A model generated the notes under the pieces. It did no database searches. It saw only the letters and a list, made by a program, of their open reading frames with translations, and was not told where the DNA came from. Below are positions 1-37,334 of a DNA stretch of 37,334 nucleotides, in pieces. Position numbers and translations under genes: made by a program. Location of the stretch: positions 1 through 37,334 of the forward strand of contig CALHBU010000248.1 of NCBI GenBank assembly GCA_937930655.1. The letters are read 5' to 3'. Each line of letters starts with the position of its first letter. Positions within the stretch are counted from its first letter, which is position 1. The DNA is from an uncultured Acidimicrobiales bacterium (GTDB lineage Bacteria; Actinomycetota; Acidimicrobiia; Acidimicrobiales; SZUA-35).

Positions 1-1
1 C

Positions 2-472
2 GGTGCCCCCGGCATCGCTTTCTGCCCGCTGGTTCAGTAGGTAGAAGCCGATGGCGGCGATGGCCAATGGTGCGACGATCTGCCCATCGAGGCCGAAGGT
101 TATGGATCCGAAGGTGAACGAGACGGCAGCGAAGGTCAGAAGGCCGCCGACGACGAGGGAGGCTGGGCTGTCGTTCAAGGCGACGGGTCGAGGATCGCGG
201 TCGGTCTGGTCAGGCAGGAGAACCCACGCCGCCAGATAGAGGAGAATGCCACCACCACTGGCCACGATGGCCAAGAGGACGAAGGCGATTCGAACGAAGA
301 TGGGGTCGATCTTCAGGTAGTCGGCCACCCCGCCGGCCACGCCGCCCAGTGAACCGTCGACTCGTCGACGCAGCCGCCGAATCAAGGGCACTCCGGTTGG
401 GGGAGGGTCAGTGTCAGGTGAGGGACCGAACGATTGATTCGGCGGTTCCTCGGTAAGGGGGTCTTCGGTCAT
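2..472 (-). CDS. PspC domain-containing membrane protein (3' end runs off the window)
   Basis: Not in the ORF track; translated by hand from ATG at 472: MTEDPLTEEPP...RRLRRRVDGSLGGVAGGVADYLKIDPIFVRIAFVLLAIVASGGGILLYLAAWVLLP..., a typical PspC signature followed by further hydrophobic helices. Divergent from the PspC-domain kinase. Confidence 0.9.
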   Translation of the reverse strand, partial: MTEDPLTEEPPNQSFGPSPDTDPPPTGVPLIRRLRRRVDGSLGGVAGGVADYLKIDPIFVRIAFVLLAIVASGGGILLYLAAWVLLPDQTDRDPRPVALNDSPASLVVGGLLTFAAVSFTFGSITFGLDGQIVAPLAIAAIGFYLLNQRAESDAGGT

Positions 473-478
473 GAGACA

Positions 479-523
479 AGTGTCGATCTAACCAGCCAAA
501 CCTTCGATGGGGGGTTCCACCGA
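479..523 (-). promoter_or_regulatory. Putative leaderless promoter of the pspC-like gene with a degenerate regulator box
   Basis: Minus strand reads TCGGTGGAACCCCCCA (523-508), 23 nt, GACACT (484-479), 6 nt, ATG (472). The box-to-hexamer spacing matches the promoters at 539-595 and 2508-2575. Confidence 0.5.
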
Positions 524-538
524 TCTTTGGCCCGAGAG

Positions 539-595
539 CTCAGGGTACGCTCAGGGTTGTACCTGATGCTCGAACCAGCGGTCTCGTGCGATCAT
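539..595 (+). promoter_or_regulatory. Putative response-regulator operator and -10 element upstream of the kinase
   Basis: CTCAGGGT direct repeats at 539 and 550 (11-bp period), palindrome TCAGG-N6-CCTGA (551-566), 23 nt, GATCAT (590-595), then ATG at 605. Confidence 0.65.
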
Positions 596-604
596 GGGTA
601 GCTC

Positions 605-1858
605 ATGGTCAGTGCCCCCACCCAGTCCGCAGGCAGCGGGTCGTCGCATTGGCAGATGCCTGTGCCGGACAGCATCGACCGCATTCTTGGTGGGGTCTCG
701 GGTGGAATCGCCCGAGAAGTCGGTCTGGAGACAATTTGGATCCGGTTGTCGTTTGTGGTCCTGTTCGCCATCGGTGGCTGGGGAGGGCTCCTCTACCTGG
801 TGGCCTGGGGCTTCATGGCCCAGATGGAGTACCTCGGTCGGGGGCCGGCGACAGAACCGGTCCCCAAAGGACGCTCGGGACGGCGGAGGGGGATCGGGGC
901 CGGGTTGGTGGTTCTTGCTCTCATCGTCTTCTTCGGCGGCTTGCCAGGAGTGGGGTCAGATCTGATGTGGCCGCTCGGCGTGCTCTTTGCCGGGATACTC
1001 CTGGTTTCTCGACAGGTTGGAACGGCTCGGCTGGCAACCACGGGCGGACGATTTGGCACGCTGCAACTGATCGGTGGGGTCGTGGTGGCTCTGGGCGGCA
1101 TCACGTTGCTTCTGTTCTCGACGTTCGACTCGGGGAACTCCGTCGGAATGGCGGGCATCAGCATCATCGCTGGTGTGATGGTGGCGATCGGCCTGGTCGC
1201 TCTCTCTGCACCGTGGTGGTGGCGGATGGTTCGGGACCTGGACAAGGAACGTCAGGCCCGGATCCGCTCCGACGAGCGGGCCGAGGTCGCCGCCCACCTC
1301 CATGACTCGGTTCTGCAGACCCTCACGTTGATTCAGAAGCAGGGTAACGACCCTCAAACCATGCGGAATCTGGCCCGTCGCCAGGAGCGGGAGTTGCGGA
1401 ACTGGCTCGATCCTGACCGGGCTGACCGATCGGGGCAGAGTGTGCGAGGCCAGTTGGACGAGATGGCCACCGAGGTCGAGGACCTTCACGGTGTGCCAGT
1501 GGAGGTCGTGGTGGTCGGTGACTGCCTGGTGAACGAACCGGTGGCGGCTGCCCTGGCCGCAGCTCGAGAAGCAGCGGTGAATGCAGCCAAGCATTCGGGC
1601 GCGGCGCGAGTGGATGTCTACGCCGAGGTTGCGGAATCGGGCCTCGAGCTGTTCGTGCGAGACACTGGCATCGGTTTCAACGTCGAGGCCATTGCGGCCG
1701 ATCGCAGAGGAGTCCGGGAATCGCTGCAGGGCAGAATGGCTCGAGCTGGTGGATCTGTCACCATCTACAGCGAGCCGGGGGCCGGTACCGAGATCGAAAT
1801 CTCGGTACCCCGTCCCGAAGCAAGCAACCCGACAAACGAAGGACCTAGCGACCAATGA
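605..1858 (+). CDS. PspC-domain membrane sensor histidine kinase (HisKA_3-type)
   Basis: N-terminal PspC motif (DRILGGVSGGIA...IRLSFVVL...LYLVAW), several TM helices, H-box ERAEVAAHLHDSVLQ, N-box EAAVNAAKHS, G1 DTGIGF and C-terminal GAGTEI. Confidence 0.93.
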   Translation: MVSAPTQSAGSGSSHWQMPVPDSIDRILGGVSGGIAREVGLETIWIRLSFVVLFAIGGWGGLLYLVAWGFMAQMEYLGRGPATEPVPKGRSGRRRGIGAGLVVLALIVFFGGLPGVGSDLMWPLGVLFAGILLVSRQVGTARLATTGGRFGTLQLIGGVVVALGGITLLLFSTFDSGNSVGMAGISIIAGVMVAIGLVALSAPWWWRMVRDLDKERQARIRSDERAEVAAHLHDSVLQTLTLIQKQGNDPQTMRNLARRQERELRNWLDPDRADRSGQSVRGQLDEMATEVEDLHGVPVEVVVVGDCLVNEPVAAALAAAREAAVNAAKHSGAARVDVYAEVAESGLELFVRDTGIGFNVEAIAADRRGVRESLQGRMARAGGSVTIYSEPGAGTEIEISVPRPEASNPTNEGPSDQ

Positions 1859-2496
1859 CCTACCAACCAACGGTGGTCCTGGTGGACGACCACGACCTTG
1901 TGAGGGCCGGTGTTCGAGCCGAACTGGGCAACCGGGTGCATGTGGTGGCCGAAGCCGGCGATGTTCACGAGGCAGTCGATGCCATCATCGATCGTCACCC
2001 CGATGTTGTTCTGCTGGACGTGCACTTGCCGTCGGGCACCGGCGCCGATGTCATCGCCGGGGTCCTGGCTCGTGGCGGGGAAACCAAGTTCTTGGCTCTC
2101 TCGGTCTCGGATGCCCCAGACGATGTCATCTCGGTGATTCGGGCCGGAGCCCGGGGCTATGTGACCAAGGCCATCAAGGGAGAAGAGTTGGTCGATGCGG
2201 TCATTCGCGTTGCTGAAGGCGACGCCGTCTTTTCCCCTCGTCTCGCTGGCTTTGTGATCGATGCCTTCTCGGCCGCCATCCCTGAGCCGGTCGACCCTGA
2301 GCTCGATCTGCTGTCTCCCCGTGAACAGGAGGTCATGCGGCTTCTGGCCCGGGGCTACGCGTACAAGGAGATAGCCCGTCGCCTGACGATCTCTATCAAG
2401 ACGGTCGAGACCCACTCGTCTAGCGTGTTGCGAAAGCTCCAGCTCTCCAGCCGACACGAGCTCAGCAATTGGGCCGCACGTCGTCGCATCGTCTGA
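1855..2496 (+). CDS. NarL/LuxR-family DNA-binding response regulator
   Basis: Receiver motifs LVDDH, LLDVHLP and GYVTK; LuxR HTH LSPREQEVMRLLARGYAYKEIARRLTISIKTVETH; ATGA overlap with the kinase stop. Confidence 0.96.
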   Translation: MTYQPTVVLVDDHDLVRAGVRAELGNRVHVVAEAGDVHEAVDAIIDRHPDVVLLDVHLPSGTGADVIAGVLARGGETKFLALSVSDAPDDVISVIRAGARGYVTKAIKGEELVDAVIRVAEGDAVFSPRLAGFVIDAFSAAIPEPVDPELDLLSPREQEVMRLLARGYAYKEIARRLTISIKTVETHSSSVLRKLQLSSRHELSNWAARRRIV

Positions 2497-2575
2497 CCCC
2501 TAGTCTCCTCAGGGTGAGCTCAGGGTTGGTTAGGGGTCACACCTGATTCCGGGCCGCCGCTTGGTCATTGACACT
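2494..2575 (+). promoter_or_regulatory. Putative response-regulator operator array and leaderless promoter of the ABC exporter
   Basis: CTCAGGGT (2508), CTCAGGGT (2519) and TTAGGGGT (2530) at an 11-bp period, ACCTGA (2541-2546), 23 nt, GACACT (2570-2575), 6 nt, ATG (2582). Also a 9-bp inverted repeat TGACCCCTA (2494-2502) / TAGGGGTCA (2531-2539). Confidence 0.68.
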
Positions 2576-2581
2576 GGCGGC

Positions 2582-3397
2582 ATGGACCGAAACACGCAAA
2601 CAACTCCGTCTCCCGTCGCCGACCACCGCCTTCCCCTGATCTCAGCCCGGGGTGTCACCAAGACCTATCGAAGCGGTGACGTCGAAGTGCGGGCCCTCGC
2701 CGGTATCGATCTCGATATCGATGCCGGGGAGTTCCTCGTCATCATGGGTCCTTCTGGCAACGGCAAGTCGACCCTGCTCAACTGCCTTTCCGGTATTGAT
2801 GAGATCGATGCCGGCTCGGTTGTGATCGATGGCGAGGACATCCACCAGCTGTCGGACCGGGCTCGAACGGCCCATCGGGCTGCTCGGATGGGCTTCGTGT
2901 TTCAGAGCTTCAATCTCATTCCCGTCCTTAGCGCTGCCGAGAACGTCGAACTGCCCCTTCTCGCGGCTGGCGCCAAGCCAAAGACGGCCAGGGCTCGAGC
3001 TGAGGACTTGCTGGAACGAGTGGGCCTTGGAAGTCGGGCCGGTCACCGGCCAAATGAGCTCTCCGGTGGTGAGCAGCAGCGGGTTGCCGTCGCTCGTTCA
3101 CTGGTTTCGGAACCAGCGGTCGTATGGGCCGATGAGCCGACCGGCAATCTTGACAGCGAGACCGCAGCCCAGATCCTCCAGCTCTTCCGGGAGGTCAATC
3201 GCAGTGGCCAGACGATGGTGATCGTCACCCATGACCACACGATCGGCGCCAACGCTGACCGGTTGGTGGAGGTCAGGGACGGTCGTGTCGCCAGCCAGGT
3301 TCGACAGACCGAGCCAGTGATGGATGTTTTAACAACGGCCTCGTCTCAGCTGGGCTCAGCCGAACTGGTCGAGTGCGCCGAAGGAACGATCCAATGA
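2582..3397 (+). CDS. ABC transporter ATP-binding protein (LolD/MacB-type)
   Basis: Walker A GPSGNGKST, GFVFQSFNL, signature LSGGEQQRVAVAR, Walker B WADEPTGNLD and H-loop IVTHD. Start placed at ATG 2582 from the promoter geometry (the track starts at TTG 2561). Confidence 0.95.
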   Translation: MDRNTQTTPSPVADHRLPLISARGVTKTYRSGDVEVRALAGIDLDIDAGEFLVIMGPSGNGKSTLLNCLSGIDEIDAGSVVIDGEDIHQLSDRARTAHRAARMGFVFQSFNLIPVLSAAENVELPLLAAGAKPKTARARAEDLLERVGLGSRAGHRPNELSGGEQQRVAVARSLVSEPAVVWADEPTGNLDSETAAQILQLFREVNRSGQTMVIVTHDHTIGANADRLVEVRDGRVASQVRQTEPVMDVLTTASSQLGSAELVECAEGTIQ

Positions 3398-6225
3398 CCT
3401 TCCTCGCCCTCATAGTTCTGGCCGTGCTTGTGCCACTAGCTCTGTTCGATCTCCTCTTCGCCCCAACGGTCCGCCGGTTGGGTTTACGCAATGTTGTCCG
3501 TCGACGAGGAGAAGCCGCTCTGGTTATCGGTGGCTCCATGCTCGCCACTGCCCTCATCGTCGCCTCCATGGTGGTGGGGGACAGCTTCGGCTCGTCAATT
3601 CGCAACCTGGCCCAGGACGGTTGGGGACCCATCGACGAGCTCGTCATCGTCGAGGACTCCGACCTCTTCGATGCCACGTACGCCACCGTGCGAGACGAGG
3701 TGAGCCCCATAGATGGTGTTCAGCAAGTTCGCCGGGCCGACGTAGCTATCGGTGGGCTCGGCCAGGGAGCAGCGGCCGAACCGAACATCAACCTGTTTGC
3801 TGCCGACCTATCCGATCTCAGCTCCTTCGGTGGCGATGCGTCGGCCACCGGCTTCGGATCGTTGAGCGAGGACCTTGCTGCTGATGAGATTGTTCTGAAC
3901 AGTCGCCTCGCTGAGTCTCTGAACGTGAGGGAGGGTTCGCTCCTGGACGTCTACGCCGAAGGAACGAGCCACCGCTTCACGGTGGCTGCTGTTGTCGAGC
4001 CTGCCGGTATGGCCGGGCTCATGGAAGCAGTGGTCGGTTCTGGGGTGCTCGATGTCGTCCTGCCATCGACTGGCGACAGCACCATCCAGTCATTCGTCAT
4101 CGTGTCGAACGCCGGCGATGTCTATGGAGGGGCGGAAAGAACCGATTCGGTTGTTGAGTCGATGGAAGTCGCCCTCGGGCTTGAAGGCCCACGACAAAGC
4201 GACGTCGGAGACGAGCCAATCCAGATTGAGGCCGTCAAGCAGGGCCTGCTTGAGGACGCTGAGTTCGAAGCAGCGGACACCAAGAGCTTGTTCGGGACCA
4301 TCGGCGGCTTCAGCGTGGCCGCCGGCATCTTGCTGGTGATCAACCTGTTCGTCATGCTGGCCGCCGAACGCAAGACCGAACTCGGCGTGTTACGGGCGGT
4401 TGGTATGAAGCGGGGTCACATTCTCCGCTCCTTCGCTCTTGAGGGTTTCGTGTACGGGGTCTTGGCCGCATCTGTCGGTGCTGTGTTGGGCATCGGGGTC
4501 GGCGCACTTGTGATGCGATGGTCGGCCAACACCCTCGACAACGGTGATGGCTTTGCTCTTTCCCTCTCTGTGGTGCCGGGAAGTGTTCTGGCCGGTGCTG
4601 CCATCGGCCTGGCCATAAGCCAATTGACCGTGGTGCTCACCAGCGTTCGTATCACCAAACTCAACATCGTTGCCGCCCTGAAGGATCTGCCTGATGTGAT
4701 CGGTGCCGAGCAGCGGCGTCGCACGCTGTGGTTCGGCCTTGCCGCCATGGCATTGGGAGCCGGGCTGTTTGCCGCCTTCAACTCAACGCCGTTCGTCGCC
4801 ATGATCGCTCCGGTGATTCTGATCGTCGGTGCTATCCCGGTTCTCGGCCGGTTCCTGCCGGCTCGGCCGGTGACCATCGTGCTCAGCGCTGTGGCTATCG
4901 GCTGGCCGGCCATGGTCCTCGGCCTGATGCCAGACACAATGAACGATCCCGACATCAGCATCTTTCTCCTTCAGGGCATCCTGATGGTCGGGCTGGCCAC
5001 CGTGCTGGTAGCCGCCCTTCGACCGCTGTGGTTGGCCATCGCCGGTGCTGTCAGCGGTGGCGGCGTCGCCATGCGACTGGGGTTAGCCCATCCTTTGGCC
5101 CGGCCCGCTCGAACCGCGTTGCTCGTCGCCATGTACTCACTGGTGATCTTCACCGTCACCTTCATGGCGGTCATGAACTCGGTGTTCAGCGCCTCGACCC
5201 CAGACATGGCCACCCGAGCAGGCGGCGACTACGACTTCGTAGTCGACAGCAACCCTGGCTCGGGCCTGACAGCCGCTGAACTGCAAGCCAGGAACGACAT
5301 TGACACCGTGGCCACCGTTCTGCGAGGAGGCATTCAGTCGGTCAGAACTACCGACGACGGCGACGAGGAAATCGACGGTGCCGCCGCATCGTTTCTCCCG
5401 GCCGACTTCAACCAGGTCGCTCCGCCCGAGCTCGTCGCTCGCTCGTCCGAGTACGGAAGTGACGAGGAGGCGTGGGAAGCAGTGCTCGCCCCCGACGCAA
5501 ACCTGCCCGCCGTTGTCGTACCTGACTGGTGGGAGGCGGACGCAGGAGCGACGATTCAACTGTTGGATAGCAACGGGAACGAGGTGGATGCGGTGGTTGC
5601 TGGCATCACCGACCTCCAATGGCTGGTCGATGGCGGGGTCTTGCTCTCGGCCGATCTGGCCCCGACGTTCGAGCCCGATGTCCTGTATGTCCGTTTCTAC
5701 GCAGTGGTCGCCGATGGTGTTGATCCTGACCAGGCGGTTCGAGCCTTGGAGTCCGATGAAATCCGACGCGGTGTTGATGCGAGCTCTTTCCTGGCTGAAG
5801 CTCAGGCCGAGGCTGCTGGCCAAGAGGCATTCATAACCATCCTTCAGGGGTACCTGGGCTTCGGGTTGCTCATCGGCATCGCTGGGCTCGGCGTGGTGCT
5901 GGCCCGAGCGATTAGGGAACGTCGGCGCCAGATCGGCATGATGAGGGCCGTTGGCTTCAATGGCTCGACTATGCGATCGGCGTTCGTCTTCGAAGCCCTC
6001 TTCATCGGTGTTCAAGGCGTGGTCCTGGGAATCGGCCTTGGCCTGTTGAGTGCCTGGCAGACCCTGACCCGCTCGACCGCATTCGAGGAAGGGCTGACCT
6101 TTGCTGTGCCGACACTGTGGCTGATCGGCCTGGCCGCGGTGTGCGTCGTTGCGTCATTGGGCGCTTCGCTCGCACCGGCTATCCGGTCGGGGCGAATCGC
6201 TCCGGCGGTCGCGCTGCGCCACTGA
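3394..6225 (+). CDS. FtsX/MacB-like ABC transporter permease (two FtsX repeats)
   Basis: Two motifs, ERKTELGVLRAVG and ERRRQIGMMRAVG, with large extracytoplasmic loops; ATGA coupling to the ATPase at 3394-3397. Confidence 0.92.
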   Translation: MTFLALIVLAVLVPLALFDLLFAPTVRRLGLRNVVRRRGEAALVIGGSMLATALIVASMVVGDSFGSSIRNLAQDGWGPIDELVIVEDSDLFDATYATVRDEVSPIDGVQQVRRADVAIGGLGQGAAAEPNINLFAADLSDLSSFGGDASATGFGSLSEDLAADEIVLNSRLAESLNVREGSLLDVYAEGTSHRFTVAAVVEPAGMAGLMEAVVGSGVLDVVLPSTGDSTIQSFVIVSNAGDVYGGAERTDSVVESMEVALGLEGPRQSDVGDEPIQIEAVKQGLLEDAEFEAADTKSLFGTIGGFSVAAGILLVINLFVMLAAERKTELGVLRAVGMKRGHILRSFALEGFVYGVLAASVGAVLGIGVGALVMRWSANTLDNGDGFALSLSVVPGSVLAGAAIGLAISQLTVVLTSVRITKLNIVAALKDLPDVIGAEQRRRTLWFGLAAMALGAGLFAAFNSTPFVAMIAPVILIVGAIPVLGRFLPARPVTIVLSAVAIGWPAMVLGLMPDTMNDPDISIFLLQGILMVGLATVLVAALRPLWLAIAGAVSGGGVAMRLGLAHPLARPARTALLVAMYSLVIFTVTFMAVMNSVFSASTPDMATRAGGDYDFVVDSNPGSGLTAAELQARNDIDTVATVLRGGIQSVRTTDDGDEEIDGAAASFLPADFNQVAPPELVARSSEYGSDEEAWEAVLAPDANLPAVVVPDWWEADAGATIQLLDSNGNEVDAVVAGITDLQWLVDGGVLLSADLAPTFEPDVLYVRFYAVVADGVDPDQAVRALESDEIRRGVDASSFLAEAQAEAAGQEAFITILQGYLGFGLLIGIAGLGVVLARAIRERRRQIGMMRAVGFNGSTMRSAFVFEALFIGVQGVVLGIGLGLLSAWQTLTRSTAFEEGLTFAVPTLWLIGLAAVCVVASLGASLAPAIRSGRIAPAVALRH

Positions 6226-6271
6226 GGCAGAGCCACTGCGCCACTGGGGAACGTGCGTCGAGGGCTCGAAC

Positions 6272-7099
6272 ATGGCTACGTTCGCAGCCATGTTCGAGCC
6301 TCTGGTCAGTCTCCCCGAGAATTCACCCGCCGTCGAAGGTCGCTGGTTCCTGGTCGATGAGCGTCAGCAAATCCTGTTGCTCGACGGGCAGATTCCGGTC
6401 GGCTCCGAACCGCCGGTCGGCAACGGCACCTCAACGCAGCACCTGTTGGGCGTCGACGATGGCACACCGATCTGGGCCGTTCGCGCTTCGTCAGGGTTCG
6501 ACGACCCTGAAGACGCCGAATGGGTGAACCTCCGGGCCCTCTTTGGTCGGATTCCCGAACCCGAATGGGCGTTGGCCGGTCGGGCGTCGCAGGTTCTGAT
6601 GTGGGACCGAGACCATCAGTTCTGTGGCCGCTGCGGAAGCAAGAACCAGCCGCACCCCAGCGATCGGGCGTTGGTGTGCCCTGACTGCAAGCTCATGTCC
6701 TTCCCCCGAATCTCGCCGGCGGTGATCATGCTGGTCGAACGAGACGACGGCAAGGCGCTTTTGGCCTGGGGAGCACAGTTCCCTGGAAGGTTCTTCAGCG
6801 CCCTTGCCGGCTTTGTTGAGCCGGGAGAGAGCCTCGAAGAATGCGTGGCCAGAGAGGTGAAGGAGGAAGTCGGCATCGAGGTCGACAACATCCGTTACTT
6901 CGGCAGCCAGCCCTGGCCGTTCCCTCATTCCATGATGATCGGCTTCCAGGCCCGCTACGTCAGTGGCGACCTGGTGCTACAGGAAGAGGAGATTGTCGAG
7001 GCCGGATGGTACGGACCCGACGACCTCCCACCCGTGCCCAAAGGTGGGATGTCGATCGCCGGATGGCTGATCGAAGACTGGCTGAAGCGAGTGAGCTGA
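6272..7099 (+). CDS. nudC: NAD(H) diphosphatase / NAD-cap decapping Nudix hydrolase
   Basis: Zn ribbon FCGRCG...CPDC, Nudix box GFVEPGESLEECVAREVKEEVG and NudC signature SQPWPFP. Start set at ATG 6272 to avoid overlap with the permease. Confidence 0.95.
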   Translation: MATFAAMFEPLVSLPENSPAVEGRWFLVDERQQILLLDGQIPVGSEPPVGNGTSTQHLLGVDDGTPIWAVRASSGFDDPEDAEWVNLRALFGRIPEPEWALAGRASQVLMWDRDHQFCGRCGSKNQPHPSDRALVCPDCKLMSFPRISPAVIMLVERDDGKALLAWGAQFPGRFFSALAGFVEPGESLEECVAREVKEEVGIEVDNIRYFGSQPWPFPHSMMIGFQARYVSGDLVLQEEEIVEAGWYGPDDLPPVPKGGMSIAGWLIEDWLKRVS

Positions 7100-7114
7100 G
7101 ACTCTCGAACCGGG

Positions 7115-7315
7115 CTATTCCTTGGACGCGACAGCGTTTGGCGTGACGTTCATCTTTGGCTCGTACTCGGCTGCCTCCACTGCTGACTGGTCCTTACCCT
7201 GGCTGGCCCGCATCTCCGTCCGGCAGGACTCACACGGACCGTAGAAGCGCTCGGTCACCGACTGTTCACAACGGGGGCATGTCAGTTCGATATCCGGGGC
7301 GTCGGGGATGGTCAT
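7115..7315 (-). CDS. Small (66 aa) putative zinc-ribbon protein of unknown function
   Basis: MTIPDAPDIELTCPRCEQSVTERFYGPCESCRTEMR...YEPKMNVTPNAVASKE has two CxxC pairs, fills the gap between nudC and the sugar ATPase, and has TACCTT 7 nt upstream of ATG 7315. Confidence 0.75.
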   Translation of the reverse strand: MTIPDAPDIELTCPRCEQSVTERFYGPCESCRTEMRASQGKDQSAVEAAEYEPKMNVTPNAVASKE

Positions 7316-7358
7316 GTCGGCCAAGGTACTCGTTCCTACCGACTGGTACGGTCTGAGC
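7316..7358. promoter_or_regulatory. Back-to-back leaderless promoters in a 43-bp intergenic region
   Basis: Minus strand TACCTT (7328-7323)-N7-ATG; plus strand TACGGT (7347-7352)-N6-GTG (7359). Both fit TANNNT -10 elements. Confidence 0.55.
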
Positions 7359-8546
7359 GTGGCTTCACTGGTGCTCGAAGATGTCAACAAGATTTATCCC
7401 AATGGCTATCAGGCCATCACCGATCTGAATCTGGAGATTGAAGACGGTGAGTTCCTGGTGCTCGTAGGCCCATCGGGCTGCGGCAAGTCGACTGCTCTAC
7501 GAATGATGGCCGGGCTCGAGGAGATCTCGGGCGGCAAGTTGTCGATCGGCGATCAGGTGGTCAATGACGTACATCCGAAGGACCGCGACATCGCCATGGT
7601 CTTTCAGAACTACGCCCTTTACCCCCACATGACGGTGGCCGAGAACATCGGGTTCGCCCTGAAACTGGCCAAGGTGCCAAAGGCCGAGATCGCCGACCGA
7701 GTGGCAAAGGCGGCCAGCATTCTGGACCTCACCGAGAACCTCAGTCGGAAGCCAGGTCAGCTGTCCGGTGGTCAGCGCCAGCGGGTGGCGATGGGACGGG
7801 CCATCGTCCGTCAACCCAAGGCCTTCCTCATGGACGAGCCGCTCTCCAATCTTGACGCAAAGTTGCGGGTCCAGATGCGGGCTGAGATTGCTGGTCTCCA
7901 GCGGAACCTTGGCGTCACGACCGTGTACGTCACCCACGACCAGGTGGAAGCCATGACCATGGGGGACCGAGTGGCGGTGCTCAAGCGGGGCCTCCTCCAG
8001 CAGGTCGATACGCCCCAGAATCTCTACGATGCTCCCGACAACGTGTTCGTTGCTGGCTTCATCGGGTCGCCATCGATGAACCTGATGGTTGGCAAGCTCG
8101 GCACCGATATGAAAAGTCCCACCGTCACCCTCGGCAGCCAAACACTTGCCGTCGACAAAGGCCTGGTCGACTCCAAGCCAGCCCTGGCGGCCTACGCCGG
8201 TCGCGAGCTGGTGGTCGGTGTCCGGCCCGAGGACCTCTCCGATGCTGCCATGGAACCGGAAGCTCCCGCTGACCGCCGACTTCAGAGCACGCTAAGCCTG
8301 ATGGAGTCGCTTGGTTCGGAGATCATCGCCCATTTTCCGCTCGACGTGGAGCCGTTCGCCATCATGGACGCCGAGTTCGAGGGTGAGGATGCGGTCGAAG
8401 CAGTCAGAGTAGAAGGCAAGGCTGTGTACGTCGCCAGGGTCAGCCCTCGGTCGAACATCGCTATCGATCAAGAGGTCGAGATCGTTGTCGACACCGCAAG
8501 GCTTCATTTCTTCGACACCGCGTCGGGACAGGCCATCCGGGACTGA
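7359..8546 (+). CDS. msiK: Carbohydrate ABC transporter ATP-binding protein (MsiK/MalK/UgpC family)
   Basis: GPSGCGKST, AMVFQNYALYPHMTVAENI, LSGGQRQRVAMGRA, MDEPLSNLDAKLR, FVAGFIGSPSMN and a C-terminal OB/TOBE region. No permease or binding protein is adjacent. Symbol is a family-level call. Confidence 0.9.
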   Translation: MASLVLEDVNKIYPNGYQAITDLNLEIEDGEFLVLVGPSGCGKSTALRMMAGLEEISGGKLSIGDQVVNDVHPKDRDIAMVFQNYALYPHMTVAENIGFALKLAKVPKAEIADRVAKAASILDLTENLSRKPGQLSGGQRQRVAMGRAIVRQPKAFLMDEPLSNLDAKLRVQMRAEIAGLQRNLGVTTVYVTHDQVEAMTMGDRVAVLKRGLLQQVDTPQNLYDAPDNVFVAGFIGSPSMNLMVGKLGTDMKSPTVTLGSQTLAVDKGLVDSKPALAAYAGRELVVGVRPEDLSDAAMEPEAPADRRLQSTLSLMESLGSEIIAHFPLDVEPFAIMDAEFEGEDAVEAVRVEGKAVYVARVSPRSNIAIDQEVEIVVDTARLHFFDTASGQAIRD

Positions 8547-9247
8547 TGCTTCGTCTGCGGCAAGTTGCAGTTGTGGCGGCCGATCTCGCCACCGCTGAGG
8601 CTGACGTTGTGAACACGCTTGGCCTCGCTCGGTGTTACCAGGATCCTGGCGTCGGGGCGTTCGGCCTCCACAACGCGCTCTTTCCCATCGGCGATCAGTT
8701 CCTCGAGATTGTTTCACCAACGGCCGAGGGCACGACGGCTGGCCGATTGCTGGAAAAGCGACACGGTGATGGTGGTTACATGGTGTTGTTCCAGACCGAT
8801 GATCTGGCCGGCTTCCGTAGCCGATTCGACCAGCTCGGCATGCGAGTAATCCACGAAGCCATCGACACAGGAATCGTCGGTCTTCACCTTCATCCCAAGG
8901 ACATCGGCGGTGCAGTTGTCTCTGTAGACGAAACCGAGGACCCGGCCGAGTGGACCTGGGCCGGCCAGAACTGGCGAGCCTTCGACCGGCCAGCCGTGGT
9001 AACCGCTCTCGCCGGAGTGGAGATCCAAACCGACGATCCTGATACCACCGCCGCTCGATGGGCGGCCATGCTCGATCGGCCCGTCGTCGAGAGAGCCATC
9101 AACTGCGACGACGCCACGGTTCGATTTGTAGAATCGGCTGACGGTCGGGGCGATGGCGTTGGGGCTTTCGACGTCGTCAGCGTCGACCCGAAAAGGGCCG
9201 GAACGAGCGAGGTAGTTGTCGGCACCAGGGTGAACTTCGTACTCTGA
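8546..9247 (+). CDS. VOC/glyoxalase-like domain protein
   Basis: LRQVAVVAADL, FGLHNALFPIGDQFLEIVSP, GDGGYMVLFQ and HLHPKDIGG resemble the glyoxalase-like VOC fold; TGATG coupling with the upstream gene. Confidence 0.8.
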   Translation: MLRLRQVAVVAADLATAEADVVNTLGLARCYQDPGVGAFGLHNALFPIGDQFLEIVSPTAEGTTAGRLLEKRHGDGGYMVLFQTDDLAGFRSRFDQLGMRVIHEAIDTGIVGLHLHPKDIGGAVVSVDETEDPAEWTWAGQNWRAFDRPAVVTALAGVEIQTDDPDTTAARWAAMLDRPVVERAINCDDATVRFVESADGRGDGVGAFDVVSVDPKRAGTSEVVVGTRVNFVL

Positions 9248-9305
9248 GAGTCCGCAACGACTGCCTGTCGGTTACCTATCTGCCAACAGGGCGGGGAGAG
9301 ATTTC

Positions 9306-10052
9306 TTGTCATCTGGTTCGCTGCTCATCCTGCTGGTGGTCAACGCTGCACTTGTCGTTGTCGCGATCGTTGGCTGGATGCTGGCGTGGCGTCGGTCGGC
9401 ATCAACGCAACAGCAGAAGGCAACGGCCAAGGCCGACACCGTTGCTGACACCACCGCTGCGAGCGATGACCACCAAGAACGAGACTCCATACGAGAGCTG
9501 CGCCGCGAGCTTCGGGCCGAGCAGAGCCTTCTTGATGGAGTAGCGGCGGCCAACGGAGTCTCCCCTCGCGACTTCCGACGCTCATTGGCAACCCAGTATC
9601 TCCATGCAGCCGACCCCTACCGGTGGCATCACCAGCAGGGGGTTGTCGACACCGAGGAGACCAACGCCAACGGCACAGACTTCTCAACTGGCACCGAGTC
9701 TTTCAATGGGCAACAGGCTCCTGACAGTCAGGTAGCCCGCCAGTTGGCCGAAAAGGAGGCTGAGTTGGAGAAGACCCGCCTCGCGTTAACCGAGATCCGA
9801 TGTCGGGTCGAACACCTGCTCGAACAACGGCGGCGTCAGCTTCCCACCATGCCGGGCGACGTCATCGATCTTCGAGAAGAGGTGGCTGAGTTGCGTTCGC
9901 AGATGGCCGACCGGGCCATTGAGGCCGATCGGCTGCGAGCGACCATCAACCAGCGAACGCAGGCCGAGCCAGAAATCAGCGCCATCGTTGACCAGCTCAC
10001 CGTTCTTCGGGAGCGAGTTCTGGAACTACGGCCGTCCGACCAGGCGAGGTAG
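9306..10052 (+). CDS. Hypothetical protein with an N-terminal TM helix and coiled-coil segments
   Basis: Hydrophobic N-terminus, then heptad-rich E/R/L/Q stretches; GGGGAGAG RBS before TTG 9306; ends 7 nt before aroA. Confidence 0.7.
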   Translation: MSSGSLLILLVVNAALVVVAIVGWMLAWRRSASTQQQKATAKADTVADTTAASDDHQERDSIRELRRELRAEQSLLDGVAAANGVSPRDFRRSLATQYLHAADPYRWHHQQGVVDTEETNANGTDFSTGTESFNGQQAPDSQVARQLAEKEAELEKTRLALTEIRCRVEHLLEQRRRQLPTMPGDVIDLREEVAELRSQMADRAIEADRLRATINQRTQAEPEISAIVDQLTVLRERVLELRPSDQAR

Positions 10053-10059
10053 GACAGCG

Positions 10060-11334
10060 TTGACCTCTGCTCCTCCTCGGAAGGTGCAACCCCTCCGCCA
10101 CCGACTCGATGTCACAGCACCGGTACCGGGCTCGAAGAGCCACACCAATCGGGCCTTAATCTGTGCCGCCCTTGCTTCCGGTACCAGTCAGCTGTCGGGG
10201 GCACTGTTTGCCGACGACACACTGGCCATGGTCGACACGTTGCGAGAGCTTGGGTCCGACATCGTCACCGAGCCCGACGGTGCTTCGATGCTGGTGTCGG
10301 GAACAGGTGGACGTCTTCGGCCAGGCCCTACGGTTCTGAATGTCCGCCAATCAGGAACCACCGGTCGCTTCATACTGCCGCTCCTGACGTTGGGCGATGG
10401 ATACTACGAGCTCGACGGCGATCCCCAGCTCAGGAGCCGACCCTTCGGCGACTTGGTCGATGCTCTTGGCTCGCTCGGCGCAAAGATCGAGGGAACTCGG
10501 TTGCCGTTGAAAGTCACCGGAGGAACCCTCGATGGCGGGCAGGTGTCGGTGAGCGGCTCGGTTTCGAGCCAATTCCTCTCCGGCCTTCTTCTTGGCGCCC
10601 CCGGCGCAGCCAGTGAAGTAGAGATCACGGTGGACGGAACGCTCGTCTCTCGCCCCTATGTCGATCTCACGTTGTCGACCATGGCGACGTTCTCGGCGGT
10701 TGTGGAACGCCACGACTATCAACGTTTCGTCGTGGCCCCTAACGGTTACCAGGCAGCCTCGGTGCTGATCGAGCCCGATGCGTCTGCTGCCTCCTACTTC
10801 TTCGGCGCCGCCGCCATCACCGGCGGTCGGGTGACCGTCGATGGGCTGGGCACCAACACGGTGCAGGGCGACATGGCGTTCGTCGACGTCCTTGAGCGCA
10901 TGGGCTGCACGGTGGAGCAGAGCGAGTCCCGCACCACAGTGATTGGCCCTACTCAGCTGAAGCCGGTCTCCGTTGACATGGCAGATTTCAGCGATACGGC
11001 ACAGACTCTCGCCGTCGTTGCGACCTTCGCCGACGGACCCTCCGAGCTTCGGGGAATCGGCTTTATCCGCCACAAGGAAACCGACCGGGTCGGCGCGGTG
11101 GCAACCGAGTTGGCCCGTCGTGGCATCGCCGTTGATCAAACCGACGATTCGTTGGTTGTTCATCCCGGGTCGCCGACTCCCGGCGTGATCGAAACCTACG
11201 ACGACCATCGAATGGCGATGAGCTTTGCCCTCCTGGGTCTTTGTCATGCCGGTATCGAGATCGCCGATCCCGGATGCGTCGCCAAGACGTTCCCGGACTT
11301 CTTCTCGGTTCTCGACAGCCTCGCAGCACCATGA
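10060..11334 (+). CDS. aroA: 3-phosphoshikimate 1-carboxyvinyltransferase (EPSP synthase)
   Basis: PGSKSHTNRAL, SGTTGRF, SSQFLSGLL, SRPYVDLT, EPDASAASYF, RHKETDR, DDHRMAMSF and CVAKTFPDF. TTG start at 10060 after GAGGTAGGA. Confidence 0.97.
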   Translation: MTSAPPRKVQPLRHRLDVTAPVPGSKSHTNRALICAALASGTSQLSGALFADDTLAMVDTLRELGSDIVTEPDGASMLVSGTGGRLRPGPTVLNVRQSGTTGRFILPLLTLGDGYYELDGDPQLRSRPFGDLVDALGSLGAKIEGTRLPLKVTGGTLDGGQVSVSGSVSSQFLSGLLLGAPGAASEVEITVDGTLVSRPYVDLTLSTMATFSAVVERHDYQRFVVAPNGYQAASVLIEPDASAASYFFGAAAITGGRVTVDGLGTNTVQGDMAFVDVLERMGCTVEQSESRTTVIGPTQLKPVSVDMADFSDTAQTLAVVATFADGPSELRGIGFIRHKETDRVGAVATELARRGIAVDQTDDSLVVHPGSPTPGVIETYDDHRMAMSFALLGLCHAGIEIADPGCVAKTFPDFFSVLDSLAAP

Positions 11335-12368
11335 GAGCGGTCCTGCTTACTGGAGAGCAGCAGACCAGTCTGGTGGAGTTGGATGAACCAACGTTGTTGT
11401 CGGGCGCGCTCATTGTCGAAGTCCTTCGATGCGGTATCGGTGGCTCGGACGTCGAGAGCTTCCTCACCGGTCGCCTGCCAGCACCAGCCTGGTTCGGACA
11501 TGAATGGACGGGACGTGTTGTCGCGGTGGCCGACGATGTTGCCGGACACTTCGAAGGCGAACGGGTTCTCGGCGCAGCACCGCCACCCTGCGGCGGATGC
11601 CGACCCTGCCGGTCAGGCCTTGGCAGTCACTGCGCGGTGGTGCTCGACATGATCATCGGTGCCGATCCGCTGGCTAGCAACCATGGGGCCTTTGCCGAGC
11701 GCATCCGGGTCGATGCTCGTCGGGTCCATCGAGTGCCCGAGGGTATCGACGAAGACGGAGCGGCGTTGGCCGAGCCGGCGGCTGTTGCCACCCATGCGGT
11801 GGCCCGAGCCGATGTGGCTATGGGGGACATCGTGGTCGTCGTCGGTGCCGGAACCATTGGATTGTTAGTGGCCGAGATCGCCCGCCTGTCTGGCGCTGGC
11901 GCCGTGCTGGCCGTCGATCCTCATGAGGGCCGACGCGAGCTGGCCTGTGACCTTGGCGCCGACGCCGCTCTTGCCCCTGGCGCTGATGTTGCTCGCTGGT
12001 TGGCCGACAAAGGCCATGGGCTGGGGGCCGACGTCGCCTTCGACTGCGCAGCCGGTGCTACCTCGCTTGTAACCGCGTCGGCGTCTATTCGGCGGGGTGG
12101 CACCGTGGTAGCGGTGGGTGTCAGGCAGTCGAAAAACGTCATGACCGCACCTGACATTCTCGAGAGGGAGGCCGATCTGCGGGCTGCCCTGGGCTACCAG
12201 GTGGCCGATGTGCGCCGGGCCCTTGATCTAATGGCAGACGATCGTCTCAAGGTTGGGCCGATCATCGACCCTGAACCGGTTCCGCTCAGCGGACTGGATG
12301 GTGTGCTCAGAGCCTTGGCTGCCGGTGGCCGAGACCGACAGAAACGGTTGGTCCAACCGGCGCTCTAG
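11331..12368 (+). CDS. Zinc-type medium-chain dehydrogenase/reductase (threonine/sorbitol-DH-like)
   Basis: GHE motif, structural Zn cluster CGGCRPCRSGLGSHC, LAEP and Rossmann GAGTIG; ATGA overlap with aroA. The usual CGICGSD reads CGIGGSD. Confidence 0.88.
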   Translation: MRAVLLTGEQQTSLVELDEPTLLSGALIVEVLRCGIGGSDVESFLTGRLPAPAWFGHEWTGRVVAVADDVAGHFEGERVLGAAPPPCGGCRPCRSGLGSHCAVVLDMIIGADPLASNHGAFAERIRVDARRVHRVPEGIDEDGAALAEPAAVATHAVARADVAMGDIVVVVGAGTIGLLVAEIARLSGAGAVLAVDPHEGRRELACDLGADAALAPGADVARWLADKGHGLGADVAFDCAAGATSLVTASASIRRGGTVVAVGVRQSKNVMTAPDILEREADLRAALGYQVADVRRALDLMADDRLKVGPIIDPEPVPLSGLDGVLRALAAGGRDRQKRLVQPAL

Positions 12369-12382
12369 CCCCCTTCTGGGGC
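12368..12382. terminator. Possible short hairpin terminator between convergent genes
   Basis: GCCCC-CTTCT-GGGGC lies at the junction between the MDR and otsA stops; it has no U-tract. Confidence 0.3.
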
Positions 12383-12389
12383 GTACCCT

Positions 12390-13835
12390 CTAGGGCGCCA
12401 GCTGCTTCAGAAAGCCGGTTGCCCAACAGACCGCGTCGTCCTTGGAGACCGAGCGTCGCATCGTGCGCATGCGTCGCCGAGCCTCGTCGGCCTTCATATC
12501 GACCGCTTGGACAATGGCCGTTTTGAGACCATCGATGTCGTAGGGATTGACTAGCAGCGCCGTTTTGAGCTGATGGGCGGCGCCCGCGAATTCCGAGAGC
12601 ACCAGGACCCCGGACTCGTCGTGGCGGGCCGCCACGTACTCTTTGGCCACCAGGTTCATGCCATCCCTGAACGGTGTGACCAGCATGACATCAGCTGCCC
12701 GGTACATAGCCAGTAGCTCGCTGAAGGAGCGGGTCCGGTGAATGTAGTGGACGACGGGATAACCGACTCTTCCGAAGTCGCCGTTGATCTCGCCAACCAG
12801 ACGCTCGACCCGTTCCCGCAGGCTGACATACGCCTCCACCTGATCTCGACTGGGTTCGGCGATCTGGATCATGCTCACCTGTGATGCGTGGAGGCGTTCT
12901 TCAGCCAGGAGCTCCTTGAAGGCCCGCAGTCGTACATCGATGCCCTTGGTGTAGTCCAGACGATCCACGCCCAGAAGCACGGTATGTGGTTGACCGAGCT
13001 GGGCCCGCAGGTCGCGTGATTCTTCGGTGACGTCGTGATCGCGAGACGCAGTGTCGTAGCGCTCGTAGTCGATGCCAATGGGGAACGACCGAACGCTAAC
13101 GGCTCGGCCTTCGACGTCCAGAGTGTTCTTGCCGGTTCGTGTCGCTTCGCCGAGGCTGACTGCCAGTCGATGAAAATTGCCGGCGTCATCTGGAGACTGG
13201 AAGCCGACCAGGTCAGAGCCGAGAATCCCGGCAGTGAGTTCGCGCCGCCACGGAAGCTGGGAGAAAAGTTCGGGCGACGGAAAGGGGATGTGGAGGAAGT
13301 AGCCGATTCGTAGATCGGGGCGGAGTGCTCGCAGCATGCCGGGCACCAGCTGAAGCTGGTAGTCGTGAACCCAGACGATGGCGCCCTTGGCCGCTTCTTT
13401 GGCCGCATGCTCGGCGAAGCGCTGGTTGACCTTTCGGTAGCCCTCGTACCAGTGGCGGTGGAACTCGGCAGGCTGGATCTTGTCGTGGTAGAGCGGCCAT
13501 AGCGTGCCGTTGGCCATGCCCTCGTAGTGGAGTTCGCGCTCTTCTTCGGAGAGCCGGACCGGCACCAGTCTCATCCCGTCGTGATCGAATGCCGAGGGAG
13601 TCCGCCGAGCCTCCTCGCCGGTCCAGCCCAGCCAGGCGACATTGTCGAAATCGGCCATCGCCGGTTTGAGAGCGGCCACCAACCCGCCGGGGCTGGTCAT
13701 CCACCGCGCTTTTCCGCCCGGTGTCTCGGCCCGGGCTACAGGAAGCCGGTTGGCGACGATGACCAGAGAAGCTTGTTTGTTATTGCTCGGCTTTCGTTTT
13801 GGTCGACTCGCTGGGCTGGTTCGAGTAGAGGCCAT
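12390..13835 (-). CDS. otsA: Trehalose-6-phosphate synthase (GT20)
   Basis: [61 protein letters not shown] and [15 protein letters not shown]7-ATG at 13835 suggests a leaderless start. Confidence 0.96.
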
Positions 13836-13877
13836 GTCCCTCAGTATCACCCCTTGGGCCGGCAAAGGGGGCGAAGG

Positions 13878-15353
13878 TCAGACCAGAGAGAGCGTTCCGG
13901 TGTCGGAGACCTCGGCGGCCCGACCAACCCCTTCGACGGTCATCAGTTCGTGCATGAGGTCGGTATCGTTGCTATTGCTCCATGTCCGGTCGCCGCTGGG
14001 GGTTCGGACAGATGCCAGCGCCTGGTCGGGACCACCAGCACCGTGCATGACGGTGTAGGCCTCGACGGTGCAGGGCCCAACGTAGGATTCGTTCAAGGTC
14101 GTGGCCGGGACGGCATCGACCGCTTCCTGGACGTTCTCAGCCACAAACGGCTTGTCCGAAGGCTCGGTGGAGTACAGGCCGAGCGCGTGCTTGGTCAGGT
14201 AGCCGCCGTTGGCGGTGACCAGACCTACCGAACCAGGGTCGTCCCGAAGTGTGCCAGCCATGGTGGCGATGGAATGGGTGACGTAGTTGTTAAGTGGTCC
14301 TCCGGCAAAGGTCAGACCGCCGGTTTGGGTCAGTTGCCGGTCGAGACCGATGCCGAGCTCGGTCGCCGAAATCTGTACCGCTGAGGGGAAGCACGAGTAG
14401 ATGTCGATGTGGTCGACGTGATCAACATCGGTTTCGGCCAACTCGAACAAGCGACGGCCGGCCTCTTTGATAGCGGGCGAGGAATGCAAGTCTCGCCGAG
14501 TCGAGACGGTGTAGGTGTCGTGAGCATCGGTTCCGACGTGGGGGAAGACCCAACGGTCCCGGGGAACCCCGGCCGCTTCGGCCGCCTCGGCCGAGCACAG
14601 CAACAAGGCTGCCGCCTGATCGAGATTCCAGTTGGAGTTCATGGACTTGGTGTACGGGAACCCGACCATCCGGTTGTTGGAGCTGGCCGTCATGATCTCG
14701 TCAGCCGACATTGGCGTTCGGAGCCAGGCGTGGGGGTTGGCGACGGCTGCCTGGTTGAAGGTTTCCCACAGCTCAGCCACCCGGCGACGATGATCGTCCA
14801 GTGATTCACCTCTGCTGTGGCGGAATGCCGATTCGAAGATGGGATAGAAGTTCACTGGCATTTCGAGACCGCGCTCAAGCTCGAACGGTGTCGACATCTG
14901 CACCTCGGACTGGAACCGCTCGTCGGGCTCAACACCCTCTTGGGTGGTGAGGTCCCGGGGAATCCCCGCTGCTTTCTTCTTGCGGCGACTCCAGATGGTC
15001 TCGCCACCGGCGATGGCCACAACCGATAGCTCGCCGGCCTGGATACGGGCCGACATGGCGTTGACGAACGACTGCGGGGTGTTGCCACCGGTGGCCGACA
15101 ACAGTGTTTTGGCCCCGGGAGCTCCTACCGCGTCGGCGATGAGTCGGGCCGGGTCGGAGTAGGCCCAGGCGCCGTCGACAACGCCGATGGCATCAAGCTT
15201 GGAGAGGAGTGACGGTGCCCCAGCATCGGCGGCGGCACCTTCGACGACCGCCTGCACCAGCTTGACGGCTTCGACGGCGTCGGCGAGATCGTCAGGCCGC
15301 TGCGTGATCTGGGAGACACCAACGAGGACGGGAGTACGGGGATCGATGCTCAT
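13878..15353 (-). CDS. Thiolase-like protein (atypical acetyl-CoA acetyltransferase, TLP1-like with extra C-terminal domain)
   Basis: PRTPVLVGVSQ, GGNTPQ, NRMVGFPYTK, DQAAA, DIYSCFPSAV, TGGLTFAGGPLNNY, ANGGYLTKH and a C-terminal VEAYTV domain. Confidence 0.88.
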   Translation of the reverse strand: MSIDPRTPVLVGVSQITQRPDDLADAVEAVKLVQAVVEGAAADAGAPSLLSKLDAIGVVDGAWAYSDPARLIADAVGAPGAKTLLSATGGNTPQSFVNAMSARIQAGELSVVAIAGGETIWSRRKKKAAGIPRDLTTQEGVEPDERFQSEVQMSTPFELERGLEMPVNFYPIFESAFRHSRGESLDDHRRRVAELWETFNQAAVANPHAWLRTPMSADEIMTASSNNRMVGFPYTKSMNSNWNLDQAAALLLCSAEAAEAAGVPRDRWVFPHVGTDAHDTYTVSTRRDLHSSPAIKEAGRRLFELAETDVDHVDHIDIYSCFPSAVQISATELGIGLDRQLTQTGGLTFAGGPLNNYVTHSIATMAGTLRDDPGSVGLVTANGGYLTKHALGLYSTEPSDKPFVAENVQEAVDAVPATTLNESYVGPCTVEAYTVMHGAGGPDQALASVRTPSGDRTWSNSNDTDLMHELMTVEGVGRAAEVSDTGTLSLV

Positions 15354-15369
15354 GGTGAGCCAGGCTAGG

Positions 15370-15777
15370 TCAGCCTAGATGGCCAAGCGAAGCGCCGAGG
15401 AACAGGATGACCAGGGCGGAGACGGCGCCGACGGCTCCGGTGAGTGCAACCACTGCCCGCTTCTCGCTTTGGCTATGGGTGAAGGCCGAAAAGCCGGCAA
15501 CGACGACCAGCAGAATCTTGATGCCGAGTGTGGCGTTGTAGCCAGAGGGCAACTGATCGGGCCCGGCCAGCAAGTTCCAGATGCCGGTGATGAACGCCAA
15601 GCCGAAGGCCGGCCACGCCACCTTGGCGAAGCCATTGGCTGCGGCCTTCGTTGCCTCGGGGCCGATCTTGCGTAGTCCGGGAACCATGCCGGCTAGAACA
15701 AACTGCCCGCCGACCCAAACGGAGGCGGCCAGGAGATGAAGGAAGATGCGGATGGTGTCAAGCGTTGGGCTAAGCAC
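15370..15777 (-). CDS. Small four-TM membrane protein, CopD-like
   Basis: FLHLLAASVWVGGQ, ITGIWN and LGIKILLV pattern typical of CopD-like four-helix membrane proteins. Confidence 0.75.
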   Translation of the reverse strand: MLSPTLDTIRIFLHLLAASVWVGGQFVLAGMVPGLRKIGPEATKAAANGFAKVAWPAFGLAFITGIWNLLAGPDQLPSGYNATLGIKILLVVVAGFSAFTHSQSEKRAVVALTGAVGAVSALVILFLGASLGHLG

Positions 15778-15839
15778 AATGTCGATTCGGTTGAGGCGAC
15801 TGGATGTTTGATTGGAAGTCTGGCTGGATGGCTGGTCGG

Positions 15840-16475
15840 TCAGCGACCGAGGATCTTGCCGAGCAAGCCGCCCAGCCCACCCTTTTGACCACCGGCTGAG
15901 CCGCCGCCACCAGCTGCACCACCGGCCATGTCCATGACATCGTCGATGACGCTGCCGTCGCCATCAGCATCGAGGATCGAAGCGAGCCCGCCGAGACCCG
16001 GTGACTTGGTCTCCACCTGTCGTCTCTCGTCGTTGAGCATGGAGCCAAGACCGGCGTCGTCGAGACTCTTGGTCTGCTTTTGCTTGGCCAGGTAACCCAT
16101 GACGAGCGGTGCGAGAAGAGGGAGCAGCTTGGTGATCATGGAGAGATCGACACCGGTCTGTCCGGCGAGCTTCTGCTCGACCGGCGCTCTTTTCTGACCG
16201 AGAACATGACCGAGAATTGCTTCGCCTGGACCGCCGGTGAGGATGCTGCCCAAGTCGCCGAAGACCGAGTCGTTGTGTTCGTTGAGGGCGTTTGAGAGTG
16301 ACGCCGCCCCCGCCGGGCTTTTAGCATTGTTGGCTAATCCGCCAAGGATGGCGGGGAGTGCAGCCGAGATGAGAGGTCCCATGGCGCCTTCGTCGGCGCC
16401 AATGGCGCTGGCGAGTTGACCTGTGCCACCACTGCTGTTGAGTTGATCCATGATGCCGTCGAGCAGTCCGGACAT
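15840..16475 (-). CDS. DUF937-like protein
   Basis: AALPAILGGL, GAASLSNALNEH, ILGHVLG, LLPLLAPLVMGYL, LDADGDGSVIDD and a Gly-rich tail GGLLGKILG. Confidence 0.85.
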   Translation of the reverse strand: MSGLLDGIMDQLNSSGGTGQLASAIGADEGAMGPLISAALPAILGGLANNAKSPAGAASLSNALNEHNDSVFGDLGSILTGGPGEAILGHVLGQKRAPVEQKLAGQTGVDLSMITKLLPLLAPLVMGYLAKQKQTKSLDDAGLGSMLNDERRQVETKSPGLGGLASILDADGDGSVIDDVMDMAGGAAGGGGSAGGQKGGLGGLLGKILGR

Positions 16476-16511
16476 GTTGGTCTCTTTTCACTAGGGAGTC
16501 TTGGACGCTAG

Positions 16512-18764
16512 TCAAGATCTACAGGGTTGACCACGAAGCCGTCCGCATCCGACTGGCTGGTTGGGTGGATCCAAGGATGGAACAAGAGGAAGCAGGATCG
16601 AGGATGCGCTTGTGCCGCCGGTGTGGACGCTCACATCGGCGGTTTGGTCGAGTACCGCAAACGTCCACTGGGGCTTACTTCTACCCGGGGTATCAACCGA
16701 AAGTCTCAGCCTCGAACCGGGGCGGATCACGTGGGCAAAGGGGAGAATCTCGATCCGGGCCAGGACCACCTCACCATCGGTGAGCAGGTCGACGTCTTCT
16801 TCCCGATGAGAGGGTGCTGGTCGGAGCTCGGTGGCGTCGTCTTCCAACGTTCGTCGGGACAGCCGGAGCCACCCGGTTTGGATGTAGATCTCGTCTCCGT
16901 TGGAGTCGATCTCGGAGAGTGTGACCTCGACATCGGCGTCGTCAGCAACCTCGCCGTCGTCTCCAGCCGAGACTGACAGATACAGATCGGCGCTGGCCGG
17001 CCCGACGAAGACAGCCTCGTCCTCGAAGCGATCAGAGGTGAAGACGGCAGCACTGCTGGGCCTGGCCCACTGCCAATCAGGATCGTTGGTCCAGATGGTC
17101 GAGAGGTCGCCAATGGTTACGCCCGACCCTTCTTCGGGGTCAGTGGTGAACGACCGTATGCCGGCACTGCTGGGAGCCTCGGACCGCATGCGACCGGCAT
17201 CGGTCAGGTGAAGCCGGAGCGGTTCTACCTCACTGGGTGGCCATTGGTCGAACGTCGCACTGAAGCGAGACACCGGTAGTTGCGGTTGGGTAGCTCCGAG
17301 CTCAAAGAACACGAGCACCGAGGGTTCCGCCTCGTACTCGGCTCTCGCTTCGGCGAGCGTGCCCTGCCTCGTCGGCACTCCGGGGAAGGGAACTGACTCT
17401 CCAAAGACCGTTGACAGCCCAGCTCCGATGAGCAGCCGGGTGACGACGTCGAGGCCCTCGGTCGTTTCGCCGACATAGAGGTTGTAGAACTCAACGAGCG
17501 GGCCAAGGACCGAAGGTCCGAGAGGGTCGACGTGGAGTCCGTTGTAGAGGTGCGCTCGGACAACCGGAGCGGAGTCGAAATGACCCAGTAGGGCAGGAAA
17601 GCGCCCGCCAGTCTGTTCGTCCTGCCAGGCACCGGCCAAAAAGACGGGCACCGCGATGTTCGCGATCTCCGGCGAGCGGGAGGTGGTCAGCTCGTTGCGG
17701 AACGGGGTCTCCTTGATGCGCTGAATCAAATCTGGATTGTGAACTCGGAGTTCCTGGTTGCCGTCGCATTGGGTGTCGCCCGCCTCGACTCGCTGTTTTG
17801 TCCACGATTGGCCAAACGCCTGCGCTCGCTCAGTGACCTGGGCCGACCATGTCTCGCCGAACCCGTTGTTGTAGATGCCGCCCGGGTAGAGCACCGATTC
17901 GACTGAATCGATGACTGACAGGGGAGCGATAGCCGCCAGCGACGGGGGAGCGGTTGCAGCGACGTGCAGCTGCATGATTCCCGGGTAGCTGATGCCGTAC
18001 ATTGCAACGTTCGACGACCAGGCCTGGGCCGCCACCGTCTCTATGACGTCGTAGCCGTCGAGACCCTGGATTGGTTCGAAGGCATCGAATGATCCGCCGC
18101 TGCAGCCGGTGCCGCGGACGTTTACCTGGACCAGGGCGTAGCCCAATGACGTGATGAGGAAGCGCCCGGGGTCGTCGGCGTTGGGGTCCGATGGGCTGTA
18201 GCCCGAATACTCGACCAGGGTGGGGTAGGGGCCGGCACTCGCCAGTCCTGGCAGCGAAACGTAGGCCGACAGCGTGGTGCCGTCCCTGACAGTGATGTAG
18301 TTGAAGCCCGCTTCCAAGCGCTGCTGCTCATAGTGGTCGGCCGCCGGCGGACTGTCGCCTGGAAGCTGTACTGGCGGGGCCGCAGCCACCGCCGCACCGT
18401 CCTGCCAAACCTCGAGCTCCACCTCGATGCCGGTGGGAAGGCCTCGGACAATCGCTGATCCGTCGTCGGCCACGTCGCTTCGTCCGACCTCCCGATGGTC
18501 AGGGTCGAAGGCCACCAGCTCAGTGCCGGGCTCCGCTTCGAGAACCGTGAGCTGTTGAAATGAGGGAACAATCTCGAGCCCTACCGGGGGAAGGGTGGTG
18601 GGAGGGAGTGTTGTCGGAGGGGCGGTCGTTGGCAGAGCGGTTGTTGCTGAGGTGGCTGAGGTGGTTGAGGCTGAGGTGGTTGAGAACGACTGGTTGGAAC
18701 CATCGGTACACGCTCCAACACAGAGAGCTGTCGCGACAACGCAGTGGAGCCAACGGGACGACAT
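16512..18764 (-). CDS. CocE/NonD-family serine hydrolase (peptidase S15-like), probable lipoprotein
   Basis: Lipobox-like LCVGAC, S/T/P-rich linker, RDGTTL, GPYPTLVEYSGY, VNVRGTGCSGG, nucleophile motif GISYPG and a C-terminal jelly-roll region (GWLRLS, PGSRLRL). Confidence 0.88.
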   Translation of the reverse strand: MSSRWLHCVVATALCVGACTDGSNQSFSTTSASTTSATSATTALPTTAPPTTLPPTTLPPVGLEIVPSFQQLTVLEAEPGTELVAFDPDHREVGRSDVADDGSAIVRGLPTGIEVELEVWQDGAAVAAAPPVQLPGDSPPAADHYEQQRLEAGFNYITVRDGTTLSAYVSLPGLASAGPYPTLVEYSGYSPSDPNADDPGRFLITSLGYALVQVNVRGTGCSGGSFDAFEPIQGLDGYDVIETVAAQAWSSNVAMYGISYPGIMQLHVAATAPPSLAAIAPLSVIDSVESVLYPGGIYNNGFGETWSAQVTERAQAFGQSWTKQRVEAGDTQCDGNQELRVHNPDLIQRIKETPFRNELTTSRSPEIANIAVPVFLAGAWQDEQTGGRFPALLGHFDSAPVVRAHLYNGLHVDPLGPSVLGPLVEFYNLYVGETTEGLDVVTRLLIGAGLSTVFGESVPFPGVPTRQGTLAEARAEYEAEPSVLVFFELGATQPQLPVSRFSATFDQWPPSEVEPLRLHLTDAGRMRSEAPSSAGIRSFTTDPEEGSGVTIGDLSTIWTNDPDWQWARPSSAAVFTSDRFEDEAVFVGPASADLYLSVSAGDDGEVADDADVEVTLSEIDSNGDEIYIQTGWLRLSRRTLEDDATELRPAPSHREEDVDLLTDGEVVLARIEILPFAHVIRPGSRLRLSVDTPGRSKPQWTFAVLDQTADVSVHTGGTSASSILLPLVPSLDPPNQPVGCGRLRGQPCRS
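18580..18685 (-). repeat. Low-complexity S/T/P repeat encoding a linker (STTSA / PTTLP units)
   Basis: GGCTGAGGTG-type repeats in the DNA; protein STTSASTTSATSATTALPTTAPPTTLPPTTLPP. Confidence 0.7.
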
Positions 18765-18862
18765 CAGCTGAGTGTGGCAGCACGCAACAAAGAACCATCT
18801 TTAGAGCGAACTATCCCCCCACCACTGAAAGTGTCCGCTACACTACCCAGCGGGCGGAGTTG

Positions 18863-21442
18863 GTGCCGATTGGAAGACCCGTGGCTCCAGCTCGTTTTTT
18901 GTCGTTTCCCGCCAGTCCGGCGTTTCTTCGTCGATTCAGCATGCTGCTGTTGTCGTCGACGTTGGTCCTGCTGCTGGCTGGTTCTGCGTTGGCGTCTATC
19001 GACAGCCCGCGCCCGATGATGGCCGAAAGTCTGGCCGGAAACGGATGGGAGCCTTCCGAACTTCCAGACGTTGCGGTCGTTGTCAGCACTGATGGCAACG
19101 GTGCCGGAAAGTCGGTTATCGGTGCCAATGAGACGCCTCGTACCCAGCGGCTTGCGGCCGAAGGTCTCGAACAATCGATCGTGCCCCAGCTTGGCCAACT
19201 CCCCGGTGTGCTATCGGTGACGGCTGAGGATGTTTCACCCGGCCGAGTCGCCCTGTTCATCTCTATCGACGACGCCAACCCTGATCTGACGCTCAAGCTG
19301 ATCGAGACCACCATCCAACGGGCAGCTCCCGAACTGGCAATCGCCGTCGGCGGTCGGGCAGTGGCTGATCGTGACCTCCTTGATCGGCTGAATCGAGGCA
19401 CGCTGGTTGCGGTTGTGCCCGTTCTTGTTCTTCTCACCATCCTCGCCGCCGCTTCGTTCGGACCCAGGTTCGGGCTCGGCACGGGTGCCGCAGTAAGTAC
19501 GGCCACCTTGCTCAGTGGCATCATCGGATCCCGCATGGTCGGCCCCTTCGACGGCTCACTGGGCTCCACTGCTCTGCCGGCGGTGCTGGTGAGCCTCCTG
19601 GTTGCCACTGTGCTCTGCTTCCGGCTTCTCGACTGGTTCAAACAACCCGAGGGTGACGATCAGGCCCAGATCATTCAGAACGCAGTCCGCCACCTTCTCC
19701 CTGAAGCTCTTCTTCTGTTTGCCGGGCTCGTTCTGACTGCTGTCGTTCTCGGTCTCGCTGGTCCCGGTCGAACACCGGCAACGGTGGTTGCAGTTGGTGC
19801 GTTCGTTGGCGCCCTCATTACCTTTGCTGTCCTCCCCGCCATTCTGGTGGCTTTGCCTCCGGTGCCCGACGAGGACGACTTCCGAATGTTCCGGCTCCAT
19901 GTGCCTGATGGCCGTGACTTTCCAACAGCAGTGCTGGCCGGTTTTGCGTTGTTTCTCCTGGCTATCGGCCTATTTGCGGTTCGAGTGCCGAGCTCGGAGC
20001 TCATGGACGAGTCCTCATTACCAGAGGGCGTCATGTCCCGAAGGGTCTCTGAACAATTGGCTGGACTCGGGGGCGACCCCACCAGCGCGGTGCTGGTGAC
20101 TGCCAACGCCGAGTCCTCCGACCGTGACCTGACGGCCTGGGCCCGTAGCGCCTCCCTTCTGCCCGGCGTCGGTTGGGTTGAAACGGCCGTTGGCCGGTAC
20201 ACGGCTGGAGAATTGGTGACCCCCGCTGCTTCTGGAGCCACCTTCCAATCCGACGACGGACAGCTCATCATCGTCACGCCCAACGTGACGGCACGATCGG
20301 CGGCTGCCCAGGCGCTGGTTGTTGACCTTGCTGCCATCGAGGCGCTCGAGGTTGAGCTCTCCGGAGCACCGGTCGATGCCCAACGAACCGCAAGCGATGC
20401 CCTCTCCCATTTGTGGTTGTTGGTGCTCTGCCTGGCCCTGGCCGGTGGAACCGCGGTGTACATCCTCACCAGCGATCTCCGCCTCGCAATGACCACGGTG
20501 CTCTTGAGGGTGCTCGGAACATCAGCCCTCCTAGGGGTGTACACGATGGTTTCGGGGTCAGCGAGCGCAGTCGAACTTCACGTGGCTGCACTCACCATGA
20601 GCGTCGGTGTTGGATTGTTCGAGCTCGGATTCATCCGCCGCCTGACCAGCCCAGCGGCACAAACCGAAACCGACATGATCAACGAGCTCCTCGAGCCATC
20701 GCCCCGCCCCGACCCGGTCGGCGCCGCCTTCCGGCAAGAAGGCCGGGCCGCCATGCTTGGTCTTGGCATCACGGCCTTGACCGGACTCGGCTTTCTGGCC
20801 AGCGATCTGGAGATGGCCCGACGGCTTGGAGTGGCCATTGCCGCCGGCGTAGTGATCGAGCTGCTGATCGGTATCTGGATGCTCCGACCGGTTCTCATGG
20901 GCCGGTTCGCTCCCGGCGCAACATCTGTCGCCCAACGCAGAAGCGCCCGTCTGGCGCTCAACACACTCGACGAAGAGGAGACCCTTGTGGTTAACGAAGA
21001 CGAATTGCTCGACCCGGCTTGGCGACGTGTGGTCGCTGGCCTTCTCCGGGCCGAGTTCGCCTTTCAGAACGATCCGACTAGTGCCGAGCTCACCACCGTG
21101 TTTGTCGAAGACACACCGGTCTTTGGTGAGCTTGCGGCGCACAACCGACGACTCAGGGAAGCGGGTTTCCGGGTCACTGGTCAGGGCCCGAGACTGTTGA
21201 AGGTTCGTGCCGTCAACAGTGGCTCACCGGTCACGTTGGCCATCACGGTGGACCACCCCGAACGGAAGCTGGTTGATCGAGACGGACGCCTCCTCGGCGT
21301 GCGGCGAGCTGAACGCCGCGACGGCATGCTTTGGTTGGTTCAGGACCCGTCCGGTCGTTACCGCATCGCCGAAGCCGTCGACCTCGGCACCGGAGACATC
21401 GAGACGGTCGTTGCGGAGACTCCTGTCCCGCTGAATGCCTGA
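18863..21442 (+). CDS. Degenerate MmpL/RND-like multi-pass membrane protein with a soluble C-terminal domain (start uncertain: 18863, 18881 or 18941)
   Basis: Two blocks of extracytoplasmic domain plus a TM bundle, with MmpL-like landmarks (AVGGRA..D, VLPAIL, LSGAPV, LLRPVLM-like). The track start at 18560 overlaps the divergent hydrolase and was rejected; GGAG precedes GTG 18863. Confidence 0.7.
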   Translation: MPIGRPVAPARFLSFPASPAFLRRFSMLLLSSTLVLLLAGSALASIDSPRPMMAESLAGNGWEPSELPDVAVVVSTDGNGAGKSVIGANETPRTQRLAAEGLEQSIVPQLGQLPGVLSVTAEDVSPGRVALFISIDDANPDLTLKLIETTIQRAAPELAIAVGGRAVADRDLLDRLNRGTLVAVVPVLVLLTILAAASFGPRFGLGTGAAVSTATLLSGIIGSRMVGPFDGSLGSTALPAVLVSLLVATVLCFRLLDWFKQPEGDDQAQIIQNAVRHLLPEALLLFAGLVLTAVVLGLAGPGRTPATVVAVGAFVGALITFAVLPAILVALPPVPDEDDFRMFRLHVPDGRDFPTAVLAGFALFLLAIGLFAVRVPSSELMDESSLPEGVMSRRVSEQLAGLGGDPTSAVLVTANAESSDRDLTAWARSASLLPGVGWVETAVGRYTAGELVTPAASGATFQSDDGQLIIVTPNVTARSAAAQALVVDLAAIEALEVELSGAPVDAQRTASDALSHLWLLVLCLALAGGTAVYILTSDLRLAMTTVLLRVLGTSALLGVYTMVSGSASAVELHVAALTMSVGVGLFELGFIRRLTSPAAQTETDMINELLEPSPRPDPVGAAFRQEGRAAMLGLGITALTGLGFLASDLEMARRLGVAIAAGVVIELLIGIWMLRPVLMGRFAPGATSVAQRRSARLALNTLDEEETLVVNEDELLDPAWRRVVAGLLRAEFAFQNDPTSAELTTVFVEDTPVFGELAAHNRRLREAGFRVTGQGPRLLKVRAVNSGSPVTLAITVDHPERKLVDRDGRLLGVRRAERRDGMLWLVQDPSGRYRIAEAVDLGTGDIETVVAETPVPLNA

Positions 21443-21490
21443 ACAGGCTTATAGCCTTCCAGGTGTTCGCATCTGTTGAAGGGACAAACC

Positions 21491-22894
21491 ATGGAGATCG
21501 CCGATTCGGTGCTTGACTTGATTGGCAACACGCCAATGGTCCGTCTGCGGCGCGTCGCCGCTGATCTGGCCTGTCCGGTGGTAGCCAAGGTCGAGTTCAC
21601 TAACCCTGGAGGTAGCAGCAAGGATCGTCCTGCGGTCGCCATGATCGACGCGGCCGAAAAGGCCGGTCTGCTGAAGCCCGGTGGCACCATCATCGAACCA
21701 ACGTCGGGCAACACCGGTGTTGGCCTGGCCATCGTCGCCGCCCAGCGGGGCTACAAGTGCAAGTTCGTCGTCACCGACAAGGTCGGCGTCGAAAAGGTCG
21801 ACCTTCTCAAGGCCTACGGTGCCGAGGTCGTGGTCTGTCCTGTCGCAGTACCGCCCGAGGACCCCCAGAGCTACTACTCCACGGCCGCCCGACTGGTCGA
21901 AGAAACGCCAGATGCCTTCCGGCCGAACCAGTACGACAACGCCGAGAATCCAGCCGCCCACACCGCATCGACCGGTCCTGAGATCTGGCGGCAGACCGAC
22001 GGAAAGATCACCCACTTTGTCGCCGGCGCCGGAACCGGCGGCACAATCTCCGGGGTTGCCGCCTACCTGAAGTCGCAGAACCCCGACGTGCAGATCGTGG
22101 CTGCCGACCCCGAAGGATCGGTGTATTCCGGAGGCTCTGGTCGTCCCTACCTGGTCGAAGGAGTGGGCGAGGACTTCTGGCCAACCACTTACCACCCCGA
22201 GTTGGTCGACCGAACCATCCCGATTAGCGATCAGGAGTCTTTCCTCACCGCCCGTCGTGTGAGCCAGGAGGAAGGGCTTCTTATTGGCGGTTCGTGCGGA
22301 ACTGCGGTGGCAGCTGCGTTGGAGGTCGCCAAAGACCTCACAGCAGACGACCTCGTTGTGGTCCTCATCCCCGACAGCGGCCGTGGCTACCTGTCTACCG
22401 TCTTCAATGACAAGTGGATGGCTCGCTTCGGTTTCCTCAGCGAGGCCAGCGGACCGGTCGTTGGCGATGTGCTGGCGGCCAAAGAGGGCGACATCCCATC
22501 GCTCGTTTATGTCCAGCCAACCGCCATGGTCCGAGAGGCCGTCGACCTGATGCATCAACACGGCGTCTCGCAGCTGCCGGTGGCCAAGAACGACATGCCG
22601 TTGGCCGCCGCCGAGGTTATGGGCTCTATCGACGAACTTCGCATCATGGAAGCAGCCTTCAACGCTGATGGCGTGCTGGATCGGTCGGTCAACGACGTCA
22701 TGAGCCCGAAGCTGCCGACCATCGGCATCGGCCAGCCAGTCGAGATGGCAGTGCAGCTGCTGGACCTCGCACCAGCGCTGTTGGTCCTCGACGGCGGGCG
22801 TCCCCGCACTGTTCTGGCCCGAGCCGATCTGTTGTCGTTCCTTTCTCTCGACACCGTCGCTGCAACTGGCGATGCCGCATCCCCGAAGGGCTGA
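21491..22894 (+). CDS. cbs: Cystathionine beta-synthase with C-terminal CBS-domain pair
   Basis: LIGNTPMV, NPGGSSKDR (PLP lysine), EPTSGNTG, GTGGT, VEGVG, PDSGRGYLS and CBS repeats (GVSQLPV, VMSPKLP); RBS AGGGA before ATG 21491. Confidence 0.95.
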   Translation: MEIADSVLDLIGNTPMVRLRRVAADLACPVVAKVEFTNPGGSSKDRPAVAMIDAAEKAGLLKPGGTIIEPTSGNTGVGLAIVAAQRGYKCKFVVTDKVGVEKVDLLKAYGAEVVVCPVAVPPEDPQSYYSTAARLVEETPDAFRPNQYDNAENPAAHTASTGPEIWRQTDGKITHFVAGAGTGGTISGVAAYLKSQNPDVQIVAADPEGSVYSGGSGRPYLVEGVGEDFWPTTYHPELVDRTIPISDQESFLTARRVSQEEGLLIGGSCGTAVAAALEVAKDLTADDLVVVLIPDSGRGYLSTVFNDKWMARFGFLSEASGPVVGDVLAAKEGDIPSLVYVQPTAMVREAVDLMHQHGVSQLPVAKNDMPLAAAEVMGSIDELRIMEAAFNADGVLDRSVNDVMSPKLPTIGIGQPVEMAVQLLDLAPALLVLDGGRPRTVLARADLLSFLSLDTVAATGDAASPKG

Positions 22895-22896
22895 GC

Positions 22897-24057
22897 ATGA
22901 CCGAAGATTCCTCAGAAAAGAGCGGCTACGGCTTTGCCACCAGGGCCATCCACGTCGGACAAGACCCCGAGCCGGTCACCGGAGCCGTTACGGTGCCGGT
23001 GTTCCAGACATCGACCTTTGCCCAGGAAGCGGTCGGTAAACACAAGGGATACGAGTACGCCCGCACCGGTAACCCCACCCGAACGGCGCTCGAATCTGCC
23101 CTGGCGTCGCTGGAGGGAGCCGCCTTCGGTATCGACTTTGCATCGGGCCTGGCCGCCGAAGACGCCATCCTGCGGATGCTCGTGCCCGGCGATCACATCG
23201 TGATGGGAAACGATGCATACGGCGGCACGTTCCGACTCATCTCCAAAGTCTTCGCCCCTATGGGCATTACCTGGTCGGCTGTCGATCTCACCGATCCCGG
23301 CGCGGTAGCCAGCGAGTGGCCCGAGAACACCAAGATGGTATGGGTCGAAACCCCGACCAACCCACTCCTGAGCGTCGTCGACATTGCCGCCGTGGCTGCT
23401 GCAGCAACGGCCAACGAGGCACTACTGGTGGTCGACAACACGTTTGCGACGCCGTACCTCCAACAACCGTTGGCCCACGGCGCCGATCTGGTTGTCCACT
23501 CGACCACCAAGTACCTGGGTGGGCACAGCGACACCGTCGGTGGCTTTGTTGCCACCAACAACGCCGACTTCGACAGCCATCTCCGCTTCATCCAGAACGC
23601 GGTTGGCGCCGTTCGCGGCCCGTGGGACTGCTACCTCACGCTGCGGGGCGCCAAGACACTGGCGTTGCGCATGGACCGACACAACGAGAACGCGGCCGCT
23701 GTTGTCGATCTTCTCACTTCACACCCGGCGGTCTCTACCGTGCTCTATCCCGGGCTTGCATCCCACCCGGGACATGAAGCCGCCGCTCGGCAGATGTCCG
23801 GCTTTGGCGGGATGGTGAGTTTTCGAGCGGCCAAGGGTCGCGATGCCGCGGTGCGAATCATCGAAGCAGCTCGGCTCTTCACCTTGGCTGAGTCGCTGGG
23901 CGCCGTCGAGAGCCTCATCGAACATCCCGGGGTCATGACCCATGCGTCGGCCGAGGGCTCACCGCTGGAGGTGCCAGACGACCTGGTCCGATTGTCGGTA
24001 GGTATCGAAGACCAGGCCGATCTTCTGGCCGATCTGGAACAAGCGCTCGAGGCATAG
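22897..24057 (+). CDS. metB: Cystathionine gamma-synthase/gamma-lyase
   Basis: GFATRAIH, FQTSTF, YARTGNPT, SGLAA, ETPTNP, VDNTF, HSTTKYLGGHSD, AESLG.VESL and RLSVGIED. Synthase versus lyase activity cannot be resolved from sequence. Confidence 0.9.
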   Translation: MTEDSSEKSGYGFATRAIHVGQDPEPVTGAVTVPVFQTSTFAQEAVGKHKGYEYARTGNPTRTALESALASLEGAAFGIDFASGLAAEDAILRMLVPGDHIVMGNDAYGGTFRLISKVFAPMGITWSAVDLTDPGAVASEWPENTKMVWVETPTNPLLSVVDIAAVAAAATANEALLVVDNTFATPYLQQPLAHGADLVVHSTTKYLGGHSDTVGGFVATNNADFDSHLRFIQNAVGAVRGPWDCYLTLRGAKTLALRMDRHNENAAAVVDLLTSHPAVSTVLYPGLASHPGHEAAARQMSGFGGMVSFRAAKGRDAAVRIIEAARLFTLAESLGAVESLIEHPGVMTHASAEGSPLEVPDDLVRLSVGIEDQADLLADLEQALEA

Positions 24058-24065
24058 GAGACCAC

Positions 24066-24983
24066 GTGGCTGAACGCCTGATCGCTGTCGAACCAAAATC
24101 AGGGCGTTATGAGTCGCTGGAGCAGGCGGTTATCGAGGGAGGTGGTGAGCTGGCTTCTCCTAGTGATGCCCACGGCCTGGTGTGGGCCGATCCAACCCGC
24201 GCCGCCGACCTACCGGCGGTCCTGGCCACCGGCCCTGCCATCGAATGGGTGGCGTTGCCCTATGCCGGCATCGAGCCCTACCTCGGCTACCTCGACAACG
24301 ACCGGGTATGGACGTGCGCCAAGGGGGTTTACGCCCGACCGGTCGCCGAGCATGCGCTCATGCTGGCGCTGGCCGGTCTTCGCGGTCTCACCACCTTTGC
24401 CAGGGCAAGCACATGGAGCAGGCCAGAAGGGCACAATCTGCTCGACGCCAAGGTCGTCATCTTCGGCGGAGGCGGCATCACCAGTGAATTGGTTCCGATG
24501 CTCGAGCCGTTCAGGTGCGATATCACCGTGGTTCGACGGTCGCCCGAACCGTTTCCCGGTGCACAACGCACCGTCACCCCCGACCAACGCCTCTCGGCAC
24601 TTGCTGGGGCCGATCTCGTTGTCCTGGCCCTCGCCCTGACCCCCGAAACCGAGGGGATCATGAGCACCGCCGAGTTCGAAGCAATCGCCGATCATGGTTG
24701 GCTGGTCAACGTCGCCCGCGGCGGACACGTCGACGATGAGGCTCTTTTGCATGCGTTACAGACCAACTCCATCGGAGGAGCGGGCCTTGATGTCACCGTG
24801 CCCGAGCCGCTCCCGGATGATCATCCATTCTGGTCCGAAGACCGCATTCTGATTACTCCTCATATCGGCAACACACCCGAGATGGGCATACCTCTCTTGT
24901 CAGCCCACATTGTGTCCAACGTCCGGCGTTTCGTAGCCGGTCAGCCGTTGGATGGCCTTGTCGACACCACCGCGGGCTACTAA
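24066..24983 (+). CDS. D-isomer-specific 2-hydroxyacid dehydrogenase family protein
   Basis: PVAEHAL, GGGGI, LTPET, LVNVARG, GAGLDV..PEPL and ITPH; GGAG RBS before GTG. Confidence 0.92.
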   Translation: MAERLIAVEPKSGRYESLEQAVIEGGGELASPSDAHGLVWADPTRAADLPAVLATGPAIEWVALPYAGIEPYLGYLDNDRVWTCAKGVYARPVAEHALMLALAGLRGLTTFARASTWSRPEGHNLLDAKVVIFGGGGITSELVPMLEPFRCDITVVRRSPEPFPGAQRTVTPDQRLSALAGADLVVLALALTPETEGIMSTAEFEAIADHGWLVNVARGGHVDDEALLHALQTNSIGGAGLDVTVPEPLPDDHPFWSEDRILITPHIGNTPEMGIPLLSAHIVSNVRRFVAGQPLDGLVDTTAGY

Positions 24984-24988
24984 CCAGC

Positions 24989-26353
24989 GTGTCTCGGCGG
25001 CGGGCTCTCGTCCTGGCGCTACTTGTTGTTGCCGGCTGTGGTCGGTCCGACCCGCGTCTTGAAGGGCCGCTACCAACACTTCCTGTTTCGCCAGTCGAAC
25101 TGGTTGAGGTGACCACTGATGTCGGCGTCACAGCTGAGTCCATCAGCATCGGCATCCTCGCCGACTTGTCCGGCCCCCGGGCGATCATCGATGTGCCCGT
25201 GGTGGACGCCTACAAGTTGTACTGGGCTGAGGCGAATCGGGCCGGTGGCGTTGGCGGGCGGGTTGTAGAGCTGACCGTTATCGATACCAGTTCCGATATC
25301 GAGGCCCACCGGGCGGGCTATCGAGAACTGGTAGACGATGTCGGCGTGGTGGCCATCGGCTATTCGTCGGGTACCGGAACTACCCAGGCGGTCGGTCCAC
25401 TGGCCAGCACCGATGGACTGTTGGTGGTGTCCGGTTCCCGCCACTCGTCGATGATTAGCTACGACGCCGTTCTGGCCCCGCACACCAGCCTTTGTGTAGA
25501 GGCCATGAATGCCGTCTCCTGGCTCGACCAACGGGTCCGAGCTGTCACCGATGATCAGATCCGGTTGGCCATTGTTGGCGACGGCACCCCTGACGCCGAC
25601 GATGCGGTGGCCGGAGCCCGGCTGGCGGCAGTGGCACTCGACCTGCAGGTGGTTATCGACCACACCGGTACCGGCGACTTGGCTGCCCGTCTGGAGAACT
25701 CGAACGCCACCGGCGTTTTCGCTGCCGGCGAGCCGGGCTTTCTCGAGATCGCCATGTCCAGCTCTACCCAGGCTGGCACCGCGGATGGCTCACCGGCTAC
25801 CTGGACCGGTAGTTCGCTCAACCTTGACGTGTACGGCTCGGGTTCGGCCTCAGCATCAGCTCTGATCAGTGAGAACTATTTCCATCCATGGTCCCTCTCA
25901 GTATTGGGATCAGGCAGCGACGATGTCGACCGAGTCGCCGAGGTCCTGGCCGCGAGCACACCATTGGTGTCCAACTGGTCGTTGACGGGCTGGGCCAGCG
26001 CATCTTTGTTGTTCGAAGCACTCGACGGGGCTGCGTCAAGGGGGGACATGCAGCGGCAAACCGTCCTGGAGGTGGCCGGTTCCAACCGGACTCGCTTCGA
26101 TGGGCTGGCCCCGGACCAGACATGGCGTGGTAATCGAGCTGACCGAATAGTCAGAGAGACGGTGATCTACGACGTGGTTGATTGGGGCCAGCCAGAGGTC
26201 GTCCAGTTGGTCCCGGCCGGGGGTCCGGATCCGTCCGAGGTAGCGGTCTCTCATCGGCAGGAAGGGGCGTGCCTTGCCCCACCGGTACCCCCGCCAGCAA
26301 CCTCACCCACAGAAACCACGACACCGGATACTGTCCCTTCGTCGGACGAGTAG
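24989..26353 (+). CDS. Solute-binding lipoprotein (branched-chain amino acid/Liv-type fold), orphan
   Basis: Lipobox VVAGC, GVTAESISIGILADLSGP and ANRAGGVGGRVVEL..IDT; P/T-rich tail; no permease genes nearby. Confidence 0.82.
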   Translation: MSRRRALVLALLVVAGCGRSDPRLEGPLPTLPVSPVELVEVTTDVGVTAESISIGILADLSGPRAIIDVPVVDAYKLYWAEANRAGGVGGRVVELTVIDTSSDIEAHRAGYRELVDDVGVVAIGYSSGTGTTQAVGPLASTDGLLVVSGSRHSSMISYDAVLAPHTSLCVEAMNAVSWLDQRVRAVTDDQIRLAIVGDGTPDADDAVAGARLAAVALDLQVVIDHTGTGDLAARLENSNATGVFAAGEPGFLEIAMSSSTQAGTADGSPATWTGSSLNLDVYGSGSASASALISENYFHPWSLSVLGSGSDDVDRVAEVLAASTPLVSNWSLTGWASASLLFEALDGAASRGDMQRQTVLEVAGSNRTRFDGLAPDQTWRGNRADRIVRETVIYDVVDWGQPEVVQLVPAGGPDPSEVAVSHRQEGACLAPPVPPPATSPTETTTPDTVPSSDE

Positions 26354-26395
26354 CCCCTGTCGATAGCCCAGTTTCCGCCCTCAGCTTGGCACTCT

Positions 26396-26422
26396 TCAGG
26401 TTTCGGGCCGGTTGGCCGATGG
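26396..26422 (+). promoter_or_regulatory. Putative sigma28 (FliA/WhiG)-type promoter of the GGDEF-EAL gene
   Basis: TCAG (26396-26399)-N15-GCCGATGG (26415-26422)-N6-GTG (26429). Confidence 0.6.
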
Positions 26423-26428
26423 AACGAA

Positions 26429-29020
26429 GTGCGTTACGCGGCTCTTACTCGTGTGCTACCCGGTTCTGTCTTACTTTTGGGCCTGTTGCTGACACTGATC
26501 GTCAGCACCAACGTGGCGGCCAGGAACGAGCGAGCCACTGCCCAGGCCAGGCAGGCCGCCAACACGGTGGTCCTGACCCATGCCAGAGCATCTGAGTCAG
26601 AGCTTCACAACGTTGCTGATGAAGTCGACCGACTGGCTCACTCCCTTCGGGTACTGACCGAGATCGGGGACATCGACATTGAGTCAGCCGTTACTGCTGA
26701 AGTCGACGCACAGCTGTCGCTCGAGCGGCGTTCAGCGATTCTTGCCGTCTTCGTTCAGTCGGGCGTCGATCAGGTCATGATTTTCAGCGACGATTCGATC
26801 GCAGGCAGAGACTTCCCGTTGGTGCCAGCCGGACTGGACTACATCGATGGCGGTATCTGGAACGGCTCGCTCTCGTACGGAATCGACACCAGCAGCCGGG
26901 CGGGCGCCGAGATCGTGATCTTGGTCGATCGAGATGCTCTGCAGGCGGCGATCCAACCATCTTTTGCTGACGGCTTCAGCGCCACCCTTTACGATCTTCC
27001 TGGGCAGGAATCGGGCAGCGAGACGGCAGTTCATGACGGTCTCGAGTCCATCGGCGGTGTTCTGTGGGACCGTCAAGCCGGGAGCGCCGTCTCGCGGCAG
27101 GACGCCGAAGTTCTCGGCCACTCAGTGTCGATCGAGGTAGAGGCCGCGAACGGTGCACTTTGGCTACCGTCGTCAGGGGTGGCGTGGAGCGTGCCGTTGT
27201 TTGGGACGCTGTTATCCCTGCTGGCTGCTGCTGCCGCCATGGTGACCGTCCGTGTTGTTTCCCGGGCCGAACTGGAGCGTGACGAGGCCGACCTCGCTCG
27301 CGATGCCGCTGCCGCGAGATTCCGGGCCAGCTTCGAGCGAGCGCCCATCGGCGTTATCGAGCTGGATGCCAACGGCACCATTGTCGCCGCCAACCCTCGT
27401 TTCGCCAGCCAACTTGGATTCGCAGCCGAAGAATTGCTCGAGACCGAGCTGCTGGATCTGGTCGACGGAGAGGATCGTCCCGAGGCTCAAGAGCTTCTTT
27501 GGGCCATGTTGGAGGGCGAAACTGATGGAGAGCAGACCGAACGTCGCTATCGGAACCGAAATGGGGGCGCCGTCTGGGTTCGAGAGTCCATGAGCGTTTT
27601 GGTCTCCGAAGACGGCTCCCACCATGTGCTGCTCCAGGCCGAGGACGTCAGCGACGAACGACGAGCAAGGGCCGAACTTCACCGCAAAGCGCTCTTTGAC
27701 GACCTCACCGGGCTTCCCAACCGTTCCAATCTCATTGCCAGGGTTAACCGGGCGCTCGACGCCGATCGGCCCGCCGACGATGTTCTGGCTCTGATGTTCG
27801 TAGATCTCGACAAGTTCAAGAACGTGAACGACACACTTGGCCATGAAGCTGGCGACATCCTGCTCATAGAGGTAGCTGAACGCCTCCGACGAGCGTGTCG
27901 AGCCACTGACACCGTCGCTCGTCTGGGCGGCGATGAGTTCGTGGTGCTGTGCGAGGGGCTACCCAACGACGAGGTCGCAAGCCAGACCGCAGAACGATTC
28001 GCAGAGACGCTACGCGAGCCGATGTTCATTCGCGATGTTGAGGTGCCGGTGAGCGCTTCCATTGGTCTTGTCGTTGAAAGCGGGGCCGCCAGCTCCAGCG
28101 ATCTTCTGCGCCAAGCTGATCAGGCCATGTATCGGGCCAAGACGTCGGGCCGGAATCAACTGATCCGCTTCGATATCGACGAGGGCACCCGACGTCGTAC
28201 CGACGAACCGGATACCGTCAGTGCCCACGATCTTCGGTCTGCTATAGACAACGGGCAGCTCCTAGTCCATTACCAACCGGTTGTTGATACCGGAACACTC
28301 GAGGTTGTTGGGTGCGATGCCTTTATTCGATGGGCCCACACCGAGCGAGGCCTTCTAACCGCCGGCGAGTTTCTTCCTGCCGTAGAGAAACACGGCATGG
28401 TCGAGGAACTCGACCGTTTGGCCCTGGCCGAGGGTGTTGCGACTCTGGCCGAGTGGGCCGAAGACGAGCGTTCGTCGTGGTACATGATCTTCAACCTTTC
28501 GCCGGTGAACTACGACAATCGAGAGTTCGCGGGCTCTGTTGCCACACTGATAGAGGAGGCAGGGGTTGACCCATCTCGAGTCATTCTCGAGCGGCACGAG
28601 ACCTCGTTCCTCACTCAAACTCCCACTGCTGTCATCGCCACACGGGAGCTCCGTTCACTTGGCGTGCGGATATCGCTCGATCACTTTGGCACCGGCTCGT
28701 CAACGCTGAACGAAATGTCGATGCTCGAGTTCGATGTTCTGAAGATCGACCGCTCGTTCGTTCGAGATTCCGGCCATCAGCAGACCTACGTTCTTGAGGC
28801 ACTCGGCAATATGGCTGACGCGCTCGACCTGAAGGTAATTGCCGAAGGGATCGAAACCGAGACCGAACTCCGGGTGGTCCAAAAAGCAGGACTGGCCTTC
28901 GCCCAGGGCTACCTCCTCGGCAAGCCGGTGAGTGAGGCTCAGTTCGTGGCCGGCGACTTTGGGAGAGCGGAGAGCGTTGCTGCTCTCAGCTCCTCGGAGC
29001 CGACAGGCTTGGTCAAGTAG
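26429..29020 (+). CDS. Membrane-anchored PAS-GGDEF-EAL protein (likely diguanylate cyclase with degenerate EAL)
   Basis: Two TM helices around an extracellular region, PAS/PAC (FRASFERAPIG...WVRES), DDLTGLPNR, DLDKFKNVNDTLGH.AGD, RATD-x5-GGDEF; EAL domain reading DAFIRW, LDHFGTG, LKIDRSF, AEGIET and QGY. Confidence 0.95.
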   Translation: MRYAALTRVLPGSVLLLGLLLTLIVSTNVAARNERATAQARQAANTVVLTHARASESELHNVADEVDRLAHSLRVLTEIGDIDIESAVTAEVDAQLSLERRSAILAVFVQSGVDQVMIFSDDSIAGRDFPLVPAGLDYIDGGIWNGSLSYGIDTSSRAGAEIVILVDRDALQAAIQPSFADGFSATLYDLPGQESGSETAVHDGLESIGGVLWDRQAGSAVSRQDAEVLGHSVSIEVEAANGALWLPSSGVAWSVPLFGTLLSLLAAAAAMVTVRVVSRAELERDEADLARDAAAARFRASFERAPIGVIELDANGTIVAANPRFASQLGFAAEELLETELLDLVDGEDRPEAQELLWAMLEGETDGEQTERRYRNRNGGAVWVRESMSVLVSEDGSHHVLLQAEDVSDERRARAELHRKALFDDLTGLPNRSNLIARVNRALDADRPADDVLALMFVDLDKFKNVNDTLGHEAGDILLIEVAERLRRACRATDTVARLGGDEFVVLCEGLPNDEVASQTAERFAETLREPMFIRDVEVPVSASIGLVVESGAASSSDLLRQADQAMYRAKTSGRNQLIRFDIDEGTRRRTDEPDTVSAHDLRSAIDNGQLLVHYQPVVDTGTLEVVGCDAFIRWAHTERGLLTAGEFLPAVEKHGMVEELDRLALAEGVATLAEWAEDERSSWYMIFNLSPVNYDNREFAGSVATLIEEAGVDPSRVILERHETSFLTQTPTAVIATRELRSLGVRISLDHFGTGSSTLNEMSMLEFDVLKIDRSFVRDSGHQQTYVLEALGNMADALDLKVIAEGIETETELRVVQKAGLAFAQGYLLGKPVSEAQFVAGDFGRAESVAALSSSEPTGLVK

Positions 29021-29331
29021 CCGTCCAACCCGTTCACCCGAGGATCGCCGAAGTCTTCTCGGCGGAGCTCGCCGGTGAGAAGGACGAAGGGTGGCCGCGA
29101 GGCGGGGAGTGCCTCGAGCAGGTCTAGGCCGCTTCCTCCCGGCATGATGTAGTCACACAGGATGAGCGCAAGCGCAGGTCGGTACATCGCCAGCGCAGCT
29201 TCAGCGGAGTCGGCTTCCTCAGTAGCGAAGCCTTGTTGCTGAAGCATGTGACATAGGACTAGCCGTGACACCGGGTCGTCATCAACGACCAGAACCGTGA
29301 TGTCGGCTTTTTCGACTCGGTCGCTCCCCAT
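28939..29331 (-). CDS. Single-domain response regulator receiver (CheY-like); start may be 29343 or 29346
   Basis: VLVVDDD, ILCDYIMPGGSG, LLTG and YLTKP all intact; its 3' end overlaps the convergent GGDEF-EAL gene. Confidence 0.9.
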   Translation of the reverse strand: MGSDRVEKADITVLVVDDDPVSRLVLCHMLQQQGFATEEADSAEAALAMYRPALALILCDYIMPGGSGLDLLEALPASRPPFVLLTGELRREDFGDPRVNGLDGYLTKPVGSEELRAATLSALPKSPATN

Positions 29332-29339
29332 TGCGCCGC

Positions 29340-29681
29340 TCACCACTGAGCGAGGAGGTCGTCCATGGATGTGGCGAAGGTGAAGACCTTGTCGAAGCTG
29401 GTGAGTTCGAGGATTCGCTTGGCGTCAGCCGACCGCGGCCAGACCAGACGAAGATCGCCTCCTGCTGCTCTGGCGTCCTTCATGCCCTTGACCAGAGCGG
29501 CCAGCCCGGCTGAGTCGAGAAACTCCAGTTCGCTGAGATCGATGGCGAGGTTCACCTGACCGTCCTGAAGATGGTCGTTGAACAGCTGCCGCAATTCGGT
29601 TGCCTCCAGGGCGTCAAGACGGCCTGACAAACGAATGGTCAGAATGTCGATCTCATGGCTTCCGGTGCGAACGTCCATCAT
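29340..29681 (-). CDS. STAS-domain anti-sigma factor antagonist (RsbV/SpoIIAA-like)
   Basis: LSGRLDA, IDLSELEFLDSAGLAALV (phospho-acceptor Ser), GGDLRL and ILELT.FDKVF. Confidence 0.93.
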   Translation of the reverse strand: MMDVRTGSHEIDILTIRLSGRLDALEATELRQLFNDHLQDGQVNLAIDLSELEFLDSAGLAALVKGMKDARAAGGDLRLVWPRSADAKRILELTSFDKVFTFATSMDDLLAQW

Positions 29682-29687
29682 GGTTGT

Positions 29688-29715
29688 TGATCGACCACGT
29701 TCAGCCGCTTCTTTA
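29688..29715 (-). promoter_or_regulatory. Putative sigma28-type leaderless promoter of the distal STAS gene
   Basis: TAAA (29715-29712)-N16-GTCGATCA (29695-29688)-N6-ATG (29681). Confidence 0.65.
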
Positions 29716-29718
29716 GCG

Positions 29719-30126
29719 CTAGTGGAACGCGGTTGAGTCGAGCGAAAACCGCAGCGTCCAACGGTTCTGATCATCCTGTCGGCGATAGTCGATTGCGGTG
29801 GCGATCTGCTCGATGATCATGAGCCCATACCCCCGCACCTGTGGTTCGGTCGGTGGAGAAACCTGGTCTGCCTCGAAGGGCAGACCGGAGTCGGTCATCA
29901 CCACAACGAGTTCGTCGCCATCGATATCGGCGCTGAGCTCTAGACCCGACGACTTGGCATGATCAATGCTGTTGTTGGCCAACTCGTGCACCGCCAGCTC
30001 AATTTGGCCCCGGACAGGTGCCGCCACCTCGTCCGGCAACGGGGCGAGACGTTCTGAGAGCCACGGCCCGATAGTCCGGAGTGCCAGGTGGTTCGATTCC
30101 AGAAGAAGGACGCTGGAGTCAGCCAT
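29719..30126 (-). CDS. RsbW/SpoIIAB-like anti-sigma factor serine kinase (HATPase_c_2)
   Basis: IELAVHELANNSIDHA, DSGLPF and RGYGLMIIEQI; overlaps the phosphatase stop. Confidence 0.9.
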   Translation of the reverse strand: MADSSVLLLESNHLALRTIGPWLSERLAPLPDEVAAPVRGQIELAVHELANNSIDHAKSSGLELSADIDGDELVVVMTDSGLPFEADQVSPPTEPQVRGYGLMIIEQIATAIDYRRQDDQNRWTLRFSLDSTAFH

Positions 30127-31339
30127 GAGCGTCAGTCTCCACTGCGGTCGCCCGGATGATCAGGAGTGTGCGGTCATCAGTTTGTTCAGCGGTGCCTGCG
30201 TAGGATTCGAGCCGCTCGAACACCAGACCACCGAGTTCGGTTGCGGGAAGATTCGAGTCGACGAGAAGATCAAGCATTCGTTGTTCGCCCCACATCTGAC
30301 CGGCAGGATCCTCTTGCTCAGTGAAGCCATCCGAACTTACGACGAGGCGGGAGCCAGGAGGTGCAGCTAACACTGTGTCCTCGACGGGACCAAGATCGGA
30401 CAGCGGGAGGACGCCGATCGGAGGAACGACCGAGTTTATGGAACGGGGGCCGCTGTCGTCGATGTAGAAGATCGGTCCATGACCGGCGCTGGCGATGGAG
30501 AGCTGTCGAGAACCGGCATCGTAGGAGCCCGCCATAAGCGTCACGAAGAGGCCGGCGTCGGCTAGGTACTTGTGCACCCAGTTGTCAATGGTCTCGAGAA
30601 CAGCGCCGGGACCTGCAGTGCCCGCTGACTGGAAGGCGGCCGTTGCTGCCGAGATCACCGTTGTCATCATCAACGCGGCCGGTAGTCCCTTTCCCGAGAC
30701 ATCTCCGGCAACGAAGTGCAGGACATCGTCCAGCACCGCGAAGGTGAAGAGATCGCCTCCCGCCGCTCGGGCCGGGTCAGAGCGGGCGAAGACGTCGACA
30801 CCGGGTAACTCCGGTCGCCAGGTCGGAAGCGCCAGCTGCGCAAGTTCCGATGCGGTGTCGTGATCCCGCCTGGCAACTGCGCCTTCCAGCGTCTCGTGAT
30901 GGTGGCGGGAGGTTTGTACTGCGCCCAACGCCATGCTGGCGATAGCGGTCAGCAGCTTGTGGTCGGCTGTGCCGAACGTTCGGTTGTCCCGGTGGGCATA
31001 GAGGCTACCGGTGAGCCTCCCGTTGCTCACCTCGACGCTGGTCCTGTTCGGTGCCCTGCCAACGGGTGCCCTGTCGTGGCTCTCGTCGTCGTGACGTCGC
31101 ATCAGTTGATCGGTCGAATGGACCTGGTCACCATCGACGCTGAAGGTCAGGAGGTCAGCGGCCAGGAGATCGCGGGCCTTTTCGAGGATGGCGGCAACGG
31201 CCTCCGACTCGTCCAGCGACTCGGTGGTGATCGAAGCCAACTGGTACAGCACCAGCAATTGCTCGTTGACCTCCACCAGTGCTGCTGTCAGCGACTGCAT
31301 CGGGTCGACATGCGTGGTCATGTCTGACAGTTGGCTCAC
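30119..31339 (-). CDS. SpoIIE/RsbU-type PP2C phosphatase with a GAF-like N-terminal region
   Basis: AGGDLF, GDVSGKGLPAAL, FVTL, SAGH, SDGFTE and DDRT; GTGA coupling with the upstream STAS gene. Confidence 0.93.
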   Translation of the reverse strand: MSQLSDMTTHVDPMQSLTAALVEVNEQLLVLYQLASITTESLDESEAVAAILEKARDLLAADLLTFSVDGDQVHSTDQLMRRHDDESHDRAPVGRAPNRTSVEVSNGRLTGSLYAHRDNRTFGTADHKLLTAIASMALGAVQTSRHHHETLEGAVARRDHDTASELAQLALPTWRPELPGVDVFARSDPARAAGGDLFTFAVLDDVLHFVAGDVSGKGLPAALMMTTVISAATAAFQSAGTAGPGAVLETIDNWVHKYLADAGLFVTLMAGSYDAGSRQLSIASAGHGPIFYIDDSGPRSINSVVPPIGVLPLSDLGPVEDTVLAAPPGSRLVVSSDGFTEQEDPAGQMWGEQRMLDLLVDSNLPATELGGLVFERLESYAGTAEQTDDRTLLIIRATAVETDAHG

Positions 31340-31704
31340 TCGATGGTGAAGGCGAGATCGAGCCTTGTTAGCTCGAGAATCACTCGAACCGGGTCAGAAG
31401 GAGAGACCAGGATGAGGTCACCGTCTCGTTCCCGACAGTGCTTCATTCCTCTGACCAGTTCGGCCAGGGCCGTCGAATCGATGAATTCAACCTCGGCGAG
31501 AGAGACCAAGACCCGGGTGGCCGCGCCGCTGCCCGATCCGTCGAGGATCTGGCCCAGGATGGCTCGGAAGGTGTCTACTTCATGGGCGTCGAAGCGTCCG
31601 GCGAGCCGCAGTTCTACGGCATGGCTGGCGGTTGACTGCTCGGATGGAAGTGGGAGTTGCGTGATGTCCACCGGATGACCTCGGATCGACTGCGGGGTAT
31701 TCAC
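31336..31704 (-). CDS. Second STAS-domain anti-sigma factor antagonist
   Basis: LAGRFDA, VSLAEVEFIDSTALAELV, DGDLIL and VILELTRLD. Confidence 0.92.
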   Translation of the reverse strand: MNTPQSIRGHPVDITQLPLPSEQSTASHAVELRLAGRFDAHEVDTFRAILGQILDGSGSGAATRVLVSLAEVEFIDSTALAELVRGMKHCRERDGDLILVSPSDPVRVILELTRLDLAFTIE

Positions 31705-31709
31705 GTGTC

Positions 31710-31736
31710 CAGTCGGCAGCTACGGTCGCGTGTTGA
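31710..31736 (-). promoter_or_regulatory. Putative sigma28-type leaderless promoter of the STAS-PP2C-RsbW unit
   Basis: TCAA (31736-31733)-N15-GCCGACTG (31717-31710)-N5-GTG (31704). Confidence 0.6.
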
Positions 31737-31746
31737 AGTAGATCGC

Positions 31747-32547
31747 TCAGCGCTGGTCGATGCGAGGGTGATTGTCCGACCCATATCGACCTCGTAGATC
31801 GTTCCAACGAATGATGGCCAGATCCCGCAGGAACTCAACTGCCACCTTGCCAGCATCGACCTTGGACCCCGGTGCATCTATCCAGGTGACGGGTACCTCG
31901 GTCGTCCGGAATCCGAATTTTCGGGCCAGGTACAGGATCTCCAAGTCGAAGGAGAATTCATCGATCACCTGCCGCCTGAACAGACGCTCAGCAGCGTCGG
32001 CGGTGAACATTTTGAAACCACACTGGGTGTCGGAAACCGGCAGTCGGAACAGGCCCTTGACCAACAAACTGAGTCCACCACTGAACACTTTGCGGGACAG
32101 AGATTTGTTGGCAACGTCGGCCCCGTCGGCGGCTCGGGAGCCGACAACAACGTCGTAGCCGTTTTCCAGTTCGGCTACCAGCGCCTCGAACTGTTCGATG
32201 GGCGTTGACTGATCAGCGTCGGCGAAGAGGATGACCGAGCCTCGGGCCTGGAGCACGCCTCGCCGGACTGCGCTGCCCTTGCCGCCGTTCTGTTCGGCCA
32301 GCAGCAGGCGGAGGTTGACCAGCTCCAGATCTCTAACCAGTTCAGCGGTTGTATCGGTCGAGCCATCGTCGGCCACGATCAGTTCCCACGGCTCGCCCAG
32401 CGAACTCATATGAGTGGCAATGGCGCCGATGGTCGGAACGATCCGCCATTCTTCGTTGTATGCCGGTATGACAACCGAATAGAGGGGCTCAACCTCGAGC
32501 GGGACCTCGGCCCACACTCGGTAGGCGTCCAGGGTTCTGTTGGTCAT
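31747..32547 (-). CDS. GT2 polyprenyl/dolichyl-phosphate glycosyltransferase-like protein
   Basis: SVVIPAYNE, DDGSTD, NGGKGSAVRRG, FADAD, GSR, DTQCGFKMF, FSFDLEIL and EVPV.W. Confidence 0.93.
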   Translation of the reverse strand: MTNRTLDAYRVWAEVPLEVEPLYSVVIPAYNEEWRIVPTIGAIATHMSSLGEPWELIVADDGSTDTTAELVRDLELVNLRLLLAEQNGGKGSAVRRGVLQARGSVILFADADQSTPIEQFEALVAELENGYDVVVGSRAADGADVANKSLSRKVFSGGLSLLVKGLFRLPVSDTQCGFKMFTADAAERLFRRQVIDEFSFDLEILYLARKFGFRTTEVPVTWIDAPGSKVDAGKVAVEFLRDLAIIRWNDLRGRYGSDNHPRIDQR

Positions 32548-33887
32548 GTCTGTTCTCCCGGAGTGTGGGTGAGATGGCTGCCCGCAACCGCGGCGAGAAG
32601 CAACGCCATAGCGATCACTTGCATGCGAATGAGATCATCGGTCGCATTGCGGCCGAAGAAGAGCAGGACGGTCTGGAACACGCCACCGGCTAGCAACACC
32701 AGGGCTTCTCGAATCCGGCCTGTTGACAGGTGGTGGCTGACGATCAGGTTGGCCATAGCGAACATGGCAGTAGCAAAGGCGTACCAGGCGAGCGGACTCG
32801 AAACACCGGCAAACTCCGGCCCGAAGACTCGTCCGAGCACGGTGCCGCCCAGGAAATAGGCCCCACCGACGAAGCATGCTCCCATGACCGCCACAACAGC
32901 CAGGCCGCTGTGGAGAAGGCCATCGGTGCTCTCGCCTCGTTCTTTTCGCTGGGCGGCCGCAGGGAACAACGTGGTGGCCACCGACCATGAAAGAAAGAAG
33001 ACCGCCCGGCCAACGAGCGCAATAGCCGCGTAGACACCAGCCGTCTCGGGTTCGAGGAAGCGTTTGGCCATCAGCACGTCGCCGTTGTTGATGATGATTT
33101 GGCCCAACAGCAGAAGAGCAACCGGGAGGGTGTACGAAACGAGCTCGGCTTTGGCGTCGGCTGACATGGTGGGCTTTGGATCCCCACTCCGAGGGCGAAG
33201 CACACCTGTTCTTCTCATTCGGCTGGTAATGAGTTGCACGTGGCCCCACGTGACGATGAACGACGCGGTCAAACCGATGGTCGCTCCGATAACACCGAAG
33301 CCGGCGGCGACCAGGCCGATGCCAAGGGCAACCCGAGCCACCATCTCGACCACGAATGTCCAGGCCAATGGTTGGAACCGCAGCAGCCCCTGGAGGACTC
33401 CGCGGCCCACCGCCTGGGCTAGGTAGAACGGCATACCGAAGCCGAGAATGGCGAACGGCCACGCCGACGCAGAGTTGAAGAACTCGCTCCACCATTGAGA
33501 GCCGAGCATCAAGGCGGCCGCAACCGCGGTGCCGGCAAGGATTGCCATTCGCTGCAGTTTCTGCGCCAGCGCGACCGTGGCCGACGGATCGTTGTTGACC
33601 GCATTGATTCCCGCGAAACGGGCCGCCATCAACTGAAGACTGATAGCGATAGCGGTGACCAACAGCATGATGGTGACCATCAGGTTGGCGTCGGCGAACT
33701 CAGCAGGCGTCAGCCATCGACCAAGAAAAACGTTGAGGAGGTAGTTGCCGGCGTTGGCGACAAGCATCGCCAACCCGAGCGCAGCACCACCCGAGACCAA
33801 CGCCTTGCTATCGCCTCCCGCCGGTGAGTCGCTGGCGGCGGCCGCTTGCTGGCTCGGCCTCGAGCGGGTCCGTAGATCCGTCGTCAT
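32544..33887 (-). CDS. Wzx/MOP-type oligosaccharide flippase family protein
   Basis: About 12 TM helices with ANAGNYLLNVFLGRWLTPAEFAD, RGVLQG, NGDVLMAKRF, AGVYAAIALVGR and LFP. ATG 33887 lies 4 nt after the GT4 stop. Confidence 0.88.
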   Translation of the reverse strand: MTTDLRTRSRPSQQAAAASDSPAGGDSKALVSGGAALGLAMLVANAGNYLLNVFLGRWLTPAEFADANLMVTIMLLVTAIAISLQLMAARFAGINAVNNDPSATVALAQKLQRMAILAGTAVAAALMLGSQWWSEFFNSASAWPFAILGFGMPFYLAQAVGRGVLQGLLRFQPLAWTFVVEMVARVALGIGLVAAGFGVIGATIGLTASFIVTWGHVQLITSRMRRTGVLRPRSGDPKPTMSADAKAELVSYTLPVALLLLGQIIINNGDVLMAKRFLEPETAGVYAAIALVGRAVFFLSWSVATTLFPAAAQRKERGESTDGLLHSGLAVVAVMGACFVGGAYFLGGTVLGRVFGPEFAGVSSPLAWYAFATAMFAMANLIVSHHLSTGRIREALVLLAGGVFQTVLLFFGRNATDDLIRMQVIAMALLLAAVAGSHLTHTPGEQT

Positions 33888-33891
33888 CGAT

Positions 33892-35097
33892 TCACGAGTC
33901 AGACGACAGTCGCCCGAGGTGCATGAGATGCCAATCAATCACTTCGGCCATTGGAATCCCGGTTGCTGCCAGATAGTTACGCTCGCCATGTTCAGCATTG
34001 AGGGTGGGGTCGTCCAGAAGTTTGGCGAGCGCATCGGCCAGGCTCATTGCGCTACCCGGTTCGAAATACTGTCCGATGAACCCTTCTTCCTCGATCACCT
34101 CGACGAAGTCTCCAATTGCCGGGAGCACAGCACTCCGGCCATAGGAACCAGCCTGATGAAGCACGCCCGAACTGCCGGTTGTTGACGTGTAGGGGAAGGC
34201 GGTGACCGTGGCGTTTCCGAACAAGCCGGGAACATCGTCTTCCTCCACGTAGCCGGTGAAGGTGACGTTGTCCATGTCCTGACAGCCTTCTTCGACCGAC
34301 GCTAGGTACCCCTTTGAATTGGGGCTATCAGTTCCGGCGATCACCAATTCAAGATCGGTGTAGCCCCGGCCGGCGAGCTCTCTAACGGCATCGACCAGCA
34401 CATCGACCGTCTTGTAGGTGCCCCACTTACCGAAGGCGAGAATCTGCCGTGGCCCCTCGTCGGGCGGTCCGAACTGGGGCTCGTCGATTTCTTCAAAACT
34501 GCCGTGTGGGGCCAGCAGCGCATTCTCGGCTCCGTAGCTCGACCGGAGAAACTCGACGTAGCGGGGAATGGTCAGCGCCACATAGTCGGTCTTGAGAATG
34601 GCGCGGGTGAGTGCCCGACCGGCGAGTTCCATCCCTTTCGCCACCAGCTTTGAGTCGGCGAATCCCGCATCTTGCATGTCGACGTTGTCGGCCAGGTTAT
34701 GAAGAATCACGGCCGTCGTGACGCCGGCTCGTTTGAGCAGGGCCGGAATCAGGAGGCCAAGGCCACCGGCAACTTTGCTGTCCCCAAAAGTGGCGAACTG
34801 AAGATTTACCAACACCGCATCGACATTGGCCTTCTTGACTGCTCGGACCAGACGAAACGGATTGGTCAGTGCGTTGAACTCCCACGAAACCACCGCGTCG
34901 ACCTTGGCGGCAGCCGTGGGGTCAGCCAAGGTGATCGGTGGGCCGGCATCGGTCTCATCGGCAAAGACGACCACGCTGTCGACCGATTGGTTGGAAGCCA
35001 AATGGTTGACCAGGTGGAAGCCGAACTCGTTCAGGCTGTTTCGGCCCGGAGGAAAGGCGGTGATGACGCCGATCCGACGTGGTGTAGCTCTGTTCAT
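33892..35097 (-). CDS. GT4 (GT-B fold) glycosyltransferase
   Basis: GVITAFPP, APHG, ILAFGKWGTYK, LVIAG, FTGYVEE, FPY...GSSGVLHQA and SLADAL. Confidence 0.92.
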   Translation of the reverse strand: MNRATPRRIGVITAFPPGRNSLNEFGFHLVNHLASNQSVDSVVVFADETDAGPPITLADPTAAAKVDAVVSWEFNALTNPFRLVRAVKKANVDAVLVNLQFATFGDSKVAGGLGLLIPALLKRAGVTTAVILHNLADNVDMQDAGFADSKLVAKGMELAGRALTRAILKTDYVALTIPRYVEFLRSSYGAENALLAPHGSFEEIDEPQFGPPDEGPRQILAFGKWGTYKTVDVLVDAVRELAGRGYTDLELVIAGTDSPNSKGYLASVEEGCQDMDNVTFTGYVEEDDVPGLFGNATVTAFPYTSTTGSSGVLHQAGSYGRSAVLPAIGDFVEVIEEEGFIGQYFEPGSAMSLADALAKLLDDPTLNAEHGERNYLAATGIPMAEVIDWHLMHLGRLSSDS

Positions 35098-35150
35098 TGT
35101 TCTCTGTTCCGACGTCTTGTGCGCCAGCCGTTGTCGACCCGCTGCTAGAG

Positions 35151-35178
35151 GTGTCGGCAGGTCTTGCTACCTGCTTGA
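35151..35178 (-). promoter_or_regulatory. Putative sigma28-type promoter of the GT4-flippase-GT2 unit, with a palindrome in the spacer
   Basis: TCAA (35178-35175)-N16-GCCGACAC (35158-35151); GCAGGT-N6-ACCTGC at 35157-35174. Confidence 0.6.
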
Positions 35179-35207
35179 ACAGTGATCTCTGACGAACAGC
35201 CGAAGGG

Positions 35208-36104
35208 TCACCGGTTGGTTGGTAGGACGAGGGTCGCAACGGTGTGCCCACAGCCGTCGTTGGTGATGGTGAGCCTGCCATCGAGTGCCTCGGCCAGTTG
35301 TTGGCACAAACCGAGGCCCAGTCCGAGGCCTTCAGAAATTCGAGCCGCACTTGCATCAAGCATGGTGAAGTCGTCAAACAAGCCTTCGATGCGGTCGGCA
35401 TCGATGCCGGGTCCGGCATCGGTTATCTCAAGCCGCAGTTCCTCCCCCGAGATTGAGATGTCGAGGTTCACCGTTCCTCGATCGCCGTGGGTCACCGCGT
35501 TGTCGAGCAACTCATCCAGAATCTGAAGAACGCGACGTTCATCGAGGTTCACGACCCGTGCCTCATGAGAGGAGCTCACCGCCAGCAGATGACCGGTACG
35601 CATGGCCGTCAGTTGCCACCGTTTGCGAATCGAATCGGCGAGCTCACCTAGCTCGACAGGCTCAAGCTCTGGCGTGACATTGCCACTACCGAGTTCTACT
35701 AAATCGAGGAGGCGGGTGAGTAGTTGTCGGAGCCGGTCAGCTGAACGTGTAGCTGTCGCCAGATAGTCGGCAGCCTGCGTCCCTTCGACATGGGGTGTGA
35801 GAAGTTCCAGCATGCCGAGAAGTCCATTGAGGGGGGTGCGGGTTTCGTGACTCAAGGTCGACAGAAAACGTTCTCGGCTGCTGGAGGCGACGGCTAACTC
35901 TCGAAGCGTTTGTTCAAGGTCGGCGGTGCGTTCAGCTACCCGTCGATCGAGCTCCTGATTCACCAGCCACAGTTCCCTCATTCCGCGGTCGGCGATCTCT
36001 TCGGCCTCCCGCCGGGCCCTCCGTTCGCGTTCAAGCCGCCGCTCCAAGCGAGCGATGCTACGGGCAGCGTCGGCTGCTTGATCAGGGCTCTCGGTACTGG
36101 TCAT
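35208..36104 (-). CDS. Soluble H-NOX-associated histidine kinase (coiled coil-HisKA-HATPase)
   Basis: N-terminal RLERRLERERRARREAEEIA coiled coil, H-box FLSTLSHETRTPLNG, N-box ELLDNAVTH, DAGPGI, LFDDF and GLGLGL; no TM segment; starts 7 nt after the H-NOX stop. Confidence 0.93.
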   Translation of the reverse strand: MTSTESPDQAADAARSIARLERRLERERRARREAEEIADRGMRELWLVNQELDRRVAERTADLEQTLRELAVASSSRERFLSTLSHETRTPLNGLLGMLELLTPHVEGTQAADYLATATRSADRLRQLLTRLLDLVELGSGNVTPELEPVELGELADSIRKRWQLTAMRTGHLLAVSSSHEARVVNLDERRVLQILDELLDNAVTHGDRGTVNLDISISGEELRLEITDAGPGIDADRIEGLFDDFTMLDASAARISEGLGLGLGLCQQLAEALDGRLTITNDGCGHTVATLVLPTNR

Positions 36105-36111
36105 GCCATCG

Positions 36112-36660
36112 CTAGTCAGCGATCGCCATTTTCACGGCTCGTACGTCGAAGACGGTGATCTCCTCACCATGGCCGCTCACGATGCGTACGTCGACGTCCT
36201 CGCCGAAACGCTGGCCGGCACCGAGGATGAGGCCTTCGGCCAGGACTCCGAGCCGTCGACTCGATCGATAGGTGATTCTGAGTACATCGTCTGGCCGATC
36301 TTCGAATTCGAACTCCGGTGGCTTGGCATCGGGGTGAAGCTTTAGAACCTCGGGATGAATGATGTCGTTGACTCGTCGGAGGAAGTCGTGAGTGCCAGCA
36401 GCTTCGTCCACCAGTTCGGGGTACCGGTCGGCCAGATGGGGAAAGGCATGTTGGCCGAGGGTCCGCACCAGTTCGTCAGGCCCAAGCCCTGTCATGGGGC
36501 AGGCAGCACCGACCAGGGCTGTCAGGTCGGAATCCGGATAGCTGCCCAAGGAGGTGTAGTGGCCGTCGATCTCGGCGGCCTCCAAGAGGTCGTCCCACAC
36601 ATCCTCTGAGTACAAACCAACGACTGCTTCTTCAACTGCGTTGAAAATGACGCCCTTCAT
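36112..36660 (-). CDS. hnoX: H-NOX (heme nitric oxide/oxygen-binding) sensor protein
   Basis: Start MKGVIF after an AAGGAG RBS; YTSLGSYPD; proximal His in NDIIHPEV with Pro 13 residues later; YxSxR motif YRSSR; GLILG. Confidence 0.95.
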   Translation of the reverse strand: MKGVIFNAVEEAVVGLYSEDVWDDLLEAAEIDGHYTSLGSYPDSDLTALVGAACPMTGLGPDELVRTLGQHAFPHLADRYPELVDEAAGTHDFLRRVNDIIHPEVLKLHPDAKPPEFEFEDRPDDVLRITYRSSRRLGVLAEGLILGAGQRFGEDVDVRIVSGHGEEITVFDVRAVKMAIAD

Positions 36661-36713
36661 TCTGACTCCTTGGATGCTGGGACCAGCACGGTGGTGGCCT
36701 TGTGTCGGTGTTC

Positions 36714-36741
36714 CTGTCGGCTGTTCATTGATTGTCTGTGA
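36714..36741 (-). promoter_or_regulatory. Putative sigma28-type promoter of the hnoX-kinase unit
   Basis: TCAC (36741-36738)-N16-GCCGACAG (36721-36714), 53 nt before ATG 36660; the -35 element lies in the 3' end of the upstream gene. Confidence 0.45.
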
Positions 36742-37334
36742 GTAGACGCTCACGGCGGTCAGTCAGGCTGGTAGCGGCCGAGTCGGCCATGACGTCCAAT
36801 TCAGCGGCCAGAGTCTGGAGTTCGCCAGGATCTGCAGTCGTGGTCCGACTAGCCATCTCAAGGGCGGCACAGTTCTGAGCGAGATCGGTTGCTCCCAGCA
36901 TCAATGCCGTTGATTTGAGTGTGTGGGCCGAGCGGGAGATGGTCACGTGGTCGTCGTCGCCAAGAGCCTCGTGGATGACGGTTCGGTGCCGGGTGAGCTC
37001 GTCGAGGAACGTGCTGATCACCGTTGCGACCACCGACCGGTCGCCCAGGTCGGCTACCAGTTGATCGATGGTCGCATCGTTTATCGACCCCGTGCTCTCG
37101 GCGCCGGATGGCTCAGATCCCCACTTGCTGATCATGTCGCCGAGATCGGTCAGAGAAATAGGTTTGGCCAGATAGTCGTTCATGCCGGCGTCGAGGCAGG
37201 CCTCCCGGTCGCCGGAGGTAGCGCTGGCGGTCGTGGCGATGATCACCATCGGGTTGTCTCCGGTCTCGTTGCGCCTGATACGGCGGGTGGTTTCGAGACC
37301 GTCTATGCCCGGCATGTGCCAGTCCATCAACACC
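36725..37334 (-). CDS. C-terminal receiver + Hpt part of a probable hybrid histidine kinase (5' end outside the window)
   Basis: LMDWHMPGIDG, TTASA, CLDAGMNDYLAKP and Hpt motif AHTLKSTALMLGA. Confidence 0.92.
   Translation of the reverse strand, partial: VLMDWHMPGIDGLETTRRIRRNETGDNPMVIIATTASATSGDREACLDAGMNDYLAKPISLTDLGDMISKWGSEPSGAESTGSINDATIDQLVADLGDRSVVATVISTFLDELTRHRTVIHEALGDDDHVTISRSAHTLKSTALMLGATDLAQNCAALEMASRTTTADPGELQTLAAELDVMADSAATSLTDRRERLLTDNQ

Follow-up and report, generated by a model that had tools for sequence, protein, structure and literature searches.

A candidate H-NOX-linked phosphorelay and partner switch encoded among glycan-building genes in marine Acidimicrobiales

Gene content of the locus

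The window, that is, the whole stretch of DNA analysed, is one whole contig of 37,334 nucleotides from an Acidimicrobiales MAG. Eleven contiguous minus-strand ORFs occupy positions 28939-37334 (Table 1). They carry the domains, in the same order, that the preliminary description had listed, and all named domains scored above curated cut-offs in a Pfam profile search. One amendment concerns the first gene: the REC and Hpt domains described there are present, but they form the C-terminal end of a hybrid kinase cut by the contig end and not a separate gene. The junctions are mostly tight, with overlaps or gaps of at most 64 nt; only the kinase and GT4 genes stand further apart, at 110 nt. This spacing suggests co-transcription. 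In simple scans, no sigma-70-like promoter was found (2.0 expected), and terminator-like sites were not in excess (9 found versus 7.6 expected).

Table 1. Features of the operon and its convergent neighbour
Feature	Coordinates	Strand	Basis or remark
Hybrid histidine kinase gene, 3' end	36725..37334	-	Pfam Response_reg profile positions 46-110 + Hpt
H-NOX haem sensor (HNOB)	36112..36660 (long ORF to 36753)	-	Pfam HNOB
Small histidine kinase, HisKA+HATPase_c	35208..36104	-	Pfam
GT4 glycosyltransferase	33892..35097	-	Pfam Glycos_transf_1/Glyco_trans_1_4
Wzx-type (MOP family) lipid-linked sugar flippase	32544..33938	-	Pfam Polysacc_synt_3 + Polysacc_synt, both above cut-off
GT2 glycosyltransferase	31747..32547	-	Pfam Glycos_transf_2
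STAS_b, single-domain, anti-sigma-antagonist-like	31336..31704	-	Pfam STAS
PP2C (SpoIIE-type) Ser phosphatase	30119..31339	-	Pfam SpoIIE at residues 205-397
RsbW/SpoIIAB-like Ser kinase or anti-sigma-type protein	29719..30126	-	Pfam HATPase_c_2, 55.2 bits
STAS_a, second single-domain STAS protein	29340..29774	-	Pfam STAS
Stand-alone receiver (REC), final operon gene	28939..29346	-	Pfam Response_reg
TM-periplasmic-TM-PAS-GGDEF-EAL gene, convergent neighbour	26429..29020	+	Pfam; not conserved part of operon

Putative phosphorelay and partner-switch proteins

The truncated gene encodes the C-terminal 202 residues of a hybrid kinase, PAS-HisKA-HATPase-REC-Hpt; its translation includes the last ~70 REC residues with the acceptor Asp (DWHMP), followed by Hpt (HTLKS). 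Full-length orthologs have this architecture (646 aa in the relative L004), and the first 399 aa are encoded on a second contig of this genome (C382, locus L055; L055:3-1199, minus strand). For the H-NOX protein, the start is most likely the ATG at 36660, giving 182 aa, since in the alignment the first residue of solved H-NOX proteins falls on residue 32 of the long ORF. It matches Pfam HNOB with 125.8 bits against a cut-off of 25.5 and aligns end to end with the solved proteins 6ocv, 2kii and 4u9b.

The small kinase consists of a coiled coil, HisKA and HATPase_c; it is cytoplasmic, has neither a sensor domain nor a TM segment, and shows the H-box SHETRTP, the N-box and the G-boxes in its translation. 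It follows H-NOX in all 17 close relatives (of 18, L002-L019) whose contig reaches that far and in 6/6 rearranged Acidimicrobiia loci, and is matched only in part in two more distant loci, L056 and L061. We presume it to be the H-NOX partner. The stand-alone REC, with DD, the acceptor D65, T91 and K113 invariant across 16 orthologs, presumably forms the end of the phosphorelay. As the cluster holds two kinases, the H-NOX target kinase and the REC served by each kinase are assigned here by proposal only.

Both STAS proteins have a serine aligned with that of the conserved SpoIIAA FMDSSG motif, which we take to be the phospho-acceptor. The STAS_b serine (DSTAL) is kept in 19/19 orthologs and the STAS_a serine (DSAGL) in 16/16 true orthologs, after three rows with bad coordinates were dropped and one row proved to be a mis-assigned STAS_b. 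Ortholog alignment places the likeliest STAS_a start near 29678. In the PP2C protein, the metal-site motifs GGD, DVSGKG, SDG and DD are invariant in 14 orthologs, and its sequence matches in the PDB are SiaA (6k4e) and Rv1364c (3ke6); its N-terminal domain, of about 190 aa, is possibly GAF-like (an Atlas lead, score 0.90). The RsbW-like protein has an N-box (HELANNSIDHA) and a GYGL motif conserved among orthologs. The second Gly of its G1 box is absent in all orthologs, and thus its kinase activity is not certain.

Glycan genes and the divergent operon

GT4, a soluble enzyme of the GT-B fold family without a TM segment, is 73-82% identical in close relatives, and Wzx has at least seven hydrophobic segments. 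GT2 carries DDGSTD and DAD motifs and no TM segment; its best NCBIfam matches, all below their cut-offs, are ArnC, PgfS, AglJ, Dol-P-hexose transferase and PpgS, and by sequence it appears to resemble polyprenyl-phosphate sugar synthases.

The system extends past the window into a divergent operon on the neighbouring contig C382, which encodes a large GT-C-fold glycosyltransferase, an Ig-like lipoprotein and a GH5-like hydrolase. The GT-C structure was modelled with a pLDDT of 94.3 and a pTM of 0.93, and its best 44 Foldseek matches are all GT-C enzymes, including AglB, STT3, ArnT (TM 0.52), AftA/D, PglB, Emb, Pmt4 and ALG; among 91 family members, residue D49 of the first outer loop hardly varies. 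Both divergent operons are preceded by two short conserved motifs (CCGATWGGA). The region in the window probably represents one half, regulatory and cytoplasmic, of a conserved cassette for glycan building. Neither the window nor C382 contains an initiating phosphoglycosyl transferase, a Wzy or a chain-length regulator, so any assignment of the pathway type would be tentative.

Conservation and distribution

The best 18 H-NOX loci all belong to Acidimicrobiales MAGs, in keeping with the actinobacterial host suggested earlier. The preliminary description made its case depend on the signalling and glycosylation genes occurring together in related genomes, and they do: the cluster is collinear in 18/18 close relatives, of which 14 hold all 11 genes and 4 are collinear up to their contig ends. 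More distant relatives hold the same genes together in at least six other orders (rearranged loci L021/L046, L037, L050, L059, L061, L063, L064, L065/66 and L068). In an order sample of 401 genomes, H-NOX was detected in 30 genomes and the GT-C gene in 20; of the latter, 18 have H-NOX as well, an association that relatedness among the genomes inflates; in 14 genomes, the two lie on one contig within 45 kb.

The glycan genes and the STAS/PP2C/RsbW switch are found again in four phyla (named records of Actinomycetota, Chloroflexota and Deinococcota, together with Acidimicrobiia). H-NOX is almost confined to Acidimicrobiia (19 of 20 H-NOX-positive loci). It was not detected in two GT-C-bearing genomes of the order sample (G034 and G189), and most cassette carriers outside Acidimicrobiia have none within +-10 kb; thus, H-NOX is dispensable for the cassette. 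The glycan genes and partner switch form a multi-phylum cassette, and H-NOX is a lineage-restricted added input. Where Acidimicrobiales have the trio of hybrid kinase, H-NOX and small kinase, the Actinoplanes cassette has a hybrid kinase, a small kinase and a stand-alone GAF protein, with the small kinase coming second and not third. That a GAF protein occupies the corresponding position fits H-NOX as a swappable input to the small kinase.

Proposed mechanism and alternatives

Our proposal is a gas-modulated phosphorelay whose state sets a partner switch, and a switch that in turn gates glycan synthesis by a lipid-carrier route; we give this reading a probability of about 0.55. The data themselves show the gene content, the catalytic and phospho-site residues, the modelled GT-C fold, the conservation and the co-occurrence. 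In the control arm, which would be entirely cytoplasmic, the H-NOX haem would bind a diatomic gas, most likely NO, and modulate the adjacent sensor-less small kinase. This kinase and the PAS hybrid kinase would pass phosphate via the hybrid REC-Hpt to the stand-alone REC, whose state would favour either the PP2C phosphatase or the RsbW-like kinase, thus setting the phosphorylation of the conserved Ser on both STAS proteins. The unphosphorylated STAS protein or proteins would then switch partner, and the most likely consequence is direct post-translational gating of GT2, GT4 or Wzx. In the glycan arm, GT2 would load a sugar onto polyprenyl phosphate, GT4 would build or extend a lipid-linked primer at the cytoplasmic face, Wzx would flip the lipid-linked sugar, the GT-C enzyme would move it to a growing polymer or acceptor outside the membrane, and the GH5-like enzyme may trim the product. 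We infer every protein-protein step, as well as which gas is bound, which way control runs and what kind of glycan is made.

A classical partner switch frees a sigma factor. It is conceivable, if rather unlikely, that the RsbW-like protein sequesters an alternative sigma factor whose gene lies elsewhere, and which an unphosphorylated STAS protein would free for transcription of the glycan genes. A trio of STAS, HATPase_c_2 and SpoIIE proteins is the canonical module of the sigma-B/sigma-F type, both STAS proteins score above the TIGR00377 'anti-sigma factor antagonist' cut-off, and the motifs shared by the two divergent operons could mark common regulation. However, the window, L004 and L046 show no sigma factor gene. 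In most of the arrangements, STAS_b adjoins GT2, GT4 or Wzx, and a STAS gene remains beside GT4 and Wzx even in L061 and L063, which gave no PP2C or RsbW match in tblastn. Moreover, STAS control of a sugar transferase is direct in Anabaena (PMC13555669), and SypE action in V. fischeri is post-transcriptional (PMC12369376).

The glycan arm might instead glycosylate proteins, as in actinobacterial Ppm1/Pmt, with GT2 making a polyprenyl-P-sugar and the GT-C enzyme transferring it to the Ig-like lipoprotein or other secreted proteins. The structural matches of GT-C include oligosaccharyl- and protein-mannosyl-transferases, 8/17 of its orthologs have sub-threshold matches to the Pfam PMT_2 family, and the lipoprotein, with its lipobox and Ser/Thr/Pro-rich N-terminus, lies beside the GT-C gene in 57/80 loci. 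This role seems doubtful to us: the lipoprotein gene is absent from all five Deinococcota and all seven alphaproteobacterial loci, whereas 65/80 loci retain the GH5-like hydrolase, and a glycoside hydrolase together with GT4 and a Wzx flippase better fits polymer synthesis. Indeed, the L046 clade adds a polysaccharide pyruvyl transferase and L068 an acyltransferase.

The H-NOX ligand could also differ. Some H-NOX proteins bind O2, and marine Acidimicrobiales are presumably aerobes, so sensing of O2, CO or redox state in place of NO, or action without haem, deserves consideration; we judge it unlikely. The protein retains the proximal His (H133 of P0001) and the YxSxR motif (YRSSR), and its closest structural relatives by sequence are NO sensors of the Vibrio/Shewanella type. 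Nine positions past the YxSxR Tyr it has a Leu and not the distal Tyr that is presumably needed for O2 binding in the Thermoanaerobacter protein. As for haem-free action, a Cys/zinc-based redox mode is described for V. cholerae H-NOX (PMC8738867); the present protein has one Cys only, and the 3-Cys zinc site is therefore absent.

The preliminary description had also placed c-di-GMP within the system, with the adjacent PAS-GGDEF-EAL protein as an integral output or input of H-NOX signalling, which now looks improbable. Its gene converges on the REC gene at the operon 3' end, where the 3' ends overlap by 82 nt; in other lineages, H-NOX usually lies beside a GGDEF-EAL gene (23/53 loci); and in one distant Acidimicrobiales relative, L056, the H-NOX triad adjoins a REC-EAL gene. 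However, that relative is the only such case: none of the close relatives (0/18) has a GGDEF or EAL gene adjoining the cluster, the flank past the REC gene is not conserved, and c-di-GMP is thus not a conserved part. The protein itself has an intact GGDEF motif, but its EAL signature reads DAF, and it is membrane-bound with its own periplasmic and PAS sensor domains. Finally, the glycosyltransferase genes, lying between two signalling blocks, could look like an insertion of functionally unrelated neighbours, but such chance adjacency is contradicted by the collinearity, the rearranged orders and the recurrence in four phyla, and is very hard to credit.

Comparison with known systems

In one conserved block of this marine Acidimicrobiales bacterium, genes for a haem gas sensor, for two histidine kinases and for a phosphorylation switch lie amid those for a surface polymer, and this arrangement of H-NOX, partner switch and glycan genes is not known to have been studied in any Gram-positive lineage. 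The analogy with Vibrio fischeri Syp drawn earlier is apt. In V. fischeri, NO/HnoX controls HahK, which acts through the hybrid kinase SypF on SypE, and SypE controls SYP post-transcriptionally (PMC12369376). The switch itself can be likened to Anabaena HenR/All4160, in which a sugar transferase is under direct control of the STAS domain fused to it, whose phosphorylation depends on a REC-PP2C protein (HenR) and an RsbW-type kinase (PMC13555669).

A wider possible reading and gene models

On a wider reading, the minus-strand locus at the end of the window would carry one version of a cassette found in several phyla, in which GT2, GT4, Wzx, a GT-C protein of an unnamed family and GH5 would make an extracytoplasmic glycan or lipoglycan, a sigma-less partner switch would gate the enzymes directly, and a small kinase would accept swappable sensors, H-NOX in marine Acidimicrobiales and GAF in Actinoplanes. 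We give this reading as a whole a probability of roughly 0.35. If it is true, envelope glycan synthesis is NO-responsive in a Gram-positive lineage, and this is the first such H-NOX pathway outside Gram-negative bacteria.

The window is one entire contig of a MAG of 464 contigs that is 81% complete, and its GC content runs between 59 and 64%. The block reaching the contig end consists of 11 minus-strand ORFs, overlapping or separated by small gaps, and all 11 domain assignments were made with Pfam, each over its curated cut-off. In transcription order, the genes encode partial REC plus Hpt, HNOB (H-NOX), HisKA plus HATPase_c (the small kinase), Glycos_transf_1 (GT4), Polysacc_synt_3 (Wzx-type), Glycos_transf_2 (GT2), STAS (STAS_b), SpoIIE (PP2C), HATPase_c_2 (RsbW-like), STAS (STAS_a) and REC. 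The preliminary description had given this order with a converging PAS-GGDEF-EAL gene, and the Pfam domains are exactly as it listed them; its proposal of an actinobacterial host also holds, as the 18 best H-NOX matches (59-83% identity) all come from Acidimicrobiales MAGs. Its "REC-Hpt" gene does contain both domains but is really the 3' piece of a PAS-HisKA-HATPase-REC-Hpt hybrid kinase. In the relative L004, its counterpart is an unorthodox hybrid kinase of 646 aa, and the N-terminal 399 residues (PAS-HisKA-HATPase) run off the start of C382 (locus L055), another contig of the same genome. The kinase is split over the two contigs, so that they lie end to end with a gap of about 45 codons. 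The fragment in the window retains the receiver Asp (DWHMP) and the Hpt His (HTLKS).

Consensus scans of the window for promoters and terminators were uninformative, and no RNA run was listed with the stretch among public sequencing runs. The only public runs listed with it are two DNA runs from one study, labelled marine metagenome, which contain 0.96 and 0.66 of the words sampled from the cluster region, and these runs may include the sample of origin. Elsewhere in the window, a PspC-domain histidine kinase, a LuxR-type response regulator, an ABC ATPase and a 950-aa FtsX-type permease stand in a row and look like an envelope-stress or peptide-export module. Two further ORFs, of 960 and 248 aa, gave no Pfam match; the longer one overlaps three minus-strand ORFs of 194-289 aa, and its coding strand is ambiguous.

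Coordinates of the features discussed in the window and in related loci
Feature	Contig or locus	Coordinates	Strand
Block of 11 ORFs	window	28939-37334	-
TM-PAS-GGDEF-EAL gene	window	26429-29020	+
Overlap of its 3' end with that of the REC gene	window	28939-29020	
STAS_a	window	29340-29774	-
STAS_b	window	31336-31704	-
Probable start of H-NOX	window	36660	-
CCGAC[AT]GGA before STAS_a	window	29774-29782	-
CCGAC[AT]GGA before STAS_b	window	31708-31716	-
CCGAC[AT]GGA before H-NOX	window	36712-36720	-
Region sampled for DNA runs	window	29000-37334	
Histidine kinase to FtsX-type permease	window	605-6225	+
960-aa ORF	window	18560-21442	+
248-aa ORF	window	9306-10052	+
Spacer between GT-C and hybrid-kinase genes	L055 (C382)	1199-1277	
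GT-C gene (C-terminal third, residues ~700-1085)	L055 (C382)	1277-4534	
REC-EAL regulator	L056	18493-19674	-
Genes between partner-switch REC and GT-C	L068	4123-7910	
Genes between H-NOX kinase and Wzx	L046	11434-15796	
Hybrid kinase, small kinase and GAF protein	L082	16184-20215	

The H-NOX protein and the small kinase

The HNOB profile (PF07700) matched with 125.8 bits, the Pfam cut-off being 25.5, and the match extends over positions 1-162 of the 163 in the profile. In the solved Shewanella and Vibrio H-NOX proteins, the His of the 'D(V/F)IH' helix aligns with His133 of the present protein (long-ORF numbering), and the YxSxR motif, YSSPR/YQSKR in those proteins, aligns with YRSSR here; we take these to be the haem ligand residues, that is, the proximal His and the haem-propionate motif. 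The true gene start is probably internal to the long ORF, because residue 32 aligns with residue 1 of the solved proteins. The gas ligand would most likely be NO.

The small kinase gene starts 7 nt downstream of H-NOX, and this adjacency is kept in relatives. Its product of 298 aa has a coiled coil before HisKA and HATPase_c, retains the H-, N- and G-boxes, and has neither a sensor domain of its own nor a TM segment. H-NOX homologs in Acidimicrobiaceae appear within the sequence network of a 2022 review, according to which there is as yet no report of an NO-sensing H-NOX from a Gram-positive species (PMC8738867).

The partner switch

Both single-domain STAS proteins carry a Ser that aligns with the Ser of the conserved SpoIIAA FMDSSG motif, the phospho-acceptor there. 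This residue is kept in 19/19 STAS_b orthologs and in 16/16 STAS_a orthologs, the latter alignment after rows L008, L037 and L041 had been dropped for faulty coordinates and one mis-assigned row set aside. The HATPase_c_2 and SpoIIE/PP2C genes, both over their Pfam cut-offs, lie alongside the STAS genes. The metal-binding motifs of the PP2C are invariant in 14 sequences, and a GAF domain is a possible assignment for the first ~190 residues of this protein (an Atlas lead, score 0.90). In the RsbW-like protein, the N-box and GYGL are kept and the second Gly of the G1 box is not; because the G1 box is incomplete, its kinase activity stays putative. The stand-alone terminal REC keeps DD, D65, T91 and K113 in 16/16 sequences. 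Complex prediction for the PP2C with this REC, run without controls, gave scores of 0.00 and 0.00, which is evidence neither way.

Only two longer proteins matched a STAS_b-like domain, and neither was counted as Rosetta-stone evidence. P0159, a C-terminal GT4 fragment joined to STAS, has a garbled middle and a single member sequence and probably arose as a gene-call artefact joining neighbouring genes; P0160 combines STAS with SpoIIE.

The glycan genes and a GT-C protein of an unnamed family

Three genes run divergently from the hybrid kinase. The first encodes a membrane protein of 1085-1196 aa; the second a lipoprotein of ~415 aa that has a LAGC lipobox and matches Ig-like Big_1/Invasin_D3 weakly; and the third a protein of ~515-576 aa with an N-terminal anchor, which matches GH5 'Cellulase' over the Pfam cut-off of 23.5 bits in two orthologs (L009, 27.7 bits; L056, 29.8 bits). 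All three are kept in 15-17 of the 18 close relatives and, on C382, in the window's own genome.

Structure prediction identifies the large C382 membrane protein as a GT-C-fold glycosyltransferase of an unnamed family. Searches of Pfam, NCBIfam and PDB sequences gave it no match over threshold. The best Pfam matches, below cut-off, were PMT_2 (8/17 orthologs, best E 5.3e-6) and PTPS_related (6/17); EpsG matched weakly in 1/17 (E 0.0023), and the family profile reached a best E of 0.14 against PDB sequences. An exhaustive search at E<=1e-3 returned 755 cluster representatives of the family. The AlphaFold2 model of residues 1-620, built from a 91-sequence alignment, has a pLDDT of 94.3 and a pTM of 0.93, and its 44 best Foldseek matches in the PDB are all GT-C enzymes (probability 0.99-1.00, TM up to 0.52), among them AglB, STT3, ArnT, AftA, AftD, PglB, DPY19, EmbA/B/C, Pmt4 and ALG3/9/12. 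D49, directly after TM1 and within the first outer loop, is conserved in at least 90% of these 91 family members; by analogy with other GT-C enzymes, it would be catalytic.

A first model of the whole 1085-aa protein, made from 17 close orthologs, was poor (pLDDT 56), gave mixed Foldseek matches to STT3 and beta-sandwich proteins, and was not relied on. In this weak model, the C-terminal third is predicted to form beta-sandwich domains (block pLDDT mostly 60-87), with Foldseek matches to transglutaminase and beta-galactosidase Ig-like domains and a weak FxLYD-domain match. This part is absent from about half of the family, whose proteins have ~550-600 aa.

GT-C enzymes use polyprenyl-phosphate-linked donors outside the membrane. 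The genes in the window fit such a use: the curated families closest to the GT2, all below their cut-offs, are polyprenyl-phosphate sugar synthases, and the Wzx-type protein would be the flippase. The GT2 has DxD-type motifs, and its top NCBIfam matches, far below their cut-offs, are ArnC (65 bits vs 529), PgfS, AglJ, Dol-P-hexose transferase and PpgS. The flippase matches Polysacc_synt_3 with 43.0 bits (cut-off 23) and Polysacc_synt with 39.6 bits (cut-off 28.2). By Pfam, no initiating phosphoglycosyl transferase, Wzy polymerase or chain-length regulator was found in the window or on C382. The near-universal GH5 gene, the pyruvyl transferase of one clade and the acyltransferase of another speak for a polymer, rather than a lipoglycan or a glycoprotein, as the probable product, and the lack of the lipoprotein gene in two phyla argues against the lipoprotein as an obligatory acceptor.

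The short spacer between the divergent GT-C and hybrid-kinase genes is unalignable across L055 and its equivalents in L002-L018, except that CCGATWGGA is conserved in two copies, each oriented with one of the two genes and placed shortly before the start of that gene. In the window, three near-copies, CCGAC[AT]GGA, stand ahead of STAS_a, STAS_b and H-NOX. Over the whole window, the motif shows no enrichment (20 matches vs 16.7 expected), and it could be a ribosome-binding context or a regulator site.

Conservation within Acidimicrobiales

We searched for H-NOX in one genome per GTDB species, which gave 53 loci, and then ran the window's proteins on these loci by tblastn. Co-occurrence of the signalling and glycosylation genes in relatives had been set beforehand as a test of the locus, and it was borne out: 14 of the 18 close relatives have all 11 genes in identical order, the other four are collinear up to their contig ends, and the association is kept through rearrangements. 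In six further Acidimicrobiia loci, whose H-NOX is 47-54% identical, the genes stand together in other orders; one such order, found in L021, L037 and L046, is GT4-GT2-STAS-PP2C-RsbW-STAS-(REC)-(hybrid HK or free REC-Hpt)-H-NOX-HK, with Wzx 5 kb away. The familiar pair of H-NOX and GGDEF-EAL accounts for 23/53 loci, mostly alphaproteobacterial, and in 6/53 only kinases lie beside H-NOX.

Of 401 genomes sampled evenly across the order, 30 gave an H-NOX match and 20 a match to the GT-C gene; 18 of these 20 also have H-NOX, and 14 genomes carry both on one contig within 45 kb, counts that are inflated by relatedness among the genomes. The two GT-C genomes without detectable H-NOX are G034, where the gene lies on a short contig, and G189, where the hybrid kinase stays with the cassette and H-NOX and the small kinase are both missing. 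Arrangements differ among GTDB families: the genes are fully co-directional in L059, convergent in L060 and 44 kb apart in L065/L066, and glycan genes have moved between the GT-C operon and the kinases in L061, L063 and L064. As the association outlasts many rearrangements, a functional link is favoured.

Some loci carry additional genes. In G189 (L068), a 430-aa protein without a Pfam match and an 832-aa fusion of Acyl_transf_3 with a beta-lactamase fold lie between the partner-switch REC and the GT-C genes, and may be a glycan O-acyl modification module. In the rearranged clade (L046), the stretch from the H-NOX kinase to Wzx holds four ORFs without a Pfam match and a polysaccharide pyruvyl transferase.

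The preliminary description had also made c-di-GMP part of the system, and this part is not supported: none of the 18 close relatives has a GGDEF or EAL gene flanking the cluster, and the flank past the REC gene is not conserved. In the window, the PAS-GGDEF-EAL gene and the convergent REC gene share 82 nt at their 3' ends. The PAS-GGDEF-EAL product carries two TM segments around a ~230-aa periplasmic region, an intact GGDEF, and DAF where the EAL signature is expected. In one distant relative, the one-contig Acidimicrobiales genome G086 (L056), a REC-EAL regulator adjoins a triad of hybrid HK, H-NOX and HK; this triad follows directly after the GT-C-Ig-GH5 operon, with no GT4, Wzx, GT2 or partner switch nearby. 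Thus, c-di-GMP is a common associate of H-NOX generally and not a conserved member of the present system.

The cassette beyond Acidimicrobiales

When species genomes were scanned with the GT-C alignment, at least 597 of them proved to hold relatives, and the best 80 loci were taken with up to 10 kb on each side. Neighbours were counted by tblastn with the window's proteins, and since many loci are cut by contig ends, the counts are lower bounds: GH5-like 65, Ig-like lipoprotein 57, GT4 50, hybrid-kinase-like 50, GT2 49, Wzx 48, any STAS 37, PP2C 31, RsbW-like 25, REC 21 and H-NOX 20. STAS stands together with GT2 or GT4 in 36 of these best 80 loci.

Groups among the best 80 of at least 597 GT-C loci, by record title, and loci with STAS together with GT2 or GT4 (lower bounds)
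Group	Loci	STAS with GT2 or GT4
Acidimicrobiia	27	12
Other Actinomycetota (Actinoplanes, Cryobacterium, Microbacterium, Mycobacteriaceae)	11	8
Chloroflexota (Herpetosiphon geysericola DSM 7119 among them)	27	11
Deinococcota	5	4
Alphaproteobacteria (Litorimonas, Hellea, Algimonas)	7	0
Bacteroidota-labelled	2	
Unlabelled (L122)	1	1

H-NOX itself is almost restricted to Acidimicrobiia. Of the 20 H-NOX-positive loci among the best 80, 19 are from Acidimicrobiia, and the twentieth is the Anaerolineae locus L090, with an H-NOX 35% identical. In Actinoplanes rectilineatus (L082), the order is GT4-Wzx-GT2-STAS-PP2C-RsbW-STAS-REC ... GT-C-Ig-GH5-hybrid HK-small HK-GAF protein. Here the cassette has no H-NOX, the hybrid kinase is HisKA-HATPase-REC-Hpt, and a stand-alone GAF protein occupies the place beside the small kinase that H-NOX has in Acidimicrobiales, which suggests that single-domain sensors are interchangeable. 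We read the hybrid kinase and the partner switch as the cassette's own regulators, and the small kinase with its detachable sensor as an add-on input. Cultured carriers of the glycan genes with the sigma-less partner switch include Actinoplanes, Microbacterium, Cryobacterium and Herpetosiphon strains. Among these, A. rectilineatus NRRL B-16090, M. aquimaris KCTC 19124, Cryobacterium spp. and H. geysericola DSM 7119 are non-pathogenic and have the cassette without H-NOX.

Proposed mechanism of regulation

We propose the following sequence of events. H-NOX would bind a gas, most likely NO, and modulate the small kinase. Phosphate would then pass to the REC-Hpt part of the hybrid kinase and from there to the stand-alone REC, whose state would bias the PP2C against the RsbW-like kinase.

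For the output of the switch, there are two possibilities. First, the partner switch may gate the glycan enzymes directly, to which we assign slightly less than an even chance. Three lines of evidence favour direct gating: no sigma factor gene was found by Pfam in any annotated locus, that is, the 37-kb window, L004 and L046; STAS adjoins GT2, GT4 or Wzx in most arrangements, even in L061 and L063, where tblastn detected no PP2C or RsbW; and there are two precedents, in Vibrio fischeri and Anabaena. Second, the partner switch may free a sigma factor encoded elsewhere, and this is a serious rival. Direct gating of the enzymes is the output that we favour, and it is part of the wider reading given at the outset.

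Significance

In the literature searched, which took in few subscription journals and main texts only, neither the cassette nor a locus joining H-NOX, partner switch and glycosyltransferases has been described. All H-NOX signalling pathways worked out so far are from Gram-negative bacteria. The locus offers a compact circuit with all parts encoded together, whose sensor, relay, switch and output enzymes lend themselves to joint expression and testing, and there is a real chance that it exposes a widespread, uncharacterised regulated glycan pathway. The occurrence of the split partner switch with glycan genes in several phyla suggests that the principle of the Anabaena type is widespread. Acidimicrobiales are abundant in the sea, and a gas-controlled envelope glycan could affect aggregation or particle attachment.

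Comparison with known systems

In the HptB-HsbR-HsbA and SiaABCD systems of P. aeruginosa, a relay from Hpt to REC governs a PP2C/kinase pair whose target is a STAS-like protein, and the output is not a sigma factor. There, the HsbR domains are fused, the outputs are FlgM or diguanylate cyclases, and no glycan genes are known in the operon. The present PP2C domain gives sequence matches to SiaA of P. aeruginosa. On the glycan side, a GT2 with sub-threshold matches to polyprenyl-P-sugar synthases, together with a flippase and an enzyme of GT-C fold that matches ArnT, AftA/D, Emb and Pmt4 in structure, is reminiscent of ArnC/ArnT, Ppm1/Pmt and the mycobacterial PIM/LM/LAM and Emb/Aft pathways; by analogy, the cytoplasmic GT4 could match the role of PimA/B in primer synthesis. 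Unlike these systems, the present one has a GT-C enzyme of an unnamed family, a Wzx-type flippase and a dedicated partner switch.

In Vibrio fischeri, the STAS protein is SypA, and SypE combines RsbW, REC and PP2C domains. In this system, NO/HnoX inhibits HahK, which acts through the hybrid kinase SypF (and LuxU) on SypG and SypE, and SypE controls SYP production post-transcriptionally (PMC12369376). The likeness, which is one of shared domains, covers H-NOX beside a kinase, the Hpt of a hybrid kinase and a surface polysaccharide as output (PMC12369376), and also a receiver over an RsbW-like/PP2C pair acting on STAS; the relay of the present locus would follow the same path. Unlike Syp, the present locus holds all parts in one operon with the glycan genes, divides the three domains of SypE among three separate proteins, has two STAS proteins, and lacks a SypG-type transcription factor or sigma-54 activator. 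Its glycan genes are GT2, GT4, Wzx, GT-C and GH5, compared with an 18-gene syp locus of the Wza/Wzc type, and its host is a marine actinobacterium of Gram-positive lineage. H-NOX beside a sensor-less kinase, with hybrid kinase/Hpt relays, is also the arrangement of the HnoK-type systems of Shewanella, Vibrio, Legionella and Paracoccus in the 2022 review (PMC8738867); the outputs there are c-di-GMP enzymes or quorum-sensing regulators, whereas here the genes conserved alongside H-NOX are those for the glycan and the partner switch.

It was only in 2026, in Anabaena PCC 7120, that a partner switch was demonstrated to control polysaccharide enzymes directly: the REC-PP2C protein HenR and the kinase Alr3423 set the phosphorylation of Ser74 on a STAS domain fused to the sugar transferase All4160, a direct enzyme switch (PMC13555669). 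The authors of that study regard STAS-transferase fusions as rare outside cyanobacteria (same source). A REC-controlled SpoIIE phosphatase, an RsbW-type kinase, a STAS Ser and a polysaccharide enzyme, all without a sigma factor, are common to that module, as described there (PMC13555669), and to the present locus, where the control itself would be analogous. In Anabaena, STAS is fused to a 'Bacterial sugar transferase', an initiating enzyme, and REC to PP2C; here the proteins are separate and there is no such transferase, and this split form occurs in Actinomycetota, Chloroflexota and Deinococcota. The present locus would work like the Syp and Anabaena modules and is a member of neither: its domains are split into separate proteins, its glycan machinery is based on a GT-C enzyme of an unnamed family, and its host lineage is different.

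Follow-up and report, generated by a model that had tools for sequence, protein, structure and literature searches.

Putative FliA/WhiG (sigma-28)-type promoters at a locus of H-NOX, polysaccharide, partner-switching and c-di-GMP genes in an uncultured Acidimicrobiales bacterium

Five two-block motifs found in the window, i.e., the whole stretch of 37,334 nt of DNA that was analysed, are real and go beyond chance. They are probably promoters of the FliA/WhiG (sigma-28) type serving a predicted co-regulated set of genes; conservation in related genomes argues strongly for sites 1, 2 and 4, and only in part for sites 3 and 5. An earlier sequence-only reading of this DNA had proposed one regulon of five units. 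The sigma-28-type assignment is supported, while the number of units has to be reduced: three conserved transcription units are predicted for the cluster (first gene, GT4 and STAS2), and the promoter of the first gene lies outside the window.

The genes and sites are collected in Table 1, and the Pfam matches agree with the gene content that had been read from the sequence. The source genome is an Acidimicrobiales MAG from an uncultured actinobacterium and is 81% complete. The HNOB gene is followed 7 nt on by the gene of its histidine kinase, a pair that is retained in nine relatives, and the hnoX start (ATG 36660) has an AAGGAG ribosome site. Typical elements of partner switching occur together, namely two STAS domains (PF01740), an RsbW-type domain (PF13581) and a PP2C phosphatase (PF07228), whose first ~200 aa are without a Pfam match. 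The receiver gene and the cyclase gene share 82 nt at the 3' end of the former.

Table 1. Genes and promoter sites of the locus (window positions unless a contig is named; gene starts are the output of a crude gene finder made for this analysis)
Feature	Position and layout	Strand	Basis or remark
PAS-GGDEF-EAL protein, 863 aa (cyclase)	26429..29020	+	Pfam
Stand-alone response-regulator receiver, last gene of the STAS2 unit	28939..29346	-	Pfam; syntenic, 9 relatives
STAS2, anti-sigma-antagonist-like	29340..29681	-	Pfam; start ATG 29681
RsbW-like HATPase_c_2 kinase/anti-sigma-like protein	29719..30126	-	Pfam
PP2C (SpoIIE-type) phosphatase	30119..31339	-	Pfam
STAS1	31336..31704	-	Pfam; start GTG 31704
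Exopolysaccharide-type block, 3 genes	31747..35097	-	Pfam; syntenic, 9 relatives
GT2	31747-32547	-	Pfam
Polysaccharide flippase-type protein	32544-33938	-	Pfam
GT4/GT1	33892-35097	-	Pfam
Block of H-NOX (HNOB) and its histidine kinase	35208..36660	-	Pfam
Histidine kinase of H-NOX	35208-36104	-	Pfam
H-NOX (HNOB) protein, hnoX	36112-36660	-	PF07700, 125.8 bits
Hybrid PAS-HisK-receiver-Hpt kinase, 3' part (receiver + Hpt), ends at contig edge	36725..37333	-	Pfam
Hybrid kinase, 5' half (first gene of the cluster)	contig C382:3-1199	-	contig C382 sequence
Site 1, PAS-GGDEF-EAL	TCAG 26396-26399, 15 nt, GCCGATGG 26415-26422, 6 nt, GTG 26429	+	read directly
Site 2, STAS2	TAAA 29715-29712, 16 nt, GTCGATCA 29695-29688, 6 nt, ATG 29681	-	read directly
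Site 3, STAS1	TCAA 31736-31733, 15 nt, GCCGACTG 31717-31710, 5 nt, GTG 31704	-	read directly
Site 4, GT4	TCAA 35178-35175, 16 nt, GCCGACAC 35158-35151, 53 nt, ATG 35097	-	read directly
Site 5, hnoX	TCAC 36741-36738, 16 nt, GCCGACAG 36721-36714, 53 nt, ATG 36660	-	read directly
First-gene promoter, contig C382	CTCAGT-N16-GTCGATAG, 7 nt 5' of hybrid kinase ATG	-	off window

Direct inspection places the five strings where they had been reported, 6, 6, 5, 53 and 53 nt 5' of their start codons. All are intergenic, at most 200 nt 5' of a start codon and oriented as their genes; the claim that each lies in a gap holds for every -10 box, but the -35 block of site 5 falls within the 3'-terminal codons of the ORF preceding it. 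The -10 block was compared with GCCGA, taking CGA as invariant and allowing at most one change within the first two bases. All five sites contain the CGA, in GCCGA at four of them and in GTCGA at site 2. The -35 block is T(A/C)AA at site 2 (TAAA) and at sites 3 and 4 (TCAA), and CTCA at site 5 in an alternative reading with a 17 nt spacer before GCCGACAG (36714..36742, minus strand); site 1 has TCAG/CTTCA, a variant seen repeatedly among the best sites of the genome. With their flanks, sites 1 to 4 read cTTCAg, cTAAAg, tTCAAc and tTCAAg. The spacer is 16 nt at sites 2 and 4, 17 nt at site 5 (from CTCA) and 15 nt at sites 1 and 3 (from the 4-mer), the published values being 16 nt for WhiG2 and 16-17 nt for WhiG1. 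The published WhiG2 search rule finds sites 2 and 4 and the CTCA-N17 rule finds site 5, but site 1 (TCAG at -35) and site 3 (N15, where the rule has N16) escape the published rule. Sites 1 and 2, each 6 nt 5' of the start codon, have a leaderless geometry. The TANNNT or GANNNT elements that had been ascribed to other promoters of the window can be recognised only loosely, with GANNNT at -12 in one gap and TANNNT at -35/-39 in two.

Genome-wide, TANNNT is the clear main -10 element, and next to it there is a separate, orientation-specific promoter class, cT(C/A)A-N15/16-G(C/T)CGA(T/C), often with a leaderless geometry of 6-7 nt to the start codon. Counted by its distance from start codons, G(C/T)CGA has its maximum at -15 (28 occurrences vs. 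a background of 11.7; Poisson P = 3.4e-5), and A is enriched 17-18 nt 5' of the box (18/38 and 20/38 sites), a -35 signal that is missing from 366 TANNNT promoters. A weight matrix was trained on 35 sites, all outside this contig, one of them being the first-gene promoter of this locus on contig C382; the spacer was 15 nt in 9/35 and 16 nt in 26/35. The sequence-only reading had suggested looking for enrichment of the motif and for a sigma-28-family factor in the genome, and both were found. Among non-training sites, a score of at least 5 was reached in 38/1722 cases toward a gene vs. 3/1055 away from it (Fisher P = 7.6e-6), and in 216/62,137 sites (about 0.35%) of coding DNA. With GCCGA required exactly, the published search rule gave 60 sites oriented toward genes vs. 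13 in the opposite direction. In 19/73 sites with a score of at least 4.5, there are 4-9 nt between the end of the box and the predicted start.

As for the sigma factor, a WhiG equivalog and a second paralogue of the FliA/WhiG family are encoded in the genome, along with a homologue of RsiG, the c-di-GMP-dependent anti-sigma. Among solved structures, the first (C50; NF004935, 351.5 bits, cut-off 343) is closest to WhiG in the S. venezuelae complex with RsiG (E = 2.9e-92), and the paralogue (C174; TIGR02479, 195.9 bits, cut-off 189.6) likewise has WhiG and FliA as its best matches; for both proteins, E. coli and Aquifex FliA come next. The RsiG homologue (C160:5943-6476) matches chain T of 6pfj over residues 13-176 (E = 4.4e-18) and contains two E(X)3S(X)2R(X)3Q/H(X)3D motifs (twin-motif), the second with H replacing Q. 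Hence a WhiG orthologue and a motif-bearing RsiG are present in one genome. No WhiG-type site was found 5' of whiG or rsiG themselves.

The predicted targets of the class are enriched for c-di-GMP genes. A site precedes 7/21 GGDEF/EAL genes vs. 84/3937 genes overall (Fisher P = 1.4e-7). Genes downstream of the 40 top-scoring sites beyond the window include five c-di-GMP genes (EAL, HAMP-GGDEF-EAL, two GGDEF-EAL and PilZ), sensor kinase genes and others of polysaccharide or envelope type.

Nine relatives have the 11-gene cluster in synteny, and four promoters (cyclase, GT4, STAS2 and the off-window first gene) are kept in relatives with diverged spacers. The STAS2 promoter is found in 10/10 genomes as CTcAAG-N-GTCGA, 6-7 nt 5' of the ATG, its spacer being unconserved. 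The GT4 promoter reads TCAA/TCAG/TAAA-N16-G(C/T)CGA in 7/10 genomes and occurs as the variants ACCGATAA and TTCGATCC in two more; among the ten genomes compared it is absent from G061. An equivalent of the first-gene promoter is present in 7/8 relatives having upstream DNA, and G014 has in addition a ACCGACAG variant. For the cyclase, a box scoring at least 3.9 lies 6-7 nt 5' of an in-frame start in 12/17 orthologues (window included), whose alignments begin at query residue 1-2. The cyclase had been counted as part of the locus; it does share the promoter type, but it stands outside the syntenic cluster of the relatives and is, from this comparison, a predicted conserved same-type target in its own right.

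One could suppose that all five sites are chance matches, since the pattern is loose and GCCGAC and GTCGAC are frequent codon pairs in GC-rich DNA; this is strongly disfavoured and in our opinion very improbable. Coding DNA does contain about 4-5 copies of G(C/T)CGA(C/T) per kb on each strand, and the loose pattern TMAV-N15/16-GYCGAY, which was defined after the sites had been seen, has 16 matches in the window (both strands), 11 of them intragenic; in correct orientation it occurs in 48/1642 genome gaps of 25-150 nt. However, the textbook consensus TAAA-N15/16-GCCGATAA was fixed before scoring, and against it (maximum 12) the gaps of sites 1-5 score 8, 10, 8, 9 and 8, compared with 5-7 in the other nine scored gaps of the window. 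A score of at least 8 is found in 292/1642 genome gaps (25-150 nt), and a sum of at least 43 for five gaps has P = 1.1e-4 (200,000 length-matched random draws from the same genome). The off-contig matrix gives sites 1, 2, 3, 4 and 5 scores of 5.99, 5.14, 4.59, 1.31 and 3.76, which puts sites 1-3 within the top ~0.1-0.6% of coding-DNA sites; the low value of site 4, and that of site 5, count against the promoter reading. Single matrix matches are weak evidence because the matrix also matches in coding DNA of the relatives' loci (22/746 antisense sites at a score of at least 3.5). Against chance also speaks that box and -35 are kept with diverged spacers in up to 10/10 genomes, with no sign that the conserved blocks are coding sequence or mis-assembly. 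It is improbable, if less so, that the motif is real but read by another factor (an ECF sigma, some other sigma, or a regulator that binds DNA at the promoter), its sigma-28 likeness being coincidental. The motif is assigned to WhiG by sequence comparison, two ECF sigma genes are among the predicted targets, and further sigma factors may be unseen because the genome is only 81% complete. Nevertheless, each block of the motif agrees with both actinobacterial WhiG consensus forms in the literature, as does the 16 nt spacer of 26/35 training sites, the box lies where leaderless genes require a -10 element and shares its register with TANNNT, and the spectrum of DGC/PDE targets is the one predicted for WhiG elsewhere. 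Moreover, the FliA_WhiG-model search of the genome returned only the two sigma-28 paralogues above the cut-off, the third match being RpoD/SigA-like and the rest weak.

A closer competitor, which we regard as a serious possibility falling somewhat short of even, is that only sites 1, 2 and 4 and the off-window first-gene promoter work, sites 3 and 5 being chance matches inside two operons, and that there are therefore three units and not five. This proposal overlaps the sigma-28-type reading on the conserved sites and differs from it only at sites 3 and 5. A box comparable to site 3 exists in 3/10 genomes (window, G099 and G081) and is missing in 7/10; at hnoX, a box scoring at least 3.7 within 100 nt upstream exists in 4/10, at differing positions, and is missing in 6/10. 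In relatives GT2 and STAS1 adjoin or overlap. Yet the background of control regions at a score of at least 3.7 is about 1-2/60, over which 3/10 and 4/10 have binomial P values of 0.004 and 2e-4, both rough because the genomes are related and not independent. The matrix score of site 3 and the near-identical box kept by G099, among the closest relatives, also speak for this site, as does the lack of a ribosome site 5' of the STAS1 GTG 31704. With this start codon, the N-terminus of STAS1 aligns to relatives from residues 1-5. Under the sigma-28-type reading, sites 3 and 5 would be internal promoters that vary between lineages, chance matches being less likely.

The nearest known system is actinobacterial WhiG-RsiG, for which the consensus sequences are T(A/C)AA-N16-GCCGATAA (WhiG2) and CTCA-N16-17-GCCGAACT (WhiG1), and DGC/PDE genes are described as the most widespread predicted WhiG targets in the available text of the preprint (bioRxiv 10.64898/2026.01.14.699351). 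In the available text of PMC8325347, 5/12 TSS-backed WhiG promoters of Rubrobacter radiotolerans lie 5' of DGC/PDE genes, and twin-motif RsiG is given for 3/4 Acidimicrobiales species. The present case shares the sigma family, the presence of an RsiG that carries two c-di-GMP motifs, the prominence of DGC/PDE genes among the predicted targets and, leaving aside the 15 nt spacers of sites 1 and 3, the two-block consensus T(A/C)AA or CTCA-N16-17-GCCGA. It differs in its host, Acidimicrobiales, a lineage unnamed in the preprint main text (bioRxiv 10.64898/2026.01.14.699351), and in its targets (H-NOX phosphorelay, polysaccharide genes and partner-switching module), since H-NOX, STAS and polysaccharide have no occurrence in the preprint text available. 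Many sites are leaderless in geometry, and "leaderless" is absent from the available text of both sources (bioRxiv 10.64898/2026.01.14.699351; PMC8325347). No flagellin gene was found in the 81%-complete genome. With about 50 sites reaching a score of at least 5, the predicted regulon is large compared with that of S. venezuelae WhiG, which reportedly has three ChIP-seq targets.

Other systems resemble parts of the locus. Flagellar sigma-28 (FliA/SigD) late promoters, TAAA-N15-GCCGATAA, whose consensus served in the sequence-only reading, have the same -10 CGA core and spacer, but the targets here are signalling and envelope genes. In Shewanella, Vibrio and Legionella, H-NOX/HnoK pairs link nitric-oxide signals with c-di-GMP and biofilm. 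Here too the HNOB gene adjoins a histidine kinase gene, with receiver-Hpt, stand-alone receiver and GGDEF-EAL nearby; unlike those cases, the host is an actinobacterium, and polysaccharide and partner-switching genes with predicted sigma-28-type promoters are joined. In Bacillus SigB-type partner switching, RsbV, RsbW and RsbU act from an autoregulated operon. STAS, RsbW-like kinase and PP2C phosphatase are likewise adjacent here, with predicted alternative-sigma promoters, but the cluster is without a sigma gene, and the FliA_WhiG-model search of the genome showed no sigma of the SigB/F type.

Under the sigma-28-type reading, RNA polymerase with WhiG (or its paralogue) would start 6-8 nt past the box, so that sites 1, 2 and perhaps 3 would give leaderless mRNAs beginning at the start codon, and sites 4 and 5 leadered ones. 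At low c-di-GMP, RsiG would release WhiG and four outputs would be activated jointly, namely the H-NOX phosphorelay, the polysaccharide genes (GT4-flippase-GT2), the partner-switching module (STAS-PP2C-RsbW) along with STAS2 and its response regulator, and the PAS-GGDEF-EAL enzyme. The latter, together with six other box-bearing DGC/PDE genes, may feed back on c-di-GMP, since such genes are prominent targets. WhiG regulons with DGC/PDE genes are of a known kind; the lineage and the predicted H-NOX, EPS and partner-switching targets are new. Gas-sensor, sugar-coat and c-di-GMP genes would thereby, most likely, be tied into one set in this organism.

The five motifs of the locus stand at the positions, and in the exact wording, that the sequence-only reading had recorded, and their distances to the start codons (see the table) were confirmed by reading the sequence. 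That pattern was fitted post hoc, and the chance tests used here were chosen independent of it, with both the genes (3937) and their starts called by a purpose-made crude gene finder. When gaps of 25-150 nt were scored against the textbook consensus TAAA-N15/16-GCCGATAA (maximum 12), 292 of 1642 gaps genome-wide reached 8 or more; nine further gaps were scored in the window and gave 5-7, and a score sum equal to that of the five locus gaps was obtained from five length-matched random gaps with P = 1.1e-4. A weight matrix built from 35 sites outside this contig, one of them the promoter of the locus's own first gene, was applied to all 65,220 G(C/T)CGA sites in the genome. Among non-training sites in gaps, a score of at least 5 was found for 38 of 1722 directed toward a gene versus 3 of 1055 directed away, with about 0.35% in coding DNA; the proposed motif is thus enriched over background where it faces genes. 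The published search rule for actinobacterial WhiG promoters (bioRxiv 10.64898/2026.01.14.699351) is satisfied by the STAS2, GT4 and hnoX sites and, with an exact GCCGA, yields 60 matches toward genes versus 13 away genome-wide. It is unusual for a motif spotted by eye to survive such tests. A candidate sixth site, TCAA-N16-ACCGAATC, fits the published one-mismatch rule and precedes the GTG of an ORF whose CopD match is weak and sub-threshold.

Coordinates of the features, predicted promoters included, in the window and on other contigs of the same genome
Feature	Location	Strand	Distance to start (nt)	Consensus score	Matrix score
Cyclase promoter (site 1)	26396	+	6	8	5.99
STAS2 promoter (site 2)	29715	-	6	10	5.14
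STAS1 promoter (site 3)	31736	-	5	8	4.59
GT4 promoter (site 4)	35178	-	53	9	1.31
hnoX promoter (site 5)	36741	-	53	8	3.76
Candidate sixth site	15778-15811	-	6
ORF with weak CopD match	15370-15777
PAS-GGDEF-EAL gene (cyclase)	26429-29020	+
Co-directional gene string	37333 to 28939	-
Tail-to-tail overlap, cyclase and receiver genes (82 nt)	28939-29020
PP2C phosphatase, N-terminal ~200 residues	30740-31339	-
H-NOX gene	36112-36660	-
Hybrid PAS-HisK-receiver-Hpt kinase, 3' part (last window ORF)	36725-37334	-
Hybrid kinase, 5' half	G000:C382:3-1199
Second FliA/WhiG-family gene (L002, L193)	C174:11615-12616
RsiG homologue (L192)	C160:5943-6476

The genome as a whole is predicted to be strongly leaderless: of 2228 upstream regions, 366 have a TANNNT hexamer that starts 12 or 13 nt 5' of the predicted start codon, and no -35 signal accompanies it. 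G(C/T)CGA forms another, smaller peak at -15 from start codons (28 observed vs. 11.7 expected), and its sites carry A-rich positions 17-18 nt 5' of the box. These sites form a predicted promoter class distinct from TANNNT. The possibility that the boxes are merely GANNNT variants of the housekeeping -10 element was considered and rejected: the matrix columns of the class have no T at the last hexamer position, and the reading is also contradicted by the -35 signal, which is absent from the 366 TANNNT promoters. A scan of 26000-37334 for sigma-70-type promoters returned none vs. 2.0 expected; terminator-like sites in the same interval (nine vs. 7.6 expected) are uninformative on operon ends. 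A look-up of RNA runs for 26800-36790 gave none. Among 73 sites of the G(C/T)CGA class, no pattern linked the -35 type with the -10 type, and no sub-classes could be assigned to two sigma factors.

The window is one entire contig of a 3.9 Mb assembly in 464 contigs (81% complete). Its minus-strand genes form a single co-directional string which comprises, in order, the 3' part of a receiver-Hpt gene, H-NOX (HNOB), a histidine kinase, a GT4/GT1 glycosyltransferase, a polysaccharide flippase-type protein, a GT2 glycosyltransferase, STAS1, a SpoIIE-type PP2C phosphatase (its N-terminal part without Pfam match), an RsbW-like kinase, STAS2, and a stand-alone receiver. The cyclase gene converges on this string and overlaps the receiver gene tail to tail, so that the 3' ends of transcripts from two sigma-28-type promoters would be mutually antisense. 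The 5' half of the truncated hybrid kinase lies on contig C382, with 64% identity to the orthologue in the relative G099, and this contig very likely abuts the window. On it, the first gene of the locus has its own box, CTCAGT-N16-GTCGATAG, 7 nt 5' of the ATG.

Nine relatives, which belong to five other genera, share synteny across all 11 genes of the cluster, but PP2C and H-NOX queries did not find the cluster in the five genomes of the same genus; its distribution is therefore patchy and accessory-like. H-NOX homologues (loci L057-L085) occur in 32 of 88 family genomes, this one included. Across the ten cluster-bearing genomes, which are not independent of one another, the STAS2 promoter is present in all (CTcAAG, an unconserved spacer, and G(T/C)CGA 6-7 nt 5' of the ATG). 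The GT4 promoter has the form T(C/A)A(A/G)-N16-G(C/T)CGA in seven, the variants ACCGATAA and TTCGATCC in two, and is absent in one; in two genomes it is leaderless. A box is found 5' of STAS1 in three of the ten and within 100 nt upstream of hnoX in four, at differing positions. The hybrid kinase gene has its own box in seven of the eight relatives with upstream sequence, and G014 has a one-base variant. As controls, the six other gene junctions (60 regions) gave one match of at least 3.7 and one at 3.69, and the matrix background in the relatives' loci is about 3% at a score of 3.5. In relatives the cyclase is not adjacent to the cluster, and 12 of 17 orthologues, the one in the window included, have the box 6-7 nt 5' of an in-frame start. 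Matrix matches also recur at equivalent places within the GT4/flippase coding DNA of relatives (L053, L054, L055, L086, L087), namely CT(T/G)CAC-N16-GTCGATAT about 700-830 nt 5' of the flippase start and CCTGAT-N16-GTCGATGG about 205-250 nt 5' of GT2; these could be conserved codons or internal promoters, and the window holds no counterpart.

The proposal that the units form one regulon is supported, with two corrections: the conserved units of the cluster number three, and the cyclase, a putative member of the regulon, is independent of the cluster. The three predicted sigma-28-type units are hybrid kinase-hnoX-kinase, GT4 through RsbW, and STAS2-receiver. The sites 5' of hnoX and STAS1 may be lineage-variable internal promoters.

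A WhiG/FliA-like factor, postulated by the sequence-only reading to be encoded elsewhere, is indeed present in the genome. The gene for a WhiG equivalog (NF004935, 351.5 bits, cut-off 343) lies on contig C50, and the best solved match of its product is Streptomyces venezuelae WhiG in its RsiG complex. A further protein of the FliA/WhiG family, from contig C174, bears a C-terminal extension of about 60 aa that is highly conserved. This second protein was found in 87 of 87 searched family relatives (72-89% identity), which makes its co-distribution with the cluster uninformative. Contig C160 carries the gene for an RsiG homologue in which the c-di-GMP signature motif occurs twice. In the second motif H replaces the signature Q, and a GT4 gene lies directly downstream on the same strand. 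No sigma-28-type site was found 5' of whiG or rsiG; the second paralogue has a weak upstream site, CTCAAG-N16-GCCGAAAA (score 1.94). No flagellin was found in this 81% complete genome.

Among the best 40 sites outside the window, the predicted targets related to c-di-GMP are genes for EAL, HAMP-GGDEF-EAL, two GGDEF-EAL, and PilZ proteins. The same 40 include two AT3 acyltransferases, a GT4, a priming sugar transferase, two DUF4214 proteins, an SLT transglycosylase, an L,D-transpeptidase, four histidine-kinase or HATPase-type sensors, a dCache protein, an ECF sigma factor, some metabolic genes, and 12 genes without Pfam match. The following 20 sites add a GT2, an Alg14-like protein, an MBOAT, a sortase, a class A PBP, and a second ECF sigma factor, together with likely false matches such as IF-2. 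A site scoring at least 4 within 250 nt accompanies 7 of the 21 GGDEF/EAL genes in the genome; for the full set of 3937 genes the figure is 84 (Fisher P = 1.4e-7).

Since RsiG is present, the known RsiG-WhiG mechanism is the simplest explanation of how such promoters would be controlled. At high c-di-GMP, WhiG would be held by RsiG; at low c-di-GMP it would be free and the locus genes would be switched on, and the cyclase/phosphodiesterase genes would then feed back on c-di-GMP. Beyond the presence, conservation and enrichment of the motif, these are steps that we infer, and the acting factor may be either sigma-28 paralogue. A broader reading, unlikely to hold in its entirety, is that in non-flagellated Acidimicrobiales the sigma-28 family would have been recruited as master switch for a programme of surface and biofilm genes with at least 50 promoters, about one quarter of them leaderless. 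This programme would take in one third of the enzymes of c-di-GMP turnover, genes for polysaccharides and the wall, and the H-NOX gas-sensing phosphorelay. Under the same joint proposal, the second paralogue, universally conserved and with its conserved C-terminal tail, would have its missing anti-sigma system in STAS-PP2C-RsbW-STAS; of the two sigma-28 factors, one would be gated by gas sensing through RsbW and the other by c-di-GMP through RsiG, and the two would read overlapping promoters, with both loops autoregulated.

This kind of regulation is already known. The preprint describes the WhiG consensus forms and reports diguanylate cyclase and phosphodiesterase genes as the most widespread predicted WhiG targets (bioRxiv 10.64898/2026.01.14.699351). 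Another study describes TSS-backed WhiG promoters 5' of such genes in Rubrobacter and the occurrence of RsiG in Acidimicrobiales (PMC8325347). What is new here is the lineage, the H-NOX, polysaccharide and partner-switching targets, the leaderless geometry, and the predicted regulon size, none of which is named in the preprint's main text. No earlier description of an Acidimicrobiales WhiG regulon was found in the literature as available, the preprint's main text included.

If correct, this would be the first WhiG regulon map for the Acidimicrobiales, an abundant actinobacterial order of soils, sediments and wastewater with hardly any cultured members, and it would join three kinds of signalling, by a haem gas sensor, by c-di-GMP and by partner switching, together with polysaccharide production, under one sigma-factor family. 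The promoters of STAS2, GT4, the cyclase and the hybrid kinase, all conserved, are concrete, testable fragments for the questions of how the RsiG-WhiG switch came to be re-purposed outside sporulation and motility, and of whether a sigma-28 holoenzyme is able to produce leaderless mRNAs.
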